Position numbers and translations under genes: made by a program
The notes under the pieces: model-generated
What the model was told of the DNA's origin: nothing
The model's input: only the letters and a program-made list of their open reading frames with translations
Database searches by the model: none
In this document: positions 1 to 64,000 of the stretch, one piece after another
Numbering within the stretch: the first letter of the stretch is position 1
How the letters are laid out: every line of letters starts with the position of its first letter
Source of the DNA: Candidatus Bathyarchaeia archaeon
GTDB taxonomy: Archaea; Thermoproteota; Bathyarchaeia; Bathyarchaeales; Bathycorpusculaceae
Length of the DNA stretch: 64,000 nt
Reading direction: 5' to 3'
NCBI GenBank assembly: GCA_049521795.1
Contig: JBEKOM010000001.1
Location: 256,001-320,000 of the forward strand

Positions 1-18
1 TTATCTGAAATTCCAGTT

Positions 19-987
19 CTAACCACTGGTCATTTGTCCCACAGCTGGAGCTTCCAATTCTGACACAGTTGCTTTTCTTACAGTCAACTGTTTCCAAATC
101 ACTAGAGGCGCCCATCCACAGATGATCATCAACGTACCCGCAAACGGGATTCGCCAAAAGTTCAGCAAGAGTGTTTCGAAAATAAAGAAAGAAACAGTCA
201 TCGCTGCCGCACACACAATTGCGAACTGTTTGCCGTATTTCTTGAAGGTCTGCACGCCCAATAACCCGGCGAAGAAGAAGTCGCCTAAACCCAGACTCAT
301 CATCGAAACGCCCAACCCGGCAGCCGGTGGAATCAAGGGAAGCGAGACCATCACAGGAAGTCTAAGACCCACAGCAACCTTGGCAGCTTCCACCATAGTT
401 CGAGTGACCAGGACCAGAATTATGTCCATAACGGTTATCAACACCCCGAAAATTGCCGTGGTTTTCCACGTGAACAGACCTACCAGGTAAAGGGTAATAA
501 GCACTGCAAAGACTAGGCCAAAAACGTTGGCTAAATAAAGAGTCCACAGTGGATCGTCTCGAAGAACACCCAAGAAAACGTATAACAAGATGAAGACTGC
601 CGGAGGCAAAATGCCCAAGTACCAACGATTCTTTGAAAACAGGTACGTGAAAGTGAAAAGAAGCATAGAATAAGCGAACATGTACAAGACCATCAGGGCG
701 TAACTTATCTCTCTGACGAAGACAACCAGAAATATCATAACGGACATCACACCGACTAGCAGAGCGGCGTCCCAAACACCCATCTGCCTATCCTGCAGCA
801 GATTCTCTTTCAGTTTACCCTCAGTCTTCTGATTCGCAAACAACGCCACAAGGGTAACCGCGAAGAGAGTCAACGGCATCGTGATGTCGAAATACATGCA
901 CCCAACATTAGAAGAACGAACATTTATTCCTTTGTCAGAGCAACCCGCTTTTTCTCCCTCAGCCAGTTGGAGCTGTTTTGAAGTCAC
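19..987 (-). CDS. Presenilin/signal-peptide-peptidase-like GxGD intramembrane aspartyl protease
   Basis: About 9 hydrophobic segments; first Asp in ITVMDIILV; LGLGDFF (GxGD); C-terminal PFAGT at the PAL/AGL position; GTG start overlaps the upstream stop. Confidence 0.75.
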   Translation of the reverse strand: MTSKQLQLAEGEKAGCSDKGINVRSSNVGCMYFDITMPLTLFAVTLVALFANQKTEGKLKENLLQDRQMGVWDAALLVGVMSVMIFLVVFVREISYALMVLYMFAYSMLLFTFTYLFSKNRWYLGILPPAVFILLYVFLGVLRDDPLWTLYLANVFGLVFAVLITLYLVGLFTWKTTAIFGVLITVMDIILVLVTRTMVEAAKVAVGLRLPVMVSLPLIPPAAGLGVSMMSLGLGDFFFAGLLGVQTFKKYGKQFAIVCAAAMTVSFFIFETLLLNFWRIPFAGTLMIICGWAPLVIWKQLTVRKATVSELEAPAVGQMTSG

Positions 988-1838
988 ATCCTAGCTGCTA
1001 AGGTGATGTTGAAAACTGCCAAAGAAGCAATGAGCGCTTCCTCGGTCCTAACGGTTTCAGTTCCCTGCGATGGAATAGTGTTAACCACAAAATCGACGAT
1101 GTCCTCTAAACGAAGCCCTTCACGCGCAACTATCTCATTCAACCCAAGGGCTGGGGCACCGAAAGCCAAGAGAGCGCTGCTCGCTCGGACCCATTCTTCA
1201 ACGATCTGCCCTGTAACCTGAGCAAAGGGCAAACCGTACTTCGACGTAGCTATCGTCAAGTCGAAACTTCGGCTCTTGATCATTTCCCCAAAGCGATGCT
1301 TTTCCACAGTGACCAAGTAGCCCCAATAAGTGGGCACCTCATCACGGTTCACCAGTTCAGCCTTCACAGGTTTGCCAGTCCTTACAATTCTCACCGTGAC
1401 GCGTCTACCAGCAGTCAACTGCGATTTCATCACAAGTGCAGGCGACTCAACACCGATGTCTACGAGGGTGCCTTCTTCTGTTTTTGACAGGGCTACTCCT
1501 TCCCGGTATTCGCCGACCTTCAGATCCTTGCTTCTTCGGTTAAGCGGATGATGCTGTGTGCGCAACGGTGGAAGTATTCCCGCGTACTGGAGAATTGGAT
1601 TCAGCTTGAACAGCGTTTTCCGAAGATACTGCGGCGTCTCCATGTAAGCGAGCAAAGTCGCAACTAGGTCCACGTCGTTCCTCTGGCTGACGCCCGGACA
1701 ATCTGGATAGATTATGATCTCATTCACTCTGAAAATGGCAGCTGCTCTTCCAATGAGACCTATCTTAGATGTCTTCTCACGCAGATGCGGAGTGTCCGAG
1801 ACAACCGAAGCGGGAATAGCTATGTACAGCTTCTTCAT
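984..1838 (-). CDS. SPOUT-family RNA methyltransferase (DUF171 / C9orf114-MTH1-like)
   Basis: IGRAAAIFRVNEIIIY, YMETPQYLRK, AGILPPL, YREG, YWGY and QGTETVRTEEA motifs. Confidence 0.9.
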   Translation of the reverse strand: MKKLYIAIPASVVSDTPHLREKTSKIGLIGRAAAIFRVNEIIIYPDCPGVSQRNDVDLVATLLAYMETPQYLRKTLFKLNPILQYAGILPPLRTQHHPLNRRSKDLKVGEYREGVALSKTEEGTLVDIGVESPALVMKSQLTAGRRVTVRIVRTGKPVKAELVNRDEVPTYWGYLVTVEKHRFGEMIKSRSFDLTIATSKYGLPFAQVTGQIVEEWVRASSALLAFGAPALGLNEIVAREGLRLEDIVDFVVNTIPSQGTETVRTEEALIASLAVFNITLAARM

Positions 1839-1952
1839 GTTAAGCCATGCTCTCTTCTGGCCATGCTCACTGAACGGGTGTTATGGCGCATTTGGTTTAA
1901 AAGCTGAACGCGTAATATGGTCTTGACTACGTATCAAAGCGGTAGTGAGCAG

Positions 1953-3065
1953 TTGCCAAAGCTAACGATTCTGGATAGTTTGGATGAAATCAAGAAAATT
2001 GACAAGAGCAACATGCTCTCTTTCTGCGTCGAAGCGCCCAAGCACTATGGAAACGCTGCTAAGCTAGTTAGTCAATTCAAAATTGGCTATCCGAAGCCTG
2101 AAGTCATAATCGTGGCCGGCATGGGCGGATCAGCCATCGGCGGAGAGCTTCTGAAAGACTGGGCTCGAGACAGATTGGCCATACCGGTCGACGTGTGCAG
2201 AGAGTACCATCTGCCTGCTTATGCCAACAAGAACACGCTGGTGCTTGCCACGAGCTACTCAGGAGAAACTGAAGAGACCTTAAACGTGTTTCTGGAAGCT
2301 CTCAAGAGGAATTGCATGATAATCTGCATAAGCTCAGGCGGAGCACTGACAGAGTTCGCGGGAAAACTCAGCATCCCTCATCTGCTTGTACCCAGCGGAA
2401 TGGCTCCACGCGCAACTCTGCCGTACCTGTTCATGCCTCTACTCGGGATCTTGGAGAAAATGGGGCTGGCAGCTGGCGTGGACACCGAGTTCTCTGAGAC
2501 TGTGAGAGTGCTGAAGCGGATCAGCTCAGAGAATTCTCCTGAACGACCGCTGAACGACAATTTCTCTAAGAAGCTGGCGGCAAACGTCGATGGAACGGTT
2601 CCGGCAGTTTACGGTTTCGGATTCTACCGAGCTGTTGCCCAGCGCCTCAAGACACAGTTCAATGAGAACAGCAAAAACCTGGCGAAGTGGGAATCTCTTC
2701 CAGAACTCAACCACAACGAGATCGTAGGCTGGGAAGCAGCGAAGGAATTCGCAAAACTCTTCTCTGTGGTCTTCATCCGCGACGCTGAGGAGCCGAAGGA
2801 GATAAGACAGAGAATTGAGTTCACCAAGGAAACGGTCGGCAAAGGAGCAGTTAAACTGTTCGAAGTGTGGAGCAGCGGCAAGAGCAGCCTAGCCAGAATG
2901 TCATCTGTCATATGTGTCGGAGACTTCACAAGCGTGTACCTCGCTGTGCTGCGCGGCATAGACCCGACGCCTGTCAGAACGATAGTGCTGCTCAAAGAAA
3001 GGCTCAAACAAACCGGAGTGAAGGAAAAGACGGTTCGTGAATTGCAGAAGCTTGCGAAAAAGTGA
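1953..3065 (+). CDS. Bifunctional phosphoglucose/phosphomannose isomerase (PGI/PMI, SIS fold)
   Basis: AGMGGSAIGG, SYSGETEET, QFNENSK, PELNHNEIVGW, GIDPTPV; TTG start at 1953 inferred (ORF open from 1917). Confidence 0.92.
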   Translation: MPKLTILDSLDEIKKIDKSNMLSFCVEAPKHYGNAAKLVSQFKIGYPKPEVIIVAGMGGSAIGGELLKDWARDRLAIPVDVCREYHLPAYANKNTLVLATSYSGETEETLNVFLEALKRNCMIICISSGGALTEFAGKLSIPHLLVPSGMAPRATLPYLFMPLLGILEKMGLAAGVDTEFSETVRVLKRISSENSPERPLNDNFSKKLAANVDGTVPAVYGFGFYRAVAQRLKTQFNENSKNLAKWESLPELNHNEIVGWEAAKEFAKLFSVVFIRDAEEPKEIRQRIEFTKETVGKGAVKLFEVWSSGKSSLARMSSVICVGDFTSVYLAVLRGIDPTPVRTIVLLKERLKQTGVKEKTVRELQKLAKK

Positions 3066-3075
3066 CGGTTTCGCC

Positions 3076-4137
3076 TCATGCCTCGCTCGCAATGAAGTCG
3101 GCAAACAGCTTCTCTGCAGCTTCAAGGGACAAGAGTTGAGGCGGATGTTTGAAAGCGTACGCACAGATTGGCAGTATTGAGCCTTTCAGTTTTCTGTCCT
3201 CGGCCACCTTGACAGCTCTTATCACGTCCAGCAGGACAGACCCGGCGTTCGGCGCGTCGACCGTCGAGAGCTTCAAATCCATCTGCATTGGCACGTTGCA
3301 GAAGTACAGCCCCTTGATCCAGAAGTAGCTGTCTCGCTTGTTCTGCAGAAAGTCAACGTAGTCTGTGGACCCGGCTACAACCGCCGCGGAGTAAGGCAAC
3401 GCAGCCTCAACAGACTTTGTCTTGACAACGCGTTTAACATCTTTTGTCCGCTCCAACGTGTCCAAAGACTCCGTGCCTCCGCCGACGTCAAGCTGGTACG
3501 TTTGTGTGACTCGGACGCCGTTCAGTGAAAGAAGGTTGAGTAAAGTCTTGTGCAGGGTGGTCGCGCCCACCTGGTCCACCAGATCATCACCAACCAGTGG
3601 AAGCCCAGCCGTTTCAAACCTCTCAGCCCATGCAGCATCGCTAGCGATGAAATTGGGCGTCACGTTAACCAACGCGCAACCCGATAACAGTGATTGCTCA
3701 GCATACCACTGAGAAGCCTTCACGCCGCCAGACGGAAGCAAGTTCAGCACGATCTCTGCGTCACTTTCTTTTAGAACCAATGCAACGTTCGCATCATCGT
3801 GGCAACTCACGTGAACAACACGCCTCGTGTACTCCCCCAAACCGTCCAGAACGGGCCCTTTGTTGACGATGACGTTAGAAGGTGGCACATCAGCCAGCTT
3901 CGGAACATTGTTAGGTTGAGCAAGAACAGCCTCAGAGAGGTCTTTCCCGACTTTTCGGTCGTCAATGTCGAAAGCGGCAACGATTTCAACATCATTCGGG
4001 CGAAAACCGCCCAGAACAGCGTTTCGCAAGCCAATGCATTCTGCTTCTTTGGTGCAGTTGCCGTAGTATTGCAACCCTTGTAACAAGGCTGACGCGCAGT
4101 TGCCGACGCCGACTACGGCCACTCTTATCTTTGACAA
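3076..4137 (-). CDS. myo-inositol-1-phosphate synthase family protein (divergent)
   Basis: VGVGNCASAL Rossmann start, AFDID, GDDxxxQVGAT, DAPNA, FKHPP; several active-site positions deviate (see findings). Confidence 0.8.
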   Translation of the reverse strand: MSKIRVAVVGVGNCASALLQGLQYYGNCTKEAECIGLRNAVLGGFRPNDVEIVAAFDIDDRKVGKDLSEAVLAQPNNVPKLADVPPSNVIVNKGPVLDGLGEYTRRVVHVSCHDDANVALVLKESDAEIVLNLLPSGGVKASQWYAEQSLLSGCALVNVTPNFIASDAAWAERFETAGLPLVGDDLVDQVGATTLHKTLLNLLSLNGVRVTQTYQLDVGGGTESLDTLERTKDVKRVVKTKSVEAALPYSAAVVAGSTDYVDFLQNKRDSYFWIKGLYFCNVPMQMDLKLSTVDAPNAGSVLLDVIRAVKVAEDRKLKGSILPICAYAFKHPPQLLSLEAAEKLFADFIASEA

Positions 4138-4241
4138 ACCCTGACACCTTACTGGAAAGCTTTTACATGGACTTTCTTAAAAAAGCCTGCGCTCTCTCTT
4201 CAGCATATTTCAGATGTTCTATCCAGAAACTCGACACCGGC

Positions 4242-5294
4242 TTATTTTACGGATATAGTTTTCACAAATTCTGTTACCAGTCTTATGGTGTTCCGCAGAT
4301 CGTCAGCGTGGATGATTGACGCCGGTCCATGAATGTACCTACAGGGCACGGCTACGGTTCCGCTTGGCACTCCTGCCCGCGTGAGATGGATCGCGCCCGC
4401 ATCTGTTCCGCCCACCGGCACCTTCTTGAACTGAAAGGGTATTGACTTCTGCTTTGCGGCCTTGATCAACGCCTTGAGAACATGAGGATGCGTGAAGACT
4501 GTTCTGTCCATTATTGTCAGCACGGGGCCGCCCTTGATTTTAGATGAAACTCTGTCTGGTCTCGTGCCGGGAACGTCTGCGACGAAGGTTCCCTCCAAGG
4601 CGAGCCCATAGTCGGGGTCAACCTGCCAAGCTGCAGTTCTTGCCCCTCTTATCCCCAGTTCTTCCTGGACCGATCCGACGGCGACAACGTTGAAAGGGGA
4701 GTCTTTCAGAGTCTTGAACACTTCTGCAAGGACGGTGCACCCAGCTCTGTCGTCAAGCGCCTTGCCTCTGAAGTATCCATCTCCCAAGTCTGTGAACTCT
4801 ACGTCGAAGACGCCTAAGGTTCCTATTTCTGCGCCCTTTCCCTGCGCCTGAGAAAGACTCTCAGCACCTATGTCGATGAAAAGATCTTCCTTAGGTATTA
4901 TCCGGTTCTGTTCTTCAGGCGTCATGATGTGAGGAGGCTTAGTTCCGATGATTCCCTTAAGGTAGCCTTTGTCTCCCCTGAAGAGTAGCCTCTGCCCAGG
5001 CATGATGTTGTTGGTTATGCCTCCGAGTATGTCAAAGCGTAGAAAGCCGTTTTCCTCAATGAATGTGATTATGAAGCCGACCTCGTCCATGTGAGCTGAA
5101 AGCATGATCTTAGGATAGCCCTTTTTCCCGTGGTGGTAGAAAAGTGCGTTTCCAAGCTTATCGACATGCGTTTCATCAGCGTATCCCTTGAGCTCTTTCT
5201 TCAGAATCTCAGCCACATCTTCCTCGTTTCCAGAAGGCCCAAAGGCATTTGAAAGTTTTTCGAGAAGCTTAACGTCTGCAGGCATGCGATTCAC
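4242..5294 (-). CDS. M42 family metallopeptidase (TET-like aminopeptidase)
   Basis: GPSGNE, SAHMDEVG, KALDDRAG, QEELGIRGA, GGTDAG, RYIH. Confidence 0.93.
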   Translation of the reverse strand: MNRMPADVKLLEKLSNAFGPSGNEEDVAEILKKELKGYADETHVDKLGNALFYHHGKKGYPKIMLSAHMDEVGFIITFIEENGFLRFDILGGITNNIMPGQRLLFRGDKGYLKGIIGTKPPHIMTPEEQNRIIPKEDLFIDIGAESLSQAQGKGAEIGTLGVFDVEFTDLGDGYFRGKALDDRAGCTVLAEVFKTLKDSPFNVVAVGSVQEELGIRGARTAAWQVDPDYGLALEGTFVADVPGTRPDRVSSKIKGGPVLTIMDRTVFTHPHVLKALIKAAKQKSIPFQFKKVPVGGTDAGAIHLTRAGVPSGTVAVPCRYIHGPASIIHADDLRNTIRLVTEFVKTISVK

Positions 5295-5500
5295 CGATCG
5301 TATTTTTCACGTCACCAATGAAGTTAAGTTTTGCCCTCACAATTCAAAACGACATCGCAAATTCGGGAACAAGCTTATTCTTGCATTCAGAAACACCATT
5401 TTGCATAGGGTTCTCATTCTTGTTGACGGCGCATTTATTTAGGCGAATCATCCAGAAGTTTCAGGCGATTTTGCATGTTTGTCACAGAAGGAGAATAGAA

Positions 5501-5995
5501 ATGAAACCAGCTTTACTCGTTATAGACGTACAGAACGAGTTCTTTAACCTCAATCAGAGTTGCTCAGATTCCCTGAAGTCTGCTATCGAGTACATAAATG
5601 CGGCCATAGACCTTTTCAGAAAAAAGAATTTTCCCATTGTCGCGGTGCAGCACAAGGATGAGGAACAGGGCCTTGTACCAGGTAACACAGGTTTTGATAT
5701 GCCTCAGAATGTGAAACTTGAGCCTCAAGACATACACATAGTGAAGACCTACGGTAACTCCTTCACGAAGACAGGACTCGCGGAAAAACTAAAGGAACTT
5801 GGGGTTGACACCGTCATTGTGTCAGGTTTCTGTGCAGAGTTTTGCGTCTTGTCCACCTATAGAGGTGCTGAAGATTTCGACTTCAAACCAATAATATTGA
5901 AAGGTTCTCTTGCATCTACGAGTGCAGAGCACATCAGATTCGTGGAAGAGATTTCAGAAACGATCTCTTTTGGCGCTTTGAAGACATTGCTCTGA
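5501..5995 (+). CDS. Cysteine hydrolase (isochorismatase family)
   Basis: LLVIDVQN (Asp), VKTYGNSF (Lys), GFCAEFCV (Cys); AAGGAG upstream of ATG 5501. Confidence 0.88.
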   Translation: MKPALLVIDVQNEFFNLNQSCSDSLKSAIEYINAAIDLFRKKNFPIVAVQHKDEEQGLVPGNTGFDMPQNVKLEPQDIHIVKTYGNSFTKTGLAEKLKELGVDTVIVSGFCAEFCVLSTYRGAEDFDFKPIILKGSLASTSAEHIRFVEEISETISFGALKTLL

Positions 5996-6173
5996 TTCTG
6001 TTCAAGTGTCTTATGATTGTTTTCCGAAAGTGAGTGAATGCCGATTAGTATCTTTGTGTGACTTCAGTTTTGGGTTTGGAGCTCAAGTCTTATCTTTGCA
6101 ATTCTGTTTTCCAGACATGTAGGTTAGTAAGGTTAAAGTTTCTGAGATGTTTAGTTTAAGGGAGGCTGATGAA

Positions 6174-7928
6174 ATGACGGGTGAAAAGGCCCAGGATAAG
6201 TTCACGATCATCAACGAACTTGCACGGCGACGCGGCTTCTTCTGGCAATCGTACGAGATCTACGGCGGTGTAAGCGGCTTCGTAACATACGGTCCGTTGG
6301 GTGCAAGGCTGAAACAGAACATCGAGAAGAAACTGCGAGATCTTTTCGTGAACAAACTCGGAGTCTTGGAGATCGAATCACCTGTGATCACTCCAGCAGA
6401 GGTTTTCGAAGCCTCAGGTCACATCACTCACTTCAAAGAACCCCTCGTTGAATGCACTAAGTGTGGTAAGAGATTCCGAGCAGACCACTTGCTTGAGGAA
6501 TTTGTGAAGATGAGTGAGGCAGACGCTGAAAAGCTGAGTTTAACCGAGATCGACGAAGCGATCAGGAAGAACAAGATTAAGTGCCCAGACTGCGGGGGCA
6601 CGTTTGGCAAAGCAGAGACTTTCCTGACGATGTTCAAGACCACTATAGGTCCGTATTCAAAGGCTGTTGGTTACGGAAGACCCGAAGCGGCGCAGGGCAT
6701 ATTCGTAGAGTTCAATCGCCTGTACGGAATTGCGCGAGAAAAGCTTCCCTTCGGCGTCCTTCAGATAGGGCATGTCTTGAGAAACGAAATCTCACCTAGA
6801 CAGGGCATGATAAGAGTGAGAGAATTCACAATTGCAGACTTGGAATTTTTCTTCGACCCTGAAGAACCCGACTGCTATCTCTTGAAGGACGTTGAAGATG
6901 AAAAGCTTCGGATTCTTCTGGCAGAAACAAGACAGAACGGTTCAGAAGACATCACAGAAACCACGGTGGGAGACGCGTTGAAAAGAGGAATTATCAAGTC
7001 GGAGTGGCATGCAACCTTCATGGCATATGCCGAGAGACTCTTGGTCGAGCTTGGCGTTCCAGCGGAGAAACAAAGGTTCATCGAAAAGCTGCCGTATGAA
7101 AAGGCCCATTATGCGCGCCAAACCTTCGACCAGCAGGTTCTGGTGGAACGGTGGGGCTGGCTTGAAGTCTCTGGGCATGCTGACAGAACGGACTACGACC
7201 TCAGAAGTCACATGGAGCACAGCGGTCAGGACATGCAAGTTTTCAAGGAATACGAAAAGCCAGTTGAGACCGAACGCCTTGCAATAAAACCGATCATGGC
7301 TAAACTTGGGCCAAGCTTCAAAGGAGAAGCCGCAAGAGTTGCCGAAGAACTGAAAAAAGCCGATCCTCAAGAACTCGAAGCATCCCTGAAGACGAACGGC
7401 CACTACGTGCTTGGAAAATACAAGATCCTTCCTGAACACGTCGACGTTCAACGCGAAAAAATCGTAGAGCGCGGAAAACATTTCATCCCTCATGTCGTTG
7501 AACCCAGTTTTGGCTCAGACAGGCTCCTGTACGTGGCTCTTGAGTACGCCTATCAGGAGAAGGACGGCAGAGCGATGCTGAATTTCCCGCGCGACATTGC
7601 ACCTATTCAGGTCGGCGTCTACCCTCTCCTAAGCAAAGACAAACTGCCCCAGAAGGCTTTGGAAGTGCACAAGATGCTGATTGATGAAGGCTTCATAGCG
7701 GAGTATGATGAGGCAGGCTCTATTGGCAGACGATATGCCCGCGCAGACGAAGTTGGAGCACAGCTGGGCATAACGGTGGATTACGACACGCTGAATGATG
7801 ACACTGTTACGATCCGCGACCGTGACTCGTGGAAACAGGTTAGGACAAGTATTTCGGACCTGAAAACGCTTCTGCATGGATATTTCAGGGGAACGATCGA
7901 ATTTGACCAGTTAGGCAAACCCGTTTGA
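6174..7928 (+). CDS. glyS: Glycine--tRNA ligase (archaeal/eukaryotic type)
   Basis: RRRGFFWQSYEIYGG, RPEAAQG, RNEISPRQG, PHVVEPSFG, GSIGRRYARADEVG; GGAGG RBS. Confidence 0.96.
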   Translation: MTGEKAQDKFTIINELARRRGFFWQSYEIYGGVSGFVTYGPLGARLKQNIEKKLRDLFVNKLGVLEIESPVITPAEVFEASGHITHFKEPLVECTKCGKRFRADHLLEEFVKMSEADAEKLSLTEIDEAIRKNKIKCPDCGGTFGKAETFLTMFKTTIGPYSKAVGYGRPEAAQGIFVEFNRLYGIAREKLPFGVLQIGHVLRNEISPRQGMIRVREFTIADLEFFFDPEEPDCYLLKDVEDEKLRILLAETRQNGSEDITETTVGDALKRGIIKSEWHATFMAYAERLLVELGVPAEKQRFIEKLPYEKAHYARQTFDQQVLVERWGWLEVSGHADRTDYDLRSHMEHSGQDMQVFKEYEKPVETERLAIKPIMAKLGPSFKGEAARVAEELKKADPQELEASLKTNGHYVLGKYKILPEHVDVQREKIVERGKHFIPHVVEPSFGSDRLLYVALEYAYQEKDGRAMLNFPRDIAPIQVGVYPLLSKDKLPQKALEVHKMLIDEGFIAEYDEAGSIGRRYARADEVGAQLGITVDYDTLNDDTVTIRDRDSWKQVRTSISDLKTLLHGYFRGTIEFDQLGKPV

Positions 7929-8012
7929 AAACTATTGTTTCGCTATCTTTTTTAAGACTTCAGCACATCTAAGGTTAGAATAAAGTGCCCTATTTTGCGG
8001 GCGGGAAAAAAC

Positions 8013-8672
8013 TTGGTCCTTCCAGCAGAAACTGAAGAAAGAGTGAAACGCAGAGCGCTCAACGTCTGTCAAGACCATCTGCGCAAAGTCGTAGACGTTA
8101 CCAGAAAGGTTCCTCAGATGATAGACTGTTTCAATAAGAACGACAAGGAAGGAGCAAAACAGCTCTTCAGCGAAATCAGAAGCGGCGAAGACGAAGTCGA
8201 TACGGCTAGAAGACTAGTCTCACAGGAGCTGGCCGAAATAGGGGCAATCCTGTTCAGCAGAGAAGATTTCTTAAGGTTCACGAATTTAACGAGCGAAATC
8301 GCGGACTTCTCCGAGGGCATAGCCTTCCGACTGACCGAAATCACGAACCACAACTGGAAGGTCCCCATGGACATAAAGAAGGAACTGCTGACGCTCTCAG
8401 AAGCCGTTCTTGAAGCAGTTGTGAAGCTCAAAGAAACAGTGATGGTTCTAAACTACGGTGCAAGCAAAACGATGGAAAAAGCCAAAGACGTCGAGATCGC
8501 CGAACGCAAGGTCGATGAGATCTACCGCGAACTCGAGATAAAACTGCTCAGCAGCAAAATCGACTTCCCAGCCTTGATTCTGTTAAGAGACGTCCTGCAG
8601 CTTCTTGAAGATTCTGCAGACAAAGCAGAAGACGCGGCTGACGCTGTGCGAATCCTCTCCCTCATGATGTAA
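8013..8672 (+). CDS. DUF47 / PhoU-like phosphate transport regulator family protein
   Basis: All-helical repeat with EDEVD, REDFL, ERKVD, EDSADKAEDAAD motifs; TTG start inferred. Confidence 0.8.
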   Translation: MVLPAETEERVKRRALNVCQDHLRKVVDVTRKVPQMIDCFNKNDKEGAKQLFSEIRSGEDEVDTARRLVSQELAEIGAILFSREDFLRFTNLTSEIADFSEGIAFRLTEITNHNWKVPMDIKKELLTLSEAVLEAVVKLKETVMVLNYGASKTMEKAKDVEIAERKVDEIYRELEIKLLSSKIDFPALILLRDVLQLLEDSADKAEDAADAVRILSLMM

Positions 8673-8686
8673 AGGCGAACAAACTG

Positions 8687-9244
8687 ATGCCTAAAAAAAT
8701 AGGGGTAGAACTGATTGAAAACTTCCTAGTAGTTTGGAACCCCACAGACGGCTCAGAACTCTACAGAAAAGGGTTCTACGGCAAACCCCTCGGAATCGCC
8801 AAACCCAAAATCCCAGAATTCAACGTTCCACTTATTCTGGATCTGATGGAAGGCTTGTACCTGGTTGAAGAAGACATCATCACCGTTTACGAAGGCCCCA
8901 AAAAAATCAAAGTAGGCCCAAGGAAGCTCCGCCAAGTGGCCAAGCGACTGTACGAAGAGTTTGACGACAAGTACACTGTATACCGCGACCTAAGAGACAG
9001 CCAGTTGATCGTCACACCCGGCATAAAGTTCGGCTGCGACTTCGCCGTTTACAAACACGGCCCAGGAGTCGAACACGCCCCCTACATGGTCTCAGTCAAA
9101 AAAGCCAAATCCGAGATGACAGCCACCGAAATAGTCAAGGCCGGAAGACTCGCGACAACCGTCAGAAAAAGGTTCATAATAGCCGTTCCCAACTCGGAGA
9201 AAGCAAAGACAAGATACTTAATATTCAAATGGTTCAAAGCGTAA
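8687..9244 (+). CDS. endA: tRNA-splicing endonuclease, catalytic subunit
   Basis: GFYGKPLG, LDLMEGLYL, GIKFGCDFAVY (Tyr), EHAPY (His), VRKRF (Lys). Confidence 0.93.
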   Translation: MPKKIGVELIENFLVVWNPTDGSELYRKGFYGKPLGIAKPKIPEFNVPLILDLMEGLYLVEEDIITVYEGPKKIKVGPRKLRQVAKRLYEEFDDKYTVYRDLRDSQLIVTPGIKFGCDFAVYKHGPGVEHAPYMVSVKKAKSEMTATEIVKAGRLATTVRKRFIIAVPNSEKAKTRYLIFKWFKA

Positions 9245-9336
9245 GAACCGATTTTTCTAGATAGACTGCACCCGCTAAAGGTTTGCACTTATGGTCAAAT
9301 GGAGACTTCTATGCGCCTTCTTCTGAGGCGCCGAAT

Positions 9337-9606
9337 CTAGAACAATTTTGAAAAATCGTCATAGACCTTCTTCCTATGGCCAATAGACAGCACTACAACT
9401 TGTCCTTTGGTTCTGTTAATCTCGTAGATTGCACGGTAATCTCCTACTCTAAGGCTCCAGAAGTTGGTGTGCGTCAGAATTTTCCCGATTCTTTCGGGAT
9501 TATCCTTCAAATCCCTTAATTTTTCTACTATTCTGGTTTTTGTCGCGTCCTCAATTCTTTCCAGTTCTTTGGCCGCCTTCGGGTGCAAGAGTACAGTGAA
9601 CACCAC
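9337..9606 (-). CDS. RelE/ParE family toxin
   Basis: 89 aa; VLLHPKAAKEL, WSLRVGDYRAIY, IGHRKKVY. Confidence 0.92.
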   Translation of the reverse strand: MVFTVLLHPKAAKELERIEDATKTRIVEKLRDLKDNPERIGKILTHTNFWSLRVGDYRAIYEINRTKGQVVVLSIGHRKKVYDDFSKLF

Positions 9607-9824
9607 TACAATTCCTCAAGTGGAATGAGGGACTTAGGATGTTTCTTTGCTTCCTCGCTGCGTTTTGTTAGCATTTTAAAGAATTCGCGCGTCTTTTCGC
9701 GTTCCTCATAGAAGTTCAGTATCGTTCTTATGGCGTCACTTCGGCTCTTGAACTTACCCTCTGCTACCCACCTGTCTATTTCCTCAAGCATTTTTTCAGA
9801 TAATCTAAGCTGAACTTGAGTCAA
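9606..9824 (-). CDS. Ribbon-helix-helix (CopG-type) antitoxin
   Basis: QVQLRLSEKMLEEIDRWVAEGKFKSRSDAIR; stop overlaps the relE start; TTG start inferred. Confidence 0.85.
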   Translation of the reverse strand: MTQVQLRLSEKMLEEIDRWVAEGKFKSRSDAIRTILNFYEEREKTREFFKMLTKRSEEAKKHPKSLIPLEEL

Positions 9825-9922
9825 AAGAACGCCGTAAACAATACTGTTTACAAGACACTTAAGCATTTCTCCTTAAAAGCTGACCACCGAAACCAGCATA
9901 GAAAAAAGCTTAACTGGTAAAA

Positions 9923-9942
9923 TGGCGCCTGGGAAGGGATTT
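9923..9942 (-). other. Orphan tRNA 3'-end fragment (att-like scar)
   Basis: Minus strand reads AAATCCCTTCCCAGGCGCCA = end of T-loop, T-stem 3' strand, acceptor strand, discriminator G, CCA; no 5' tRNA body upstream. Confidence 0.6.
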
Positions 9943-9974
9943 ACGCATAAGTTTGCCAGTAAAAAGTTGGTTGA

Positions 9975-10670
9975 TTATTGCACTTCGCTTAGTCTCTCTA
10001 TAATTTCATCTGCGGATAGGACCATCGCGAACCCTTTTCTCAGAGTCTTCAACTCTGCTTCGTGGAGAGCTGGGTCGTCAGTGGAAGTTACGTCGCTTCC
10101 CATCACAACCTTGAATCCTCTCTCGTAGGCTTGTCTGGCGGTTGTGCCGCAACAGAAATTCGTCAGTGTGCCACAAATGATGACGGTGTCCTTCTCCAGG
10201 TTCCTAAGGATAGTCTCCAACGGAGTGTCATAAAAGGCACCGTATGACGGCTTTTGGATAACTATCTCCCGCTCAAAAGGGGCGATTTCATGCCATATAT
10301 TCCCGTTTCTGAACCAAGACGGGTCCTTGGACCCTAACTCTCCGTAGTGGTTAGGCATAAACTTCCCAGTTAATGGGCGATCAAAATAATTGTGGGTCTT
10401 TGCAAAGGCAGTGAAAATGATTGAAATCCCCTTGTTTCTACAGAACTCCAATAAATGCTTTATAAGTGGCACTTGGCGAGTTGCCTCAGGAACCCAGAAA
10501 GGTGTCCAATGAGGTTTCACGAATTCATCCTGCATGTCAATAACCAGCAAAGCGCATTTCTCTGGTTTGATCTCAAAGACAGGGTTCTTCTCATAGGCCT
10601 GTTTCGCCAGTTTCAGTACTTCTCGTTCTGTGAACTCATGACTATCTGATTGAAATCTTCTCTTCGACAT
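9975..10670 (-). CDS. Cysteine hydrolase (isochorismatase family)
   Basis: LLVIDMQDEF, QKPSYGAFYDT, GTLTNFCCGTTARQA. Confidence 0.9.
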   Translation of the reverse strand: MSKRRFQSDSHEFTEREVLKLAKQAYEKNPVFEIKPEKCALLVIDMQDEFVKPHWTPFWVPEATRQVPLIKHLLEFCRNKGISIIFTAFAKTHNYFDRPLTGKFMPNHYGELGSKDPSWFRNGNIWHEIAPFEREIVIQKPSYGAFYDTPLETILRNLEKDTVIICGTLTNFCCGTTARQAYERGFKVVMGSDVTSTDDPALHEAELKTLRKGFAMVLSADEIIERLSEVQ

Positions 10671-10843
10671 ATGACTTAACGGCGCATAATTTTCGCTTAT
10701 TTGTCTTTTGGCCAGGAATCATTGTGATTATTGTTCGGTAGGAAAGTCATTATCCTAGCTTTGTTCTCCTCAAAGTACTTTTCATAATACGTCAGTTTCA
10801 ATATCTCGCGCGAGCATCGTGCGTGAGTTGCAGGAAGCGGAGG

Positions 10844-11314
10844 TTAGTGAGATTTGATGATTTCGTAAAGCTCCTGTTCTAGAGTGGGCCATCTCTTAGG
10901 AGACTCAATTATTCTGCCTATTTCTTTGCCGTAAAGGTCAACTATTATTATCAGTGGAATCTTGTCAACTTCAAACGTTATGACTTCAGGCGGAGAAGGT
11001 GGAATCCTCCATTTGCAAACGTGACTGAGCGGGTCTTTCATTAGTCCTCCGAACACTCTGACTTCTAACCCCGCGGCTTCGAATAGCAAGGATAGGACGG
11101 GGATGTATTCCGCGCAGTCCTTGCACCATGTGACTGAAAAGACGATAGCTACGTACTTTTCCGCGAATCTTCTCAACTCGTCAATTGTTTGCGGCTGCAG
11201 CTTGTACTCTTGTTTTCTGTTTAAGAACTTCTCCTTAAGCGGCTGTTCCAAGCTATCGATATACTGATCTACGGAAACCGTTTTCTTTCTGATCTCTGAT
11301 AGGTCAAAGTTCAT
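10844..11314 (-). CDS. Thioredoxin-fold protein
   Basis: WCKDC motif, cis-Pro region VDKIPLII, EIGRIIESP. Confidence 0.8.
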   Translation of the reverse strand: MNFDLSEIRKKTVSVDQYIDSLEQPLKEKFLNRKQEYKLQPQTIDELRRFAEKYVAIVFSVTWCKDCAEYIPVLSLLFEAAGLEVRVFGGLMKDPLSHVCKWRIPPSPPEVITFEVDKIPLIIIVDLYGKEIGRIIESPKRWPTLEQELYEIIKSH

Positions 11315-11426
11315 CCTTCGGTCCAACAATTCATGAGGCAACTTCCAATAAATAGAGCTACCGTTGCCTTTTACCAGTATTAAACCGTCATTTCGCAGAA
11401 TGTTGAGGAAGCACTGTTTTCAGCCT

Positions 11427-12680
11427 TCAGCCTGTCATCAAGGTCTGGTTTTCGAATTGCCCTCTGACGTATTGGTGCGGGTAGATCTTCGTTGCGGTCA
11501 GTGTGCAACCTTGGTCAACTATTACGTCGTCGGCTATGACCGAGACGGATTGTATCTTTGTCGGTTTTCGAGGGCTTGAAGAAACTGTCACGTGCCGCCC
11601 CACGATGCTGTCCTTTATGGTCGTGTTGTCCCCGATTATGACTCGGTCCATGACTGCAGAGTCCACTATCTCAACGTCTTTGCCTATCTGTGTGTAGTTG
11701 TCTATGCACGAATTCACTATTCTGACGCCGTCGCTGATCTTGCAGTGTCTGCCTATGAGGACAGAGCCTTCAACCTCGATCTTGCCCATCTTGATCCTCC
11801 GGATTATCTCCTTCCTTCTTCTCATCGATTCGACGCTTTCCCCCTGAACCCAGATCCTCTTCTCGTCGTTCAGTCTTCCGCCGAAATCGGTTAATGAAGC
11901 AAACTTTCCGTCAAGCATGTCCTTCATCGCTTCAAGGTAGCGTCTGGGAGTGCCAACGTCGTACCAGCTTCCTTCCAATGTGTAACCGTACACCGGTCGC
12001 CCGGTGCTGATCAGGTAGGGAATAAAGTCGTAGCCAAAGTCGAGGCGATGCGTCTCCTTGATCAGCTGCTTGACTCCTTTCTCCTTGAATATTTTCCTTA
12101 TCTCGGGAGAAACCATGTACAAGCCCGTGTTGGCGAGGTCTGACGGAGCGTCCTTGGGCGCCGGTTTCTCGACGAACCTGGAGATTCTCATGTCCTTGTT
12201 TATGTCAGCTATGCCGTATCCTTCAACGTTCTCAACCTTCCTCAACGCTATGGTCATCACCGCGCCCTTCTTCTCATGAAAATCCACGAGTTCCTTCACG
12301 TTCACGTCAAAAATGTTGTCGCCCTGCACCGCAAACACTGGGTCTTTGACGCTGTAGTACTCCATGTTTATACTTGCAGAGTCCGCGCTTCCAAGGTCTT
12401 CAACGTTCGGCTGATACTTTATGTGAACACGCGGCTCTATACCGTACCTCGCAGAAAAACCGTAACCCGACTCAAAATAATCGTGCAGGTCCCTGTAATT
12501 CGTGTAGCCCTTAACGCCGAAAATGAAGTTTCTGATACCCTGACGGGCAAGGGGCAGCAGCGAAAAATCTATCAGAGGCCTGTTCAACAAACGAATGCAC
12601 GCTTTACTCGTCTCAGCCGTGAGGGGCAACAAACGCGTGGCCTTTCCCCCAACCGGTATTATCACCCTTAACCTTTCCAA
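11427..12680 (-). CDS. NDP-sugar synthase (sugar-1-phosphate nucleotidyltransferase with C-terminal left-handed beta-helix)
   Basis: GGKATRLLPLT, QGDN, FVEKP, NTGLY, WYDVGTP, hexapeptide repeats; TTG start inferred. Confidence 0.9.
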   Translation of the reverse strand: MERLRVIIPVGGKATRLLPLTAETSKACIRLLNRPLIDFSLLPLARQGIRNFIFGVKGYTNYRDLHDYFESGYGFSARYGIEPRVHIKYQPNVEDLGSADSASINMEYYSVKDPVFAVQGDNIFDVNVKELVDFHEKKGAVMTIALRKVENVEGYGIADINKDMRISRFVEKPAPKDAPSDLANTGLYMVSPEIRKIFKEKGVKQLIKETHRLDFGYDFIPYLISTGRPVYGYTLEGSWYDVGTPRRYLEAMKDMLDGKFASLTDFGGRLNDEKRIWVQGESVESMRRRKEIIRRIKMGKIEVEGSVLIGRHCKISDGVRIVNSCIDNYTQIGKDVEIVDSAVMDRVIIGDNTTIKDSIVGRHVTVSSSPRKPTKIQSVSVIADDVIVDQGCTLTATKIYPHQYVRGQFENQTLMTG

Positions 12681-12825
12681 AGCGTAGTTGCCGCCCAAGG
12701 ATCTACACCAGCAAGCTTTTGAATGAGTTATCAACGCTAAGCGTATTAAACTTTTGAGGCCAGACGCGAGTTTTATAACTCACCTAAGAAGAAAACCCTA
12801 ATGTTGCTCCGAGGTTCGATGATTG

Positions 12826-13686
12826 ATGAGAAGACTCAGCGGCTTTCTGCGTTTGACGCGGCCCATAAACTGCTTCATGATGGGCCTCGCCGTAATAGTC
12901 GGTGCAAGCCTCGTCGGCCCGAGCAGCATGAGCCCAGCTTGGCCGCGCCTAGTCTACGGTTTCATCACCGGCTTCACCCTTACCGCTGCCTCGATGGCAA
13001 TAAACGATTACTACGACAGGAAGATAGACGCCGTAAACGAACCGAGACGGCCTATCCCAAGCGGTCTGGTCAAGCCCGGAGAAGCTTTTGTCTTCGCACT
13101 TATCCTTGCCATCGTAGGCCTCGTCGCAGCGTATCTGACGAACACCGCGTATCCGCTTTGTCTTCCAACGGCCATAATCGCCTGGATCATTTCCGTAGCG
13201 TACACGACTGTCGGAAAACGAAGCGGACTGCCCGGCAACTTCCTCGTCAGCCTGTGCGTGTCAATACCGTTCGTCTACGGAAGCGTTGCCGTAGCTAACG
13301 AAGTCAAGTTAAACGTGCTCCTCTTCGCCTCGATAGTCTTTCTTTCAATCACTGGAAGGGAGATAACCAAGGGCATAGTGGACGTGCAGGGAGACAGGAC
13401 GCAGAACGTGAAGACCCTCGCCGTGCGGTACGGAGAAAAAAACGCAGCCGTTGCCGCAGCGCTGTTCTATCTCTCCGCCGTAGGGTTAAGCCCGACGCCG
13501 TGGCTTCTCGGCATCGTCTCTTTCTGGTACATCCCGCTCGTTGCGGTCACAGACATCGGACTTACAGCGTCGTCTCTCATGCTTCTCAAAAACTATTCTA
13601 GAGAAAACAGCAGAAAAATCAAGAACACCGTACTCCTATGGTTCATCTTCGGCTTGCTGGCATTCATCATCGGCGCCGCAACGTGA
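12826..13686 (+). CDS. Digeranylgeranylglyceryl-phosphate synthase (UbiA family)
   Basis: LTRPIN, INDYYDRKIDAVNEPRRPIPSG, GREITKGIVDVQGD, VKTLAVRYG. Confidence 0.88.
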   Translation: MRRLSGFLRLTRPINCFMMGLAVIVGASLVGPSSMSPAWPRLVYGFITGFTLTAASMAINDYYDRKIDAVNEPRRPIPSGLVKPGEAFVFALILAIVGLVAAYLTNTAYPLCLPTAIIAWIISVAYTTVGKRSGLPGNFLVSLCVSIPFVYGSVAVANEVKLNVLLFASIVFLSITGREITKGIVDVQGDRTQNVKTLAVRYGEKNAAVAAALFYLSAVGLSPTPWLLGIVSFWYIPLVAVTDIGLTASSLMLLKNYSRENSRKIKNTVLLWFIFGLLAFIIGAAT

Positions 13687-13949
13687 CCGAAAACTGAACA
13701 ACGGAGATTCTCACAAACCTCACGAACACTTTCATGATGTTCCTCCGCGACACTTACGCTCATCATATGGAAAAGACGGCACAACAAGCAACGAAACCTG
13801 ATAGACCTAAGCTTAAGCCCGCCTCAGCAGCCCTTGTCGGAAAGAAGGACTCGCAGTGAAGTGCACCCTAGGAGGAAGGAAGGACAAACGTGCCAACATT
13901 GCTCAGGAACTACCTTGCCTTAGCCCTGTTTCAAGCCCTCGGCACGTGC

Positions 13950-14073
13950 TCGGCCTAAAGCGCGTACAAATCCACTAGGGCCTTCAGGAGCGCCTTTGTG
14001 CAGTACTAGTACCCTAGGGGGGAGGGGGGGTGGATTAGAAGGGGAGAAACGCGAATACAGGGATGTAGCGTAT
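13950..14073 (+). repeat. Dispersed non-coding repeat, copy A (candidate structured RNA/element)
   Basis: Aligns by eye to the reverse complement of 59678..59797: about 17 mismatches plus one 4-nt gap in a G-run; last 27 nt identical. Confidence 0.9.
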
Positions 14074-14202
14074 GCTATCCTCGCGAGACAGCAACGAACA
14101 GCCTTGGTAATTCCGTCATGCTGGGCGGTAGTGATGATTGTTCTAGAAATTGGAATTATAAGCACCGTTTAACTAGTATTATGCTGCGAAGCGTGGCGAG
14201 CC

Positions 14203-14649
14203 TTGAACGCTGAGGGCGAAACCGAGTTTGAGTACGCACTTCGAGGCAAGGATTGGAAAGTCTACTGGCTACTGTTGAAGAACGGCAGGCCGATGAGCGT
14301 TCGCGAAGTTCAGAGAACCCTGCACTTCAGCAGTCCAAGCGTGGCGCAGCATCATCTTGAACAGCTACGCGAGCTCGGATTGGTCACAAAACAGGAAGTC
14401 GGCGGCAGCTACTCTCTCGTCAGCGAGGTCAAGATCGGCGTGCTCCGACACTTCGTCAAACTCGGAAAACTGCTGTTTCCGAGATACTTCTTCTACGCCG
14501 TGTTCTCCACCACGTTCTACGCGGCCTACATTCTGGTGCTGATGCAAGGACTCACAAGAGAAAACCTGTTCATACTCTCCTTCGGAGCCATCGTCACGGC
14601 GATCTTCTGGTACGAAGCCGCCCGCGTATGGTCAACGCGACCGTTCTAA
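14203..14649 (+). CDS. Winged-helix regulator with two C-terminal transmembrane helices
   Basis: PMSVREVQRTLHFSSPSVAQHHLEQLRELGLV wHTH, then two hydrophobic segments (YFFYAVF...; LFILSFGAIVTAIFW). Confidence 0.8.
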   Translation: MNAEGETEFEYALRGKDWKVYWLLLKNGRPMSVREVQRTLHFSSPSVAQHHLEQLRELGLVTKQEVGGSYSLVSEVKIGVLRHFVKLGKLLFPRYFFYAVFSTTFYAAYILVLMQGLTRENLFILSFGAIVTAIFWYEAARVWSTRPF

Positions 14650-14723
14650 CTTCTGGAACACCGTGTCCTAAGGCTTAGCATAAAATCCAACGTGACCCAA
14701 TAGGCTATAACGGTGAACGACGA

Positions 14724-16700
14724 ATGCAGAAACAAATAAGCAAGCGTATGAAGCTCTATGGCATCGCAGCCATCCTTCTAGCCACACTACTGGTCTCACT
14801 CATCTACCAATTTGGTTATGTGTCACGAACCTCACCAAACCAGCCCTCTTCAGCCATGTCAGCCTTCTCTTCCTACGAAGAACTCACAGGATTCCTGCAG
14901 AACAACACTCAACCCCAATCGACATATCCCTATGCATTGTCTGCAATGCCGGTAATCGTACCGTTTGCCTTCGCAGCCAACGTTGCCATCTCCAAACAAG
15001 GAGAAGTAACCGAAACCCCACAATACTCTGCAACAAACGTGCAGGTCGCCGGAGTTGACGAAGCAGACACTGTGAAGACCGACGGTGAATACATCTACCT
15101 AGTCACAGGCAGCAACGTTTCAATTCTAAAGGCTTACCCCGCAGACCAAGCACAGCTTGTTTCTACGATAGCGATAAGCGACATGACGCCAGTGGGAATC
15201 TTTGTCAACGGCGACAGACTAGCCGTGCTGGGAACACTATCTATCATGTCTCAGCAGCTCATCAATGGCACAGAAATAGACTTCACAAACACAACAACCA
15301 GTTCGCAGATATACGACATATCGAACAGAACGAACCCTAAACTGTTGGCAACCTTCACAGCGAGCGGCAGCTATTTCAGTTCAAGAATGATAGGCGACTT
15401 CGTCTATCTCATCGCAAGCGAGCCGGCCCTCTACACCGATGAAGCCGCATCGAACATTGCAATTGACACGGTCAACGTACCCAAGCTCGGAATGAACGGA
15501 AACATAGCAGAGGTAGCTCCCTCCGACATTTACTACTCCAACACCACCGACAACTATTTCGTGTTCACAACGATCGTAGCGTTCAACATTCAAAACACGG
15601 CGGAAACGCCGAGCTACAAAACCATTACACTCGGAGGAACCAGCACTATCTACGTCTCGCCGAACAACATCTACATAACCTTTCCAGAACAAGACCACAC
15701 ATTGATCTACAGAGTGCACATAGAGAACAGCACTATCAATCCTGATGTAAAAGGGGAAGTACCAGGCAGCGTGCTCAACCAGTATTCAATGGACGAATAC
15801 AACGGCTACTTCAGAATAGCCACCACAAACACAACATGGATAACAAGCACGATAAACGTGATTGGAACACCAATCGTCCCGAGCCAATTCATGAACGCCA
15901 GTGGAAGTTTTGCCCGCGTCATAATACTACCACCTACTGCATTAGCAGGCGAGCACAACGTGTACGCTCTTGACCAAAACTTGACCATCGTTGGCAGACT
16001 TGAAAACATAGCTCCGAACGAGAACCTGCACTCAGCAAGGTTCGTGGGCGACAGATGCTACCTCGTTACCTTTCAGAAGACGGACCCGCTTTTCGTGATC
16101 AACCTAACCGACCCGACTGAACCAGCCGTACTTGGTAACCTCTCGATCTCAGGATTCTCAGATTACTTGTACCCGTACGACGAGAACCATTTGATAGGAG
16201 TGGGCAAAGAAACCGTGGAAGCAGATCAAGGATACTTCGCGTGGTATCAAGGAATAAAAGTGGCACTCTTCGACGTCAGCAACGTCAGCAACCCGATTCA
16301 AGTGGCTAACTACACGATCGGAGACAGAGGCTCAGACTCCCCTGTGCTGAGTGACCCCAAAGCATTCCTGTTCGATAGGTCAAAGAACCTCCTCGTTATA
16401 CCAGTCCTCAACGCGACAATCGACCAGAGTCAATATCCCAACTCAAGCGCGGTTCCCCCAGGTGCTTACGGGCAACCTGTTTGGCAAGGCGCCTGCGTGT
16501 TCAACTTGACGCTGAACGGAGGCTTCGTCTTCAGAGGCGGAATAACACACATCGAGGACGGCACAAGCATATGGGACAGCAACTACTACGTAGAACGGTC
16601 GCTTTACATCGACAACGTGCTCTACACAGTGTCCAACGCGGAGGTAAAGCTGAACAGCCTAGACGACCTAGCTTTCATAAAAGAGATCGAGATCGGCTAA
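14724..16700 (+). CDS. Membrane-anchored/secreted beta-propeller domain protein (Beta_propel family)
   Basis: N-terminal TM; YSATNVQVAGVDEADTVKTDG, LNQYSMDE, ARFVGDRCYLVTF, GFSDYL motifs; many N-x-S/T sequons. Confidence 0.85.
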   Translation: MQKQISKRMKLYGIAAILLATLLVSLIYQFGYVSRTSPNQPSSAMSAFSSYEELTGFLQNNTQPQSTYPYALSAMPVIVPFAFAANVAISKQGEVTETPQYSATNVQVAGVDEADTVKTDGEYIYLVTGSNVSILKAYPADQAQLVSTIAISDMTPVGIFVNGDRLAVLGTLSIMSQQLINGTEIDFTNTTTSSQIYDISNRTNPKLLATFTASGSYFSSRMIGDFVYLIASEPALYTDEAASNIAIDTVNVPKLGMNGNIAEVAPSDIYYSNTTDNYFVFTTIVAFNIQNTAETPSYKTITLGGTSTIYVSPNNIYITFPEQDHTLIYRVHIENSTINPDVKGEVPGSVLNQYSMDEYNGYFRIATTNTTWITSTINVIGTPIVPSQFMNASGSFARVIILPPTALAGEHNVYALDQNLTIVGRLENIAPNENLHSARFVGDRCYLVTFQKTDPLFVINLTDPTEPAVLGNLSISGFSDYLYPYDENHLIGVGKETVEADQGYFAWYQGIKVALFDVSNVSNPIQVANYTIGDRGSDSPVLSDPKAFLFDRSKNLLVIPVLNATIDQSQYPNSSAVPPGAYGQPVWQGACVFNLTLNGGFVFRGGITHIEDGTSIWDSNYYVERSLYIDNVLYTVSNAEVKLNSLDDLAFIKEIEIG

Positions 16701-16715
16701 TCCCTTCTCCTCCCA

Positions 16716-16723
16716 TTTTTTTT
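16716..16723 (+). terminator. Oligo-T archaeal terminator
   Basis: T8 in a pyrimidine-rich tract 16 nt after the beta-propeller gene stop. Confidence 0.5.
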
Positions 16724-16759
16724 CACTCTTAAAGACAGAACGCCAACCGAGGAAGACGC

Positions 16760-18127
16760 TCAACTTGGCTCAACGTGAACCGTAACCGTCGTCTCCGCAA
16801 AGTGCTCTCTGACCTGCTCTTCAATCTGCGAAGCGATCCCATGTGCTTCTTCAATCGAAATCTGCTTTGTGAAACTGCAATCAATGTTTATGTAACGCTT
16901 CCTGCCGGCAACGTAGGTGACTATCCCCTTGACACGAAACGCCTGCTTACAACTAGCAGCTACTGCATGAACAATTCTCCTGATCTCACCGTCGTCCACT
17001 GCTGCCCCTCGTCTCTCCTCGAGACTCAAAGGCTCGATATGCACTGCCACGTCCTCAACGCTCTTTAATCCCTCCTCTATTCTCACCTCAATTCTCTCAG
17101 CTATTTCGTGAGCCTCCTCAACCGACAGCTTCGGATCCACGTACGCGTGCAACGTGATGTACAGCCTACTCTTCACGTATGCTACGTTGACCTCATGCAC
17201 CTCCTTTACACCTGCAACTTCTGTCGCCAATTTCTCCACAAGCTTCTCGGTCCGCATTTCTGTCACACAAGGCTCGGTGTGTATCGCAACTTCCGCGTTG
17301 CCCAGCATGTTCTTTATCTTTGCTTCAACGTTTGAGGCCAGATCGTGAGCCTCTTCAAGGCCCATGTAATCTGGGACCTGCAAAGTAGCTCTGACAAAGG
17401 TCTTCTCGCCTGCCTTTCTGATCTTCAGGTCCTCGAACCTGCAGACACCATCAGTGCCTAGAATCTCTCTCCTGACCTTGTTTGCTAAGCCCTTGGACAC
17501 GGTGTCGGTGAGTTCCATTCCGCTGCTCCAAACAAGTTTGACGCTAAGATAGGTTAACAAGGCGCCCAGAACCATCGATGCCAGCGAATCCCCGTAGTTC
17601 AATCCCAGCGCCGCCAGCCCAAACCCCACGAATGCTATCACAGTCGAACTCAGGTCCGCCAAGGCATGGTAGAACCCTGCCCTCATCGTGGAGCTTTCAC
17701 TCCTCCGCGCCCTCAAGAGCGTTCCCACCCTGAAGAAATCTATGCAGAACGTGTAACCGATTGCTATGAAACCTACGTATTCTATTCCTATGTTGACAGT
17801 CTGATGGGCCACTGTTTTCAAAACGGCCTCGTACAGTATCAGCAACGCCACGGCTATGAGCGCAAAACCACCGATAAAACCGCCTACTGACTCAAACTTC
17901 TCGTGCCCGTACATGTGCTCCTCGTCGGGAGGCTTAACAGACATGCGGGTCGCAACAAAGAGCATGAACGTCGTCAAAGCGTCAAGAAGGGCATGCAAAC
18001 CGTCACTCATTATTGCCAGACTGTTCACCATCAGGCCGAAAATGACTTCCACGAGAACGACGCTCGAAATGGCAATCGTCGAACGCATAAGCACTCTGAG
18101 CTTGTAACCGCTTTCCAAGGTTTCCAA
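16760..18127 (-). CDS. Cation diffusion facilitator with three tandem C-terminal dimerisation domains
   Basis: SDGLHALLD, HMYGHEKFE, HALAD; EEAH...H(T/I/V)EP repeated three times. Confidence 0.9.
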   Translation of the reverse strand: METLESGYKLRVLMRSTIAISSVVLVEVIFGLMVNSLAIMSDGLHALLDALTTFMLFVATRMSVKPPDEEHMYGHEKFESVGGFIGGFALIAVALLILYEAVLKTVAHQTVNIGIEYVGFIAIGYTFCIDFFRVGTLLRARRSESSTMRAGFYHALADLSSTVIAFVGFGLAALGLNYGDSLASMVLGALLTYLSVKLVWSSGMELTDTVSKGLANKVRREILGTDGVCRFEDLKIRKAGEKTFVRATLQVPDYMGLEEAHDLASNVEAKIKNMLGNAEVAIHTEPCVTEMRTEKLVEKLATEVAGVKEVHEVNVAYVKSRLYITLHAYVDPKLSVEEAHEIAERIEVRIEEGLKSVEDVAVHIEPLSLEERRGAAVDDGEIRRIVHAVAASCKQAFRVKGIVTYVAGRKRYINIDCSFTKQISIEEAHGIASQIEEQVREHFAETTVTVHVEPS

Positions 18128-18233
18128 AACAGTCTCGCTATAATGCTCAAGAGCCGGAGATTTAAGAATTATGATGCATCAACATGCTTCGCATCTTACA
18201 GCTTATATGCGTGTTTTCCGTGGCACTTGAACG

Positions 18234-19478
18234 ATGAAGCAGATTTCACGTCGCGCTAACCGCTACTCGTTCCTCAGAGGAAATTTTCTGATTCTGATGA
18301 TAAGCTGGATACTCATGAACTTCGCGGGTCCGATTCCTCAAACGTACCAAAGCTTATACTTCAAAGGCTTAGGAGCTACCGACTTTCTCCTCGGAGTCAT
18401 AGGGTTCGCTGGGTCAATCGCACTCGCACTCGTGCAGTTTCCAGGCGGCTATCTGGCGGACAAGCATGGCAGAAGATTGCTAGTCGTAACGATGACCTAT
18501 GGACTTGCGTTGTCCTACGTTTTTTTCGTCCTCGCGCCTTCCTGGCAATTCATTGTCCTAGCCTTGATAGTGCAGAACTTCTGCCTTCTCTACCAGCCTG
18601 CGATGTTTGCAATGATGCTGGACTCAGTGCCCCCTGAGGAACGCGGAAAAGGGTACACCTTGCAAGCAGTCGTGAGCAACCTTGTATCTTTACCCGCTGC
18701 AATAATAGCAGGCTACTTGATTCTCATCTTCAATCTGGACCTTGGCATGCGAATAGCCTACTTGATAGCCTTGCTGGCATACCTTGCCGCAGCAACGTTC
18801 AGGATAAACCTCAAAGAAACCTTGCCGCAGAACAAAGACAAAAATTCCCTCAACTTCTTGGCCGCTATCCGCGAGTACCCAACGTCCGTTAAAGAAGGTC
18901 TACAAGTTTGGAGCAGGATACCGAAAGCCGTGCTCTATCTCTTTGTCGCAACCATAGGAATCACCAGCTTGGTTGCGGCTTGCCAAATGTTCTTCGTCGT
19001 CTATGCAACGAGTGTTCTCCGCATCGACAATTTTCAATGGGCTGTTGTGATGGCGTTCATGTCAGTTAGCGTAGCGATACCCGCAATTCTTGCCGGTTTC
19101 AGAATGGATGTCGTCGGCCGCAAACGCTACTTCATATTGAGTTTTCTTCTGTACATCCCAGCGATGCTCATCTTCTTGAACGCAAACTTCATCATGCTTC
19201 TTGCTTCTTTCTTTCTGTTCGGCTTGGCTCAAATGCTTCTAGGAACCAGTTTCAACTCTCTTCTAGGAGATTTGACGCCCAGAGAACTCAGAGGAACAGT
19301 CATCGGATGCGGCCAATTCTTCATGTACGTAGGTCAAGCGTTTGCCCAGCTTCTCGCCGGCGCACTCTACACGTATGTCTCGCCACAGCTACCCTTCATT
19401 CTGCTTGCGGCTAGCGCTTTTCCCCTGTCAATCATCGCCTTCCTCAAAATCTCCGACCCTAGCGCCAAGGAAGTGTGA
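18234..19478 (+). CDS. MFS transporter
   Basis: About 12 TM; motif A GGYLADKHGRR and MDVVGRKR. Confidence 0.9.
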   Translation: MKQISRRANRYSFLRGNFLILMISWILMNFAGPIPQTYQSLYFKGLGATDFLLGVIGFAGSIALALVQFPGGYLADKHGRRLLVVTMTYGLALSYVFFVLAPSWQFIVLALIVQNFCLLYQPAMFAMMLDSVPPEERGKGYTLQAVVSNLVSLPAAIIAGYLILIFNLDLGMRIAYLIALLAYLAAATFRINLKETLPQNKDKNSLNFLAAIREYPTSVKEGLQVWSRIPKAVLYLFVATIGITSLVAACQMFFVVYATSVLRIDNFQWAVVMAFMSVSVAIPAILAGFRMDVVGRKRYFILSFLLYIPAMLIFLNANFIMLLASFFLFGLAQMLLGTSFNSLLGDLTPRELRGTVIGCGQFFMYVGQAFAQLLAGALYTYVSPQLPFILLAASAFPLSIIAFLKISDPSAKEV

Positions 19479-19535
19479 ATTTCAGGATAGGTATTTAGGT
19501 TTGGAAACAGTATTGAAAGGGAAAGGTTGACCTGC

Positions 19536-20858
19536 ATGCGCATCGTTCCCATACAGAAAGTCTTGAAAGGCCATTTTGAAGGCAAGACAGTGGCGGTTCG
19601 AGGCTGGGTCTACCGCAAGAGGGGAGAGAAGCAGACGATTTTCCTGCTTGTGCGCGATTCGACAGGAATCATTCAGTGTCCAGTGAAGAAAGCAAGCAAG
19701 GCTTGGCCTGAAGCTGAAAAGGCCACGATCGAGTCCTCAGTAACGCTTGAGGGCACAGTCAGAATGGATGCACGAGCTCCTGGCGGGTATGAAGTGTCAG
19801 CTGAGAAACTCTCAATCATCGGGTTGGCAGATCCCTTCCCAATAACCAAAGGCACAAGGGTGACCGTTGGAGAAGAACAGGAGGAAGAAGCGGACACCGA
19901 GGATTTTCTGCGAAATGTTCGGCATCTGTGGCTCCGAAGTCGAGACATGACCCTCATAATGAAAGTGCGCAATGATTTGCTGAGGTTCACGCATGAGTTC
20001 TTCAGAAAACAGGAGTTCGTGGAAGTTTCTCCTCCGATGTTCGTCACGAGCGCTGTTGAAGGCGGGTCAACGCTCTTCGGCCTGAAGTACTTCAACGAGA
20101 ACATGTACTTGACCCAGAGTGCGCAGCTCTATCTTGAAATTCTGATTTACTCACTGGAGAAGGTCTACTGTATCGCTCCGTCTTTCAGAGCTGAAAAAAG
20201 CCGGACAATACGACACCTAAGCGAATACTGGCACATCGAAGCAGAACAGGCATTTGCCGACATGAACGATCTGATGCGGCTTGAGGAAGAACTCCTGGCC
20301 TATGTCTGCAAGAGAACCATGCAGAGTTGCAGACCTCAGTTTGAAGAGCTGGGTTCCGACATGAAGAAACTCCAATCGGTCAAGACGCCGTTCCCAAAAA
20401 TAACCTACACGGAGGCCATTGAGAAGCTGCACGCCAAAGGTCTAAAAACAAAATGGGGCGACGACCTGGGCTACGAGGATGAAAAAGCCCTGGCAGACGA
20501 CTTTGGCAAACCCTTCTTCGTGTACGACTACCCAAAACAGATCAAAGCCTTCTACTGCAAAACATACAGGGACAAGCCGGAAATCGCCATGTCAACAGAC
20601 ATGCTCGTCCCAAGAATAGGCGAGATCTCAACAGGCGGAGCAAGAGAGGACAACAAGGAAGAATTGATCAGAAGAATCAAAGAACAAGGCTTGAAAGCCG
20701 AAGATTACGATTGGTACATCGACCTACGACGATACGGCACCGTTCCACACATGGGTTTCGGAATGGGCGTAGAAAGGGTTCTGATATGGATGCTCGACTT
20801 AAAGAACATAATAGACGCCATACCCTTCCCGAGGACAACCAGACGATTCTACCCATAA
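19536..20858 (+). CDS. asnS: Asparagine--tRNA ligase
   Basis: OB-fold RGWV, YLTQSAQLYLE, FRAEKSRTIRHLSEYWHIEAE, YIDLRRYGTVPHMGFGMGVER. Confidence 0.88.
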   Translation: MRIVPIQKVLKGHFEGKTVAVRGWVYRKRGEKQTIFLLVRDSTGIIQCPVKKASKAWPEAEKATIESSVTLEGTVRMDARAPGGYEVSAEKLSIIGLADPFPITKGTRVTVGEEQEEEADTEDFLRNVRHLWLRSRDMTLIMKVRNDLLRFTHEFFRKQEFVEVSPPMFVTSAVEGGSTLFGLKYFNENMYLTQSAQLYLEILIYSLEKVYCIAPSFRAEKSRTIRHLSEYWHIEAEQAFADMNDLMRLEEELLAYVCKRTMQSCRPQFEELGSDMKKLQSVKTPFPKITYTEAIEKLHAKGLKTKWGDDLGYEDEKALADDFGKPFFVYDYPKQIKAFYCKTYRDKPEIAMSTDMLVPRIGEISTGGAREDNKEELIRRIKEQGLKAEDYDWYIDLRRYGTVPHMGFGMGVERVLIWMLDLKNIIDAIPFPRTTRRFYP

Positions 20859-20894
20859 AGCAACCCTTACAGCCTCGAAAAGACTTTGCCTATG

Positions 20895-20942
20895 TTACTG
20901 CTAGCATTACTGCCAACATTACTTTTAGCATTACTGTTGGCA
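20895..20942. repeat. Four degenerate 12-bp tandem repeats
   Basis: ttactgctagca ttactgccaaca ttacttttagca ttactgttggca between convergent asnS and acs. Confidence 0.8.
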
Positions 20943-20971
20943 CAGTTGAAACGAATTGAGAAAAACGGGAG

Positions 20972-22912
20972 CTACTTCTTCTCCAGCTGTTTCCTCATCT
21001 CTTCGTAGGTCGCCTTGACCTCGTCAACAGAAGCTTCGTCCTCCAACGTCGACACGTCGCCTAAGGGTGCTCCGACTAGTACGGCTTTTAACAGTCTGCG
21101 CATGATTTTTCCACTGCGCGTCTTCGGCAGCTTGTTAACGATCACTATCGCGTCCGGAGTTGCGATCGGACCTATCGTCTCCCTTATGTGCTTCACCAAG
21201 TCCGCGCGCAGCTGGTCTGACGGTTGGAAACCGCTTCTCAGCGTGACAAAAGCCACGGGGACCTCGCCTTTCAACGCGTCTTCCTTGCCCATGACGGCAG
21301 CTTCCGAAACCGCCGGGTGCGAAACAAGCGCGCTCTCAAGCTCCACAGTGCCTATTCTGTGTCCAGCAACCTTCAAGACTTCATCAGCTCTTCCGAGTAG
21401 CCAGAAGTAACCGTCAGGATCTCTCACCGCGTAGTCTCCACTGTAATAGATGTTGGGCCATCTTCCGAAGTACGTCTGCTTGTACCTGTCTGGATCCTTC
21501 CATATCGTTTCAAGCATCCCTGGCCACGGCGTCTTGATCACCAAGAACCCTTTGACACCCGTAGGCGTCTGCTGCCCTTTTTCATCGTAGACCTCTGGGT
21601 AGACGCTTGGCAGAGGATTCGTCGCAGAACCCGGTTTCAGCGGCACAAGCTCTATGCCCGGAACAGGAGATATCATGAAACCGCCCGTTTCAGTCTGCCA
21701 CCAAGTGTCTATAACCGCAAGTTTCTCTTTCCCTATAATACGGTAGTACCACCTCCAAGCCTCGGGGTTTATAGGTTCGCCAACAGTTCCCAAGAGCCTC
21801 AGCGTGCTCAGATCATGCTTCGTCGCCCACTGTTCACCGAACTTCATGAACATCCTGATCGCCGTCGGCGTCGTGTAGAGTATAGTCACCCCGTGCCTCT
21901 CAATCATGCTCCACCATCGATCTTGTGCCGGATAGTCCGGCGTCCCCTCAAAAATGAACGATGTTATTCCCAAGGCCAGAGGAGCGTAAACGTTGTACGT
22001 GTGACCCGTGATCCAGCCTATGTCGGCCGTGCACCACCAAATGTCCTTTTCATTCGGGTTGAAACCCCACTTCAGCGTCCAATATCCCCAGACCAGGTAG
22101 CCGCCGATTCCGTGCAGAACCCCCTTAGGCTTGCCCGTAGTTCCAGACGTGTAAAGTATAAACAGAGGCTCAGTGGCTTCCATCGGCTCAGGCGCAACGT
22201 AAGCATTCGGCTCCACCTTGCTCATCGCTTCATTGTACCAGACGTCGCGGCCTTCCTTCATCGCAACGTTCTGTCCAGTCCTCTTGACCACAATGACTTT
22301 TTGGACGCCGGGCGTGCTCTGCACCGCGCGATCAGTAGTGTCTTTTAGTGCCACCGTTTTTCCACGTCGGTAGGCACCGTCAGCCGTCACCAGAATCTTT
22401 GCCTCACAGTCGTTTATCCTGTCTGCAAGGGCTTCCGCGCTGAAACCTGAAAAAACCACCGTGTGCACGGCACCCAGGCGAGCACACGCTAACAACGTGA
22501 TCGGAAGTTCAGGGATCATGGGCAGGTAGACGGCCACTCTGTCGCCTCTTTTAAGGCCTAGGTCTTTGAAGACTTTGGCGAGCTTGTTCACTTCCCGATA
22601 AAGTTGATAGTACGTGAAGGTCCGGACCTCTCCGTCCTCGCCTTCCCAAATGTAAGCCAGCATGTTCTTTCTGGACGTTTCCAGGTGCCTGTCAAGCGCG
22701 TTGTAACATATGTTCAGAATGCCGCCTGAAAACCACTTGTAGAACGGCTTGTTCGAATCATCCAAAACTTTGTCCCATGTTTTGAACCAGTCTATGGCCT
22801 TTGCCTTTTCCGCCCAAAACTCCTGTGGGTTCTTTATTGACTTTTCCCATTCCGCCTTGAGGATTTTCCCAGGATAGACCTTCTCATTAAACGGTAAGCT
22901 TGCTTCTGACAT
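20972..22912 (-). CDS. acs: Acetyl-CoA synthetase (AMP-forming)
   Basis: YTSGTTGKPKG, DTWWQTETGG, GHRIGT, LPKTRSGKIMRR. Confidence 0.95.
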   Translation of the reverse strand: MSEASLPFNEKVYPGKILKAEWEKSIKNPQEFWAEKAKAIDWFKTWDKVLDDSNKPFYKWFSGGILNICYNALDRHLETSRKNMLAYIWEGEDGEVRTFTYYQLYREVNKLAKVFKDLGLKRGDRVAVYLPMIPELPITLLACARLGAVHTVVFSGFSAEALADRINDCEAKILVTADGAYRRGKTVALKDTTDRAVQSTPGVQKVIVVKRTGQNVAMKEGRDVWYNEAMSKVEPNAYVAPEPMEATEPLFILYTSGTTGKPKGVLHGIGGYLVWGYWTLKWGFNPNEKDIWWCTADIGWITGHTYNVYAPLALGITSFIFEGTPDYPAQDRWWSMIERHGVTILYTTPTAIRMFMKFGEQWATKHDLSTLRLLGTVGEPINPEAWRWYYRIIGKEKLAVIDTWWQTETGGFMISPVPGIELVPLKPGSATNPLPSVYPEVYDEKGQQTPTGVKGFLVIKTPWPGMLETIWKDPDRYKQTYFGRWPNIYYSGDYAVRDPDGYFWLLGRADEVLKVAGHRIGTVELESALVSHPAVSEAAVMGKEDALKGEVPVAFVTLRSGFQPSDQLRADLVKHIRETIGPIATPDAIVIVNKLPKTRSGKIMRRLLKAVLVGAPLGDVSTLEDEASVDEVKATYEEMRKQLEKK

Positions 22913-22954
22913 CTTCCAACCTTCGGCGAGTTCGTGGAAAGACCTTCTTTCGAA

Positions 22955-22970
22955 AATATAAACGTTTTTG
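22955..22970 (-). promoter_or_regulatory. BRE-TATA promoter of acs
   Basis: Minus strand CAAAAACG-TTTATATT, about 45 nt upstream of the acs start. Confidence 0.55.
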
Positions 22971-22996
22971 GTTGAAAACAGAAAGGGGAAAGGCTT

Positions 22997-23578
22997 CTAC
23001 TTGTTCATAGGACCTATTGGCAAGAAAGCTTTTCCATGGGCCTCGTTAAGTACTTCAGCCAAGCCCAAGTAAACCGCGCTGAGTCCACAAACGACTCCTT
23101 CGTAACCTGTTATATTCAGAAGTGTCGCATTCCCCGTAATCTGACTGGCAGTTAGCATGAAGAAGAGTATAGCTAGGCTCATGAAGACAAATTGTATTGC
23201 TCTGTTTGCTTTCAATGTTCCAAAGAACATTACAAATGTGAATAAGCCCCACATGAAGAAGTATGCCGCCATAGCTTGCGAATCATCAAAGGAGTTTGGC
23301 AATCCCGGAACTAGTTTTGGCAGCAAGATCAGGAAAACAATTGACCACCAGAAGAAACCATAAGAGGAAAATGCGACCGTACCAAACGTGTTACCTTTCT
23401 TAAACTCCATTGCACCTGCTATTATTTGAGCCAGCCCTCCGTAAGCCAACCCCATCGCCAAGATCATGCTTAAAGAGGTTGACAATAACAATCCGGCGTT
23501 GAAGAGATTCAACAGAACAGTCGTTAGACCGAATGCCAAAAGTCCAAGTGGTGCTGGATTTGCCAATTTTTCGCTCAT
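22997..23578 (-). CDS. satP: Acetate uptake transporter (SatP/YaaH/GPR1-FUN34 family)
   Basis: [34 protein letters not shown]. Confidence 0.9.
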
Positions 23579-23633
23579 TTCTCTTCAGCCCATCAATCCT
23601 ATTGTTAGACGCACTTCTCACATTGCTCCGAAT

Positions 23634-26399
23634 TTAAGTCTTTCTAGACATGCCTCTGCTGCTTGTTATCCACTTTGCAGTCTCCAGTGAACCGAACGTT
23701 ATCGCCGTGAACAGTGCTGCAAACGCCCAATCGAGTGGTTCAGGTGCCGACACGCTGAAGACAGCGTTTAGACCTGGTGTGTAGAGCACAATAAGCTGGA
23801 GGAAGAACGACGAGAGCACAGCGTACCACAGAAATTTGTTTTTGAAAACACCCACTTTCCACACGGGATATTTCAGCGACCGGGCAGAAATAGCGTTGGC
23901 CAGCTCCATTAAAATCATGGCGGTCAGCAGCTGAGTTCGAGCCTCTACTAGCTGCGCTGAGCCTTCCCACGGTCGATAGAAAAAGTATCCAAACAGAAGC
24001 AGAACAGCCATCAGTATCGGAATCAGCGACAGGTAGAGTTTGACATCGAGTGTGAAGACACTTTCGTTTGGGTCACGCGGTTTCCTCTCCATTATATCAG
24101 GGTCACCCGGATCAATGCCCAGCGCGATCGCCGGTAAACCATCTGTGGTAAGGTTCACCCAGAGCAATTGTGTCGCAGTCAAAGCTATCGTTGCGACACC
24201 GATGTCGGCGGCGCTGGCGTTCGGCGAATAGATCCTTGCAAGACCTGGAACAGAGACCACCGCTATGAAGATGACCAAGATTTCCATTATGTTGCAACGC
24301 ATAAGGTACGTGAGGTACTTCTTGATATTGTCATATATTTCACGTCCTTCTTTTGCAGCCTTGACTATCGAGGCAAAGTTGTCGTCCGTTAAGACTATGT
24401 CCGACGCCTCTTTGGTCACATCAGTTCCCGTTATGCCCATAGAAACGCCTACGTCTGACATCTTGAGAGCCGGCGCGTCATTAACACCATCACCAGTCAT
24501 GGCCACGATGCGGCCCTTCGCTTTCCAAGCCTTAACTATCCGCACCTTATGCTCGGGCGAAACGCGCGCATAGATCACAACTCGCTCAACCATGTCAGCC
24601 AACTGTTCATCGCTCAACTCTTCCAGCTCAGCGCCTGTCAACACCTTTTTTTCCTCTTCGCCATCACCAAGCAGATTGAGCTCCTTAGCCACTGCCACTG
24701 CCGTAAGCCTATGATCACCCGTTACCATCACAACGTCTATCCCGGCTTTCTTGCACGTACATATCGCATCCTTCACCTCTTCGCGCGGCGGGTCAATCAT
24801 GCTCATAATGCCGACAAAAACAAAGCCCCTCTCAATCTCCTCATCGAATACAGGCACTGTTTCAGGCAGTTCTTTGAAGGCAAACCCTAAGTTCCTCAAG
24901 GCTTGTCTCGCCATGGCCTCATTCACTTCAAGGATTCGCGCCCGACCATTCTCAGTGAGATCAGAAACTTTGCCACCTGCCAAAACCTTTGTGCATTTGT
25001 CCAATACTGCTTCAGGCGCTCCTTTCAAGTAGGCGATTTTCTTGCCAGACACCACGTGCATGGTCGTCATGCGTTTTGTCTCTGAAGAGAACGGGATCTC
25101 CCCGACACGGGGCTGCTGCTTTTCCAAGTCCTCCTTCCACAACCCGGCTTTGGCCGCTCCGACGATCAACGCTCCCTCTGTGGGGTCTCCCCTGATGACC
25201 CATCTTTCCGTGGCAGTGTCTCTTTGCAGTTTCGCGTCATTACACAGTGCGGCAACAGTCAGAATTGTGCGCAATCCCTCACTTTCCGGGTCGAATTTGC
25301 GGTTTTCCAAGAGAAATTCACCTTTTGGCTCATAGCCGATCCCTGAAACTTTCAAGACCTGATCATCCACGTAGATTCTCTGCACTGTCATTTCGCCTTT
25401 CGTCATCGTTCCCGTCTTATCAGAGCATATGACACTGACGCAGCCCAGCGTTTCAACGGCTGGCAATTTCCTGACTATCGTGTTCACCTTGGCCATGCGG
25501 TACATGCCCACTGCAAGTGCTCCCGCCACGATGGCTGGCAATGCTTCAGGAACCGCAGCAACTGCCAAGCTTACTCCCCACAACATCATGTCAATGATGT
25601 TACTGCCTTCAACGATGCCTAGACCGGCCACTCCTAGACAGATCGCCACGCACAGTATTCCGATCCATTTGCCGACCGATCGAGTTCTCTTCTCAAGCGG
25701 AGTTTCCTCTTCCTCAGCCATCTGCACCATCCTAGCGATCTTTCCAAACTCTGTGTTCATTCCTGTCGATGTAGCAACTGCTTCACCTCGACCGTAAACG
25801 ACAACCGTTCCCGCGAAAACCATGTTTCGACGTTCGCCAAGCGAAGTTTTTTCAACGCACACGTCAACATTCTTCTTCACAGGAGAAGATTCGCCTGTCA
25901 ACGGAGCTTCATTCACCTTAAGATTAATGGATTCTATCAATCGTGCATCAGCTGGAACCCTATCCCCAGTGTACAAAAGCACGATATCTCCAGGAACAAT
26001 TTCGCTCGCCGGAACCTTGACTTCTTTGCCATCGCGCAACAATGCTGCAATTGGCGCTGTCATCTTCTTCAAAGCTTCAACAGCCTTTTCGGAACGAAAC
26101 TCCTCCGCAAAACCCAAGATCGCTGTGGCCAACACTATGGCAATTATGACTACTACGTCTATCCATTCGCCAATGGCTATTGAGAGAGCTGTAGCGATCA
26201 GCAATATGACCACAAGTATGTCCTTGAACTGCTCAGCAAACATCTTTGCCGGAGAGGCATGCTTTTCCTTTCGCAGCTCATTCAGACCGTATTCGCTCAA
26301 GCGTTTTTGCGCTTCTCCCTGACTCAAGCCGGCCTCAGAAGAGTTCAACGCTTTGAGCGTTTCTTCCAGATTCATCGTATACCAAGATTCTGAGGTCAA
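23634..26399 (-). CDS. P-type ATPase, type IIA (Ca2+-transporting-like)
   Basis: LTGES, VPEALP, CSDKTGT, KGAPE, MTGDGVNDAPAL, WVNLTTDG. Confidence 0.93.
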   Translation of the reverse strand: MTSESWYTMNLEETLKALNSSEAGLSQGEAQKRLSEYGLNELRKEKHASPAKMFAEQFKDILVVILLIATALSIAIGEWIDVVVIIAIVLATAILGFAEEFRSEKAVEALKKMTAPIAALLRDGKEVKVPASEIVPGDIVLLYTGDRVPADARLIESINLKVNEAPLTGESSPVKKNVDVCVEKTSLGERRNMVFAGTVVVYGRGEAVATSTGMNTEFGKIARMVQMAEEEETPLEKRTRSVGKWIGILCVAICLGVAGLGIVEGSNIIDMMLWGVSLAVAAVPEALPAIVAGALAVGMYRMAKVNTIVRKLPAVETLGCVSVICSDKTGTMTKGEMTVQRIYVDDQVLKVSGIGYEPKGEFLLENRKFDPESEGLRTILTVAALCNDAKLQRDTATERWVIRGDPTEGALIVGAAKAGLWKEDLEKQQPRVGEIPFSSETKRMTTMHVVSGKKIAYLKGAPEAVLDKCTKVLAGGKVSDLTENGRARILEVNEAMARQALRNLGFAFKELPETVPVFDEEIERGFVFVGIMSMIDPPREEVKDAICTCKKAGIDVVMVTGDHRLTAVAVAKELNLLGDGEEEKKVLTGAELEELSDEQLADMVERVVIYARVSPEHKVRIVKAWKAKGRIVAMTGDGVNDAPALKMSDVGVSMGITGTDVTKEASDIVLTDDNFASIVKAAKEGREIYDNIKKYLTYLMRCNIMEILVIFIAVVSVPGLARIYSPNASAADIGVATIALTATQLLWVNLTTDGLPAIALGIDPGDPDIMERKPRDPNESVFTLDVKLYLSLIPILMAVLLLFGYFFYRPWEGSAQLVEARTQLLTAMILMELANAISARSLKYPVWKVGVFKNKFLWYAVLSSFFLQLIVLYTPGLNAVFSVSAPEPLDWAFAALFTAITFGSLETAKWITSSRGMSRKT

Positions 26400-26588
26400 C
26401 TAAACGCTTCCCTAGTCTCTGCAGACCCAATGACTTTGGCCAGAAAATATATTCCTTTCTAAGAAACCAGCTAGGAGCAACACTGAACCTTCACTTGAGA
26501 ACGTGATCCCATTGACGACCCTCCTCGCTTCGCTGCTCGCGGCAATGATCATCAAATGCGACCTGTTGGAGAGGGGGTCAACCACCCG

Positions 26589-27224
26589 CTAGCCCAACTG
26601 TTTTCCATTTGCCAACTTTGCCTTCAGAAGGACTATTGTCTCAAAAAGCGGCAGGTCTCTTTTCGCAACAATCTTTACCGTCAAACCTCTCTCCTTGAAC
26701 CTGCGGAAGGTCTCTTCAACGTTTGACAGCGTTGACTGCATCAGCAAGATTTCACCGTTTTGTTTCAGGTATTTCGGAGCCTCGCGGATGAAACTGTCAA
26801 TTACGTCACGTCCAGAGGCGCCTCCTGCCCAAGCTCGGGCAAGCCAGGAGCTCTCTCCAACCTCTTCGGACGGGAGATATGGAGCGTTGAAAAGGATCAG
26901 GCCGAACCTCCCCCCGACTCTTATTGGTCCAAACAAGTCTCCCTGCGTGAGAGAGATCTTGTCAGAGGCGTGATTCAGCTTGGCGTTTTCTTTCGCGCAA
27001 GAGACAGCATAAGGGTTTATGTCTACCGCTAGTACTTCGTCCGCCTTCGCTGCCGCCAGGATACCCAATATTCCGCAGCCGGTTCCCATGTCAATAACTC
27101 TTTCTTTCTCTCTAACCTGCAGATTCTCAGCGAAGAGGAACGAATCTTCGGCGGGTTCGTAGACGTTCTCTCCAACTTGGAAAACGCAGTTCGCAAAGAA
27201 GATTCGCCTATTCGACGAGGACAT
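26589..27224 (-). CDS. HemK2/Mtq2-like (release factor glutamine) methyltransferase
   Basis: VYEPAEDSFL, DMGTGCG, FNAPYLP, AWAGG. Confidence 0.88.
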   Translation of the reverse strand: MSSSNRRIFFANCVFQVGENVYEPAEDSFLFAENLQVREKERVIDMGTGCGILGILAAAKADEVLAVDINPYAVSCAKENAKLNHASDKISLTQGDLFGPIRVGGRFGLILFNAPYLPSEEVGESSWLARAWAGGASGRDVIDSFIREAPKYLKQNGEILLMQSTLSNVEETFRRFKERGLTVKIVAKRDLPLFETIVLLKAKLANGKQLG

Positions 27225-28029
27225 CCGCTAACGCTCCGAAATCCTCAGGCGCCAGTTCCCTAACCCGCATGTCACGAAAAGGAAGTGTTTCAACAACCTT
27301 ACATGCTTCTTCTTTGGATAGAAGCCGTACATGTTTCAGGTACGGCAACACCGCGTTCCTGACCTTCTTATTTCGTTGCGTAAAGAGCATTTGCGCAATT
27401 CTCTTGAAAGCGGCTTCATTTTCCAGCTTATGCAGCCTCGATCTTCTCGGAGTCAAGCGAGTGACGACAGAATCTACTTTTGGCGGCGGATAGAACATGG
27501 ATTTGGGAACATCGTCTAGAAGCTCAACCTCAGCCCGAAAGTATGTCAAGACCGTAAGCCACCCGTAGTCTCGATTTCCCACTGAAGCTGCAAGACGATT
27601 TGCAAACTCTTTTTGGAAGACCAACACTGCACGGTCAAACTCTTGGTTCAAGATCCATAGGAGCAGACGTGAAGAGATGTTGTAGGGTGGAGTCGAAACA
27701 ATCTTGTTGAACTGAGGAATACTAACTCTGAGTATGTTACCCTCAATGATTTTCACGTTGAAGAAGTGAGAAAGTTGTCGACGCAAAACAGTTGCGAGTT
27801 CTGGGTCAGCCTCAACAGCTACGACGTTTCTGCACTTGTCCGCCAGGAAACGCGTCAAGAAGCCTAAGCCCGCGCCAATATCCAGCACCGTGTCGTTCCG
27901 GTCCAGTGAAGCGTAATTGACCATGAGTTGATAGATTGAAGGTTCGATCAAGAAGTTTTGTCCAAAAGCCTTTTTCGGCTGGCTTCGATGGCTTCGAAGT
28001 AGTGACTTCGTCCTTTCTAAGAGACTCAT
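27208..28029 (-). CDS. rsmA: 16S rRNA dimethyladenosine transferase RsmA/KsgA/Dim1
   Basis: FGQNFL, DIGAGLG, FQKEFA, YGWLTV, FYPPPKVDS, FTQRNK; conserved operon position. Confidence 0.9.
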   Translation of the reverse strand: MSLLERTKSLLRSHRSQPKKAFGQNFLIEPSIYQLMVNYASLDRNDTVLDIGAGLGFLTRFLADKCRNVVAVEADPELATVLRRQLSHFFNVKIIEGNILRVSIPQFNKIVSTPPYNISSRLLLWILNQEFDRAVLVFQKEFANRLAASVGNRDYGWLTVLTYFRAEVELLDDVPKSMFYPPPKVDSVVTRLTPRRSRLHKLENEAAFKRIAQMLFTQRNKKVRNAVLPYLKHVRLLSKEEACKVVETLPFRDMRVRELAPEDFGALADVLVE

Positions 28030-28056
28030 ATCCACCAGTTAGTTGATTTGACCGCG

Positions 28057-28626
28057 CTACTGGGCCCTCGTAAACAACCGATACTTGCCGTCGCTGCTCA
28101 GTTCTTCCATAACCCGCTTCGTGATCAGCTTAACGGGATTCGGCAGCTCCGTGCGTTTCTGCAGGTCTTCAAAGTTTTCGAAGGGTTTTCTCTCGCGCTG
28201 GTTAATGACTTGCCACATGTATTTCTTGCCAATACCGGGAACCAACTCCAGCGCGTGCATTCTTGGCGTCACAGCCCGTGCCGTGTTGAAGAATTGAACG
28301 AACCATTCTTCACGGTTCAACACTATTCGGCCGATCACAGTTGAAAGCTCTGTTCGCGCAGCAGCCGTCAGTTCCTCGTAACCTATCCGCCCGATTATGT
28401 AGGTGATTTCCTCACGCGCCTCCTTTCCAACGAAAACACGGTCGTTAGGCTTAAGCATCACACCCTCTTTGACCAAGGCTTCCAAGAGGGTGAAGAACTC
28501 CTCCCCCACCAGTTGCACCAAGGCTCCCGCTCGATAACCAGCCCGGCCTGAAACGTGCACGCCCGGACGCCCATGGGGCAGAAAGTCCAGTATGTAAGCG
28601 TACTCTTCGTACCGCTTCTCCATCAT
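28057..28626 (-). CDS. DUF655 putative RNA-binding protein
   Basis: EEYAYILDFL, GEEFFTLLE, RMHALELVPGIGKK, PFENFEDL; downstream of rpoF. Confidence 0.9.
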   Translation of the reverse strand: MMEKRYEEYAYILDFLPHGRPGVHVSGRAGYRAGALVQLVGEEFFTLLEALVKEGVMLKPNDRVFVGKEAREEITYIIGRIGYEELTAAARTELSTVIGRIVLNREEWFVQFFNTARAVTPRMHALELVPGIGKKYMWQVINQRERKPFENFEDLQKRTELPNPVKLITKRVMEELSSDGKYRLFTRAQ

Positions 28627-28694
28627 AGTCATAATCGCCTATAGATAGTCTCTTACTGTTTAAAAATCTAGTTGAAGTTAGGATTAACAACTCA

Positions 28695-29033
28695 CTATTT
28701 CAGTTTTCGATGTTCATTCAGCAGGTTGACTATTGCCTCTAACTTTGCGGTTTCAATGATTTTGCGACCTCCAGCCAGAAAAACCCTCAATTCCTCAATG
28801 CTCTTCGGCATGCAGTTGACTATTTCGATGGCCTCCACCTCTTCCAAACCGAAATCCGTCATAAGCTTTTCCACGAGTTTTTCGCCTGCCTCGGCGTCAA
28901 CCTTCGCAAATTTGGACACGTAATCGAACGTGCGGCGCTGGAGCTGGTCAAGGTTTTCTTCGCCGATAGTCTCCATTATCTTCTTGACCTGTGGCAGCGT
29001 GAGCTTCTTTTCTGTTATTTCTCTTTTAGACAT
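28695..29033 (-). CDS. rpoF: RNA polymerase subunit Rpo4 (RpoF)
   Basis: YVSKFAK, IVNCMPKSIEELR; between rpl21e and DUF655. Confidence 0.88.
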   Translation of the reverse strand: MSKREITEKKLTLPQVKKIMETIGEENLDQLQRRTFDYVSKFAKVDAEAGEKLVEKLMTDFGLEEVEAIEIVNCMPKSIEELRVFLAGGRKIIETAKLEAIVNLLNEHRKLK

Positions 29034-29034
29034 A

Positions 29035-29331
29035 TTAATCGCTCTTATACGGTTCTAAATGTTCAGGCCTAACGATGATCTCTCTGATAGCGTCTCCCTG
29101 TGAAACGCTTACCACGTAGCTTCTTCCCCGTTTATTGAGTATAGTGCCAACTCTACCATGATAGCGCCTGTGAGGCATTCCCTTCTGAACGCTTGAGTCG
29201 ATCTTGACAACCACTTGAGTCCCAGGCTGATACTCGTAGAGCAGCTTGCTGAGCTTCATCTTGCCATGCTCCCTAGGTTCCTTCTTGAAAAGGCGACGCG
29301 TACCAGAACGATAACCTTTTGATTTTCTCAC
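29035..29331 (-). CDS. rpl21e: 50S ribosomal protein L21e
   Basis: SKGYRSGTR, KGMPHRRYHGRVG, VRPEHL. Confidence 0.96.
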   Translation of the reverse strand: MRKSKGYRSGTRRLFKKEPREHGKMKLSKLLYEYQPGTQVVVKIDSSVQKGMPHRRYHGRVGTILNKRGRSYVVSVSQGDAIREIIVRPEHLEPYKSD

Positions 29332-29345
29332 TTTTTCGCCAACTC

Positions 29346-30680
29346 CTAGGCTTCCATGATTACGCTCAGAACGTCAAGCTTCATAGGTTTCGCTTTGTTG
29401 TTGAGAATTTCTGAAACGCTGGGGACTGTTCTTCCTTCATCTCCGGTCACCAATTCTTTAACGTAGAGTCCTCCTTGACAGCGTATTTTCATTTCAGCCT
29501 TTTTAAGTGACAATTTCTTAACATTCACGTCGTATATGTACTTTTCCCGAGTCATGTCCGCACGTCGATGCAAGACACGAATCGGCGTTTGCTGCTTGAT
29601 CATTGCGTTTCTCAATGTCTCTTCCAATAGCTGCAGATCTTTGGCCGAGACCTTACTATCAAATTCTATTAGGAGACGGTATTCTTTCTGAGTGGATTCG
29701 CCCCTCTTCAGTCTCCTTACGACATTCTTGTCCCCAAACTTTAGGTCCGAAACCTCAACTTTGCCCCTTCCCACAATGTTTACCTCTTCTTCGAGCCTCC
29801 CAAGGTCCAAGAAACGCTTTCTCGGCATTGTGACTTCGATCACAAAAGGTCTACCGTTGCCCAGCATGCGCGCGTCAATATCCTCTCTCCCAGAAGCGTG
29901 AAAAGAAGCTTTCAGGCCGGCTGTCGCTTTCAAGAAGGGCCCTTCGACGATTTCTTGCACCGATTCTGCATACATTTTTCCTGTCCAGTTGCATTTTTCG
30001 CAGCCTTTCCCACGGCAGCTTGAGCAGAACCACTTCGACTGCGGTATGCCTCGGACAAGCTTTCGGTATCTTCCCGCCACGAAAAGCGGGTTCACCTGAA
30101 GCCCGACCTGTCCACTGAAGGGGTTGACGAGCACGACTATTTCGGGCCTTCCAAACTCCACTGTCTTTCCAGTGCGCCGAGCAATCTCTTTTCCTATGAC
30201 CCTTCCGAACTCGTTGCGCATGTTTTCGCCGTGGCCTACTTCAAACTCGGCCTTAAACTCGTCTTCACGTTCCGCAACTGGCACGGGTAGCTCTGTACCG
30301 ACTAGGAAGGTGTTGTACTCAAAATCCTGAAGAAGCTGGAGGGCCATTTTGACCAAATCGTCCTCGGCGGCGAATTTATCAGCGCACAAGTAACATTCTG
30401 TCGGTCGACCATCCGCGGCGTTGGGTTTTCCCATTTCTTGAAGAAGTTCCTTAGCAGTCTCACAGAAGCCGTTCGTCGCCAGTACTCTCAGAGTGCTCAC
30501 GCCCCTTTTCTTATCTGAAAGTGACGACGCGTGGCTCTCCAGGGTTAACACCAGCTTAATCGAGTCTCCTCGCTGGTCATTCTCGATCCCATGGCCAAGA
30601 AGGGCAAACTGTCTTCCCAGACAGTGGTCGCACAGGGGATGTTTTTCGAGCATCTTCAGGGCTGTTTGCAGAATGTCCAT
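29346..30680 (-). CDS. pus10: tRNA pseudouridine(54/55) synthase Pus10
   Basis: LCDHCLGRQF Zn site, GRYRKL, SGREDIDARMLGNGRPF, GLYVKEL. Confidence 0.94.
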   Translation of the reverse strand: MDILQTALKMLEKHPLCDHCLGRQFALLGHGIENDQRGDSIKLVLTLESHASSLSDKKRGVSTLRVLATNGFCETAKELLQEMGKPNAADGRPTECYLCADKFAAEDDLVKMALQLLQDFEYNTFLVGTELPVPVAEREDEFKAEFEVGHGENMRNEFGRVIGKEIARRTGKTVEFGRPEIVVLVNPFSGQVGLQVNPLFVAGRYRKLVRGIPQSKWFCSSCRGKGCEKCNWTGKMYAESVQEIVEGPFLKATAGLKASFHASGREDIDARMLGNGRPFVIEVTMPRKRFLDLGRLEEEVNIVGRGKVEVSDLKFGDKNVVRRLKRGESTQKEYRLLIEFDSKVSAKDLQLLEETLRNAMIKQQTPIRVLHRRADMTREKYIYDVNVKKLSLKKAEMKIRCQGGLYVKELVTGDEGRTVPSVSEILNNKAKPMKLDVLSVIMEA

Positions 30681-30704
30681 AGTGCAACCTTCGTTCCGAC
30701 AGGC

Positions 30705-32039
30705 CTACTTCATGTCAATGGGCAGGTTCTTTCCAAAGAATGGAAACTTCTTTCTGCGCCGCATCGTCTTAAGCATTCGGCGCATCATCACATACTGCTT
30801 CAGAAGCTCTTTTACCTCTTTTTCGTTGGTGCCTGAACCCTTTGCCACACGCTTCGTTCTCGAAGCATTAAAAATCTTTGGGTTATCCCTCTCCTCAGGC
30901 CTCATCGACTGAATCATGACGCGCCACTTTTCCAAACGCCCTTCAGCCATGTTAACCATGTCGTCAGGAATATTGTAAGACATTCCCGGAATCATCTTCA
31001 AAAGTTTCTTGAAGGTGCCCATGCCCTTCAAAGCTTCGAATTGTTCATACATGTCAGTCAACGTGAATTTGCCGCTCAGGATGGCCTTGGCCTTCTTATC
31101 TGGAACAGATATCTCCGCTTCACGCACTTTGTCCAGAAGGGTCTCTAAGTCGCCCATTCCCAAGAGTCTACCAACAAAACGGGAAGGCACAAAAGCCTCT
31201 ATGTCCTCGGTTTTTTCGCCGGTTCCGACGAATTTTATAGGGGCCCCTGTTGCAGCAACGGCGGAGAGAGCTCCTCCGCCCCTAGCAGACCCGTCCAGTT
31301 TAGTGACCATGATAGAGCCGATGGGCGTTGCCTCGTTGAAAGCCTTTGCCTGAGCTAATGCCTGCTGACCTATCGTTCCGTCGATCACAAGCATGACTTC
31401 ATCTGGCTTGATGCTCTTTTCAAGCATCTTCATCTCTTTGATCAGTTCTTGTTCCTCCTTGTGACGACCGGATGTGTCAACGATGATCACGTCCTTCTCG
31501 CCGAACAGCTTTAGGCCCTCATTCACCACTTTGATGGAATCCTTCGCCTTCACATCGCCGTACGAGGGCACGTTTATCCTGTTTGCGAGCTGTTGGAGCT
31601 GTGCAAAGGCCCCAGGCCGAAAAGTGTCCCCGCAGACAAGAGCTGGCTTCAGCCCCCTCTTCTGAAAATATCTCGCAAGCTTGGCCGCCGCGGTTGTTTT
31701 CCCTGAACCTTGAATGCCCACGAGCATCACTAATTTTCTTTTTCCAGGCTCAACCTTCAGCGGCACCGGCTTATCGCCTAGGAAGCGCGTCAACTCTTCA
31801 TAGACAACTTTTATGACGTGTTCGCGTCTAGAAATGCCTGGAGGAACCTTTTCCTTCAAAGCCCTTTCTTCTATTCGTTTAGAGATGCCAAGTACAAGCT
31901 GAACGTTCACGTCAGCCTGAAGCAGTGCTCTCTGGATGTCTCGAACAAGCTCTTTAACGGTAGCTTCATCCACGACCGAAGCTCTGAACACTTTCTTGAG
32001 AGCGTCATAAAGTGAGGAGCCCAGGCGTTCCAGAGACAT
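30705..32039 (-). CDS. srp54: Signal recognition particle protein SRP54
   Basis: GIQGSGKTT, DTSGRH, TKLDGSARGGGALS, M-domain RVAKGSG. Confidence 0.96.
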   Translation of the reverse strand: MSLERLGSSLYDALKKVFRASVVDEATVKELVRDIQRALLQADVNVQLVLGISKRIEERALKEKVPPGISRREHVIKVVYEELTRFLGDKPVPLKVEPGKRKLVMLVGIQGSGKTTAAAKLARYFQKRGLKPALVCGDTFRPGAFAQLQQLANRINVPSYGDVKAKDSIKVVNEGLKLFGEKDVIIVDTSGRHKEEQELIKEMKMLEKSIKPDEVMLVIDGTIGQQALAQAKAFNEATPIGSIMVTKLDGSARGGGALSAVAATGAPIKFVGTGEKTEDIEAFVPSRFVGRLLGMGDLETLLDKVREAEISVPDKKAKAILSGKFTLTDMYEQFEALKGMGTFKKLLKMIPGMSYNIPDDMVNMAEGRLEKWRVMIQSMRPEERDNPKIFNASRTKRVAKGSGTNEKEVKELLKQYVMMRRMLKTMRRRKKFPFFGKNLPIDMK

Positions 32040-32152
32040 GATCTTATCCGTATGTAGAACCTTTCACGCCTTTAATAGCTGTTCCGTAACCCAAGCTCAG
32101 ATTCCATAAACTTTTTACATTCACAAACCCTTAAGAAACGTGAGGGTTTAAT

Positions 32153-32899
32153 TTGAGCGAACAAGTAAGAATCATCGAGCGAAAGAAGATTCCGTCCGGA
32201 GCCACATTGATCTTCGGATTTCCCGACGTTGGACTCGTAGGCGTGATAGCGGCTTCGCATCTGATTGACGAACTCAACCTTGAAGAAGTGGCCTATCTAG
32301 ACTCCAAGCTTCTACCACCACTCATTGTTCTGCACGAAGGCCTACCACACTCTTCGATACGGATTTTCGCAGCCGGCAACATCTTACTAGCAATATCCGA
32401 AGCCCCAATACCTGTCGACATCATCTATCCCATAATGGATGCATTAATCGACTGGGGAAAGAGCAAGAACATCAAGATGATGATTTCACTGAGTGGTCTC
32501 CCCATCCAAGATCGGCAGGACGCCAAGGAGCTGAAAACCTTCGCCGCCGCATCAAGTCCCGAGGCCCTTAAAATGGCTCAGGACAAGAGCATTGAAATTC
32601 TGACGGAAGGCTACATGGTTGGCCCTCAAGCAATCATGCTGCAGCGAGCGGCAAACGCTGGAACTCCAGCTTTAACATTGCTTGCCCAGTGCTTCTTCAA
32701 CTATCCGGACCCAGAAGCAGCGGCTGAAGTCTTGAAAGACCTTGAAAAGATCACAGGAGTGAAAGTCGACGTCGCAAAACTCCTTGAAAAAGGCGAAGAG
32801 ATACGGCTGAGAGCCAGAGATGTCATGAAGAGAACACAGGAAGAGATGTCCAAGATGAAGAAGGGCCAAGAGTACGACATTCCAATGTATGTTTCATAG
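32153..32899 (+). CDS. PAC2-family proteasome assembly chaperone-like protein
   Basis: GFPDVGLVGVIA, YPDPEAAA, LLEKGEEI, C-terminal MY motif. Confidence 0.85.
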   Translation: MSEQVRIIERKKIPSGATLIFGFPDVGLVGVIAASHLIDELNLEEVAYLDSKLLPPLIVLHEGLPHSSIRIFAAGNILLAISEAPIPVDIIYPIMDALIDWGKSKNIKMMISLSGLPIQDRQDAKELKTFAAASSPEALKMAQDKSIEILTEGYMVGPQAIMLQRAANAGTPALTLLAQCFFNYPDPEAAAEVLKDLEKITGVKVDVAKLLEKGEEIRLRARDVMKRTQEEMSKMKKGQEYDIPMYVS

Positions 32900-32913
32900 G
32901 GAGGAAAAGTGGA

Positions 32914-33348
32914 ATGGCGATAAGAAGAAAACGTTCAGTTTCCGAAATAATCGACGAGTATTTTGCAGACTTTGACAAGTGGGCTGAAGGCTTCAGAGAA
33001 GTCTTCACGGACAGACCAAGTTGGAACCTTCGCAACTGCTCAATAGAACCCCTCCGCGACATGATGATGACTCCGAAAGAAGTGTTGGTCACTGTTGACC
33101 TACCCTTCACAAGCAAGAGCACGGTGAAGGTTGAGCCGGTTGGCAGCAACTCGCTCGAAATAACGGCAAAGATGAAAAAGAAAATACGACTTAACGACCT
33201 TGGAATAACCTACTGCAGAGGAGAATTTCAAAAATTCCATAGCCATATGTTTATTCCAGTTTCAGTCAACATGAAGAAAATGCAAGTTCAATACAAAAAG
33301 GGCATCTTAGAGATACACTTGCCGCGCAAACATCAACTTTCAACATAA
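32914..33348 (+). CDS. Small heat-shock protein (Hsp20/alpha-crystallin family), divergent
   Basis: EPLRD..VLVTVDLP, YKKGILEIHLP. Confidence 0.75.
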   Translation: MAIRRKRSVSEIIDEYFADFDKWAEGFREVFTDRPSWNLRNCSIEPLRDMMMTPKEVLVTVDLPFTSKSTVKVEPVGSNSLEITAKMKKKIRLNDLGITYCRGEFQKFHSHMFIPVSVNMKKMQVQYKKGILEIHLPRKHQLST

Positions 33349-33498
33349 GAAAAGGCTGAAGCCTCAGACATTTGAATTATCGTCACAGATCAGACGGCTC
33401 TTCTTTACATCATCGGCCTCACCAACGTGGTGGCCAGACACGAAGATAAACTTTGACGGAAAATCTTTTATCGACAAAACGATGCTCAGTTGTAAGGA

Positions 33499-33747
33499 TT
33501 GAAAAACAGGCGAAAATCATTGACGGCCGAACGCGCGATCCACTTCGCCATATTTACATTTCTTCTGATCGGTTTAGGAAGTGTGAGCGCTTGGGCATGC
33601 TACACGTACCTGCTCGAATTGATACTCAAAATCGCGGTCATTGCATTGAGTTGGGGAACGATACTTTTGGTTTTCTACGTGGGCTTTGGAAAACTGGGCT
33701 GGGACTGGTGGAGCCAGAGAAAAAGTGAACCAGATAAAAAAAGCTAG
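33499..33747 (+). CDS. Small two-TM membrane protein, unknown function
   Basis: 82 aa with basic N-terminus and two hydrophobic helices; fills the gap before eIF5A. Confidence 0.5.
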   Translation: MKNRRKSLTAERAIHFAIFTFLLIGLGSVSAWACYTYLLELILKIAVIALSWGTILLVFYVGFGKLGWDWWSQRKSEPDKKS

Positions 33748-33767
33748 CTCAAGAAAGGTCCTGCAGT

Positions 33768-34160
33768 CTACTTTGTTCTCATGATTTTGGTTCTGCCAAG
33801 AATCTTCCAGTACTCAACCTCGACGCCTTGAGTGAGCTTGGCTTTCAACTCTTCCTCCTGCGGGAAAGGAGCATCAAAGTACTCGTAGGTTTCCAAATCC
33901 ATTATTTGGACCCCAGAAGGGGTGACAGCAAACACTTGGCCCATTCTTTTGTCGATTATCGGCACTTCCGCGCCAAGATCAACAGGTTTAACAAACTGAC
34001 GTTTCTGACCGTCAAACACGCCGATCGCAACTATTCTAAACTTGGCAGAACCGTGCTTACCAGGCTTCGACTTCGTAATGTCAACGATGTGGCAAGGTTC
34101 ACCATCAATAATCATGTAGCCCCCAACGCGCAGGCTTCCAACGTCAACAGGTTTGCTCAT
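33768..34160 (-). CDS. eif5a: Translation factor aIF-5A
   Basis: Hypusine motif SKPGKHGSAK. Confidence 0.96.
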   Translation of the reverse strand: MSKPVDVGSLRVGGYMIIDGEPCHIVDITKSKPGKHGSAKFRIVAIGVFDGQKRQFVKPVDLGAEVPIIDKRMGQVFAVTPSGVQIMDLETYEYFDAPFPQEEELKAKLTQGVEVEYWKILGRTKIMRTK

Positions 34161-34246
34161 ATTCTCACTAACAGCCCACGATCACTATCCTCAGCAATTT
34201 TGAACAACATCCATATATAGCTTAAGGTGGCGCTACTACGCTGAAG

Positions 34247-35095
34247 GTGAAAGCCTTGTTCAAAAGCGTCGGCCTGGTTGCACGGTTCGACAGAAAAAAA
34301 GCAGTCAGACTGGCAGAAGACCTGGCCAAGCACCTGAGAGCACGGGGCTTAGAGGTCTATGCAGAAGAGACGCTGGTCAAAAAAACACGCATTAAAGAAA
34401 AATCTGTAACACTGGAGCACATGAAGACTGACTTCATAATCGCGATAGGCGGAGACGGAACAATCCTTAGAACCTGCATTTCGATCGCCAAGCCAGAGCC
34501 TCCGATACTCGGCATAAACATGGGCGTAAGGGGTTTTCTGACAGAAGTAGAACCGAAAGAGGCTTTCACAGCCGTGGACAAGTGCTTAAATGGCGAGTTC
34601 AGAATTGAAAAGTGCATGAAACTCTCCGTCATAGCAGACGGATTGAAGCTTCCAGAAGCTTTGAACGAAGTTGTAATCTCAGCCGATGAACCTGCAAAGC
34701 TGCTTTATGCTCGAGTCTTCAGAGACGAAGAATCAATCATAGGCTGCCAGTCAGATGGATTGATGGTGGCCACACAAACCGGCTCCACAGGCTATTCGCT
34801 CTCTGCGGGAGGGCCCGTTCTGGACCCTGGAGTAGACGCCTTCGTCCTCACACCAATTTGCCCGCTGACGATTTTTCGACCAATCGTTTTTCCCGCGAAC
34901 TCAACACTCGCAATTGAAGTTAGCAAACCGAGAAGAATACAGGTGCTGATAGATGGACACCATCGGCAACTCGTTACGTCCAGAGTTCCACGCCTCACCG
35001 TCACACGGTCAAAGAATGAGACATCCTTCATAAGATTCCGAGAGAATCTGTACCACCGATTAAGAAGCAGACTCTTTTTCAAGGGAATGAGGTGA
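34247..35095 (+). CDS. nadK: NAD(+) kinase
   Basis: IGGDGT, GFLT, ALNE, TGSTGYSLSAGGP. Confidence 0.92.
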   Translation: MKALFKSVGLVARFDRKKAVRLAEDLAKHLRARGLEVYAEETLVKKTRIKEKSVTLEHMKTDFIIAIGGDGTILRTCISIAKPEPPILGINMGVRGFLTEVEPKEAFTAVDKCLNGEFRIEKCMKLSVIADGLKLPEALNEVVISADEPAKLLYARVFRDEESIIGCQSDGLMVATQTGSTGYSLSAGGPVLDPGVDAFVLTPICPLTIFRPIVFPANSTLAIEVSKPRRIQVLIDGHHRQLVTSRVPRLTVTRSKNETSFIRFRENLYHRLRSRLFFKGMR

Positions 35096-35640
35096 AAGCC
35101 TTAAGCAACCCGACAGGCAGAAGAGCCATCGTCTTAGACACCTCTGCTCTCGTCGCCGGCTTGGACCCTTTCCAGATGAATGACGACCAGTACACCGTTC
35201 CAGCAGTCAGAGACGAGATCGCAGAGAACTCGATTCTCGGGTTCAGACTTCAAACCGCTGAAGAAAACGGTAAAGTGAAAGTTGAAAACCCAGACAAGAC
35301 TTACTTGGAGAAAGCTAAAGATTCAGCGAAAGAAGTAGGGGATCTCTACTTCCTGTCAGAAGCAGACCTGCAAGTCTTGGCACTGGCCCTCGAACTCAGA
35401 TCGCGCGGCTGGTCCCCGTTAATAGCCACGGACGACTATTCAATACAGAACGTCGCGAAACAGGTCGAAATACCGTTCGCCCCACTTGCTACCTTCGGCA
35501 TTCGCCGCCGCCTGCAATGGTTGCGATATTGCCCCGCTTGCCACAAGACATACTCTGCGGGCTACAAGGACTCAAAATGTGAAGTGTGCGGAACAGAGCT
35601 GAAGAGAAAACCTCTTCGAACAAAGGACTCTGAGCGTTAG
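35092..35640 (+). CDS. nob1: Nob1-like PIN endonuclease with Zn ribbon
   Basis: VLDTSA, LSEAD, TDDYSIQNVA, CPAC...CEVCG. Confidence 0.9.
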   Translation: MKALSNPTGRRAIVLDTSALVAGLDPFQMNDDQYTVPAVRDEIAENSILGFRLQTAEENGKVKVENPDKTYLEKAKDSAKEVGDLYFLSEADLQVLALALELRSRGWSPLIATDDYSIQNVAKQVEIPFAPLATFGIRRRLQWLRYCPACHKTYSAGYKDSKCEVCGTELKRKPLRTKDSER

Positions 35641-35704
35641 AAATTCCAAAACTATAAGACAAACTCCACAGTTTTATAAGCTTGCCATCGATGAGGAAGA
35701 AACT

Positions 35705-36280
35705 ATGAGTCTCGTTGAAGAAAAGACTGTCTACTTCGCAAAAGCAGGCGAGCAAAACACTGACACTCTTCTGGAAGTCGTGAAGAAATACGTGGAAAAG
35801 GAAGACATAAAAGACATCGTGGTTGCGTCAACAACCGGTCAAACGGGAGCAAAAGCGGCTGAGATGTTTAAGGGCCGCAATGTTGTCATCGTTACACATT
35901 GTTTCGGTTTCAAAGAGCCTGGCAAGAGTGAACTCAAGGATGAGTATGAGAGAAGAATCCTGGCAAACGGAGCAGCGATTTTCGCGGGCACCCACGCCTT
36001 GAGCAGCGCTGAAAGAGCTGTGCGCAAAGATTTCGGCACAATCCAGCCTTTGGAGCTGATGGCAAACGTGCTCCGCCGTATGGGTGAAGGAACAAAAGTA
36101 TGCGTTGAGATAAGTTTGATGGCCGCAGATGCTGGTTTGATTCCGGCCAACGAGGACATTATAGCTATCGGCGGAACCGGTCGAGGCGCCGACACCGCAC
36201 TTCGGATACACCCTGCAAACGCTGGAAAATTCTTCGATTTAAAGATAAGACAGGTAATAGCGAAACCGCACGACTTCTAG
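35705..36280 (+). CDS. Pyruvate kinase C-terminal-like alpha/beta domain protein (MTH1675-like)
   Basis: IVVASTTGQTG, VTH, GTKVCVEISLMAADAG, GGTGRGADTA. Confidence 0.82.
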   Translation: MSLVEEKTVYFAKAGEQNTDTLLEVVKKYVEKEDIKDIVVASTTGQTGAKAAEMFKGRNVVIVTHCFGFKEPGKSELKDEYERRILANGAAIFAGTHALSSAERAVRKDFGTIQPLELMANVLRRMGEGTKVCVEISLMAADAGLIPANEDIIAIGGTGRGADTALRIHPANAGKFFDLKIRQVIAKPHDF

Positions 36281-36352
36281 AAATGCAGACTGTTCGAAGT
36301 TCATCGCAGGCAAATGTGCGGAGACTTAATCTAGCTTTTTCGTGAGAAACGA

Positions 36353-36781
36353 TCAGACATCGCTGCTGTCCCGCTTGCTGAAATACATTATATCATGATG
36401 CTCCTCATAGCCGCACTTTCTGAAGAGGTTTCTTGACGCAACATTCGGACCTTCAATCAAGACACAGAAGATTCTCACACCGCGTTTTCTGAGGATTCTC
36501 TCGCTTTCATCGATCAGAGCCCTCGCTATGCCGCGGTTTCTGAAGGCCGGATGCACAGCTAAACGGTTTATCCAACCCTTTCTCAGGTCACAACTTATGA
36601 CTACTGTCCCAACAAGAAGCCCTTGCTCGAAGGCCCCCAAGAAAAAGTCTGGATTAGCTTTCATTTCCAACGCTATTGCTTGCTCGCTGTCACGTCCCCT
36701 CGGTTTATGAGGCAGCTGGGCGGTAGACCAGAACCTCACGATTTCGTTGTAGTCTACTGCTGTTAGCCTACGGATTTCCAT
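36353..36781 (-). CDS. GNAT family N-acetyltransferase
   Basis: LAVHPAFRNRGIA acetyl-CoA motif A; N..S..LF.K.GY. Confidence 0.88.
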   Translation of the reverse strand: MEIRRLTAVDYNEIVRFWSTAQLPHKPRGRDSEQAIALEMKANPDFFLGAFEQGLLVGTVVISCDLRKGWINRLAVHPAFRNRGIARALIDESERILRKRGVRIFCVLIEGPNVASRNLFRKCGYEEHHDIMYFSKRDSSDV

Positions 36782-36799
36782 TTGAACACGCGTGCAGAC

Positions 36800-38143
36800 C
36801 TAGCTTTCCTTTTCAACTTCTCTTGTGACGTCCTCAATTATGTCCAGTGCCGTATCCACAAGCTCTCTGGTTATGATCAGAGGCGGGGCAACTCTAATGG
36901 TTGAAGCCCCGCAGGTAATGACGTTGATCCCTCTTTTCCATGAGCGGGTCATTATCTCGCTTACTTTTTGAGGTGCGGGCTTCTTGCTTTCCTTGTCTTC
37001 AACGATTTCCATTCCTATCATCAAACCCTTGCCCCTGACGTCTCCCACGATTTCACTCTTCTCTTTCAGTTCTGTGAGCCGCTTCATGATGTAAGCACCT
37101 TCCTTCGTCGCGTTCTCAAGAAGCTTTTCTTCCTTTATGACGTCAATCACCGCGCTTGCCGCGACACATGACAATGGGTTGCCGCCAAACGTGCTTGCGT
37201 GAGAGCCTGGAACCCAATCCATGATTTTGGCTTTAGCTACAGTCGCTCCCAAAGGAAGTCCCGAAGCCAGAGCCTTTGAGGTACAAAGGATGTCTGGTTC
37301 AACGCCCCAATGTTCAATTGCAAACCATTTTCCACTTCTGCCCATTCCTGATTGTACTTCGTCGTCTATCAGCAGCAGCCCATATTTGTCGGCGAGTTTC
37401 CTCAGTCGCTGGAAGTATTCTGGTGGTGGCACAACGTATCCGCCTTCACCTTGTATGGGTTCAACCACAATTCCAGCAGTGTCTTCAGCAGGAACGTACT
37501 TCTGCAGAACCTGTTCATCAATAAAGTCTACACACCAGTAGTGGCACTCAGGGAGTGTCAGCTTGAACGGGCATCTGTAGCAGTACCCGTAAGGAACATG
37601 AGTTACCCCAGGCATCAACGGGAAGAAATAGCGTTTCTGAGTCGGCTTGCTGGCTGTTAAGGACAGTGCTCCCACTGTGCGACCATGGAAAGAGCCTGTG
37701 AACGCTATGAACAGCTGTTTGCGGCTGTGCCATTTTGCAAGCTTGACAGCAGCTTCTATTGCTTCGGCTCCACTGTTGCCAAAATAAACCTTCTTTTCGG
37801 GGCTTCCAGGTGTAACATGCGCCAGTTTGTCCGCGAGCTCGACGACCTCCCTGTAGAAGAAGTCCGTGTTTGAGTAGTGCAGAAAGCGGTCGCACTGATT
37901 CTTTATGGCTGCAACCACTTTGGGATGGTTGTGGCCGACGTTCATGCACACCAAGCCAGAGTTGAAGTCGATGTACTCGTTGCCGTCGACATCCTTCACG
38001 ATGCAGCCTCTGCCTGACTCGACGACAAGGGGATAGAATCGACCGTAGGAAGGCGAAATGAGTGTTTCGTCTTTTCTAACTAGTTCTCTTGCTTTAGGGC
38101 CCGGTGGAGTGACAATAATCTTCGGATAACTAGCCATTTCCAT
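36800..38143 (-). CDS. Class III PLP-dependent aminotransferase (ornithine/GABA aminotransferase-like)
   Basis: DVDGNEYIDF, SGAEAIE, FHGRT, EPIQGEGG, DEVQSGMGRSG, SKALASG. Confidence 0.9.
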   Translation of the reverse strand: MEMASYPKIIVTPPGPKARELVRKDETLISPSYGRFYPLVVESGRGCIVKDVDGNEYIDFNSGLVCMNVGHNHPKVVAAIKNQCDRFLHYSNTDFFYREVVELADKLAHVTPGSPEKKVYFGNSGAEAIEAAVKLAKWHSRKQLFIAFTGSFHGRTVGALSLTASKPTQKRYFFPLMPGVTHVPYGYCYRCPFKLTLPECHYWCVDFIDEQVLQKYVPAEDTAGIVVEPIQGEGGYVVPPPEYFQRLRKLADKYGLLLIDDEVQSGMGRSGKWFAIEHWGVEPDILCTSKALASGLPLGATVAKAKIMDWVPGSHASTFGGNPLSCVAASAVIDVIKEEKLLENATKEGAYIMKRLTELKEKSEIVGDVRGKGLMIGMEIVEDKESKKPAPQKVSEIMTRSWKRGINVITCGASTIRVAPPLIITRELVDTALDIIEDVTREVEKES

Positions 38144-38264
38144 CACCGATTGGAGCTAGACGATTAGAAAGCACGGTTTTATATAAGTATCTGTAAATCT
38201 TCAAAAAATCACATAAAAAAAGCGTGGCTATTGGCGCAGTGTCTACTCGCACTGTGGGGTTAGC

Positions 38265-39191
38265 TCATGCTTTTGCATAGAGAGCGAGTTGAGACGCGTT
38301 ACCGGATGCCAGCTTGCGATATTGCTCCCAGTCCTCGTCAATCCATTTGTGGATCTTTTCAATGTCCTCTTCCGACATGTTGCGGAATCGACCTTGTGAC
38401 GTAAAATACTCCTTGACGGGCTTGCGCTTGGCCTTGTCAACTAGTCGGTCGCTGGGAGAGTTGAGCTTGAACTTTCCATCCTCAATCTCGTAAAGAGCCC
38501 ACAAGCCGGTCAGCACTGCGAGCCGACCTATTTCTATCGTTTTGCTGGTGTCGTATCGCCACCCAGTTGGGCATGGTGCTAGGAGGTGGATGTACTTTGT
38601 TCCTTTGATCTCCTTGGCTTTTCTAAGCTTGTTCACAAAGTCCAATGGGTAGGAGGTGCAAGCAGTCGCGACGTAGGGTATTCTGTGGGCAGCCATTATG
38701 AGCGGCATGTCCTTCTTGCGCTCTCTCTTTCCAGACGGCGTAGTCGTGGTCCAAGCCCCGTAGGGTGTAGCTCCACTTCGCTGCATTCCAGTGTTGCCGT
38801 AGGCTTCGTTGTCATAGCATATGTAGATGAAGTTGGTTCCTCTTTCAGCCGCTCCTGACAGGGCTTGAATTCCAATGTCAACGGTTCCGCCGTCTCCAGC
38901 CCAGCCCACGACGGTGATGTCTTCGAGGTTTCTCTTCTTCAATGCCGCAACGATTCCTGATGCTGCCGCACCTGTAGACTCGAACAATACGTTTTCAAGA
39001 GGAACAGCAGAAGAAGTGTAAGGATAGGGTCCTTGAATCACTGTTGTACAGCAGGCTGGGACAACCATTATGATCTTGTTGCCTAACGCTTTAAAGAGTG
39101 AGCGCAGTGATACAGCTGGACCGCAGCCAGCACAGGCAGCATGACCTTTCAGCAGGTACTCTTCCTTTGGAAGATCTTTTATCGTCACCAT
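38265..39191 (-). CDS. porB: 2-oxoacid (pyruvate):ferredoxin oxidoreductase beta subunit
   Basis: ACAGCG, GDGGTVDIG, YDNEAYGNTG.QRS, PCPTGW. Confidence 0.92.
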   Translation of the reverse strand: MVTIKDLPKEEYLLKGHAACAGCGPAVSLRSLFKALGNKIIMVVPACCTTVIQGPYPYTSSAVPLENVLFESTGAAASGIVAALKKRNLEDITVVGWAGDGGTVDIGIQALSGAAERGTNFIYICYDNEAYGNTGMQRSGATPYGAWTTTTPSGKRERKKDMPLIMAAHRIPYVATACTSYPLDFVNKLRKAKEIKGTKYIHLLAPCPTGWRYDTSKTIEIGRLAVLTGLWALYEIEDGKFKLNSPSDRLVDKAKRKPVKEYFTSQGRFRNMSEEDIEKIHKWIDEDWEQYRKLASGNASQLALYAKA

Positions 39192-39197
39192 GCTTTT

Positions 39198-40376
39198 TCA
39201 CTCCTTTAAGTCGACCCATTCGGTCATTCTTTCAACTTTGCCAGCGTGCATCCATTTCAGAGATTTCCGAGCCATTGTTTCAATGGTCTCGGCGGTTACG
39301 TCTCTGCCTCCTAAACCCGCGATGAAGCCGGCCACCATGGGCCTATCTTTGTCGTTAAACAGGGCTGCTTTGGTTTCCGATGCGAGAAAACCCTCCATTC
39401 CAAAGGATATGTGGCGGTCAATCGTTGAGATCATCTGGGCGCTTCCGGCCAGCTTAGCGATTTCTTCGACTGGGTATGGACGGTAGACGCGGACTCTTGC
39501 CGACCCAACTTTCTGTCCTTCCTGGCGCAGTTTGTCAACAGCCAGTTTGGCGTCGCTTGCCATTGTTCCCATCGTCAGCATTATCAGGTCCGCATCCTCA
39601 CACTTGTACTTCTCAATGAGACCGCCGTATTCCCTTCCAAAACGCTTAGCATACTCTCTGTCAATCTGCGGGATCAATCGCCTAGCATTCTCCATGGCTT
39701 CTTGAATCATGTACCGAAACTCCATGTACCATTCGGGCGAAACCAGACTGGCGTGAGAGTATGGGCGATTGACATCCAAGGTCCAGCCAGACTTATACGC
39801 TGGTAGGAAATCATCGATCTTGTCTTGGTCTGGAATACTGGCAGGTGCGTAAGTGTGGGAGAGAATGAAACCTTCGAGACAGACCATTGCTGGCAGAAAG
39901 ACTTTTTCATCCTCGCACAGTTTGTAGGCTTGAATTATAGTGTCAAAAACTTCCTGATTGTCAGCGCAGTAGAATTGAATCCAGCCCGTGTCTCGCTGGG
40001 AAAGAGAATCGCTGAGGTCGGGCCATATGCTCCATGGAGCGCCCATGGCGCGATTTACAACGGCCATCACAACTGGCAAGCGTGAGCCTGAAGCCCAGTG
40101 TAAAGCTTCATGCATAAGGGCCAGACCATGAGCGGACGTTGCCGTGAAAGTTCTAACCCCAGTCGCAGCAGCAGACATGCAGGCCACCATAGCGCTGTGC
40201 TCAGATTCCACGCGAATGTACTCCGCGTCCATCTGTCCTGTTTCCACAAAGTCAGCTATCTTCTCAACAATGGTTGTCTGAGGGGTGATAGGGTAGGCTG
40301 CAACAACCTTAACCCTGGCGGCTTTCGCAGCGTAACCTGCCATGTGGTTTGCCGTATCAATTATCATCTGCGTCAT
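39198..40376 (-). CDS. porA: 2-oxoacid (pyruvate):ferredoxin oxidoreductase alpha subunit
   Basis: AYPITPQT, ESEHSA, VNRA, GLGGRD; TAATG overlap with porD. Confidence 0.92.
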   Translation of the reverse strand: MTQMIIDTANHMAGYAAKAARVKVVAAYPITPQTTIVEKIADFVETGQMDAEYIRVESEHSAMVACMSAAATGVRTFTATSAHGLALMHEALHWASGSRLPVVMAVVNRAMGAPWSIWPDLSDSLSQRDTGWIQFYCADNQEVFDTIIQAYKLCEDEKVFLPAMVCLEGFILSHTYAPASIPDQDKIDDFLPAYKSGWTLDVNRPYSHASLVSPEWYMEFRYMIQEAMENARRLIPQIDREYAKRFGREYGGLIEKYKCEDADLIMLTMGTMASDAKLAVDKLRQEGQKVGSARVRVYRPYPVEEIAKLAGSAQMISTIDRHISFGMEGFLASETKAALFNDKDRPMVAGFIAGLGGRDVTAETIETMARKSLKWMHAGKVERMTEWVDLKE

Positions 40377-40660
40377 TACTCTTCCTCCCGCTTCATCGTT
40401 ATTGCCTTGGTCGGACACTCGTTTGCGCAAATTCCGCAGCCCTTGCAGTAGTCATAGTCTATTTCTGGAGAATCGTCCTCTCGCCGAGTGATAGCTGCGT
40501 CCGGACAGTAGATCCAGCAAAGCGTGCAACGCGTACACTTACTGTAGTCAACCCGCGGACAGAACGTTCTCCATGACCCTGTTTTTCCCATGCTCCCGAC
40601 CGTTGGGGAGGACAGAGGTGTGAGAGGCCATTCTTTACGACTCTTTGTAGTCGCATTCAT
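40376..40660 (-). CDS. porD: 2-oxoacid:ferredoxin oxidoreductase delta subunit (2x[4Fe-4S])
   Basis: TGSWRT, CTRCTLCWIYCP, YCKGCGICANECP. Confidence 0.93.
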   Translation of the reverse strand: MNATTKSRKEWPLTPLSSPTVGSMGKTGSWRTFCPRVDYSKCTRCTLCWIYCPDAAITRREDDSPEIDYDYCKGCGICANECPTKAITMKREEE

Positions 40661-41229
40661 TATTCTTCACTTTCCCACCATTTTGTCGCGCGCTCATAGG
40701 CCAGTTCTGTCGCTTTCGAATTCTTCTCACCAGCAGCACCTGCCCAAGTTTGGTTGACGGCTTTGAACACGCTTTCCAGTTTTACCTCGTCTGTTGCTTT
40801 GGCAAACGCGCCTAAGATTGACGTGTTTACAACGGGCAAACCTGCAACAAGCAGGTTGAGTTCAAGAGCTATTCCTGTCGCATCAACCGTGGCGACTCGC
40901 CAGCCTCTCAAGCCGAGTTCTTCAGGCTTTCTCTTCGTATTAATGACGACAATCCCGTTCTTTTTCAGTCCTTCAGTTACATCCACAACCTTGTAGATGT
41001 AAGGGTCAAGCACTATGACGTAGTCAGGATTGTAAACTTGACTGTGCACAAGTATCGGATCACTGCTCACCCTGGCGAACGCTTTAACCGGAGCACCTCG
41101 GCGTTCCGCTCCAAAATATGGAAAGGCTTGGACCCATTTACCCTCGATAAAAGCAGCGTGTGCCAGAACTTCTGCCGCGGTGACGCTTCCTTGGCCACCG
41201 CGACCATGGATCCTGATTTCCTTTAGCAT
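40660..41229 (-). CDS. porC: 2-oxoacid:ferredoxin oxidoreductase gamma subunit
   Basis: HGRGGQG, FGAERRGAPV. Confidence 0.92.
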   Translation of the reverse strand: MLKEIRIHGRGGQGSVTAAEVLAHAAFIEGKWVQAFPYFGAERRGAPVKAFARVSSDPILVHSQVYNPDYVIVLDPYIYKVVDVTEGLKKNGIVVINTKRKPEELGLRGWRVATVDATGIALELNLLVAGLPVVNTSILGAFAKATDEVKLESVFKAVNQTWAGAAGEKNSKATELAYERATKWWESEE

Positions 41230-41287
41230 CGGTTCTGCCTTCTACCGAGAAGTTAACCATGGAAAATTCGACCTTATTAGTGTTAGC

Positions 41288-43114
41288 TCAAACAAACCAC
41301 AAAAGCAACATTAATAGCAAGCCAGCTGTTACAAAGATTGGGGCAATGATTTTCTTTGCTGTTTGAACAGTTTTGTCTATCAATGAACATAAAGTCTCAA
41401 GTTGCTTCGCTCCGAGAACCGTGATGTCGGTAACTTCTATGTCGCTACAGGAGGCCTTTACAGGCTCCAAATGAGACGTTGCAGTGCGGGCTGCCTCTTT
41501 GACATAGCCTATTAGCTTCTCCCTGTCCATTACCTCTCCGACGGGGTGGTAACCATGTCCTCCCAATATCAGCGCGCTGACTGAATGAGTGTCCGTTGTG
41601 AAGACTTCGCCCTCATCAATCCCCATTGACTTCAGAGCTAAAAGAATTTCTTCGCGCAACCCAGAAACCATATTGTTGCCGTCGATAACAACATAGGCTG
41701 CTTTCTGCCCTCCACACTTAACAACGACGGCAGTGATACCGCCAGGTCCCATGCCATCTTCGAGAGTGAATTCCTTAGGTGTAACGGTCGCGGCTCCAAC
41801 TTCAAACGGCAACTGTTCGAGCGAAACCACTTTCTCTAGACACTTTGTTGCAGCATCCTTCAAAGACTCAAGAGAGTTCTGCATCTCTGCAGTTCCGTCA
41901 ATACTGTTGTGTGCGTTAACCACCGCACAGAAGCTTAGGCCTCTTCTCTCAGCTTCATCTCGGACGAACAAACCTATTTCCTTCGGCAGATCTTCAATCG
42001 TCTTAGGCGCCAAGGTGAAAGAGATTATGGCGGATTTGCCGAAAACTTGGCAGCATGCAGTAGCCAAACCATTTGTGACCTTTACGAAAGGAGACGCTCT
42101 CGCTTCAGAAACTTCTAGACTTCGTGCAGACGCAACGGCTTGTTCAATGACCTTCTCATTCTGCCTCTGAGAAGCCAAATCAAACTCGTGGCCAAGCAGA
42201 CCATGGGGAACGCAGGCAACGCAGCCTAACTGCTTTTCTAAAGAGGTCTTTAGTAATGAAGGCAAAAGACTACTTCCAATATTTTTAAAGGGTCCTGGGT
42301 GAACAGAAGGAACCACAATAACCGCCTTAGGCTTCGATGAGGCGAATTTCAGAAGGCAAACTTCAACATCTCTCTTTTCACCTAACTCCTCAAGGAGATG
42401 CTCAAAAGGCGCGTTCAGACCTAAGACCCAGTTGAGCATGAACGCCCTGAAAAATGACAGCGATTGCATTCCCAGCGCCCGTTTGCCCATGTTGTCTAAA
42501 AAGTGGAGAAAAGTGAAAGTCGAAACAAGAGCCACAACCACGGAAAAAAGAAGGAATGCGGGCACACGCGCTGTGATCGAATTTCCGATTCCAGTCCAGA
42601 ACGCCAAGAAAGAAACCATGCACAAAAACGGTTGGAGAAAAGAGGCACCAAGAAATCTTGCATAACTCATCGCTGACGTTGAAGAGAACACAACCAAACG
42701 CAACATTATGGCAGCCGAGAAGCCCATGAGACAAAACCTGATCCACCACTCTTCCAAACCAAGTAAAACAGTTAAACCAGCGCCCAAAAAGATGAAAAGG
42801 AGCCAAATCACCCAGCAAAAAAGAGAGAGGGCCATCGTGCGTCTCAAGTTGTAGATCGTGCCTCGCTTCAGGATCAGCGTACTTGCCGCATAGTCGGCGG
42901 CTAGACTTGCAGAGAAGACTGCGACGCCCAGTAGAAGGCCATAAGTCAGCCCTTTCAAAGATGGAAAGAGGGCCACTGTGGAGAGTAGGCCCCCGCCGAC
43001 ACAAGAAAGCGCCGACAGTAGGAAGACCTTTCGGTCAGATGGAAGCCTGAACAGTGATGAATAGCGCTTCACCGCCCTATCCATAGACTGCCTCAGTGAA
43101 TCTTCAGTTGGCAT
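41288..43114 (-). CDS. DUF2070 family membrane protein
   Basis: N-terminal multi-TM region; HPGPF, HG..GHEFDL, AHNS, DGNNM, TTDTH. Confidence 0.85.
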   Translation of the reverse strand: MPTEDSLRQSMDRAVKRYSSLFRLPSDRKVFLLSALSCVGGGLLSTVALFPSLKGLTYGLLLGVAVFSASLAADYAASTLILKRGTIYNLRRTMALSLFCWVIWLLFIFLGAGLTVLLGLEEWWIRFCLMGFSAAIMLRLVVFSSTSAMSYARFLGASFLQPFLCMVSFLAFWTGIGNSITARVPAFLLFSVVVALVSTFTFLHFLDNMGKRALGMQSLSFFRAFMLNWVLGLNAPFEHLLEELGEKRDVEVCLLKFASSKPKAVIVVPSVHPGPFKNIGSSLLPSLLKTSLEKQLGCVACVPHGLLGHEFDLASQRQNEKVIEQAVASARSLEVSEARASPFVKVTNGLATACCQVFGKSAIISFTLAPKTIEDLPKEIGLFVRDEAERRGLSFCAVVNAHNSIDGTAEMQNSLESLKDAATKCLEKVVSLEQLPFEVGAATVTPKEFTLEDGMGPGGITAVVVKCGGQKAAYVVIDGNNMVSGLREEILLALKSMGIDEGEVFTTDTHSVSALILGGHGYHPVGEVMDREKLIGYVKEAARTATSHLEPVKASCSDIEVTDITVLGAKQLETLCSLIDKTVQTAKKIIAPIFVTAGLLLMLLLWFV

Positions 43115-43373
43115 CAGATTCCTCGAGAGTGACTTTGCTAAGGAGAAGTGCCCACATATTAAATTGTCGTGATCCTAAGCACGGAAGACCCCAATCAATT
43201 GAAGCATTATTTAGATAATTTCTATATGAGTGAAGCTCAAGCTCTAACATGAAACCGCCTATGTTGACCCCACAGGTTTCATCTGAAGAAACATGGCACC
43301 ATCAGCACAGTATATATCCAAGAACGGCAACTATTTTATCCGTAAAGTAGAATTACAAGGTTTTGCGAATCCT

Positions 43374-43661
43374 ATGCCAGAAGAGAACATCCCACCCACG
43401 ATATTTCATATGCTTGAGAAAAACGTGGGAAACAAAATACGCGTGATCTTGGATCCTGCCTACGGTTTTGAAGGAACTCTTGCGGCTGTAACTCGAGAAC
43501 CGGCGGGCATATGGCTATCGGAGAGTGAAGCCATCATTCTGCGCGCAACGATCGCACAGCCAATACCGCAGGTTGCAAGCCGAGAGGAAAGAAGCGAGAT
43601 ATTTGTGCACTTGAACTCCGTGCAGCGAATAGAAGTTTTACATGCTTCCTCTCGTCGTTAG
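43374..43661 (+). CDS. Divergent Sm/LSm-fold protein (putative)
   Basis: Helix MLEKNVGNKIRVIL, FEGTL, WLSESE, then IFVHLNSVQRIE (Sm1/Sm2-like pattern). Confidence 0.5.
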   Translation: MPEENIPPTIFHMLEKNVGNKIRVILDPAYGFEGTLAAVTREPAGIWLSESEAIILRATIAQPIPQVASREERSEIFVHLNSVQRIEVLHASSRR

Positions 43662-43670
43662 AGTTGCAGT

Positions 43671-43841
43671 CTAGGTGAAGAATATGTGCGCCAGGGAGCA
43701 CACGACTATCAGCGCCACTGACATGGCCACAAGCACTTCGGGCCGAACCTTAACGCCCTCAGTTTCCTCTTCAAAGAATCTCAGCAGCCCCGCGCTTGCA
43801 GCAGGCATTGGCGACCTGCTATCTTTCTTTTTCTTACTCAA
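43671..43841 (-). CDS. secG: Preprotein translocase subunit Sec61beta (SecG)
   Basis: 56 aa translated by hand (below the ORF-track cutoff): MSKKKKDSRSPMPAASAGLLRFFEEETEGVKVRPEVLVAMSVALIVVCSLAHIFFT. Confidence 0.9.
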   Translation of the reverse strand: MSKKKKDSRSPMPAASAGLLRFFEEETEGVKVRPEVLVAMSVALIVVCSLAHIFFT

Positions 43842-43961
43842 TCTGAAACCCTCAGCAGGATGCTAAGTAATCTACCATTCTCTACATTAATTAACGTTAC
43901 GCCGGTTCAAAGAGTTTTTATTTTTGAACAAGTGATATGGTGATGCAAAAAGGCGATTTCA

Positions 43962-45278
43962 ATGTCCACCCCAAGAGACGAATATGACCATGTTTTTGAC
44001 CTCCTTCAAAAGCATCACAAATGGTTTCAGGAAAGCATTCCCCTCATAGCAAGCGAAAACGTGCCAAGTCCAGCCGTCCGTGAGGCAATAATAACAGACT
44101 TCGGCAACAGGTATGCAGAAGGCTGGCCCGGAGAAAGAGTCTATGCCGGGTGCCGCTTCATCGACGAAGTGGAGTTCAAATGCATTGAGCTCATGAAACG
44201 ACTTTTCAAAGCAGAATTTGTGGACGTTAGACCCATTTCAGGCGTTGTGGCAAACCTAGCAGTGTACACAGCTTTCACTGAGCCTGGAGACACTCTGATG
44301 GCACTGTCGATCCCCAGTGGAGGTCACATCACGTCGGGCAAGAAGGAACTCGGAGGCACGGCGGGGGCAGTAAAGGGGTTGAACGTTGATTATCTGCCCT
44401 TGGACTACAAAGAATTGAATATAGATGTGGACAAAGCGAAAACTAAGATTAAGGAACTTGCTGCGAAGGGCAAGCCTCCGAAGTTTGTCATGTTTGGCGC
44501 GAGTGTGTTCCCGTTTCCCCATCCTGTCAAGGAGCTGGCGGAGATCATTCGTTCGGTCGGGGCAACCGTGGGGTATGATGCAGCGCACGTAGCAGGATTG
44601 ATTGCCGGAGGCCAATTCCAAGACCCGCTTAAGGAGGGGGCAGACGTTGTCAGTCTGAGCACGCACAAAACGTTTTTTGGACCGCAACATGGTGGAATTC
44701 TCTCTTGGGATAAGTACGCCGAAAGAATAAAGAAGGCCACTTTTCCGGGAATGGTGAGTAATCATCACCTGCACGAAGTTGCTGGACTTACGGTAGCATG
44801 TGCAGAGATGCTTCAATTTGGAGAAGAATACGCAAACCAGATAGTGAAGAATGCCAAAGCCCTCGCCCAAGCGCTTCACGAGAGGGGCCTCAACGTCTTA
44901 GCTGAGCACAAGGGATTCACGCAGTCACACGTCATTCTGATCGACATAACCGAGCACGGTGATGGCGGTACGATCGAGCAGACGTTGGAAAGAGCAAATA
45001 TAATCATAAACAGAAACCTACTCCCATGGGACATTAAGGAGGGAAGGCATTTCATGCATCCCGGCGGCATAAGAATGGGAACTTCTGAAGTCACTAGACT
45101 CGGATTGAAAGAACCTGAAATGGCGGAGATAGCAGAATTCGTCAAACGCGTCATAATAGACAAGGAGCCACCGGAAAAGGTGCAAGCGGACGTCGCAGAG
45201 TTCAGAAGAGACTATCAGATGGTACATTTCTGCTTCGAAAGCATGACAGAAGCCTACAAGTACATAAGAATCCGCTGA
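43962..45278 (+). CDS. glyA: Serine hydroxymethyltransferase
   Basis: LIASEN, YAEG, YDAAHVAGLIAGG, STHKTFFGPQHG. Confidence 0.95.
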   Translation: MSTPRDEYDHVFDLLQKHHKWFQESIPLIASENVPSPAVREAIITDFGNRYAEGWPGERVYAGCRFIDEVEFKCIELMKRLFKAEFVDVRPISGVVANLAVYTAFTEPGDTLMALSIPSGGHITSGKKELGGTAGAVKGLNVDYLPLDYKELNIDVDKAKTKIKELAAKGKPPKFVMFGASVFPFPHPVKELAEIIRSVGATVGYDAAHVAGLIAGGQFQDPLKEGADVVSLSTHKTFFGPQHGGILSWDKYAERIKKATFPGMVSNHHLHEVAGLTVACAEMLQFGEEYANQIVKNAKALAQALHERGLNVLAEHKGFTQSHVILIDITEHGDGGTIEQTLERANIIINRNLLPWDIKEGRHFMHPGGIRMGTSEVTRLGLKEPEMAEIAEFVKRVIIDKEPPEKVQADVAEFRRDYQMVHFCFESMTEAYKYIRIR

Positions 45279-45624
45279 CCTCCTTAGCTTTAGCTAAAAG
45301 TAGCGCGTCAGCATATTCCTGGATTGTTTAGAGAAGCAGATCGTGCTACTCATTCTGCTCCCCAACCATATTTGGGTCATATAGGATACCCCGGGGGGAG
45401 GGCGTGAGCACGAAAGCACCCAGCCCGAACCGTAACAGTATAACCATCCCCACCGGAAAACGCCAAGCCTCCGTCTTGAACAGAATTTAAAGAGCAAGCA
45501 TGTGCATTACGGGCATCGGAACCAGCGCGTTGCCTTGTCCCTTTATTATGCCTGCGCCCTTGAATAGCCCACACGGCTCGCATCCAGCCTAACACTCTCA
45601 GCGTTTTCAACAATGCTTGCCAAC

Positions 45625-45659
45625 TGTATATGCAAAGTGTATATGCAAAATGTATATGC
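45625..45659. repeat. Three direct repeats of TGTATATGC at 13-bp period
   Basis: Exact 9-mer at 45625, 45638 and 45651, separated by AAAG/AAAA. Confidence 0.85.
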
Positions 45660-45763
45660 TTTCAGTTACGCGTTTTTTGCGAATTTAGGACAAGCCAACG
45701 CGCTACAAAACTTATCTTGTACACTGCGAACTCTTGCCTTAAGCAGAAGGGGTGAAACGCAAG

Positions 45764-46051
45764 GTGCATATCCGCGAGTTTCAAGAGATGATGCGACGCC
45801 TGTATTTTCACAGAGACTGTAAACGAGGCACGGCCGGAACATACGAGTGGCTCACCGATGAGGTTAAAGAGTTGGGCGAAGCATTAAACGCGAATGACAA
45901 GAAAGGATTGGAAGGCGAGTTTGCGGACGTTCTTGCGTGGTTAGCCTCTCTCGCTAACATCACAGGCATAGACCTTGAGAAAGCAGCTCTCAGGAAATAT
46001 GATGACAAGTGTCCAAAATGTGGACATTCGCCCTGCGAGTGCACTTTTTAG
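45764..46051 (+). CDS. MazG-like nucleotide pyrophosphohydrolase
   Basis: WLTDEVKELGEAL, EFADVLAWLASLAN, C-terminal CPKCGHSPCEC; GGGGTGA RBS. Confidence 0.88.
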   Translation: MHIREFQEMMRRLYFHRDCKRGTAGTYEWLTDEVKELGEALNANDKKGLEGEFADVLAWLASLANITGIDLEKAALRKYDDKCPKCGHSPCECTF

Positions 46052-46320
46052 CCTGCGGTTTCCAGCCGCTTCTGCCCCAATCCGGTCAAACCCCAAACGT
46101 AGGGCCTGCCGCTCTTGCGTTCCACGATGCCTTCTGCCGCCAACAGCTTCAAATGGTGCATAGCCACTCCGTAGCGCAACCCAGATTCCTTCGCAACCTT
46201 GTTGGCATCGCCTGACAGTCTCTCCAAGACATTCAGTATTCTTGTTCTGGCCCTCAGCCCCAGCTTCATGTTCCTTATGCTGGCTAGGTAGGCGTTAGGA
46301 TGATAGGTCTCCTTGAGCAT
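46048..46320 (-). CDS. Small ArsR-like winged-helix protein
   Basis: RTRILNVL, YGVAMHHLKLLAAEGIV, PYVW. Confidence 0.75.
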   Translation of the reverse strand: MLKETYHPNAYLASIRNMKLGLRARTRILNVLERLSGDANKVAKESGLRYGVAMHHLKLLAAEGIVERKSGRPYVWGLTGLGQKRLETAG

Positions 46321-46364
46321 ACTCCTTCAGAGTATCCTTCTTTCTCTGAACAGAAAAGGCTTTT

Positions 46365-49300
46365 TCAAGCGAAGTCTGTCAGACTGATCTGCTTGGGCTT
46401 CCTACTATCAAACAGCGAACTGATCTCCTCTTTCACAAGCGAAATCCTCTGTGAATAGTACTTAGGCAAGTCATACTTGTCAATCAGATGCTGCGCTACT
46501 TCCAAGTACTTTTCAATGCCGCCCCGATAGACGGTCAACGTTAATTCCCCACCGCACGTTGGGCATTTGCCCCGAAGGGGCAGACGCCGGAAGCGCTTGC
46601 TACATGACTTGCACCTGAAACTCTGTGTTGAAAAAGCCCGCAGGTTCCCCGCGATGTCTCGCATGAAATGTTTCGTCAAGACCCTCAGGGCCACTTTGTC
46701 TGCATCTACAGCCACAATCTTCTCGGCCAATTCAAGTTGGCCCTCAAGCTTATCTGTCATCGTTTTGAGACTCTTATAAGAACTTTCACGGTTGCCCATG
46801 TTAACGTTAGACACGGGCGTCGTAAAGCTGAAGCCCTCAAACTGTGCCTCAGTACCAAGACGGTAACCCACAAGGTCTATCATTGAACTGACCTGTCTGG
46901 CTTCAACCTTTTCCCATGTCTTCTCAAAAAACTCAAGCGGATAGGAATCTGCAACGTCAAAGTCGTGGGCCTGCCTCTGCACCTCATTCGTGTTCACAAC
47001 TGGAATGAGCAGGAGCGGAGCATCCATTATCCCGCCGATCTGTGCAGGCAGGTACTCGCGTGAGAAGTTGAGCAACGTGTCGAGGGCAAGCATCAAAGTG
47101 TCTTCATCGCCGTCACAGTCTCTCCTCTTCGCCGAGTGCCAGATGGGGTGTGCATAGCAGAGGTTCAGGTTCGTAAAGCCTATAATACGTCCCAGGATTC
47201 CCACACAAGTGTGGGGAGCTAGGCCAACGATGAGATGCCCAACTAGGTCTTCGATTCGTCGGACATGATAGTATGGTGGAAGTCCATAAACCTTGGATAG
47301 AAGTTCGTCTAGAAAACTTGCGACACTCACGAAGTATTCTGCAGCTTTCACAGGAATAACGACGTCCTGAAGCTTGAGTTCACACACTTGACTTGCATCC
47401 GTCAATGGCGCGCCTTTTACGTCACAGGCGTAACCAAGCGCCCTAAGTATCTGAACTGAAACCTCAACTTCACAAGGCTTGAAGTGCGTCAAAGGGGCAT
47501 TGGTGGTGTCAAACCGTATCGTTCCATCCTTGTAAACTGAGAGGTCATGCTTTGACCGCAGAACGCCCTTTTCCAGTATTTCAGGCGTTTTGGTTTGATT
47601 TGTCAGCCCTTTCACTCCCTTCAAGATCCGTGGCATCGAAACGGACAAGTCACGGCATGCACTCTCAATCGTCTCTCTGAAATTGACGACCTGCTTCTGA
47701 TATCTTATCGCAGAGGTCTTGCAAGTAGGGCACGCATCTTGTTTCAGGCTTTTTCCGCATCGTGGGCAACTCTTCTCAGGAGCCGTCTCCGAACCGCATG
47801 CAGGGCATTTGACGCGAGAAGTGAAGGTCCCACATTCTGGGCACTTCCGTTTGATGATTTCCACAAAGGTCGGCCCATGCTTTGCTGCTTCAACGAGGTC
47901 TCTCTGCGAACCTCCTGCTAGACCGACTGGGAAAAGAACGTGCACAAGCGGCTTCATCTCGCGCCTTTTTGCCTTTTCAGGCCTGCCCATTCTTGCGCCT
48001 ACAAGCGTTGGGGCCTTATCCTTAACCTGCACGCCTGACAAAGAATTGACGGCTTCCAAGACGGTCTTTGCAGATGAAAAACCCAGGCCGCACGGAGCCC
48101 CGTAGCCTAAGCAAAAAGCGAAGGCACCCGCGTCTTCTCCCTCAATGAGCATCTTGCCGTCCAGGACCTTATGAGGAAGACATATCATTTCCAAGGCATG
48201 CTTAACCTCTGAATCCATTTCGCCAACAATCTTTCGAACGGCAGCACCTTCAGTTTGTACTTGAGACGCGAGAAGCCATGTTCTCACCTGTTCAAGTTGT
48301 TCGACTGAGGAAAGGCTTGACCAGAAGAACGTAAAAGCCGGGTGCAACGGAACACGCATTTCTGTTGACAGCGCAACAGCTTCAGAGAGGCTAGGCTTAC
48401 TCACAAAAAAGTCTGTCAAGAGACTCTTCAATCTTTCGGGTTGAATACCCACAGTTTCAGAGACCCTTTCAAGGTTGCCATCAAACTTTTCTGCAACCTT
48501 CTTTCGCAGATCTTCAGCCCACCACTCTTCGACGTAGCCCGAAGGCGTTAGAAACCTGCTGTTGTAGAGGAAGTCTCCAAAACTCACGAGGATGTCTCCG
48601 AGGAAGAGTATCTTCTCAATTCGGCCTCTTGCCTCGTTGAACTCGTCCACTGAGACTCGGATAACCGATCCGTCGTTCAGCCGCACTACTGGGCCCTCGA
48701 TGGTGTCGACGGGGACCACGATGCCGCCTTTTCCTGGGAGCTCCATTCGGAGTTGTGTTCCGCCTGCGAGGAAACCGTCTAAAACAAGCATTGTTGCCGG
48801 ATGGATGCCTACGGCTGCTAGGCCCGTGTTTCTTGCTCTGCCGTATCTCAGGCGGAAACCTCCCCGCCTTGAGGGAAAAGAGAACACGGGACGTCCGGCA
48901 ATGACGTCGTCCATGAAGCCTGAAGATTTCTTCTCGGATTTTCTGTGGATATCGCCGAGCCAGTCCCATCCCTGAAAACCGAGTTTTTCGATGATTGTGA
49001 GAACTTTTTGCGCTCGTCCGACGATGCCGTCGTTTACTACTCTGAGCGCTCCGCCCCTGACGCGGTTTGTTTCCACCCGCGGGAGGTTACGGAACGTGGA
49101 CACTTCAATCGGGTCAGACTCTGTGCCAGTCACCTCAACTGGCAACCACCCAAGGGCCTTTCTCAACTCTTCATCAGGAATGTGATACTGGAAGCGCATT
49201 CCTGAGGAGCGCTCGTAGATTCTGAGTTCTTCAATGAAGCGGGACATTTCTTCCTCCGTGGGCTTATAGCGGTCAAGTCCGAGGAGACGCCGTACGAAGT

Positions 49301-49772
49301 CACCCACGACCAGCGTTAACGCTTGGTCTGTTCCGCCTGCGGCCCTTATAGGCCCTGCAAAGTATATGGCAAGGTAACGTGTCCGGTCGCTATTTGCTTT
49401 GATCTTCACGTGCGCTACTCCCTGTATTGGCGCAGCCGTTAGACCTTCCGTGAAAATCGCTAGCGCCGTTCGAATCGCCTGTTCTGCAGCGGCTTCTGGT
49501 TCCATGTGTCCGAACTTGCCGTACACTATCTCTTCGGTCACCTTGAATGCCAGCTCTTCCCTCGAAAGCCTAGAGCTCAGTTCCCTTATGCTGTGAGCAA
49601 CTCCCTTCGGGCCCACGAGCCCCTCTACGAGGTCGGCCAGGTCCTTAGCAATCCTGCACTCAGGTTCAAGCGAAGGGTCAAGCCCCTTCTCCCTAGCCTT
49701 CTTGCTCAATTCGCAGAGTTGGGTCAGTCCACTTTCAAGGGCCTCAGTGTATTGCCGATAGGCTGCGCTCAT
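46365..49772 (-). CDS. polC: DNA polymerase D large subunit DP2
   Basis: YFAGPIRAAGGT, GGFRLRYGRARNTG, RMGRPEKA, KRRDCDGDED, C-terminal Zn finger; no intein; start may lie a few codons upstream. Confidence 0.96.
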   Translation of the reverse strand: MSAAYRQYTEALESGLTQLCELSKKAREKGLDPSLEPECRIAKDLADLVEGLVGPKGVAHSIRELSSRLSREELAFKVTEEIVYGKFGHMEPEAAAEQAIRTALAIFTEGLTAAPIQGVAHVKIKANSDRTRYLAIYFAGPIRAAGGTDQALTLVVGDFVRRLLGLDRYKPTEEEMSRFIEELRIYERSSGMRFQYHIPDEELRKALGWLPVEVTGTESDPIEVSTFRNLPRVETNRVRGGALRVVNDGIVGRAQKVLTIIEKLGFQGWDWLGDIHRKSEKKSSGFMDDVIAGRPVFSFPSRRGGFRLRYGRARNTGLAAVGIHPATMLVLDGFLAGGTQLRMELPGKGGIVVPVDTIEGPVVRLNDGSVIRVSVDEFNEARGRIEKILFLGDILVSFGDFLYNSRFLTPSGYVEEWWAEDLRKKVAEKFDGNLERVSETVGIQPERLKSLLTDFFVSKPSLSEAVALSTEMRVPLHPAFTFFWSSLSSVEQLEQVRTWLLASQVQTEGAAVRKIVGEMDSEVKHALEMICLPHKVLDGKMLIEGEDAGAFAFCLGYGAPCGLGFSSAKTVLEAVNSLSGVQVKDKAPTLVGARMGRPEKAKRREMKPLVHVLFPVGLAGGSQRDLVEAAKHGPTFVEIIKRKCPECGTFTSRVKCPACGSETAPEKSCPRCGKSLKQDACPTCKTSAIRYQKQVVNFRETIESACRDLSVSMPRILKGVKGLTNQTKTPEILEKGVLRSKHDLSVYKDGTIRFDTTNAPLTHFKPCEVEVSVQILRALGYACDVKGAPLTDASQVCELKLQDVVIPVKAAEYFVSVASFLDELLSKVYGLPPYYHVRRIEDLVGHLIVGLAPHTCVGILGRIIGFTNLNLCYAHPIWHSAKRRDCDGDEDTLMLALDTLLNFSREYLPAQIGGIMDAPLLLIPVVNTNEVQRQAHDFDVADSYPLEFFEKTWEKVEARQVSSMIDLVGYRLGTEAQFEGFSFTTPVSNVNMGNRESSYKSLKTMTDKLEGQLELAEKIVAVDADKVALRVLTKHFMRDIAGNLRAFSTQSFRCKSCSKRFRRLPLRGKCPTCGGELTLTVYRGGIEKYLEVAQHLIDKYDLPKYYSQRISLVKEEISSLFDSRKPKQISLTDFA

Positions 49773-50242
49773 CTTTTCGCCCAAGTCTCCCACTCGCAAA
49801 GCCAGTGTGTATGAAACAAGCTTATTTCTGTTCTCTGACAGGAACAAGTCAAAAAGCCAAATCACTGAACCCTTCTATTCCGTGCGAATTCTACAAGAAC
49901 AAACTGCTGGTTCCCTCACTCCTGGCGCGGAGCTGGTTGTTCTTTGGTCGCTTCTCTCGCAGGTTCACCTCTTCTAATCACAGTTTCTGTGTGCGGCTTT
50001 TACATTGTAAGACGCGACCGTCTCAAATCTATGTTGAAAGTGGTGCCCCAACCAGTAACAAGGCTGCACGTGTCTGACTGAGAGTCGCTAGCTGGATCTG
50101 CTGCAGAAAAGACTGGGACGGCTCGTCTTGTTACCGAGGTTAAACACAAAACAGGGAGGCTCAGCCGAGGCTACACCAAAGGGTCATCTTCGCGGGAAAT
50201 TTTCATGGCGTTTAACGAGCTTTAAGAGCCGTCAGCGGCCTT

Positions 50243-50995
50243 TCACGTCCTGCCGCGTCTTATGCCTTCGATGATTTCCGAAACCTTGTGTTTGATGCCT
50301 GTCTCCTCAATGAGGTTACCCGTGACGATTATGTCTGCGCCCGCAGACGCCGCGGTTAACGCTTGCTCTCGGGATCTTATGCCACCCCCAACGACCAGGG
50401 GCACATCAACGTAATGCTTGACGCCACGGATCATCTCGGAAGGAACTGGATTCTTGGCACCTGATCCACCTTCCAAGTAGATGAAGCGCATGCCCAGGTA
50501 CTGGCCTGCTAACGCGTGGGCCGCCGCTAACTCAGGCTTGTCGTACGGGATCGGAATAGCCTTACCCACAATGCCCGCTGTGCCGCCCTCACCAACGATT
50601 ACGTAGCCGAGCGGGAGAGGTTCCAAACCGTACCTTTTTACAAGAGGAGCCCCCAAGATCTGAGCCCCCACCAGAAAGTACGGGTCCACCGAGTTCAGAA
50701 GCGACATGAACCATATCGCATCTGCGTAACGGCTTATGCCAGTAACATTGTTGGGAAAAAGGATTATTGGAATCTTCACAGCACGCTTGACCATCTTCAC
50801 AACATCATCCAAATGAGCCGCAGACACGAACGTCGAGCCACCGATCATAATCGCTGAAGTCTCGCATGCTCTCGCTTTGCCCGCGATCTTCGAAGCCTGT
50901 GGCGGAGTCACCCTTTCAGGGTCTATAAGCGTTATATGAATAGAACCCTCAGCCGCGATCTTTTCAAGAAGATACTTCTCAACGTTGCCTTCCAT
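50243..50995 (-). CDS. Geranylgeranylglyceryl-phosphate synthase
   Basis: HITLIDP, IMIGGST, FMSLLNS, YLEGGSGA, VGGGIR. Confidence 0.92.
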   Translation of the reverse strand: MEGNVEKYLLEKIAAEGSIHITLIDPERVTPPQASKIAGKARACETSAIMIGGSTFVSAAHLDDVVKMVKRAVKIPIILFPNNVTGISRYADAIWFMSLLNSVDPYFLVGAQILGAPLVKRYGLEPLPLGYVIVGEGGTAGIVGKAIPIPYDKPELAAAHALAGQYLGMRFIYLEGGSGAKNPVPSEMIRGVKHYVDVPLVVGGGIRSREQALTAASAGADIIVTGNLIEETGIKHKVSEIIEGIRRGRT

Positions 50996-51009
50996 ACAAA
51001 CCGACCTTA

Positions 51010-51273
51010 TCAGGCACCCTTGATCACAGCAGAAGGCCTTCGAGACTGGCCATAAGTCTTATCGGTGAACATGCAGTAAACGTCAACCTCAGCCTGAGCA
51101 GGCTTAACTGGGAACCGCTCCCTGAGACCACAGCTACCGCATCCAACGACTGCGCATCCTTCCTCACGAAGGATCTCAACCCTCACCGTTTCCTTCCCAC
51201 ACCTGGGGCAAGGGAACAGTCTTGGAAGATGTTTCCTAGGGATGCGTACGACCTTTTTCCTTCTTCTACCCAT
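51010..51273 (-). CDS. elf1: Transcription elongation factor Elf1
   Basis: MGRRRKK, FPCPRCG, CGSCGL, VDVYC.F.D. Confidence 0.88.
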   Translation of the reverse strand: MGRRRKKVVRIPRKHLPRLFPCPRCGKETVRVEILREEGCAVVGCGSCGLRERFPVKPAQAEVDVYCMFTDKTYGQSRRPSAVIKGA

Positions 51274-51372
51274 ACACGGGTCCTTCTCCGTTGGAAACGG
51301 CAGACACCCATATTTATGTTTGTCCTTAAATAGTTGCCTACAACCATACATCCATGGGAGCGCATCTCCTTG

Positions 51373-52212
51373 ATGTTGACGCCTGTAGTTCTTGATGTAA
51401 ATCTGCCAGAAACGGGGAACAGGATCCAACGGTTCATCAAGGACTATGTGGAGAACATGGGCGCGAAGGGCATAGTCGTGGGGGTATCCGGTGGAGTAGA
51501 CAGCTGCACCGTGGCTGCGATATCGGCTAGAGCCATCGGTGGGGACAAGGTCCTGGGACTGATGCTACCCGAAGAAGAAACGCGAAACTCCCAAGACATT
51601 GCAGATGGGAAACTCGTTGCTAAAGAATTCCATTTCAAAACAGAGAAAATCGACATCACACCTCCGTTGGAGGCGTTTTACAGTTCAATGCGTATTTACG
51701 ACCCTTCAGACAGACTGAGCAAAGGTAACATAAAGGCGCGCACACGCATGATCTACCTGTACTACTACGCTAACAGACTGAGCATGCTCGTCTGCGGAAG
51801 CTCAGACAAGTCAGAAACCATGATGGGCTACTTCACGAAATGGGGAGATGTTGCAGCGGACATTTCGCCGATAATGGATTTGTACAAGACCCAAGTCCGA
51901 AAACTAGCCCAGCACATAGGCATTCCAAGAGAAGTCGCCGAAAAGCCCTCTACCCCTGCCCTCTGGCCAAACCAGCTGGCCGAAGATGAACTGGGCATTA
52001 GGTATGAACAGCTCGACCTTATTCTGTACGGACTGGAGCACTTCATGAAGCCAAGCGAGATAGCCCATCAACTGCAGATCAAACAAAGTATAGTCGACAG
52101 AATAAAGAGCAGGTGGCTTTCAGCTGAACACAAGAGGCGCATGCTACTGACGGCAAAGCTTGAATACCGAACGATAGGTACTGACTTCAGACTTCCACGC
52201 GGCCCCAGCTAG
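51373..52212 (+). CDS. nadE: NAD+ synthetase (synthetase domain only)
   Basis: GVSGGVDS, NIKARTRM, GYFTKWGD, DLYKTQV, EHKR. Confidence 0.93.
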   Translation: MLTPVVLDVNLPETGNRIQRFIKDYVENMGAKGIVVGVSGGVDSCTVAAISARAIGGDKVLGLMLPEEETRNSQDIADGKLVAKEFHFKTEKIDITPPLEAFYSSMRIYDPSDRLSKGNIKARTRMIYLYYYANRLSMLVCGSSDKSETMMGYFTKWGDVAADISPIMDLYKTQVRKLAQHIGIPREVAEKPSTPALWPNQLAEDELGIRYEQLDLILYGLEHFMKPSEIAHQLQIKQSIVDRIKSRWLSAEHKRRMLLTAKLEYRTIGTDFRLPRGPS

Positions 52213-52234
52213 ACTGAACGGAGGAGGATAATTA

Positions 52235-53068
52235 ATGAAGGAGAGGTTCAAGGTTGCTCTTGCACAGATTAGCTGCAAACCGGCAGACAAGGAACAGAAC
52301 CTGAAGAAGATCAAAACAACCGTCACCAGAGCCAAGGAGAAAGGAGCAGACCTCGTGATATTGCCAGAACTCTCGCTCACAGGCTACGTCGTGAGAGACC
52401 AGATCTATGAATTGGCTGAGGAGATCCCTGGACCATCAACAAGAACCATACAGAGAATTGCGAGGGACGCAGGCATGCACGTCATTTTTGGGATGCCTGA
52501 AAAGAGCAAAATGGCGCAGGCTACCCTTCACAACACCGCAGTACTTGTAGGTCCCAAGGGCTTAATTGGCAAGTACCGTAAGATGTACCTCCCAACTCAC
52601 AGCGTCTTCGAAGAAAAAAGGTACTTTCGCCCAGGCTACGAGACCGGTGTCTTCGACACTGACCTTGGAAAGATAGGTTTGCTCATATGCTACGACATAT
52701 ACTTCCCAGAGGTCACTCGGCTCGCGCGCCTCGCAGGAGCCCAATTGACCGTGTGCATCTCAGCTTCACCTGCGGTTCGTCGATCATTCTTTGAGATACT
52801 CACTGCTGCGCGCGCAGTCGAGAACACGACCTTTCTGGCCTTTGTGAACCTCGTTGGAGTCGAGGACGGCTTGCAGTTCTGGGGCGGCAGCAGGCTGGTT
52901 GGCCCTAACGGGAGAGTCCTCGCCCAAGCCAAGTACGACGAGGAAGATTTTGTTATTAGCGAGGTGGACTACGCCGACATACGACCCCTTGAAGCCTTCA
53001 TCCCCACGTTGAAAGATCTGCGTCCAGAGCTGTTTGACAAGCTAAAGGCACGCGCAGAAGAATTGTAG
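52235..53068 (+). CDS. Carbon-nitrogen hydrolase (nitrilase family); possible glutaminase partner of NadE
   Basis: Glu-Lys-Cys triad: LPELSLTGY, YRKMYLP, LICYD. Confidence 0.88.
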   Translation: MKERFKVALAQISCKPADKEQNLKKIKTTVTRAKEKGADLVILPELSLTGYVVRDQIYELAEEIPGPSTRTIQRIARDAGMHVIFGMPEKSKMAQATLHNTAVLVGPKGLIGKYRKMYLPTHSVFEEKRYFRPGYETGVFDTDLGKIGLLICYDIYFPEVTRLARLAGAQLTVCISASPAVRRSFFEILTAARAVENTTFLAFVNLVGVEDGLQFWGGSRLVGPNGRVLAQAKYDEEDFVISEVDYADIRPLEAFIPTLKDLRPELFDKLKARAEEL

Positions 53069-53143
53069 ATCCAAGAAAAAACTCAACCGCCAAGATCCGT
53101 TTACCAATTCGTCGAAAGCTGCGAAACAACCAAGTTGATAATG

Positions 53144-53307
53144 TCACAAACCATCGTCCTGGCACCTCATCAGAAATCACAACCACGTCACGCTCAACTG
53201 TGATCCTCTTGAAATGATGGCGTCTTTGCAAGGAAGAAATCAGGCAAACGGGTTGTTTGGAAATGGTGGCTAATCACACGTGACTCACGTGTGACGGCTG
53301 GCATCAC
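53144..53307. repeat. TCAC/GTGA box cluster 1 including a 21-bp palindrome
   Basis: 9 TCAC/GTGA in 164 bp; TCACACGTGA-C-TCACGTGTGA at 53274..53294. Confidence 0.7.
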
Positions 53308-53874
53308 ATAATGAACAACATGTTTGAAGATCAGTATACCATCAAAAGAGATGCTGGCTGTTTTGCGGCCAATAGAAACGGGTCTATACACAACGAGCCC
53401 AAAATCGGGGAGCAATATTACAGTGGCCAACTTCGCGAAACGGCCAAAACAGGGACACTTTCGCCCTCGCACGTCGCAGTTCAGACCACACCTGAGTAAG
53501 TCACCGCCCCGATATGTTCCTCACGCTAGAACCTCCTAAAACTCAGCCATCCTTCCCTTGTTGCTCCCCATCGAGCCCCAAAACATCCCCAGAGAGCAGA
53601 CATCGGCCTTTCCGCAGGCGCGGGTAAACTCGCTTTCGCATTCCTCGGGCTAAAACAGAAAAACGGCACTGCACACAAAGCTTCAGTCGTTTGCGCCTCC
53701 AGAATTGGTCAGAACCAGAAACCGCTCGCTCTCTCTAATTATCTGCCAATTTCCTGGCATATGCTTCTCCTGTCCCCCGAACTCAAATCGCGCCGCATTG
53801 GAATGCGATACTTTTAAGAGCTGGGTCCGTATACAAAACCGTATCCATTCAAACCATCTCAGGGGCGATGATAT

Positions 53875-54354
53875 TTGAAGCTGAGAGACAGCGTCCAATC
53901 GATGCTAGTAAGCTCAATTAACGACCCTATTGCCAAAATCATGGCCGACAACAGCCATTTAACAAAAACTCAGCTTGAAACGCTCCTCATAGACATATTG
54001 TCCGACAATATCTCAGACAAAGCGCTGAAGTACGACGAAAAGGCCCGATTAAGGCTAACCAAGGCCAAAATCAGTCGTGGAGCGTTCAACCGGACTCTAA
54101 AGCAGGCCAAGGAAAATGTCACAAAATCAGTCTACACTGTAATACTGCTAGGGTACTTGGGACTCTTCGAAACCACAACTCTTGACCCATATCTTGAGGT
54201 CGCAAACCAACTGCACACGTATTTGGATGCATACAAGAACGCGGTCAGCGAAGGTACAAGCATCAGTGAGCGCCTGAAAATCATAGGTTTGCTCCGCCAA
54301 CAGCTCGAAACAAGCCTAAAAGAACTCTCCAGTCGTCCGACCAGGCCAATGTGA
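53875..54354 (+). CDS. Hypothetical protein with helix-turn-helix-like segment
   Basis: 159 aa; SHLTKTQLETL...ISRGAFNRTLKQAKENV pattern; natural amino-acid composition. Confidence 0.7.
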   Translation: MKLRDSVQSMLVSSINDPIAKIMADNSHLTKTQLETLLIDILSDNISDKALKYDEKARLRLTKAKISRGAFNRTLKQAKENVTKSVYTVILLGYLGLFETTTLDPYLEVANQLHTYLDAYKNAVSEGTSISERLKIIGLLRQQLETSLKELSSRPTRPM

Positions 54355-54642
54355 CATCACAAATCACGCCCCAAAATACGGTACTTGTACCCTGCAACCA
54401 CAGCTGTTAGCAGAAGCCCAATTCACATCGCAAATCGTGATAAGAACCCAAGGCAGCCATCTTTCCCGGAACATGTTAATGAGGCGCTAGATGCATCGGT
54501 TATACTTAAAAGTGTGATGTGTGACATCATGCCTGCTCGTCACCATGGTACGCACCATAAGTCTTAAATGCTGCATGGGCGAGATGTGATGTGTGATGCA
54601 ACGTGTTCGAGTCACGTATAATCACGTTTGAATCACAGGTGA
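54351..54642. repeat. TCAC/GTGA box cluster 2
   Basis: 14 TCAC/GTGA in about 290 bp; TGTGATGTGTGA twice (54513, 54585); TGTGACATCACA at 54350. Confidence 0.7.
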
Positions 54643-54649
54643 ATTTCTA

Positions 54650-55363
54650 TTGGATTATCTATTGTTTATCCTCGTGAGTTGTCTTCTTGCAGCGACCGCC
54701 GTCTCGGCGCTGGAATACTACCGTAGGTTGCGTCAGGCCAAAGGGGAATACGAAGAAGCACGAGGAGCGGTCGAGGACATTGTTTTGAGTTTCAACAGGC
54801 AGTTCAGGCGCGAAGACGAGAAACTAGAGGCGGTTGCTTACAAAGTTGAGGCTGTGGATTCGAAAAGCGACAGAGTAGTCAACAAGATGGGAGATATGGA
54901 AAAGAGGTTGAACACGGCGGAGGCAAAGGTCGGTGCCGACTCTGAAGGCAGTGAGAGATTGGCAGTTCGACTGGCTGAGGTTGAAAACAAAACCCGTGAT
55001 ATGATAGCATCACAAGAAGCAGTCACAGCAAGAATTGTGGACTTGGAACAGCGAGCTAGGCAATTCTCAGCCTTCCCTGAAGCTAGCCTTGAAGCGGCGA
55101 TACCGATAAGGAGAGACAAGGCGTTGGCACAGTTGACTGCTACAGAGGTTGCAGTGTTGGAGCTCCTGGCATCAGAGGGGTCAAAGACCGCGCCACAGAT
55201 AAAGGAAAAAGTCAGACTTAGCAGAGAACACACGGCAAGGTTGATGAAGAAGCTCTACGAAGAGGGGTACTTGGACAGGGAAACCATCAAGATCCCGTTT
55301 AAGTACAGCGCCAAGAAGGAGATAGAGAAACTTCTCGGGAAACCGCAGGATCAAGCTGCCTAA
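54650..55363 (+). CDS. Membrane anchor + coiled coil + C-terminal winged-helix protein
   Basis: N-terminal YLLFILVSCLLAATAVSAL; heptad-rich middle; LTATEVAVLELL..KTAPQIKEKVRLSREHTARLMKKLYEEGYLDR; AGGTGA RBS. Confidence 0.8.
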   Translation: MDYLLFILVSCLLAATAVSALEYYRRLRQAKGEYEEARGAVEDIVLSFNRQFRREDEKLEAVAYKVEAVDSKSDRVVNKMGDMEKRLNTAEAKVGADSEGSERLAVRLAEVENKTRDMIASQEAVTARIVDLEQRARQFSAFPEASLEAAIPIRRDKALAQLTATEVAVLELLASEGSKTAPQIKEKVRLSREHTARLMKKLYEEGYLDRETIKIPFKYSAKKEIEKLLGKPQDQAA

Positions 55364-55403
55364 TCTGCCTGCCTCGAATGAAAGCTCGCGGCTGCGAGAA
55401 GGC

Positions 55404-55850
55404 TCACTGTTTCACTGTAATGTCCGTTACTTTCGCAGCGACTTGGGCCACACTTGTCGCCACTTTGTACCTCAAGCTGTTGGATGGCCCGGCTCTTAAT
55501 AGGAGCTTCTTTCCTGCCATCCTCGCGAGGTACGTTGCTACAGTACTCAGGCCTATTGGCTCTCTAAACTCCTGTTCGAAAATAGTTTGCACCTCTCTGG
55601 AGGAGAACCAAACCAAAGTGAAGTGTTTTTGAACTGTTGCTCTGACCTTGTCATACTTTGACGGTTCTCTAGCTAAAGTGGAATTTGAACCTGGATTTCC
55701 ACCATCCCCGGGGACCCCACCAAGGAGTTCCACCAGGTCGAGCAACCGCACCGCCTTATCGCGTGTGACCTGCCCTTCAAAGCTTATTGAGTAACGATTG
55801 CCCTCGCTGTCGAAAAGTTCGACGCGCATTTTTCTGGCTGGCATTGGCAT
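55404..55850 (-). CDS. Two-domain protein: small N-terminal beta/alpha domain, G/P linker, C-terminal winged helix
   Basis: KMRVELFDSEGNRYSISFEG..., WFSSREVQTIFEQEFREPIGLSTVATYLARM; divergent from oriC/cdc6. Confidence 0.75.
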   Translation of the reverse strand: MPMPARKMRVELFDSEGNRYSISFEGQVTRDKAVRLLDLVELLGGVPGDGGNPGSNSTLAREPSKYDKVRATVQKHFTLVWFSSREVQTIFEQEFREPIGLSTVATYLARMAGKKLLLRAGPSNSLRYKVATSVAQVAAKVTDITVKQ

Positions 55851-56043
55851 GTACACCTGGCGGCTGCGTTCACAATTTCACAGTTCACAAGCTATAGGTG
55901 TTACGGTGAACACTGTGCTGCAAAAGGGAAACAAAACAGCCTCTAAATCAATAAAGCAGCTATATTTCCAGCCTTATTGAGATTGCGCGGGTAACAGGTT
56001 TTCAGAAAGTCAAAATGAGAATAGACTCGGTACGAAACGCGTT

Positions 56044-56620
56044 TTCCAGTGGAAGAGCAGGGGTGAGCTATTCACAGAAAAGAAGCATAGATGACTCAAT
56101 TGGAGGAAATAGGCGGATGTGGAAACGACATTGGTAGGTAAACTTCACAAGGATTTCACGGAAAGTGAACGAAAAAATGGACGAGTGCGCGCCGCTACGG
56201 GTGGAAGGTTTCAGTGGAGTGGAGTTTAGAGGTGTTAAATAAGCAAAAGGTTCCAATTGGCAGTCTACACCGCAAGCAGTATGTAGAAAAGAAGTCACAC
56301 CCCTTCATTTCCATTGGAAAGGGTGTAAGTCTAGTATTGTCTGTAAGCAAGTTTGAAATGTTTTTTAGTAAATGTCTAAAATTCTAGCTGAAAGTAAATA
56401 TAACGTCATTTACCAATTACATAGAGGAGTACAAGTTTTTCTAAGTATAATTAGCATTTCTTCAACTCAAAGAGTGAACACTTCCATCAGAAGCTGGGGG
56501 GTGTGCCTGTTCATGTTGGAGGGTATTTAGTGTTAAAGGTGTGCTTCTTCTTTAGAATTCTTGTGCTTAGTATTTAAATTTCTGTATGGTAGGGCTTATG
56601 TTTTCCACAGGAAGAACGCT
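56044..56620. other. Chromosomal replication origin (oriC): ORB elements flanking an AT-rich DNA-unwinding region
   Basis: ORBs TTCCAGTGGAAGAGCAGGGGT (56044, +), TTTCCAATGGAAATGAAGGGGTGT (56297..56320, -), TTCCATCAGAAGCTGGGGGGTGT (56482, +); AT-rich 56330..56470; directly upstream of cdc6. Confidence 0.88.
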
Positions 56621-56650
56621 TGTTACTACTGGACTCTGTGAGTTGATGGA

Positions 56651-57901
56651 ATGAGTAATGCTGATATTCTTGATGAACTCTTCGAGAACTTCGCGAGCAA
56701 CACCACAGTTTTTAGGGATCGAGAGGTACTGCGACATGATTATCTTCCAGACAGGCTGCCTCATCGTGAAGGGCAGATCAGGCAGTTGGGGGAAATTGTT
56801 GCTCCCTTGCTTAAAGGTGCAAGAAGCTCCAACATTTTTATCTATGGCAATACAGGAACCGGGAAAACCGCTGTGGTCAAGTATGTACTAACTCGTCTTG
56901 AGTTTAAGGCTAAAGAATTCAACGCACCTGTTAAGATATGCTACGTCAACTGTAGGCTAGCCGGATCCGAGTACAGGGTCTTCGCAAGTATGTGCCAGAG
57001 TTTAGGTGTTCAGGTTCCATTCACAGGGTTATCCGTCGGTGAAGTCTATGATAGGTTCACTGCAGGTTTGGACCTTTCGGGCACGATTTTCTTGGTGGTC
57101 TTGGATGAAGCCGATGCGTTGACAAAGATGCGCGGGGACACTTTTCTGTATGAGTTGACTAGAATGAACGAGGTTTTGAGGCACAGCAAAATAGCCCTTG
57201 TTGGGATATCTAACGATCTGCGCTTCAAAGAGTTTCTGGATCCTCGTGTCCTAAGCTCACTGAGCGAGGAGGAGATTGTTTTCAGGCCCTACGATGCAGG
57301 TGAGTTGAGAAACATACTCGCTGAACGGGCCCAGGCAGCCTTCACTGAGAAATCATTGTCCGATGCCGCGCTTGGCCTTTGTGCTGCTCTTGCTGCAGCA
57401 GAGCATGGGGATGCGCGTCGAGCTTTGGACCTTTTGCGTGTTGCCGGCGAGGTAGCTGAACGAAAAGGGTTAACCGTGGTGTCTGAAGAGCATGTTCGCG
57501 AGGCTGAGAAGCATATTGAGCACAACCGTGTTGTTGAAGCTTTGAGCAACCTGCCGTTGCACTCGAAGCTTGTGACATTGAGCATCTATCACTTGGGCAA
57601 AAGAGACGCTCGGGGCGCCATTACGGGTGAGATCTCTGAGGTCTACGAGGAGCTGAGCGGGGAGTTGGGAGTTGCGCCGCTGACTCAGCGGCGTCTGAGC
57701 ACGTTGATAAATGAACTGGACGCGATGGGACTGTTGAACGCTAGGGTCGTTAGCATGGGAAGGTACGGGCGAACGAAGAAGATACGGCTTGAGATCGGGC
57801 GCAGCCTTATTCGAGACGTGTTTGCTGAGGATAGTAGGCTTAGCCGCCTAGTTAATTACGAAGTGCAGTGCATTTCGAAGCGCGCTGATGGCAGAAACTA
57901 A
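56651..57901 (+). CDS. cdc6: Orc1/Cdc6 replication initiator
   Basis: LPHRE, YGNTGTGKT, VLDEAD, LDPRVLSSL, GDARRALDLLR, GRYGRT. Confidence 0.96.
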   Translation: MSNADILDELFENFASNTTVFRDREVLRHDYLPDRLPHREGQIRQLGEIVAPLLKGARSSNIFIYGNTGTGKTAVVKYVLTRLEFKAKEFNAPVKICYVNCRLAGSEYRVFASMCQSLGVQVPFTGLSVGEVYDRFTAGLDLSGTIFLVVLDEADALTKMRGDTFLYELTRMNEVLRHSKIALVGISNDLRFKEFLDPRVLSSLSEEEIVFRPYDAGELRNILAERAQAAFTEKSLSDAALGLCAALAAAEHGDARRALDLLRVAGEVAERKGLTVVSEEHVREAEKHIEHNRVVEALSNLPLHSKLVTLSIYHLGKRDARGAITGEISEVYEELSGELGVAPLTQRRLSTLINELDAMGLLNARVVSMGRYGRTKKIRLEIGRSLIRDVFAEDSRLSRLVNYEVQCISKRADGRN

Positions 57902-57954
57902 GGCTTAATGCCCGCCTCATGCTTCCCGGTGCTAGCGGCCATCTGCCTATGTTT

Positions 57955-59520
57955 TCAGTCGAACGGAATGACGGTGACCTCTAGGGTCTGAAGATTAACC
58001 ACTGGAACCATCGCGGGTGTCGGAACAAAGCCGTTCCTGCGCATGTAATCGGTCTGCCTTTGCCAGCAGCCTGAGTTTACGATCAACACTCCACGATAGT
58101 TACCGTATTCTAGTGCGTGCACGTGGCCAGCATGGAAGATGTCTGGGACGTGGTCGATAACGAGGAAGTCTTTGCTCTCCGGCGACAGAGGTGTCTTGCC
58201 GCCATAAAGTGGTGCTAGGTGTCGGGTCTGAAGCAGCAGTTGCATTGCTTTTTCGGGGTGGCTGTGGCTCATGCCTGGGACGGTGGAGATTATGTCGTCG
58301 AGGCTGCGGCCGTGGAACATGAGCACTTCTACTCCGTGGAGGCTTAGTGTGCACGGGCTGCCTAGAGATTGGACCCTTCTCGATTCTTGAAGCGTCTCTA
58401 GGAAGGAGTGGGAGATTGCTGGCTGCGGTAGCGCTTTTCGAGGAGCATCGTGGTTTCCTGGCGTGATTATGACTTCCACGTAGTCGGGGATTTGCTCTAT
58501 GTACTTTGAGGCAAACTTGTACTGTTTGTTCACGTCTCTTATTGCGAGTTCTTTTGCTTGGTTGGGGTAGACGCCGATTCCGTCGACGATGTCCCCTGCG
58601 ATTAGCACGTATTTGACGTGGCCTGCTATGTCCTTCAATCTGGCGTCGCCGTATTTTCCGTTCAGCCAGAGCATGAAGCGGTTTAACGCTTCTTTCGTGA
58701 ACTGTCTGCTGCCAACGTGCATGTCTGATGTGAGCACTGCGTAGACTGGCGCTGTTGCTTTGTGCTGAATTCTCTGGGCAACGTCTGGCAGGATTATGTC
58801 TTCGGCGACGAGCAGGCTGCTTCTGGTCTTGACGACGGTGAGGCAGATGACTTGGTCGAGCAGGAGCATTCGCGCCTTTTTCTGCAGGTCTGGGTGAGCG
58901 TTCTGTGTTACGAGAACGATGGCGCTTGCCTTGAGGTCCTCAACGGTTAGCACCGTTTTCTGTTTGGACTCTCTCTTCTCTGTGACCATGGCTATTATCT
59001 TGAGTCGCGTGTTTGATGGGGCCTTCACTGCGTCCATGACCGAGGCTGCGCTCTTGACGTCCATCCTTTGTCTCAGCAGCTTCTCTAGCTGTTTGAACCT
59101 ATCTTGAAAGTAGCCCAGGTAATCTTCGATCGTCCCGGCTGAGCTTATTTTTGAGCCTGGGTCTTCCATCACTTTCATTTCGGCTTCAACACCTTTCGAG
59201 TATGGGCGGAAGGGCACTTTGGCTTCAGTTAACTGCGGAACCTGAACCTCCATAGTTTGTGGGAGATGTTCTTCTGATGGTTGGGCGACGTTTCCCTCTG
59301 CTCCTTCCGGCGGTTTGAGTAACTCTTCCAAGAAGCACCGCTCTATGAAGAAGGGTTTCTCCTCAAGGTTTTCGATCTGCTGGATTGCTTTGGCCATGAT
59401 TTTCGCTGGGTCCTCGGTTGTGGCTACTAAGCTTAGGAATTCGAAGGCTTCTTTGTTCAGCTGGTAACCTGCAGCGATAGTGAGTTCTACGGCTCTCTGG
59501 AGTTTTTCCGCCTCGCTCAT
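57955..59520 (-). CDS. polB: DNA polymerase D small subunit DP1
   Basis: SDMHVGS, GDIVDGIGVYPNQ, PGNHD, HGRS, RHLAP, GHVH, NSGCWQ. Confidence 0.95.
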   Translation of the reverse strand: MSEAEKLQRAVELTIAAGYQLNKEAFEFLSLVATTEDPAKIMAKAIQQIENLEEKPFFIERCFLEELLKPPEGAEGNVAQPSEEHLPQTMEVQVPQLTEAKVPFRPYSKGVEAEMKVMEDPGSKISSAGTIEDYLGYFQDRFKQLEKLLRQRMDVKSAASVMDAVKAPSNTRLKIIAMVTEKRESKQKTVLTVEDLKASAIVLVTQNAHPDLQKKARMLLLDQVICLTVVKTRSSLLVAEDIILPDVAQRIQHKATAPVYAVLTSDMHVGSRQFTKEALNRFMLWLNGKYGDARLKDIAGHVKYVLIAGDIVDGIGVYPNQAKELAIRDVNKQYKFASKYIEQIPDYVEVIITPGNHDAPRKALPQPAISHSFLETLQESRRVQSLGSPCTLSLHGVEVLMFHGRSLDDIISTVPGMSHSHPEKAMQLLLQTRHLAPLYGGKTPLSPESKDFLVIDHVPDIFHAGHVHALEYGNYRGVLIVNSGCWQRQTDYMRRNGFVPTPAMVPVVNLQTLEVTVIPFD

Positions 59521-59677
59521 GGCCTGCAGGTTCTCCCTCCTCGTATCCTTCCATTATCAAATCTGTTCGGTGAAGCTGTGTGGATCACTTGCTGCTTGTA
59601 TTTCCCGTTTCCGCTATTAACGCGTTTGGTCCTGAACAACATTGCACTGCTCGCGCTCTCGCTTCGCACTGCGATGG

Positions 59678-59797
59678 ATACGCTACATCCCTGTATTCGC
59701 GTTTTTCCCCTTCTATTCCACCCTCCCCCCTAGGGTGTTAGTACTGCACGTAGGCGTTGCGAAGGGCCCTAGCAGACTTGTACGGGCTTGAAGCCGA
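59678..59797 (-). repeat. Dispersed non-coding repeat, copy B (inverted relative to 13950..14073)
   Basis: Reverse complement matches copy A at about 86% with an identical 27-nt 3' core. Confidence 0.9.
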
Positions 59798-60048
59798 CCG
59801 CGCGCAGAACGCTCGGCCGAGGGTCTGGCAAGGGTACTAACTTTTCAATACACTTCACCCTCTGCCTTTTTCCAGCTTTATCTGCCCAGCTCAGAGCTTG
59901 CCTAAACGCCTGCCCCTCGCCTCTCTAGGCCGTAGCACGAGAAGTTCCCAGACCCGACATTGTCGCCGTTTGGCCTGACGCGGACGGATGTCCTCGTGAA
60001 GGGTTCTTTCAGATCTTTTAATATTCTCCTATCGAGTATCGTGTCGTA

Positions 60049-61047
60049 ATGGGGTTGGAACAGATGAGTGATTTGCGCAGGGTTCAACGAACGCCCGGGG
60101 GCACCTTCTTCGTTTGTTTGCCTAAGGCTTGGGCTGAACGAAACGGTTTGCAGCGTGGAGCGATTGTGGGCATCAGTGAGGCTCCAGACGGCAAGCTTAT
60201 CGTCGACGCGAGGTACGGTGCGGAGCCCTCGCCCAGAACTGCGATTTTGGAGCCTGGGCCTCACTTGGGCCGTGAAATCATAGGTAAATACCTTCTTGGC
60301 TTTGACGTTGTGCGGGTTGAGGGGAGGGAACGCATAGGCTTTGAGGTTCGGGAGGCTGTGAAAAGCACTGTTAGCCACTTGGTTGGTTTGGAGATTGTTG
60401 AAGAAGATCATTCTGGGATTGTTCTGCAGTGTTTGTTGGAGCCCTCCGGTTTCCCTCCTGAAAAGATTCTGCGGCGGGCGTACGCAATAGCCGCGGGGAT
60501 GCACCATGACGTGGTCAACGCCTTCGTTGACGGAGACGCGCAATTGGCGAAGAGTGTTATGGCCCGCGACGATGAGGGAAACAGACTGTACTTCCTTCTT
60601 GTCCGCATTTTGCGCACGATAATTCAGAACCCGAGCCTGAGTGAGAAGCTGGGTGTGGGCCCCATTGAGTGCCTCGACTACCGCTTGGCCGCCAGCCTGG
60701 TTGAAGCCATCGGAGACGAGTGCGTTCGAGCGGCGCAGAAGACCGTTGAGCTAGAAGGTCTAAAACTCGGTAGAAACCTCGGAAAATTGTTCATGGGCCT
60801 TCAGGCGGTTTGCTTCGAGGCTCATGAAGAAGCCTTGAACGCTTTTCTCGCTGGCAACATGAACTTGGCCGAAAAGGTGCGTAGCACGCGGGACAAGGTT
60901 GAGAAGGAGTTCGCAAACATCGAGGAGCTGGCTCAGGCACAGTCGCTTGACGTTGTGCCTCAGATCCTCGCGGTGGCTTCTTTTTTGAGGCAGATATACG
61001 AACACAGCGTCGATATATCTGACTTAGCGGTTCCCAAGAAACCTTGA
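60049..61047 (+). CDS. phoU: Phosphate uptake regulator PhoU with N-terminal AbrB-like domain
   Basis: RRVQRTPGGTFFVCLPKAWA, YLLGFD, GLEIVEE, RDDE..RLYFL, two PhoU repeats. Confidence 0.88.
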   Translation: MGLEQMSDLRRVQRTPGGTFFVCLPKAWAERNGLQRGAIVGISEAPDGKLIVDARYGAEPSPRTAILEPGPHLGREIIGKYLLGFDVVRVEGRERIGFEVREAVKSTVSHLVGLEIVEEDHSGIVLQCLLEPSGFPPEKILRRAYAIAAGMHHDVVNAFVDGDAQLAKSVMARDDEGNRLYFLLVRILRTIIQNPSLSEKLGVGPIECLDYRLAASLVEAIGDECVRAAQKTVELEGLKLGRNLGKLFMGLQAVCFEAHEEALNAFLAGNMNLAEKVRSTRDKVEKEFANIEELAQAQSLDVVPQILAVASFLRQIYEHSVDISDLAVPKKP

Positions 61048-61061
61048 TGATGTTGCTCCCT

Positions 61062-62285
61062 TCAAGGGGGAAGCGATTCTACTCTCTGCGGTGCTTTGGC
61101 CAGAGAAACATGTTCACCCTGCCTCAACTCGATGATGTACTGCACTTCTCCTCTTATGTTACAGTAAGATTCCACCGTGATGTTCTCACCGTAAACGTTC
61201 TCTGCGCTCGCCCCAGTTCTCAGCAGAACGTGTTTTCCGTGGAGGTCTTCTACTTCAGCACCTTTGCCGACGACGATTTCATCTGCCCTTATAGGCCCAT
61301 GAACCTTGCCTCTGCTTCCTATCTCAACAGAGCGTGCTGCAACACCTTCACCAGTGTTTATCGAACCTCCGACTTCCACATCTTCGGTGGCTGTAGCCTT
61401 CCGCGCACGCAAGGCCCCACCAACTTCAATGCTTCTTGTACTGACCTCTCCACTTACGTCTACTCTTCCCCCGACCTCTAATGATTCGGAAAGCTTGAGA
61501 GATCCATCGATGTCCACTGTGCCCCCGACCTCCATTCCTGTGCCTTGGGCCAGGCCCTTGATCTCTATTGTACCGCCAACCTCAACCCCTTCGAACTCCA
61601 GATCACCTTCAACTCTCAGCGTTCCCCCGACCTCAATGTGCCCGCCCTTGCTCTTGCCGGCGAGATGCACTGTGCCGCCTACGTCTACGTCTTCGAATTC
61701 CAAGGAGGCCGTTGACTTGAAGGTACCGCCAACGTCTATCTGAAGAATTCTTCCGCCTGCAACTGTTGCCGCTCCTCCAACATCTAGACTCTCTATGTTG
61801 ACTTTAGATTCGATTAGGAGGCTTCCTCCGACTTCCACATTGCGTGCAGTGACCTCGCCTTTTGCTGCGAGAGTCCCGCCGACTTCTATGGCCTTGGCTT
61901 TAGTATTTCCTCCAACCTCCAGGCTTCCTCCCACATCCACCTCTTCTACCATGAAATCCTTGCTTACGTATACCGCGTGGTCTACATCAACATTCTTTGC
62001 GGTCATCTTCCCGTAGACTGCGAGGCGACCGTCCTCAACTTCAACGTCTTTGTCTATCTCCAAGTCACCCTGAACCGTCACGGAATCCTCAGCTTCAAGC
62101 TCTTGGGCGGACAAACTGCAATCAAAGGTGTTATGGCCTTCACAGTAGACTGTTCCATAGACCTTGACTCTCGGCGGGCTTCCTGCACCCTTGACAGTCA
62201 CGTGCTCGCCAATTTCTAGATCGCCATTTACAATATCCAGTGTCACCGTCGTACCTGATGGAATAGAAACTCTGCCACTGTTCAT
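61062..62285 (-). CDS. Long beta-helical repeat protein (bactofilin/polymer-forming cytoskeletal-like)
   Basis: 13 (D/E)VGG motifs at about 17-aa spacing; acidic; no signal peptide; ends IRGEVQY. Confidence 0.7.
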   Translation of the reverse strand: MNSGRVSIPSGTTVTLDIVNGDLEIGEHVTVKGAGSPPRVKVYGTVYCEGHNTFDCSLSAQELEAEDSVTVQGDLEIDKDVEVEDGRLAVYGKMTAKNVDVDHAVYVSKDFMVEEVDVGGSLEVGGNTKAKAIEVGGTLAAKGEVTARNVEVGGSLLIESKVNIESLDVGGAATVAGGRILQIDVGGTFKSTASLEFEDVDVGGTVHLAGKSKGGHIEVGGTLRVEGDLEFEGVEVGGTIEIKGLAQGTGMEVGGTVDIDGSLKLSESLEVGGRVDVSGEVSTRSIEVGGALRARKATATEDVEVGGSINTGEGVAARSVEIGSRGKVHGPIRADEIVVGKGAEVEDLHGKHVLLRTGASAENVYGENITVESYCNIRGEVQYIIELRQGEHVSLAKAPQRVESLPP

Positions 62286-62358
62286 TTTACTGCGCCTACT
62301 TGTTTACATTCCAGCCTCGCTTTAAAAGGGGTACTCACATGTGGTGACTGAGACTTGT

Positions 62359-62583
62359 TCACTGAAGTACTTGGGCCCTTCTGAGGAAGAAGACTTCCAT
62401 TGCACTTGCGATGTAGACAGTCGTGCCAGGATAGCCTCTTTCTTCCATTGTGGCACTTGCAGATACTGTAGAGATTGGCTTTGGTTTTCTCGGTGCACTA
62501 GTGCTCTTCAAGATATCGAGCTTATGGAGCTTCTCCAATTCCTTCTTCTTCCAATCCGACTCACCCTTTGTTTGAACTTTCAT
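62359..62583 (-). CDS. Small hypothetical protein (74 aa)
   Basis: ATG preceded by GAGGTG RBS; co-oriented with both neighbours; no family recognised. Confidence 0.45.
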   Translation of the reverse strand: MKVQTKGESDWKKKELEKLHKLDILKSTSAPRKPKPISTVSASATMEERGYPGTTVYIASAMEVFFLRRAQVLQ

Positions 62584-62687
62584 TCTTACCACCTCGTTTT
62601 CAGATGAGAAGGAGTGAGTCGTTTGACACCTTAAAAGGCGACGCACCTAAAGAGAACACGCTTTGTAGTCACAAGTTGTAGGGCTGC

Positions 62688-62963
62688 CTACTGTTCCAGC
62701 GCAGCGAAGAATTTGCGCATGCGCTTGTACGTCTCCAGATATTCCAACCCCCACTTCGTCGCCCGGTACTTCTTCGAATCCTCTAGGTTAACTTCACTGA
62801 TGAAACCGTGAGCGACCAGAAAGTTGAGCTCCTTCTTAGCTCGGTCAACAGGCATGTTGGCTCCATAGGAGACCCGTGTCAGCGAGCACAACCCCTTCCG
62901 AGCAACCGTCTCTATGATGTCTGCGTAGATGTCGTATTTTGTCCTTCTGCGTTCGTCAGACAA
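62688..62963 (-). CDS. Archaeal winged-helix protein (HTH_45-like)
   Basis: RRTKYDIYADII, TRVSYGANM, YRATKWGLEYL. Confidence 0.8.
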   Translation of the reverse strand: MSDERRRTKYDIYADIIETVARKGLCSLTRVSYGANMPVDRAKKELNFLVAHGFISEVNLEDSKKYRATKWGLEYLETYKRMRKFFAALEQ

Positions 62964-63030
62964 GCGGCAGTTTCTCCGAACCCACTGTTATTAAGTCTCA
63001 AACGCTTAATCTTAGTTTTGGTGAGAGACC

Positions 63031-63849
63031 GTGCACCCAAAAGCTTCCAACATCGAGCAATATCATCTAGTGTGCAAGGACGGCGACTTGGCTGAGTACC
63101 TACTCGTACCCGGCGATCCTGACCGTGTTCCAAAGATTGCCAAGTTTTGGGATTCAGCAAGAGAAATCGCGACCCACCGCGAGTTCAGGAGCTTTACGGG
63201 CAAGTACAAAGGCGTACCAATTTCCGCCTTGTCAAGCGGCATAGGCCCAGCCTCCATGGCCATCGCGGTCAACGAGTCTTCCAACGTCGGCGTAAAAACC
63301 TTCATCCGAGTCGGCAGCACTGGGGCCATACAAAAGGACATCAACTGCGGTGATGTAATAATCTGCTCCTCCGCCGTACGCCTCGACTGCACGAGCAACT
63401 GTTACATCATCCCTGAGTATCCTGCAGTGGCAAGCTATGAAGTCTTGCTCGCCCTGATTGAAGCTGCTGAAACACTAGGCATAGGCAACTACCACGTTGG
63501 CATGACAGCTACAACCGCCGACTTTTACGCTGGACAAAGACGCAAAACACCCGTAACATTCTCCTCAGGTACAGAAAACCTGCTTCCCACGCTCCAGAAG
63601 GCCGGAGTGCTGAACTTTGAGATGGAAACAGCGACGCTGTACGTTTTGGCAAGTCTTTTCGGGTTGAGAGCAGCCTCCGTGTGCGCGGTCTACGGCAATC
63701 GCCTTACAGGCGAGTTTATCAGTGGGGCAGGAGAGGAGAACGCCATCAAAATCGCAAACGAAGCAGTCAAAATCCTAAGCGAGTGGGACGCTATCAAAAG
63801 AAGGAAGAAAAGAAGATGGCTGTTTCCATCGCTCGCGTGCTCAAGGTGA
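63031..63849 (+). CDS. udp: Uridine phosphorylase-like nucleoside phosphorylase
   Basis: LVPGDPDRV, HREF, GIGPAS, IRVGSTG, FYAGQ, NFEME. Confidence 0.88.
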   Translation: MHPKASNIEQYHLVCKDGDLAEYLLVPGDPDRVPKIAKFWDSAREIATHREFRSFTGKYKGVPISALSSGIGPASMAIAVNESSNVGVKTFIRVGSTGAIQKDINCGDVIICSSAVRLDCTSNCYIIPEYPAVASYEVLLALIEAAETLGIGNYHVGMTATTADFYAGQRRKTPVTFSSGTENLLPTLQKAGVLNFEMETATLYVLASLFGLRAASVCAVYGNRLTGEFISGAGEENAIKIANEAVKILSEWDAIKRRKKRRWLFPSLACSR

Positions 63850-63935
63850 CTGCAGGGTAATGAATAGAACATGGGCCTTGTTTCGCTCCCTAACGGGATA
63901 AAGCTAAAAGGCGCAGTTCAGAAGTTCTAAACAGT

Positions 63936-64000
63936 GCCGGGGTGGCGGAGCGGTTATCGCGCTGGCCTCGAGATCATTCGCGAAGAAAAAGGGCCCAGAT
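63936..64000 (+). tRNA. tRNA-Ser(CGA), 5' part, probably intron-containing (truncated by window end)
   Basis: GCCGGGG acceptor, TGGCGGAGCGG D-arm, CTGGC-CT-CGA-G; expected GCCAG 3' stem is replaced by unrelated sequence, as for a 37/38 intron. Confidence 0.8.

Follow-up and report, generated by a model that had tools for sequence, protein, structure and literature searches.

The element that had been described as two related stretches within the DNA analysed here (64,000 nucleotides, referred to as the window, whose numbering is used unless a contig is named) belongs to a repeat family with 14 full copies in the genome, and the spread of this family is clade-restricted, to a few species of peat Bathyarchaeia. 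On balance, we favour the reading that it is a clade-restricted, non-autonomous and modular interspersed repeat that would act as DNA, its conserved boxes being putative recognition sites and its copies recombining with one another. The Bathyarchaeia are abundant, uncultured archaea of sediment and peat, and the passages returned by a full-text literature search contained no description of non-coding repeats in this group.

The analysis used the archaeon's own assembly (G000; 2.44 Mb in 69 contigs, with a completeness of 98.75%; contigs are designated C1, C2, C9 and so on) and three congeners that carry the repeat, G001, G002 and G010, of which G001 is the sole carrier assembled as a single closed contig. 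The core of the repeat was delimited from an alignment of the 14 G000 copies and then of 59-60 copies from the four genomes. In the unit, a core of about 177 nt is preceded by a 5' module, which is interchangeable between copies, and followed by a weak 3' tail, the total length being at most about 300 nt, so that the extent of about 120 bp originally proposed was too short: the core of copy A starts at 13897 and the 5' module of copy B reaches to about 59947. The features of the two copies in the window are as follows.

13897-14073, plus strand: core of copy A (profile positions 2-177; nhmmer match at C1:269897-270071, equal to 13897-14071, E 3.1e-45).
Roughly 13860-13896, plus strand: diverged 5' module of copy A.
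13998-14021, plus strand: box 1 of copy A, GTGCAGTACTAGTACCCTAGGGGG (94.0% identity, 312/332 positions, over 15 orthologous pairs).
14022-14046, plus strand: G-rich spacer of copy A, variable in length (80.7% identity between orthologs).
14047-14070, plus strand: box 2 of copy A, AAACGCGAATACAGGGATGTAGCG (96.8% identity, 361/373 positions, over 15 orthologous pairs).
14071-14105, plus strand: weak tail with the pattern T.C.CCAYC..ACGAACAG, derived from the downstream sequences of 113 distinct copies.
59678-59850, minus strand: core of copy B (nhmmer match at C1:315680-315850, equal to 59680-59850, E 2.2e-46).
59840-59947, minus strand: 5' module of copy B, of the commonest type (..GGCAAGCTCTGAGCTGGGCAGATAAAGCTGGAA..; module profile match at C1:315947-315840, E 1.5e-13).

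Read from 5' to 3', the core comprises the moderately conserved ATTGAAAAGTNAC, then ACCCTTGCC, about 80 variable nt, box 1, a G-run and box 2. Box 1 takes the form GTGCAGTACTAGYACCCTAGGGGG across copies and box 2 the form AAACGCGAAYACAGGGATGTAGCG, and the purine/G-run that follows the CCTA is 6-17 nt long (143 copies) and is separated from box 2 by a short variable stretch. Inside box 2 of copy A lies the imperfect hairpin ACGC-GAA-TACA-GGGA-TGTA-GCG(T). The 3' border after GTAGCG marks the end of strong conservation only, as a weak tail of about 30 nt continues beyond it (TATGCTATCCTCGCGAGACAGCAACGAACAG in copy A), and 13 of 114 distinct tails continue into a second repeat family. At the 5' side, one module of about 110 nt, which starts with the CACCCTAGGGG.AGGG motif in a second copy of the same orientation, was common to 25 of 60 copies, the remaining copies having unrelated modules; a profile search found this 5' module solely in the company of cores.

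The second dispersed repeat is about 190 nt long and more abundant, with a copy in the window at 45530-45705 on the plus strand and others in G000 at C1:57869, 132789, 344272, 403696, 534060, 546610, 551199 and elsewhere. It has two or three 13-nt iterons (TGTATATGCAAAR; 25 iteron-cluster matches in G000) and a sharp conserved end, TTTTTGCGAATTTAGGGACAAGCCAGCGCGC, and its 5' part resembles the tail of the first family, to which it is fused at some loci. The palindromes GCGCGCGC or TAGCGCGCGCTA recurred at module borders and at the borders of the repeats themselves in both families, for example at L002, L030, L041 and L058 and at C1:534060 and C3:56883 of G000. The two families together appear to be the main dispersed repeat of the carrier genomes.

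The comparison from which the family came to light was accurate at the level of letters. Copy A (13950-14073, plus strand) aligned with the reverse complement of 59678-59797 with 17 mismatches and a single 4-nt gap, located in the G-run, and the last 27 nt of the two copies were identical, as had been reported; the hairpin letters, the CUAGGG/CCCUAG complementarity, the UCCAC or UCUGC opposite GUGGA and the variable G-run were likewise all present. A BLAST search of G000 with copy A recovered copy B at E 1.6e-31, so their likeness is not due to chance, together with 12 further places at E <= 6e-8 (18 rows, of which 14 were real copies and 4 were noise). A profile search likewise identified these 14 copies, at full length and with E <= 4e-27, and added 7 weak, partial matches. 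Thus, the element is a repeat family and not the pair that had been supposed.

Further homologs were found in the three congeners. With a covariance model built on sequence alone from the 108 positions at the 3' side, 28 matches (23 of them strong) were obtained in G001, 36 (26) in G002 and 7 (6) in G010. By BLAST the family was present in 4 of 41 related genomes, all belonging to one genus, with no match in 6/10 other members of that genus, and of the 151 genomes sampled from the taxonomic family, G000 and G002 alone had strong matches to the covariance model. Among the species genomes of GTDB, exact matches to the 22-mer of box 2 numbered 32, of which a closed Bathyarchaeota chromosome contributed 17, a Bathyarchaeia MAG 14 and a single further contig 1; viral contigs had no match. 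The 84 stretches recovered from JGI metagenome contigs were largely the same loci again. The DNA runs that contained the region were metagenomes from peat, soil and wetland, and none of the 21 public runs was an RNA run. The single 22-mer place elsewhere was on a contig binned as a bacterium. L090 (DASPPK010000076.1), a 25.8-kb contig assigned to 'Candidatus Acidiferrales bacterium', bears the archaeal repeat among the same neighbour genes as the Bathyarchaeia loci L031 and L147, and is probably mis-binned.

Conservation within the unit was assessed from 15 ortholog pairs, G000 against either G001 or G002. Identity was 94.0% for box 1, 96.8% for box 2, 90.6% for ACCCTTGCC and 82.8% for ATTGAAAAGTTAC, the corresponding values being 73-75% for the rest of the core, 80.7% for the spacer and 78.5% for the 70 nt downstream. 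Since the boxes lie far above the rest of the core, they are held by selection or by concerted evolution; judged from these alignments, the core outside the boxes drifts as neutral intergenic DNA does. In the 5' variable half, orthologs were 72% identical as against 61% for paralogs, although the flanks of orthologs were about 90% identical, and orthologous sites can bear differing subtypes of the variable block. That orthologs were barely nearer to each other than paralogs, and could differ in subtype, suggests that blocks have been exchanged between copies.

The original prediction offered a structured non-coding RNA or a non-autonomous element. The multi-copy, non-autonomous part of this proposal stood, whereas the structured RNA did not, as helix pairing over 59 copies was at the level of shuffled alignments. 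Single folds were weaker than those of shuffled sequences for both copy A (z +0.97, with 167 of 200 shuffles folding at least as well) and copy B (z +0.87, 163 of 200). RNAalifold on 59 copies gave -1.45 kcal/mol with 11 pairs, one of which showed a double change, and on the G-rich strand no pair had a mean base-pair probability above 0.35. When the three helices proposed earlier (18 pairs) were laid on the 59 copies, 82.5% of cells were paired compared with 82.4% in shuffles, and no covariation was seen among the additional copies (0.066 against 0.065 in shuffles, a value reached by 214 of 500). Pairing of UCCAC with GUGGA was retained in just 65% of cells, and a U-A pair of the hairpin was lost by a U-to-C change in 12 of 59 copies with no compensation. 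A conserved RNA fold for the family is not supported; an RNA that is unstructured or bound by protein would be compatible with these failed structure tests.

Searches for known RNA classes were in agreement with the earlier statement that the element could not be assigned to tRNA, SRP, RNase P, C/D or CRISPR. The whole 64-kb window contained no Rfam match at the gathering threshold and no tRNA, and at E <= 10 the sequence around copy A gave 5 chance-level rows, none of which lay over 13998-14071. Between copy A and the next gene there is a GTGATGA-containing stretch (14123-14171, plus strand) with weak matches to C/D-box snoRNAs (E 0.39, 19.7 bits against a gathering score of 52); no D box was seen in it, and it is probably nothing. 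A G-quadruplex was considered as the conserved feature and set aside, as four G-runs joined by loops of up to 12 nt were present in 69 of 143 copies and, when the loops were limited to 7 nt, in only 3 of 143. A guide-like role was also rejected, the conserved block having no complementary 12-mers elsewhere in the genome other than single chance matches.

The repeat has no ORF, and the length of its G-run is not a multiple of three across copies. Its neighbours are housekeeping genes in any orientation relative to it, and the orientation of the repeat is unrelated to the adjacent genes. Clustering of ORFs at the flanks of 60 and then 143 copies revealed no recurrent flanking ORF at non-orthologous loci: the clusters consisted only of orthologous neighbours and ordinary paralog families, and the seemingly recurrent ones were tentatively assigned by eye from their sequences, with no family search, to an aldehyde oxidoreductase, a ferredoxin, an Lrp-type regulator and an ABC ATPase. 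At C1:179080-179270 in G000, one copy is followed, after about 120 nt, by a tRNA-Gly gene on the other strand, and a CCGAAA..CTTAAAT-like motif recurs upstream of the tRNA genes of this genome.

Searches for partner enzymes gave no candidate. TnpB (PF07282) and the Y1 transposase (PF01797) were each found in none of the four carrier genomes, with the controls positive in 8 of 14 and 6 of 14 genomes, respectively; serine recombinase domains were likewise found in none of the four carriers, with working controls, and no reverse transcriptase was found in G000. The Y2 transposase of IS91 (PF04986) was detected in 0/4 carriers, but its control was likewise silent (0/14 genomes). Tyrosine recombinases (Phage_integrase) numbered 10, 9 and 12 in three carriers and about 10 in the repeat-free congeners G004, G005, G008 and G009, so that their numbers are uncorrelated with the presence of the repeat and they were rejected as partner; one was located some 0.9 kb away from a copy in G001, a proximity compatible with chance. 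More widely, 9-12 tyrosine-recombinase domains per genome were seen in many members of the family and order, with or without the repeat. Matches to DDE_Tnp_1 were weak and few (2 in G000). Self-comparison of G000 revealed no insertion sequences among its long repeats, which from a reading of their sequences are presumably paralogous housekeeping genes and a provirus. The contigs C3 (700-6700) and C16 carry what we take, without a family search, to be terminase large subunit and portal protein genes, duplicated between the two at about 82% identity; these are a provirus or two related viruses. No parent IS sharing the ends of the repeat was found with the module profile, among flanking ORFs or among the long repeats of G000.

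To follow the fate of individual copies, the flanks of 46 copies from relatives were mapped onto G000. In 14 cases the site was collinear and occupied, in 9 it was collinear without an intact G000 copy, in 13 it was rearranged (the two flanks lying far apart or on opposite strands of one contig), and 10 were unmapped or split. Copy A has orthologs at the same site in G001 and G002 (L020 and L021), as does copy B (L035 in G002 and L062 in G001), and all G000 copies except possibly one have an ortholog in some relative. The original prediction had proposed a search for empty sites, and a clean one was seen at C1:20075-20083 of G000 opposite the filled site L025. This filled-empty pair showed no evident target duplication, with a flank difference of about 10% blurring the junctions; the earlier statement that no conserved ORF or terminal inverted repeat is visible was borne out, and no target duplication could be made out at this one blurred site. 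Elsewhere, G000 retained remnants, each of them limited to one part: the 3' hairpin block, the 5' module, the 5' half of the core or a piece of 19 nt. The unoccupied sites of G000 look to be mainly the result of loss in that genome. None of the mapped copies was a clearly young insertion, and so past mobility is suggested by the distribution of the family and was not itself observed.

Several rearrangements have their breakpoints at copies of the repeat. The segment C9:9910-20518 (10.6 kb) lies between two inverted copies; G000 and G002 agree in its orientation and G001 and G010 have it reversed, with both flanking copies kept in all four genomes. Further breakpoints at copies were seen at C2:256k/267k, C1:442k/500k and C1:75k/531k. 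Each C9 copy resembles the ortholog of its own 5' flank, which places the crossovers in or beyond the conserved 3' block, and as the flanks of G000 are nearer to those of G001 than to those of G002, the pattern of orientations suggests, from flank similarity rather than a tree, that there was more than one flip. MAG assemblies could mis-orient a segment between inverted repeats. Contigs from four DNA runs over the 14.5-kb C9 region end inside both copies and none runs across them; because public contigs break inside the repeats, they neither back nor refute the orientation.

The closed genome of G001 allowed the spacing of copies to be examined. Adjacent matches within 17 kb of each other form 8 pairs (spacing 7.9-16.4 kb): 5 converge, so that their box 2 ends point at each other, the other 3 run in tandem, and no divergent pair was present. 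In simulations, the probability of at least 5 convergent pairs was 0.003 for random places and strands and 0.026 with the places fixed; as the 17-kb limit was set post hoc and the numbers are small, the convergent pattern is a lead only. The genes enclosed in the C9 segment are presumably EF-1alpha, S7, S12 and RuBisCO, from our reading of the translations, and Pfam searches identified among other enclosed genes a proteasome subunit, FttA, the class I (Leu-type) and His tRNA synthetases, a tRNA-intron endonuclease, an Lhr helicase and TldD/PmbA. With core genes in the DNA between them, the paired copies do not delimit islands, and a composite transposon or island bounded by such copies was rejected on this ground. 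Duplicative inversion as the source of the pairs was unsupported, the members of pairs being of different subtypes.

Three other readings of these observations were weighed. It is possible, if rather unlikely, that the repeats are a family of small-RNA genes, with the core transcribed from the G-rich strand and ATTGAAAAGTTAC serving as a BRE/TATA-like promoter for a candidate RNA of at least about 135 nt; boxes 1 and 2 would then, with the same limited likelihood, be putative protein-binding or processing signals, and little secondary structure would be needed. Several features agree with this. Between orthologs, ATTGAAAAGTTAC (82.8%) and ACCCTTGCC (90.6%) exceed the 73% of the next 80 nt; ATTGAAAAGTTAC resembles in form the CGAAA and CTTAAA-type motifs upstream of the tRNA genes of G000, which we take to be promoters of the archaeal kind; a core at C1:187083 begins directly next to the promoter-like end of the second family; and strong conservation of primary sequence would be compatible with a ribonucleoprotein. 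The folds below shuffled level, the RNAalifold energy of -1.45 kcal/mol and the lack of covariation and of an Rfam family argue the other way, as do the missing terminator-like T-run at the common 3' end, the loss of the ATTGAAAAG motif in copy A, the restriction to few species with many decayed copies, and the absence, bar single chance matches, of complementary targets of at least 12 nt. Relics of IS200/IS605-type or rolling-circle elements seem very improbable. On this view the 3' block would represent the right end (or the omega/reRNA scaffold of TnpB), and the variable 5' part, just as improbably, would represent DNA that had decayed or been captured. TnpB and Y1 were found in 0/4 carriers with controls positive in 8/14 and 6/14 genomes, no copy lay behind such a long ORF, and no left-end hairpin matched, against which can be set the sharp common end a few bases past an imperfect hairpin, the variable 5' side and the lack of terminal inverted repeats and of an evident target duplication.

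The third reading, that the repeats are polar, cis-acting host sites (for boundary, loop-anchor, or fork or recombination control) set as convergent pairs around segments of about 10 kb, we regard as unlikely. The 5 convergent and 0 divergent arrangements among the 8 close pairs of G001 (P 0.003 or 0.026), the core genes in the enclosed segments and the conservation of the boxes at orthologous sites all fit a host function. However, the 17-kb threshold was post hoc and the pairs few, those of the other genomes are largely orthologous and so not independent, and the members of pairs are not each other's closest relatives; moreover, many sites are decayed or absent in G000 with no sign of harm, most of the genus is without the family, and orientation is unrelated to neighbouring genes. 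A bolder variant, to which we likewise attach little probability, would have the boxes be polar sites of a putative archaeal recombination or chromosome-organising machinery, or of a box-defined RNP, that places or maintains copies in convergent pairs, with 8-16 kb between them and core-gene blocks inside, and flips these blocks repeatedly between close species.

For the interspersed repeat acting as DNA that we favour, the following mechanism can be proposed. Selection or concerted evolution preserves primary sequence and not a fold, leaving the two boxes of about 24 nt and the shorter ACCCTTGCC box near-invariant while the remainder drifts. The boxes would be DNA recognition sites for a putative trans-acting protein (e.g. 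a recombinase, a transposase or a host factor). An ancestor shared by a few Bathyarchaeia species of peat may be where the family spread; in G000 it would now mostly be undergoing loss or erosion, its copies serving as putative substrates for ectopic recombination that swap blocks and flip the DNA between inverted copies. Conservation of the boxes could equally stem from selection on RNA, which counts against the DNA reading. The family marks sites at which sister genomes differ by inversions, and public contigs break at it, which makes it relevant to MAG assembly; it also bears on inference from synteny and on the rearrangement of archaeal genomes without obvious transposases. If a dedicated factor reads the boxes, the family would provide a practicable way into a new DNA-protein or RNA-protein system; if there is none, this would be an ordinary decaying selfish repeat.

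Among known systems, the closest comparators are REP/BIME, BOX, ERIC and Correia-type sequences, which are bacterial mosaic or 'species-specific' intergenic repeats. Set against Rfam families, MITEs, IS200/IS605 ends, TnpB scaffolds, REP/BIME and ORB, the repeat lacks at least one tested defining feature of each. The resemblance to ORB elements concerns a half-site: copy A has TGGA-N6-GGGGA and the family consensus is TGGAA-N5-GGGGT, as in the ORBs upstream of cdc6 (TGGAA-N5-GGGGT), and copy B lies 3 kb from the cdc6 origin. Unlike in an ORB, the resembling positions vary freely among copies (TGGAA, TGAAA or TAAAA; GGGGT or GAGGC). The dyad TTCCASWGGAA had 3 matches at 2 sites in the window (56044 and 56603), both upstream of cdc6, and the ORB or origin reading was rejected, as the dyad occurs only at the real origin (56000-56650) and the repeat has a variable stretch resembling a half-site. 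That origin likely lies in the 795-bp gap upstream of the Orc1/Cdc6 gene at 56651-57901. An AT-rich stretch there is surrounded by ORB-like boxes, namely TTCCAGTGGAAGAGCAGGGGTG at 56044, TTCCACAGGAAGA at 56603 and one in inverted orientation near 56300; the gene for the PolD small subunit is convergent with cdc6.

The ends of IS200/IS605 elements, PATE and TnpB omega/reRNA scaffolds share with the repeat a subterminal imperfect hairpin, a sharp 3' border and the lack of inverted termini and of an evident duplication. Unlike these, the repeat shows weak conservation past its border, and neither TnpA nor TnpB was found in any of the four carriers; no second conserved hairpin end was found, the upstream hairpins differing in sequence between copies. 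As in MITEs, the unit is small, free of ORFs, multi-copy and variably present among close relatives. Unlike for MITEs, neither a parent IS with matching ends nor terminal inverted repeats were found: when the 5' end was locally aligned with the reverse-complemented 3' end and compared with shuffles, 0 of 16 full-length copies reached p<0.05 (lowest p 0.07). Prokaryotic MITEs have been reviewed (PMC10969869, in excerpt), and species-specific repeats have been surveyed across 613 prokaryotes (PMC3372372, in excerpt). Compared with the REP/BIME type, the present family differs in being archaeal, in its 177-nt core, which is longer than a REP unit and not palindromic, in that a Y1 (RAYT-like) gene was not found, and in the focusing of conservation in two boxes of about 24 nt. 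Nevertheless, like REP/BIME-type repeats it is short, non-coding and intergenic, is present in tens of copies within a narrow lineage and in either gene orientation, combines its modules differently from copy to copy, and provides substrates for recombination.

Follow-up and report, generated by a model that had tools for sequence, protein, structure and literature searches.

The host is a peat archaeon, a member of Candidatus Bathyarchaeia with a genome (G000) of 2,439,145 bp, and all coordinates refer to a 64-kb window of it, which is the whole stretch of DNA that was analysed. The gene order at the locus is g1-g2-g3(-)-oriC-cdc6, followed by polD, which travels with cdc6 in a conserved block:

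53875..54354, + strand: g1, 159 aa, all-helical, TTG start
54650..55363, + strand: g2, 237 aa
55404..55844, − strand: g3, 146 aa counted from the conserved start MPARKMRV (open frame as far as 55856)
56651..57901, + strand: orc1/cdc6 initiator gene
57955..59520, − strand: polD, DNA polymerase D small subunit

The origin comprises the following elements:

56043-56064, + strand: ORB1 (TTTCCAGTGGAAGAGCAGGGGT), with a TTCACA box (56071-56076) 6 bp further on
56144..56169, no strand: conserved box triple TTCACAagg-N3-TTCAC-N5-GTGAA in the ORB1-ORB2 interval
56297-56321, − strand: ORB2, inverted, core origin
56340-56480: AT-rich unwinding region (DUE), 70-78% A+T
56474-56478: GTGAA box in the core origin
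56481-56503, + strand: ORB3, core origin
56603-56616: mini-ORB-like TTTCCACAGGAAGA upstream of orc1/cdc6

The origin next to orc1/cdc6 is a canonical archaeal oriC of the ORB / Orc1-Cdc6 type. Inverted ORBs, with a TCCAGTGGAA dyad and a G-string, surround the AT-rich unwinding region beside orc1/cdc6, and ORB1 is kept in a 21-genome alignment. The placement of the three genes to the left of oriC-cdc6 in the initial annotation is borne out by ORB1 to ORB3, the AT-rich stretch and the start of cdc6 at 56651. Cumulative GC skew has its minimum near 54 kb. The genome also carries a second Orc1/Cdc6 paralogue (G000:C6:91924-93048) with 29% identity.

The g1 protein has a probable HTH (ISRGAFNRTLKQAKENV) in its N-terminal domain and a helical hairpin at the C-terminus (residues 99-159). 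It has no Pfam family matches and no PDB sequence matches, and its profile gives 0 hits against PDB at E values up to 10. A whole-protein model aligns over 61 residues with the RpoE sigma-4 chain (VIA-align Z 5.3, rmsd 3.0), and the protein is placed at a row of the ESM Atlas (0.78) in which 14% of members carry PF04545. The HTH may be of the sigma-70 region 4 / LuxR type, an assignment to be taken as a lead only.

In g2, a predicted membrane element and a DNA-binding domain are combined in one protein, which consists of a membrane anchor (residues 3-24), a coiled coil of ∼130 residues and a C-terminal MarR/TrmB-type wHTH (162-222). The Kyte-Doolittle 19-residue mean is 2.35 at residue 3 and the next best value is 1.06; the hydrophobic stretch is followed by YYRRLR. 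This prediction agrees with the membrane anchor proposed earlier, and the anchor and the near-invariant SREHTARLMKKLY helix of the wHTH are both kept across classes. Pfam scores are 29.3 bits for PF01047 MarR (cut-off 24.6) and 25.2 bits for PF01978 TrmB (cut-off 25.6). The TrmB layout, with an N-terminal DNA-binding and a C-terminal effector domain, is ruled out for g2, as the wHTH occupies residues 162-222 of 237.

The g3 protein has an N-terminal beta-beta-alpha domain (5-41), a disordered linker and a C-terminal BlaI/Fur-like wHTH (63-128). PF03965 is matched by 18 of 20 g3 orthologues, all below the cut-off (best E 4.2e-5), and g3 itself scores 16.6 bits against a cut-off of 22.6. A BlaI/MecI/CopY (Penicillinase_R) repressor was considered and rejected, given the sub-cut-off scores, the C-terminal position of the wHTH and an extra domain, the N-terminal beta-beta-alpha unit. 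Searches of PDB with the g3 profile yield three weak hits, none of them meaningful and none of them the Sulfolobus origin protein UBP.

Short sequence boxes are found around the promoters of these genes and in an upstream satellite array:

53144..53307, no strand: cluster A, the upstream satellite array, with 9 TCAC/GTGA boxes, 7 of them preceded by A or G
53812..53849, + strand: g1 promoter, with TATA-like TTTTAAGA (53812-53819) and the element GTATAC-AAAACC-GTATCC (53829-53846)
54351..54367: site I (GTGACATCACAAATCAC), made of a GTGAYRTCAC palindrome and a third half-site; it overlaps the stop codon of g1
54514..54529: site II (GTGATGTGTGACATCA), the 17-bp site I element in reverse orientation, placed 35 bp before the TATA box of g2
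54554..54569, + strand: g2 core promoter ACCATAAGTC-TTAAAT, BRE/TATA-like, kept in the 21-genome alignment
54586..54642: site III (GTGATGTGTGATGCAAC, covering the position where transcription should start) and site IV, directly before the g2 start codon
55869..55911: g3 promoter, with TTCACA x3 (55869-55889), TATA-like CTATAG (55892-55897) and an inverted GTGAA (55906-55910)

The reported box counts are correct, with 9 TCAC/GTGA boxes in 53144-53307 (164 bp), 14 in 54351-54642 (292 bp) and the three TTCACA copies at 55869-55889. At the genome mean of 7.25 boxes per kb, ∼1.2 and 2.1 are expected in the two clusters. When the whole genome is scanned in sliding 200-bp windows, only four contain at least 9 boxes. 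Two of these are the clusters described here, with 10 boxes (54498-54697) and 9 boxes (53112-53311), the densest and joint second-densest TCAC/GTGA windows of the 2.44-Mb genome. RTCACR reaches at least 6 copies per 300 bp at two places genome-wide only, 54333-54632 (11) and 53004-53303 (8), and TTCACA/TGTGAA reaches at least 4 per 300 bp at one place only, 55845-56144 (5). TCAC clusters are not equally common across the genome; the arrays are unique in it.

The boxes are real, but the label 'TCAC box' used for them lumps two families, RTCACR/GTGAYRTCAC palindromes and TTCACA. They were also said to lie upstream of every gene, which holds for g2 and g3; the g1 promoter carries a different element and no TCAC. 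In place of a single iterated, centromere-like site there are two private motif families, or three with that of g1, each around one gene's core promoter: GTATAC-N6-GTAT (g1), GTGAY/RTCAC palindromes (g2) and TTCACA (g3; TTMAC in other lineages). None of the three motifs clusters at any other place in the genome. A motif family around each core promoter is the layout of autoregulatory operators. In 21-genome alignments, the g2 boxes precede TATA, cover the expected start and occur in the leader, and those of g3 are between TATA and the gene start. Site IV reads TCAC-N6-TCAC-N7-TCAC and then GTGA, with 10-11-bp phasing, and the triple-TCAC pattern has a single copy in this genome. The composite GTGA-N3-GTGA-N2-TCA has three genome copies, two of them at this locus, and GTATACRAAANNGTAT, the g1 element, occurs once. 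Motif copies are also found away from promoters, in an RTCAC array 1.3 kb upstream and at and between the ORBs.

Linkage of the genes to oriC-cdc6(-polD) extends far beyond this genome. The order g1-g2-g3(-)-oriC-cdc6, with its motifs, is present in 20/20 fetched relatives from across Bathyarchaeia families; these are kin and non-independent, and the synteny counts exceed the number of independent retentions. At class level, g3 is divergent from cdc6 in 15 of 20 loci (spacer 456-1162 bp), and its profile matches 73 of 121 genomes, with a single match each. The g1 profile matches 89 of 201 phylum genomes. All five fetched AmoA-positive (ammonia-oxidiser) genomes have the full polD-cdc6-g3-g2 block, and g1 is detected by tblastn in three of them.

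The motifs follow the genes. In the 21-genome alignments, conserved columns are almost exclusively boxes and BRE/TATA elements, and the arrays are conserved site for site. Box density in the g1-g2 spacer is 24.5-46.2 per kb, compared with 7.0-12.9 per kb over the loci (21/21 genomes). The g1 promoter element is kept in 21/21 genomes shown, and a related form of this g1-type element, YATAC-N6-7-GTATAGC before g1, is found in 5/5 ammonia-oxidiser loci. In the same five genomes the g3-type box is TTAAC or TTCAC. Each of their spacers contains 14-16 TTMAC boxes (26-35 per kb vs 1.0-4.4 in the remainder of the locus), and in all five the GTGAT/ATCAC window of highest density, with 9-12 per 300 bp where the mean is ∼1, falls in the g1-g2 region or close to it. 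The g3 recognition helix (LSTVSTYLSRL) displays no clean change where the box switches from TTCAC to TTAAC.

That the boxes reflect chance, base composition or an RNA element is scarcely credible. The word TCAC is short, and one more coding-looking window in the 64 kb (6348-6547) has 9 boxes in 200 bp; nevertheless, this group of explanations is refuted by the genome-wide density ranking and by site-for-site conservation, both among 21 genomes and between classes whose G+C is 32-62%. As to an RNA element, an Rfam search of the region gives no matches, the boxes are of mixed orientation and the palindromes are loop-less. Palindrome centres of 0-2 nt make RNA hairpins impossible and point to dimer-type sites.

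Several boxes are close to the origin. TTCAC/GTGAA boxes are 2-6 bp from ORB1 and ORB3, more are found in the ORB1-ORB2 interval, and in ammonia-oxidiser loci boxes stand directly 5′ of tandem ORBs. The TTCACA/TTAAC boxes might then be an extended origin read by Orc1/Cdc6, or by the second Orc1 paralogue that the genome has, with g3 merely sharing the spacer. It also fits this explanation that in four of five g3-less genomes tested the best Cdc6 match is only at paralogue level (160-195 bits) and in the fifth there is none, so that g3 and this Orc1 type go together. An extended origin is nonetheless improbable. An inverted box pair is found around the g3 TATA in many families, 150-200 bp from the nearest ORB, the boxes in the ORB1-ORB2 interval form pairs and triples of their own, and the RTCAC arrays 1.5-3 kb away are left unexplained.

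Cluster A, which includes the inverted repeat TCACACGTGA-C-TCACGTGTGA, had been listed as DNA upstream of g1. It is ∼570 bp from g1, away from the promoter of that gene. Its sequence identifies cluster A as what is left of a class I/II aminotransferase coding sequence, a decayed piece of the ...VISDEV... region on the minus strand. In seven relatives the upstream boxes are within an intact aminotransferase coding sequence; in 9/9 genomes without the aminotransferase the boxes are retained in non-coding DNA and the surrounding sequence has decayed. Aminotransferase paralogues elsewhere in the genome do not have the box array. Retention of boxes both in the intact gene and after gene loss, together with their absence from paralogues, argues for selection on the DNA itself. 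The relic represents a clean natural case in which candidate protein-docking sites inside a coding sequence outlast the gene.

These upstream boxes bear on one alternative, which is plain local control. The proteins would be ordinary transcription factors, autoregulated or mutually regulating, with no part in replication, tethering or segregation, and their position at oriC would be a frozen accident or a matter of gene dosage. This is unlikely, although it deserves to be taken seriously. All motif families overlap core promoters at repressor-type positions, and a neighbouring nitrilase gene is syntenic as well in 19/21 genomes, as if the whole neighbourhood were merely stable. There is also a precedent in oapABC, described as an origin-adjacent cluster with a known function elsewhere (PMC7002104, PMC10927574). 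On the other hand, a regulator is left without targets if its sites cluster at its own promoter alone. Bathyarchaeia and ammonia oxidisers alike have promoter-distant TTMAC boxes beside and between ORBs, the upstream RTCAC array stays in place far from gene starts whether or not the coding sequence persists, and the conserved g2 anchor comes with no extracellular sensor part.

Iterated origin-proximal sites, predicted site-specific binders and a membrane anchor also call to mind a true partition system, in which the arrays would be centromere-like, g2 and g3 would be their binders and the origins would be segregated by a motor ATPase from an unlinked gene. ParA/MinD-type genes are present elsewhere in the genome, and in 7/20 relatives the g2-g3 interval contains a HerA-type ATPase gene together with a neighbouring gene. 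Yet a genome search with PF13614 and PF01656 gives no above-cut-off hits in the window, in agreement with the noted absence of a linked ParA/SegA-type gene there. The window has one sub-threshold CbiA hit (31383-31709), and the nearest above-cut-off ParA/MinD-type hits on contig C1 are at a distance of at least ∼190 kb. No HerA-like pair turned up at the G000 locus, in 20 class-level loci or in 18 phylum-level loci, and the pair is therefore not a core part of the module; the sole HerA match in G000 is 26% identical and on contig C15. The arrays, moreover, are few and overlap promoters. Partition in this sense is quite improbable.

The preferred reading, to which an even chance is given, is that g1, g2 and g3 are autoregulated, origin-dedicated DNA binders, of which g2 would tether at the membrane and g3 would act beside Orc1. 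The three genes may be regarded as an old, vertically inherited cassette at the left flank of the origin that appears to be dedicated to one place in the genome. That the arrangement is kept from Bathyarchaeia to ammonia oxidisers suggests an undescribed origin-organising device. Each protein would bind, as a dimer, to its own motif and repress its own promoter, which would result in a steady level. The g2 protein would sit in the membrane via its N-terminal anchor, with the long coiled coil extending to DNA, and might thereby keep origin-flanking DNA at the membrane. The g3 protein would bind next to Orc1/Cdc6 at the ORBs and modulate origin recognition or firing. We infer the pairing of proteins with motifs only from position, the TrmB-family precedent and parallel conservation.

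A joint reading is tentative and somewhat doubtful. In it, the origin-organising system would predate the split between Bathyarchaeia and the ammonia-oxidising Nitrososphaeria. The g2 protein would serve as a membrane pin, g3 as a dedicated accessory factor next to Orc1 on the ORBs that gates initiation, and g1 as a third origin-dedicated binder, with each level fixed through a private operator. If true, g2 would provide the first known archaeal case of a protein that fixes origin-flanking DNA to the cell membrane. The organisation, regulation and segregation of origins are largely unknown for archaea beyond Sulfolobales and haloarchaea, and the cassette supplies concrete candidates in the form of three proteins and three short motifs. 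As ammonia oxidisers, which have cultured members, carry the block beside oriC, the idea is testable at the bench.

The likeness to archaeal SegAB and bacterial ParABS partition systems consists of iterated sites beside presumed binder genes near an origin; the locus differs in the lack of a linked Walker ATPase and of a ParB-like Pfam match, with no ParB-family hits for g1-g3 in Pfam at E up to 0.1-1. Bacterial origin-membrane anchors are represented by RacA/ram and Noc/NBS of Bacillus subtilis. In Staphylococcus aureus, RicO/ricS is described as joining origin-proximal DNA to the membrane by a site-specific DNA-binding domain and a membrane-binding element (10.64898/2026.03.06.710092). As in these, predicted DNA-binding and membrane-binding parts are present in one protein, g2. 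The g2 protein shares no homology with them. In place of an amphipathic helix it has a predicted integral anchor at the N-terminus and a coiled-coil spacer, and its candidate sites form two arrays inside 1.5 kb of DNA, found also around its own promoter.

The wHTH of g2 is similar in type to that of TrmB-family regulators, for which autoregulation is described. TrmBL1 and Tgr bind TATCAC-N5-GTGATA, the Thermococcales glycolytic motif, before BRE/TATA or at +1 (PMC4158304). Shared features are the ATCAC/GTGAT half-sites and palindromes upstream of BRE/TATA or at +1. Differences are that the g2 wHTH is C-terminal and joined to a membrane anchor and coiled coil without a sugar-binding effector domain, that half-sites abut (GTGAYRTCAC) with no N5 spacing, and that the g2 motif has no regulon and is clustered at this locus only.

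The oapABC genes are described as a highly conserved haloarchaeal three-gene cluster divergent from the origin-associated orc1/cdc6 across oriC (PMC7002104), an arrangement like that found here. OapA is ArvA, a vesicle-forming GTPase, and its partners are DUF2073 and a DUF2072 zinc ribbon (PMC10927574), whereas the genes described here encode HTH, TM-coiled-coil-wHTH and wHTH proteins. The two sets are unrelated, and Pfam scans of g1, g2 and g3 detect none of the OapABC families. Private motif arrays, present here, go unmentioned in the available text of the two papers. The cluster is conserved at the origin yet OapA forms vesicles, so origin adjacency alone proves little (PMC7002104, PMC10927574).

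UBP is reported to be a non-initiator protein that binds the ucm motif in Sulfolobus origins and is required for origin function; it is a 111-aa beta-rich saddle, found only in Sulfolobales and Desulfurococcales, with >300 genomic sites (PMC12141716). PDB profile searches with g1 and g3 give no UBP match, and kinship is rejected at the sequence level. The locus differs in that its wHTH/HTH proteins are encoded beside the origin and their motifs are clustered there only. What is shared would be a sequence-specific non-initiator at an archaeal origin motif, for which the proteins described here are candidates. The question of analogues in other lineages is raised by the authors of the UBP study (PMC12141716), and it is this question of origin accessories that makes g1-g3 relevant as candidates.

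The genes g1, g2 and g3, which encode three predicted DNA-binding proteins, lie to the left of oriC and orc1/cdc6 in the following arrangement.

Features of the locus
52235-53068, plus strand, carbon-nitrogen hydrolase gene, followed by an 806-bp gap
53875-54354, plus strand, g1, 159 aa, without a Pfam family
54650-55363, plus strand, g2, 237 aa
55404-55844, minus strand, g3; the frame is open to 55856, and the conserved start in relatives is MPARKMRV
about 800 bp between g3 and cdc6, spacer containing the origin
56043-56064, origin recognition box ORB1, TTTCCAGTGGAAGAGCAGGGGT
56297-56321, ORB2, inverted
56340-56480, A+T-rich stretch (70-78%) between ORB2 and ORB3
56481-56503, ORB3
56651-57901, plus strand, orc1/cdc6
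57955-59520, minus strand, PolD small subunit

The g3-cdc6 spacer is a textbook archaeal origin. A mini-ORB-like word precedes cdc6, and the cumulative GC skew reaches its minimum near 54 kb of the window. Homologue names assign the organism to Bathyarchaeia. Rfam gives zero matches between 52500 and 57000 at E up to 1, and no tRNA was found in the window by ARAGORN. Beyond PolD, and adjoining it, is a 332-amino-acid protein (60049-61047, plus strand) in which an N-terminal domain of AbrB/MazE type is combined with two PhoU domains. Three stretches of the bactofilin domain (PF04519, E 5e-11), which typifies a polymer-forming cytoskeletal family, are found here in an archaeal protein of 407 amino acids (61062-62285, minus strand), 4.5 kb to the right of the origin. 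A stand-alone HTH_45 winged-helix protein of 91 amino acids is encoded at 62688-62963 on the minus strand (E 1e-14).

The box counts of the initial annotation are exact: nine TCAC/GTGA words at 53144-53307 (cluster A), 14 at 54351-54642 and three TTCACA at 55869-55889. Over the 2,439,145 bases of the genome, boxes average 7.25 per kb. Such clusters are rare, with at least nine boxes in just four sliding 200-bp windows, two of which are these. Another of the windows with nine boxes, 6348-6547, is coding-like in appearance; its boxes are without RTCACR or palindromic form, and it falls below the cluster thresholds for RTCACR and TTCACA. Two box families are separable by their flanking bases. A or G precedes TCAC in seven of the nine boxes of cluster A and in 12 of the 14 of the g1-g2 spacer (RTCAC, or GTGAY), and T precedes it (TTCAC) in 9/12 boxes of the g3-cdc6 spacer. 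Genome-wide, at least six RTCACR per 300 bp occur only at the g1-g2 spacer (11) and cluster A (8), and 55845-56144 is the sole genome window with at least four TTCACA/TGTGAA per 300 bp (five). Box arrays beside an origin might belong to a true partition system, a reading that we regard as improbable; no ParA/MinD-type ATPase scores above cut-off in the window, as was noted at the outset.

In an alignment of the g1-g2 spacer from 21 genomes, the conserved columns are almost only a BRE/TATA-like element and four box elements.

Box elements of the g1-g2 spacer
site I, GTGAYRTCACAAATCAC, across the g1 stop codon
site II, the 17-bp element of site I inverted, TGTGAynTGTGAyrTCAT, 35 bp upstream of the BRE/TATA-like ACCATAAnnnTTAAAT
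site III, TGTGATnTGTGATGCAAC, 17 bp downstream of the TATA box
site IV, three TCAC with 10-11-bp phasing, ahead of a GGTGA/GGAGG word and the g2 start codon

Going by usual archaeal spacing, site III is presumably at the transcription start. The composite GTGA-N3-GTGA-N2-TCA occurs three times in the genome, twice in this spacer, and the triple-TCAC pattern has a single genomic occurrence. As the palindrome centres are 0-2 nt long, these are candidate sites of a dimeric protein on duplex DNA rather than RNA hairpins. In the g2 product a single N-terminal stretch is strongly hydrophobic (Kyte-Doolittle 2.35, against 1.06 for the next best) and has basic residues after it; a middle part of about 130 residues with weak coiled-coil-type matches follows, and then a wHTH matched in Pfam by MarR (29.3 bits) and TrmB (25.2 bits). 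The wHTH helix SREHTARLMKKLY is near-invariant across classes. The trio includes one wHTH protein with a conserved predicted membrane anchor.

Cluster A is, on sequence comparison, what remains of a class I/II aminotransferase gene. Where relatives have a gap of 1.3 kb at this position, they carry the gene intact on the minus strand (6/6 gaps examined; Pfam confirmed in one). In seven relatives with the gene, the boxes, aTCACacGTGAyt...GTGAyaaGTGAcgTCAC, are inside the aminotransferase frame, where the stretch that bears them encodes ...DVTSLITKKSRVII...NNPTG. Relatives without the gene retain the boxes in non-coding DNA (9/9), with unalignable intervening sequence. The present genome retains 41 codons, including a stop, with a residual likeness to the ...VISDEV region (E 0.18). 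No array is found in its three aminotransferase paralogues at other sites, whose corresponding codons bear 0, 4 and 2 scattered boxes. The genus itself holds both states, the gene being present in the genomes G003, G005 and G008 and absent from G000 (the present genome), G001, G002 and G009, which argues for repeated gene loss with the boxes retained. A small open reading frame of 62 amino acids directly after cluster A (53311-53499) was rejected; its frame is not conserved in G002.

The initial annotation placed boxes upstream of every gene. This holds for g2 and g3; the proximal promoter of g1 is without TCAC, and cluster A is about 570 bp from g1. In 21/21 genomes the g1 promoter has instead a TATA-like word followed by CGTATACAAAAyyGTATCCATT, an element unique in this genome. 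A word that surfaced in the scan for this element, GTATATACAAAACGTATA, has three near-identical occurrences in the genome (C1:57873, C1:647315 and C8:24665 of G000). The g1 element, GTATACAAAAC, has some likeness to the ucm motif of Sulfolobus (ATTATACAAAC; PMC12141716). This was set aside: the overlap is of eight bases, the element is in a promoter and not an unwinding region, and a relative of the ucm-binding protein UBP is absent.

The predicted structure of g1 is all-helical (pLDDT 83.6). There is no meaningful sequence match in the PDB, and Foldseek against the PDB gives zero matches at E up to 0.001, with weak TFIIB/cyclin rows at E 0.6-3. A C-terminal helical hairpin dominates both the wide VIA-align search and a second look (Z about 8, ordinary for helical models). 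In one VIA-align row a sigma-4 domain is matched to residues 17-89 (Z 5.3), and an ESM Atlas row (0.78) also points toward sigma-4. The conserved ISRGAFNRTLKQAKENV resembles an HTH, which is a lead, not a result. A weak start codon is conserved in g1, which is the best conserved of the three proteins: 14/21 listed genomes have TTG, four ATG and three GTG. In G001, the closest complete relative, g1 matches as overlapping pieces, residues 1-105 and 96-159 (G001:C1:1460080-1460557, locus L037); the gene is otherwise strongly conserved, and the split reflects either a frameshift or an error of sequencing. Boxes within a reading frame are met a second time in the 3′ part of g1 at the ammonia-oxidiser loci L081-L083, where several GTGAT boxes form GAT GTG ATA codons.

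Upstream of g3 is the conserved string TGTTCACAAnTTyACAnTTCACAAGTTATAG...GGTGAA. Read on the g3 strand, a TATA-like element has one box upstream, and three more separate it from the start codon. The three core promoters are overlapped by three private, conserved motif families. Extra motif copies are found in the satellite array and beside the ORBs: a conserved TTCACA 6 bp past the ORB1 G-string, a conserved triple TTCACAagg-N3-TTCAC-N5-GTGAA between ORB1 and ORB2, and a conserved GTGAA 2 bp ahead of ORB3. With copies around the g3 TATA box as well as beside ORBs, it is improbable that the boxes are sites of an Orc1 paralogue.

The g3 model (AlphaFold2, pLDDT 71.8, 20-row alignment) consists of a predicted beta-beta-alpha unit (5-41) joined by a disordered linker to a wHTH (63-128). 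The Foldseek matches, at E about 0.01, are just wHTH repressors of a general kind (Fur, MecI/BlaI, PadR), whose DNA-binding domains the modelled domain resembles only generically. A complex prediction for Cdc6 and g3 (score 0.00, mark 0.32) is neutral on binding. Some Bathyarchaeia families, like the ammonia oxidisers, have TTAAC/GTTAAC and not TTCAC as the g3-type box at equivalent positions (loci L072 of G059, L073 of G097 and ammonia-oxidiser L079-L083); at L080, TTCAC is found beside the ORBs, and the g3 promoter has GTTAAC. The g3 recognition helix shows no clean co-variation with the change from TTCAC to TTAAC.

At the level of the order, single-protein searches detect g1 in 36/41, g2 in 34/41 and g3 in 35/41 related genomes, nearly always once each, and most of the 41 have a cdc6 orthologue. 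The linkage to cdc6 seen in one genome recurs in all 20 fetched loci as g1-g2-g3(minus)-cdc6. The hydrolase gene is also kept in 19/21 genomes, and the g1-g2 spacer carries 24.5-46.2 boxes per kb (21/21). At the class level the g3 profile matches 73/121 genomes. Among 20 class-level loci from 16 families, g3 and cdc6 are divergent, with 456-1162 bp between them, in 15; g3 is 3.3 kb away in two, the genes are rearranged within about 5 kb in two, and cdc6 is absent within 6 kb in one. By tblastn, g1 is found at 16/20 of these loci and g2 at 12/20. Where g1 adjoins g2, GTGAYRTCAC arrays are again present ahead of g2, and in most families the g3 TATA box is bracketed by TTCAC...GTGAA. In Bathyarchaeia families without g3 the origin-type Orc1 was not found, with paralogue-level matches in 4/5 genomes and none in 1/5. 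The co-absence ties g3 to the origin-type Orc1 and may simply be shared ancestry.

At the phylum level the g1 profile matches 89/201 genomes. At 18 distant loci cdc6 is present in nine, which include all five complete genomes of one family encoding archaeal AmoA. The order polD-cdc6-oriC-g3-g2 is intact in these five, with g1 detected by tblastn in three. Their loci span 32-62% G+C, and the g3-cdc6 spacer has 14-16 TTMAC boxes, a density of 26-35 per kb compared with 1.0-4.4 per kb in the remainder of the locus. Counts of GTTAAC are two to five in this spacer and, outside it, 0 (four loci) or 3 (one locus). GTGAT/ATCAC is densest in or near the g1-g2 region, at 9-12 per 300 bp where the mean is about 1, and YATAC-N6-7-GTATAGC, related to the g1 element, is just ahead of the g1 start. 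Retention of the motifs in ammonia oxidisers and other classes indicates that the three families are as old as the gene block, which is deeply linked to oriC-orc1.

An insert of 2.6-2.7 kb separates g2 and g3 in seven of 20 relatives (3054-5637 of locus L049 in G018, and the g2-g3 gap of G012, G016, G020, G026, G030 and G040). It encodes, on the g3 strand, a HerA-type ATPase (DUF87, 519 aa) and a 351-amino-acid partner without a Pfam match, provisionally called NurA-like; G011 retains a fused remnant. The G000 locus has no orthologue, and the sole match in that genome is a 26%-identical HerA on contig C15. The pair was rejected as a core part, as it was not detected at the locus in G000 or at the 20 class-level and 18 phylum-level loci.

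It is hypothesized that g1, g2 and g3 would each bind their own motif family and repress themselves, that DNA flanking the origin would be coupled by g2 to the membrane, and that g3 would act beside Orc1. Autorepression has its analogy in archaeal repressors, for example of the TrmB family, that bind at or after the TATA box; passages of PMC4158304 describe TrmB-family members that bind TATCAC-N5-GTGATA before BRE/TATA or at +1. Since the motif sites cluster nowhere else in the genome, the work of the proteins would have to be at this locus. We consider the whole proposal evenly balanced. Plain local regulation, with origin adjacency incidental, is rather unlikely, and a partition system or Orc1-paralogue sites are less likely than that. 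Three points count against the combined proposal of autorepression, membrane coupling and action at Orc1: the C/A change in the presumed g3 box is not mirrored in the g3 helix, the like layout of haloarchaeal oapABC belongs to an unrelated system for vesicle formation, and the joint absence of g3 and the origin-type Orc1 may reflect no more than shared ancestry.

A literature search found nothing on Bathyarchaeia origins or this cassette; the primary thaumarchaeal origin-mapping paper was outside its coverage, and review passages on Nitrosopumilus mention just that one origin was mapped (PMC4010727). According to PMC7002104 and PMC10927574, oapABC encodes a GTPase system for vesicle formation; its three genes are likewise divergent from orc1, and its proteins are unrelated to g1-g3. 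UBP (PMC12141716) is an origin-bound accessory protein that differs in its unrelated fold and many genomic sites. The cassette joins none of oapABC, UBP/ucm, RicO-type anchors or TrmB/TGM as a family; near to it in concept are RicO, a bacterial origin-membrane anchor (10.64898/2026.03.06.710092), and the TrmB/TGM operators.
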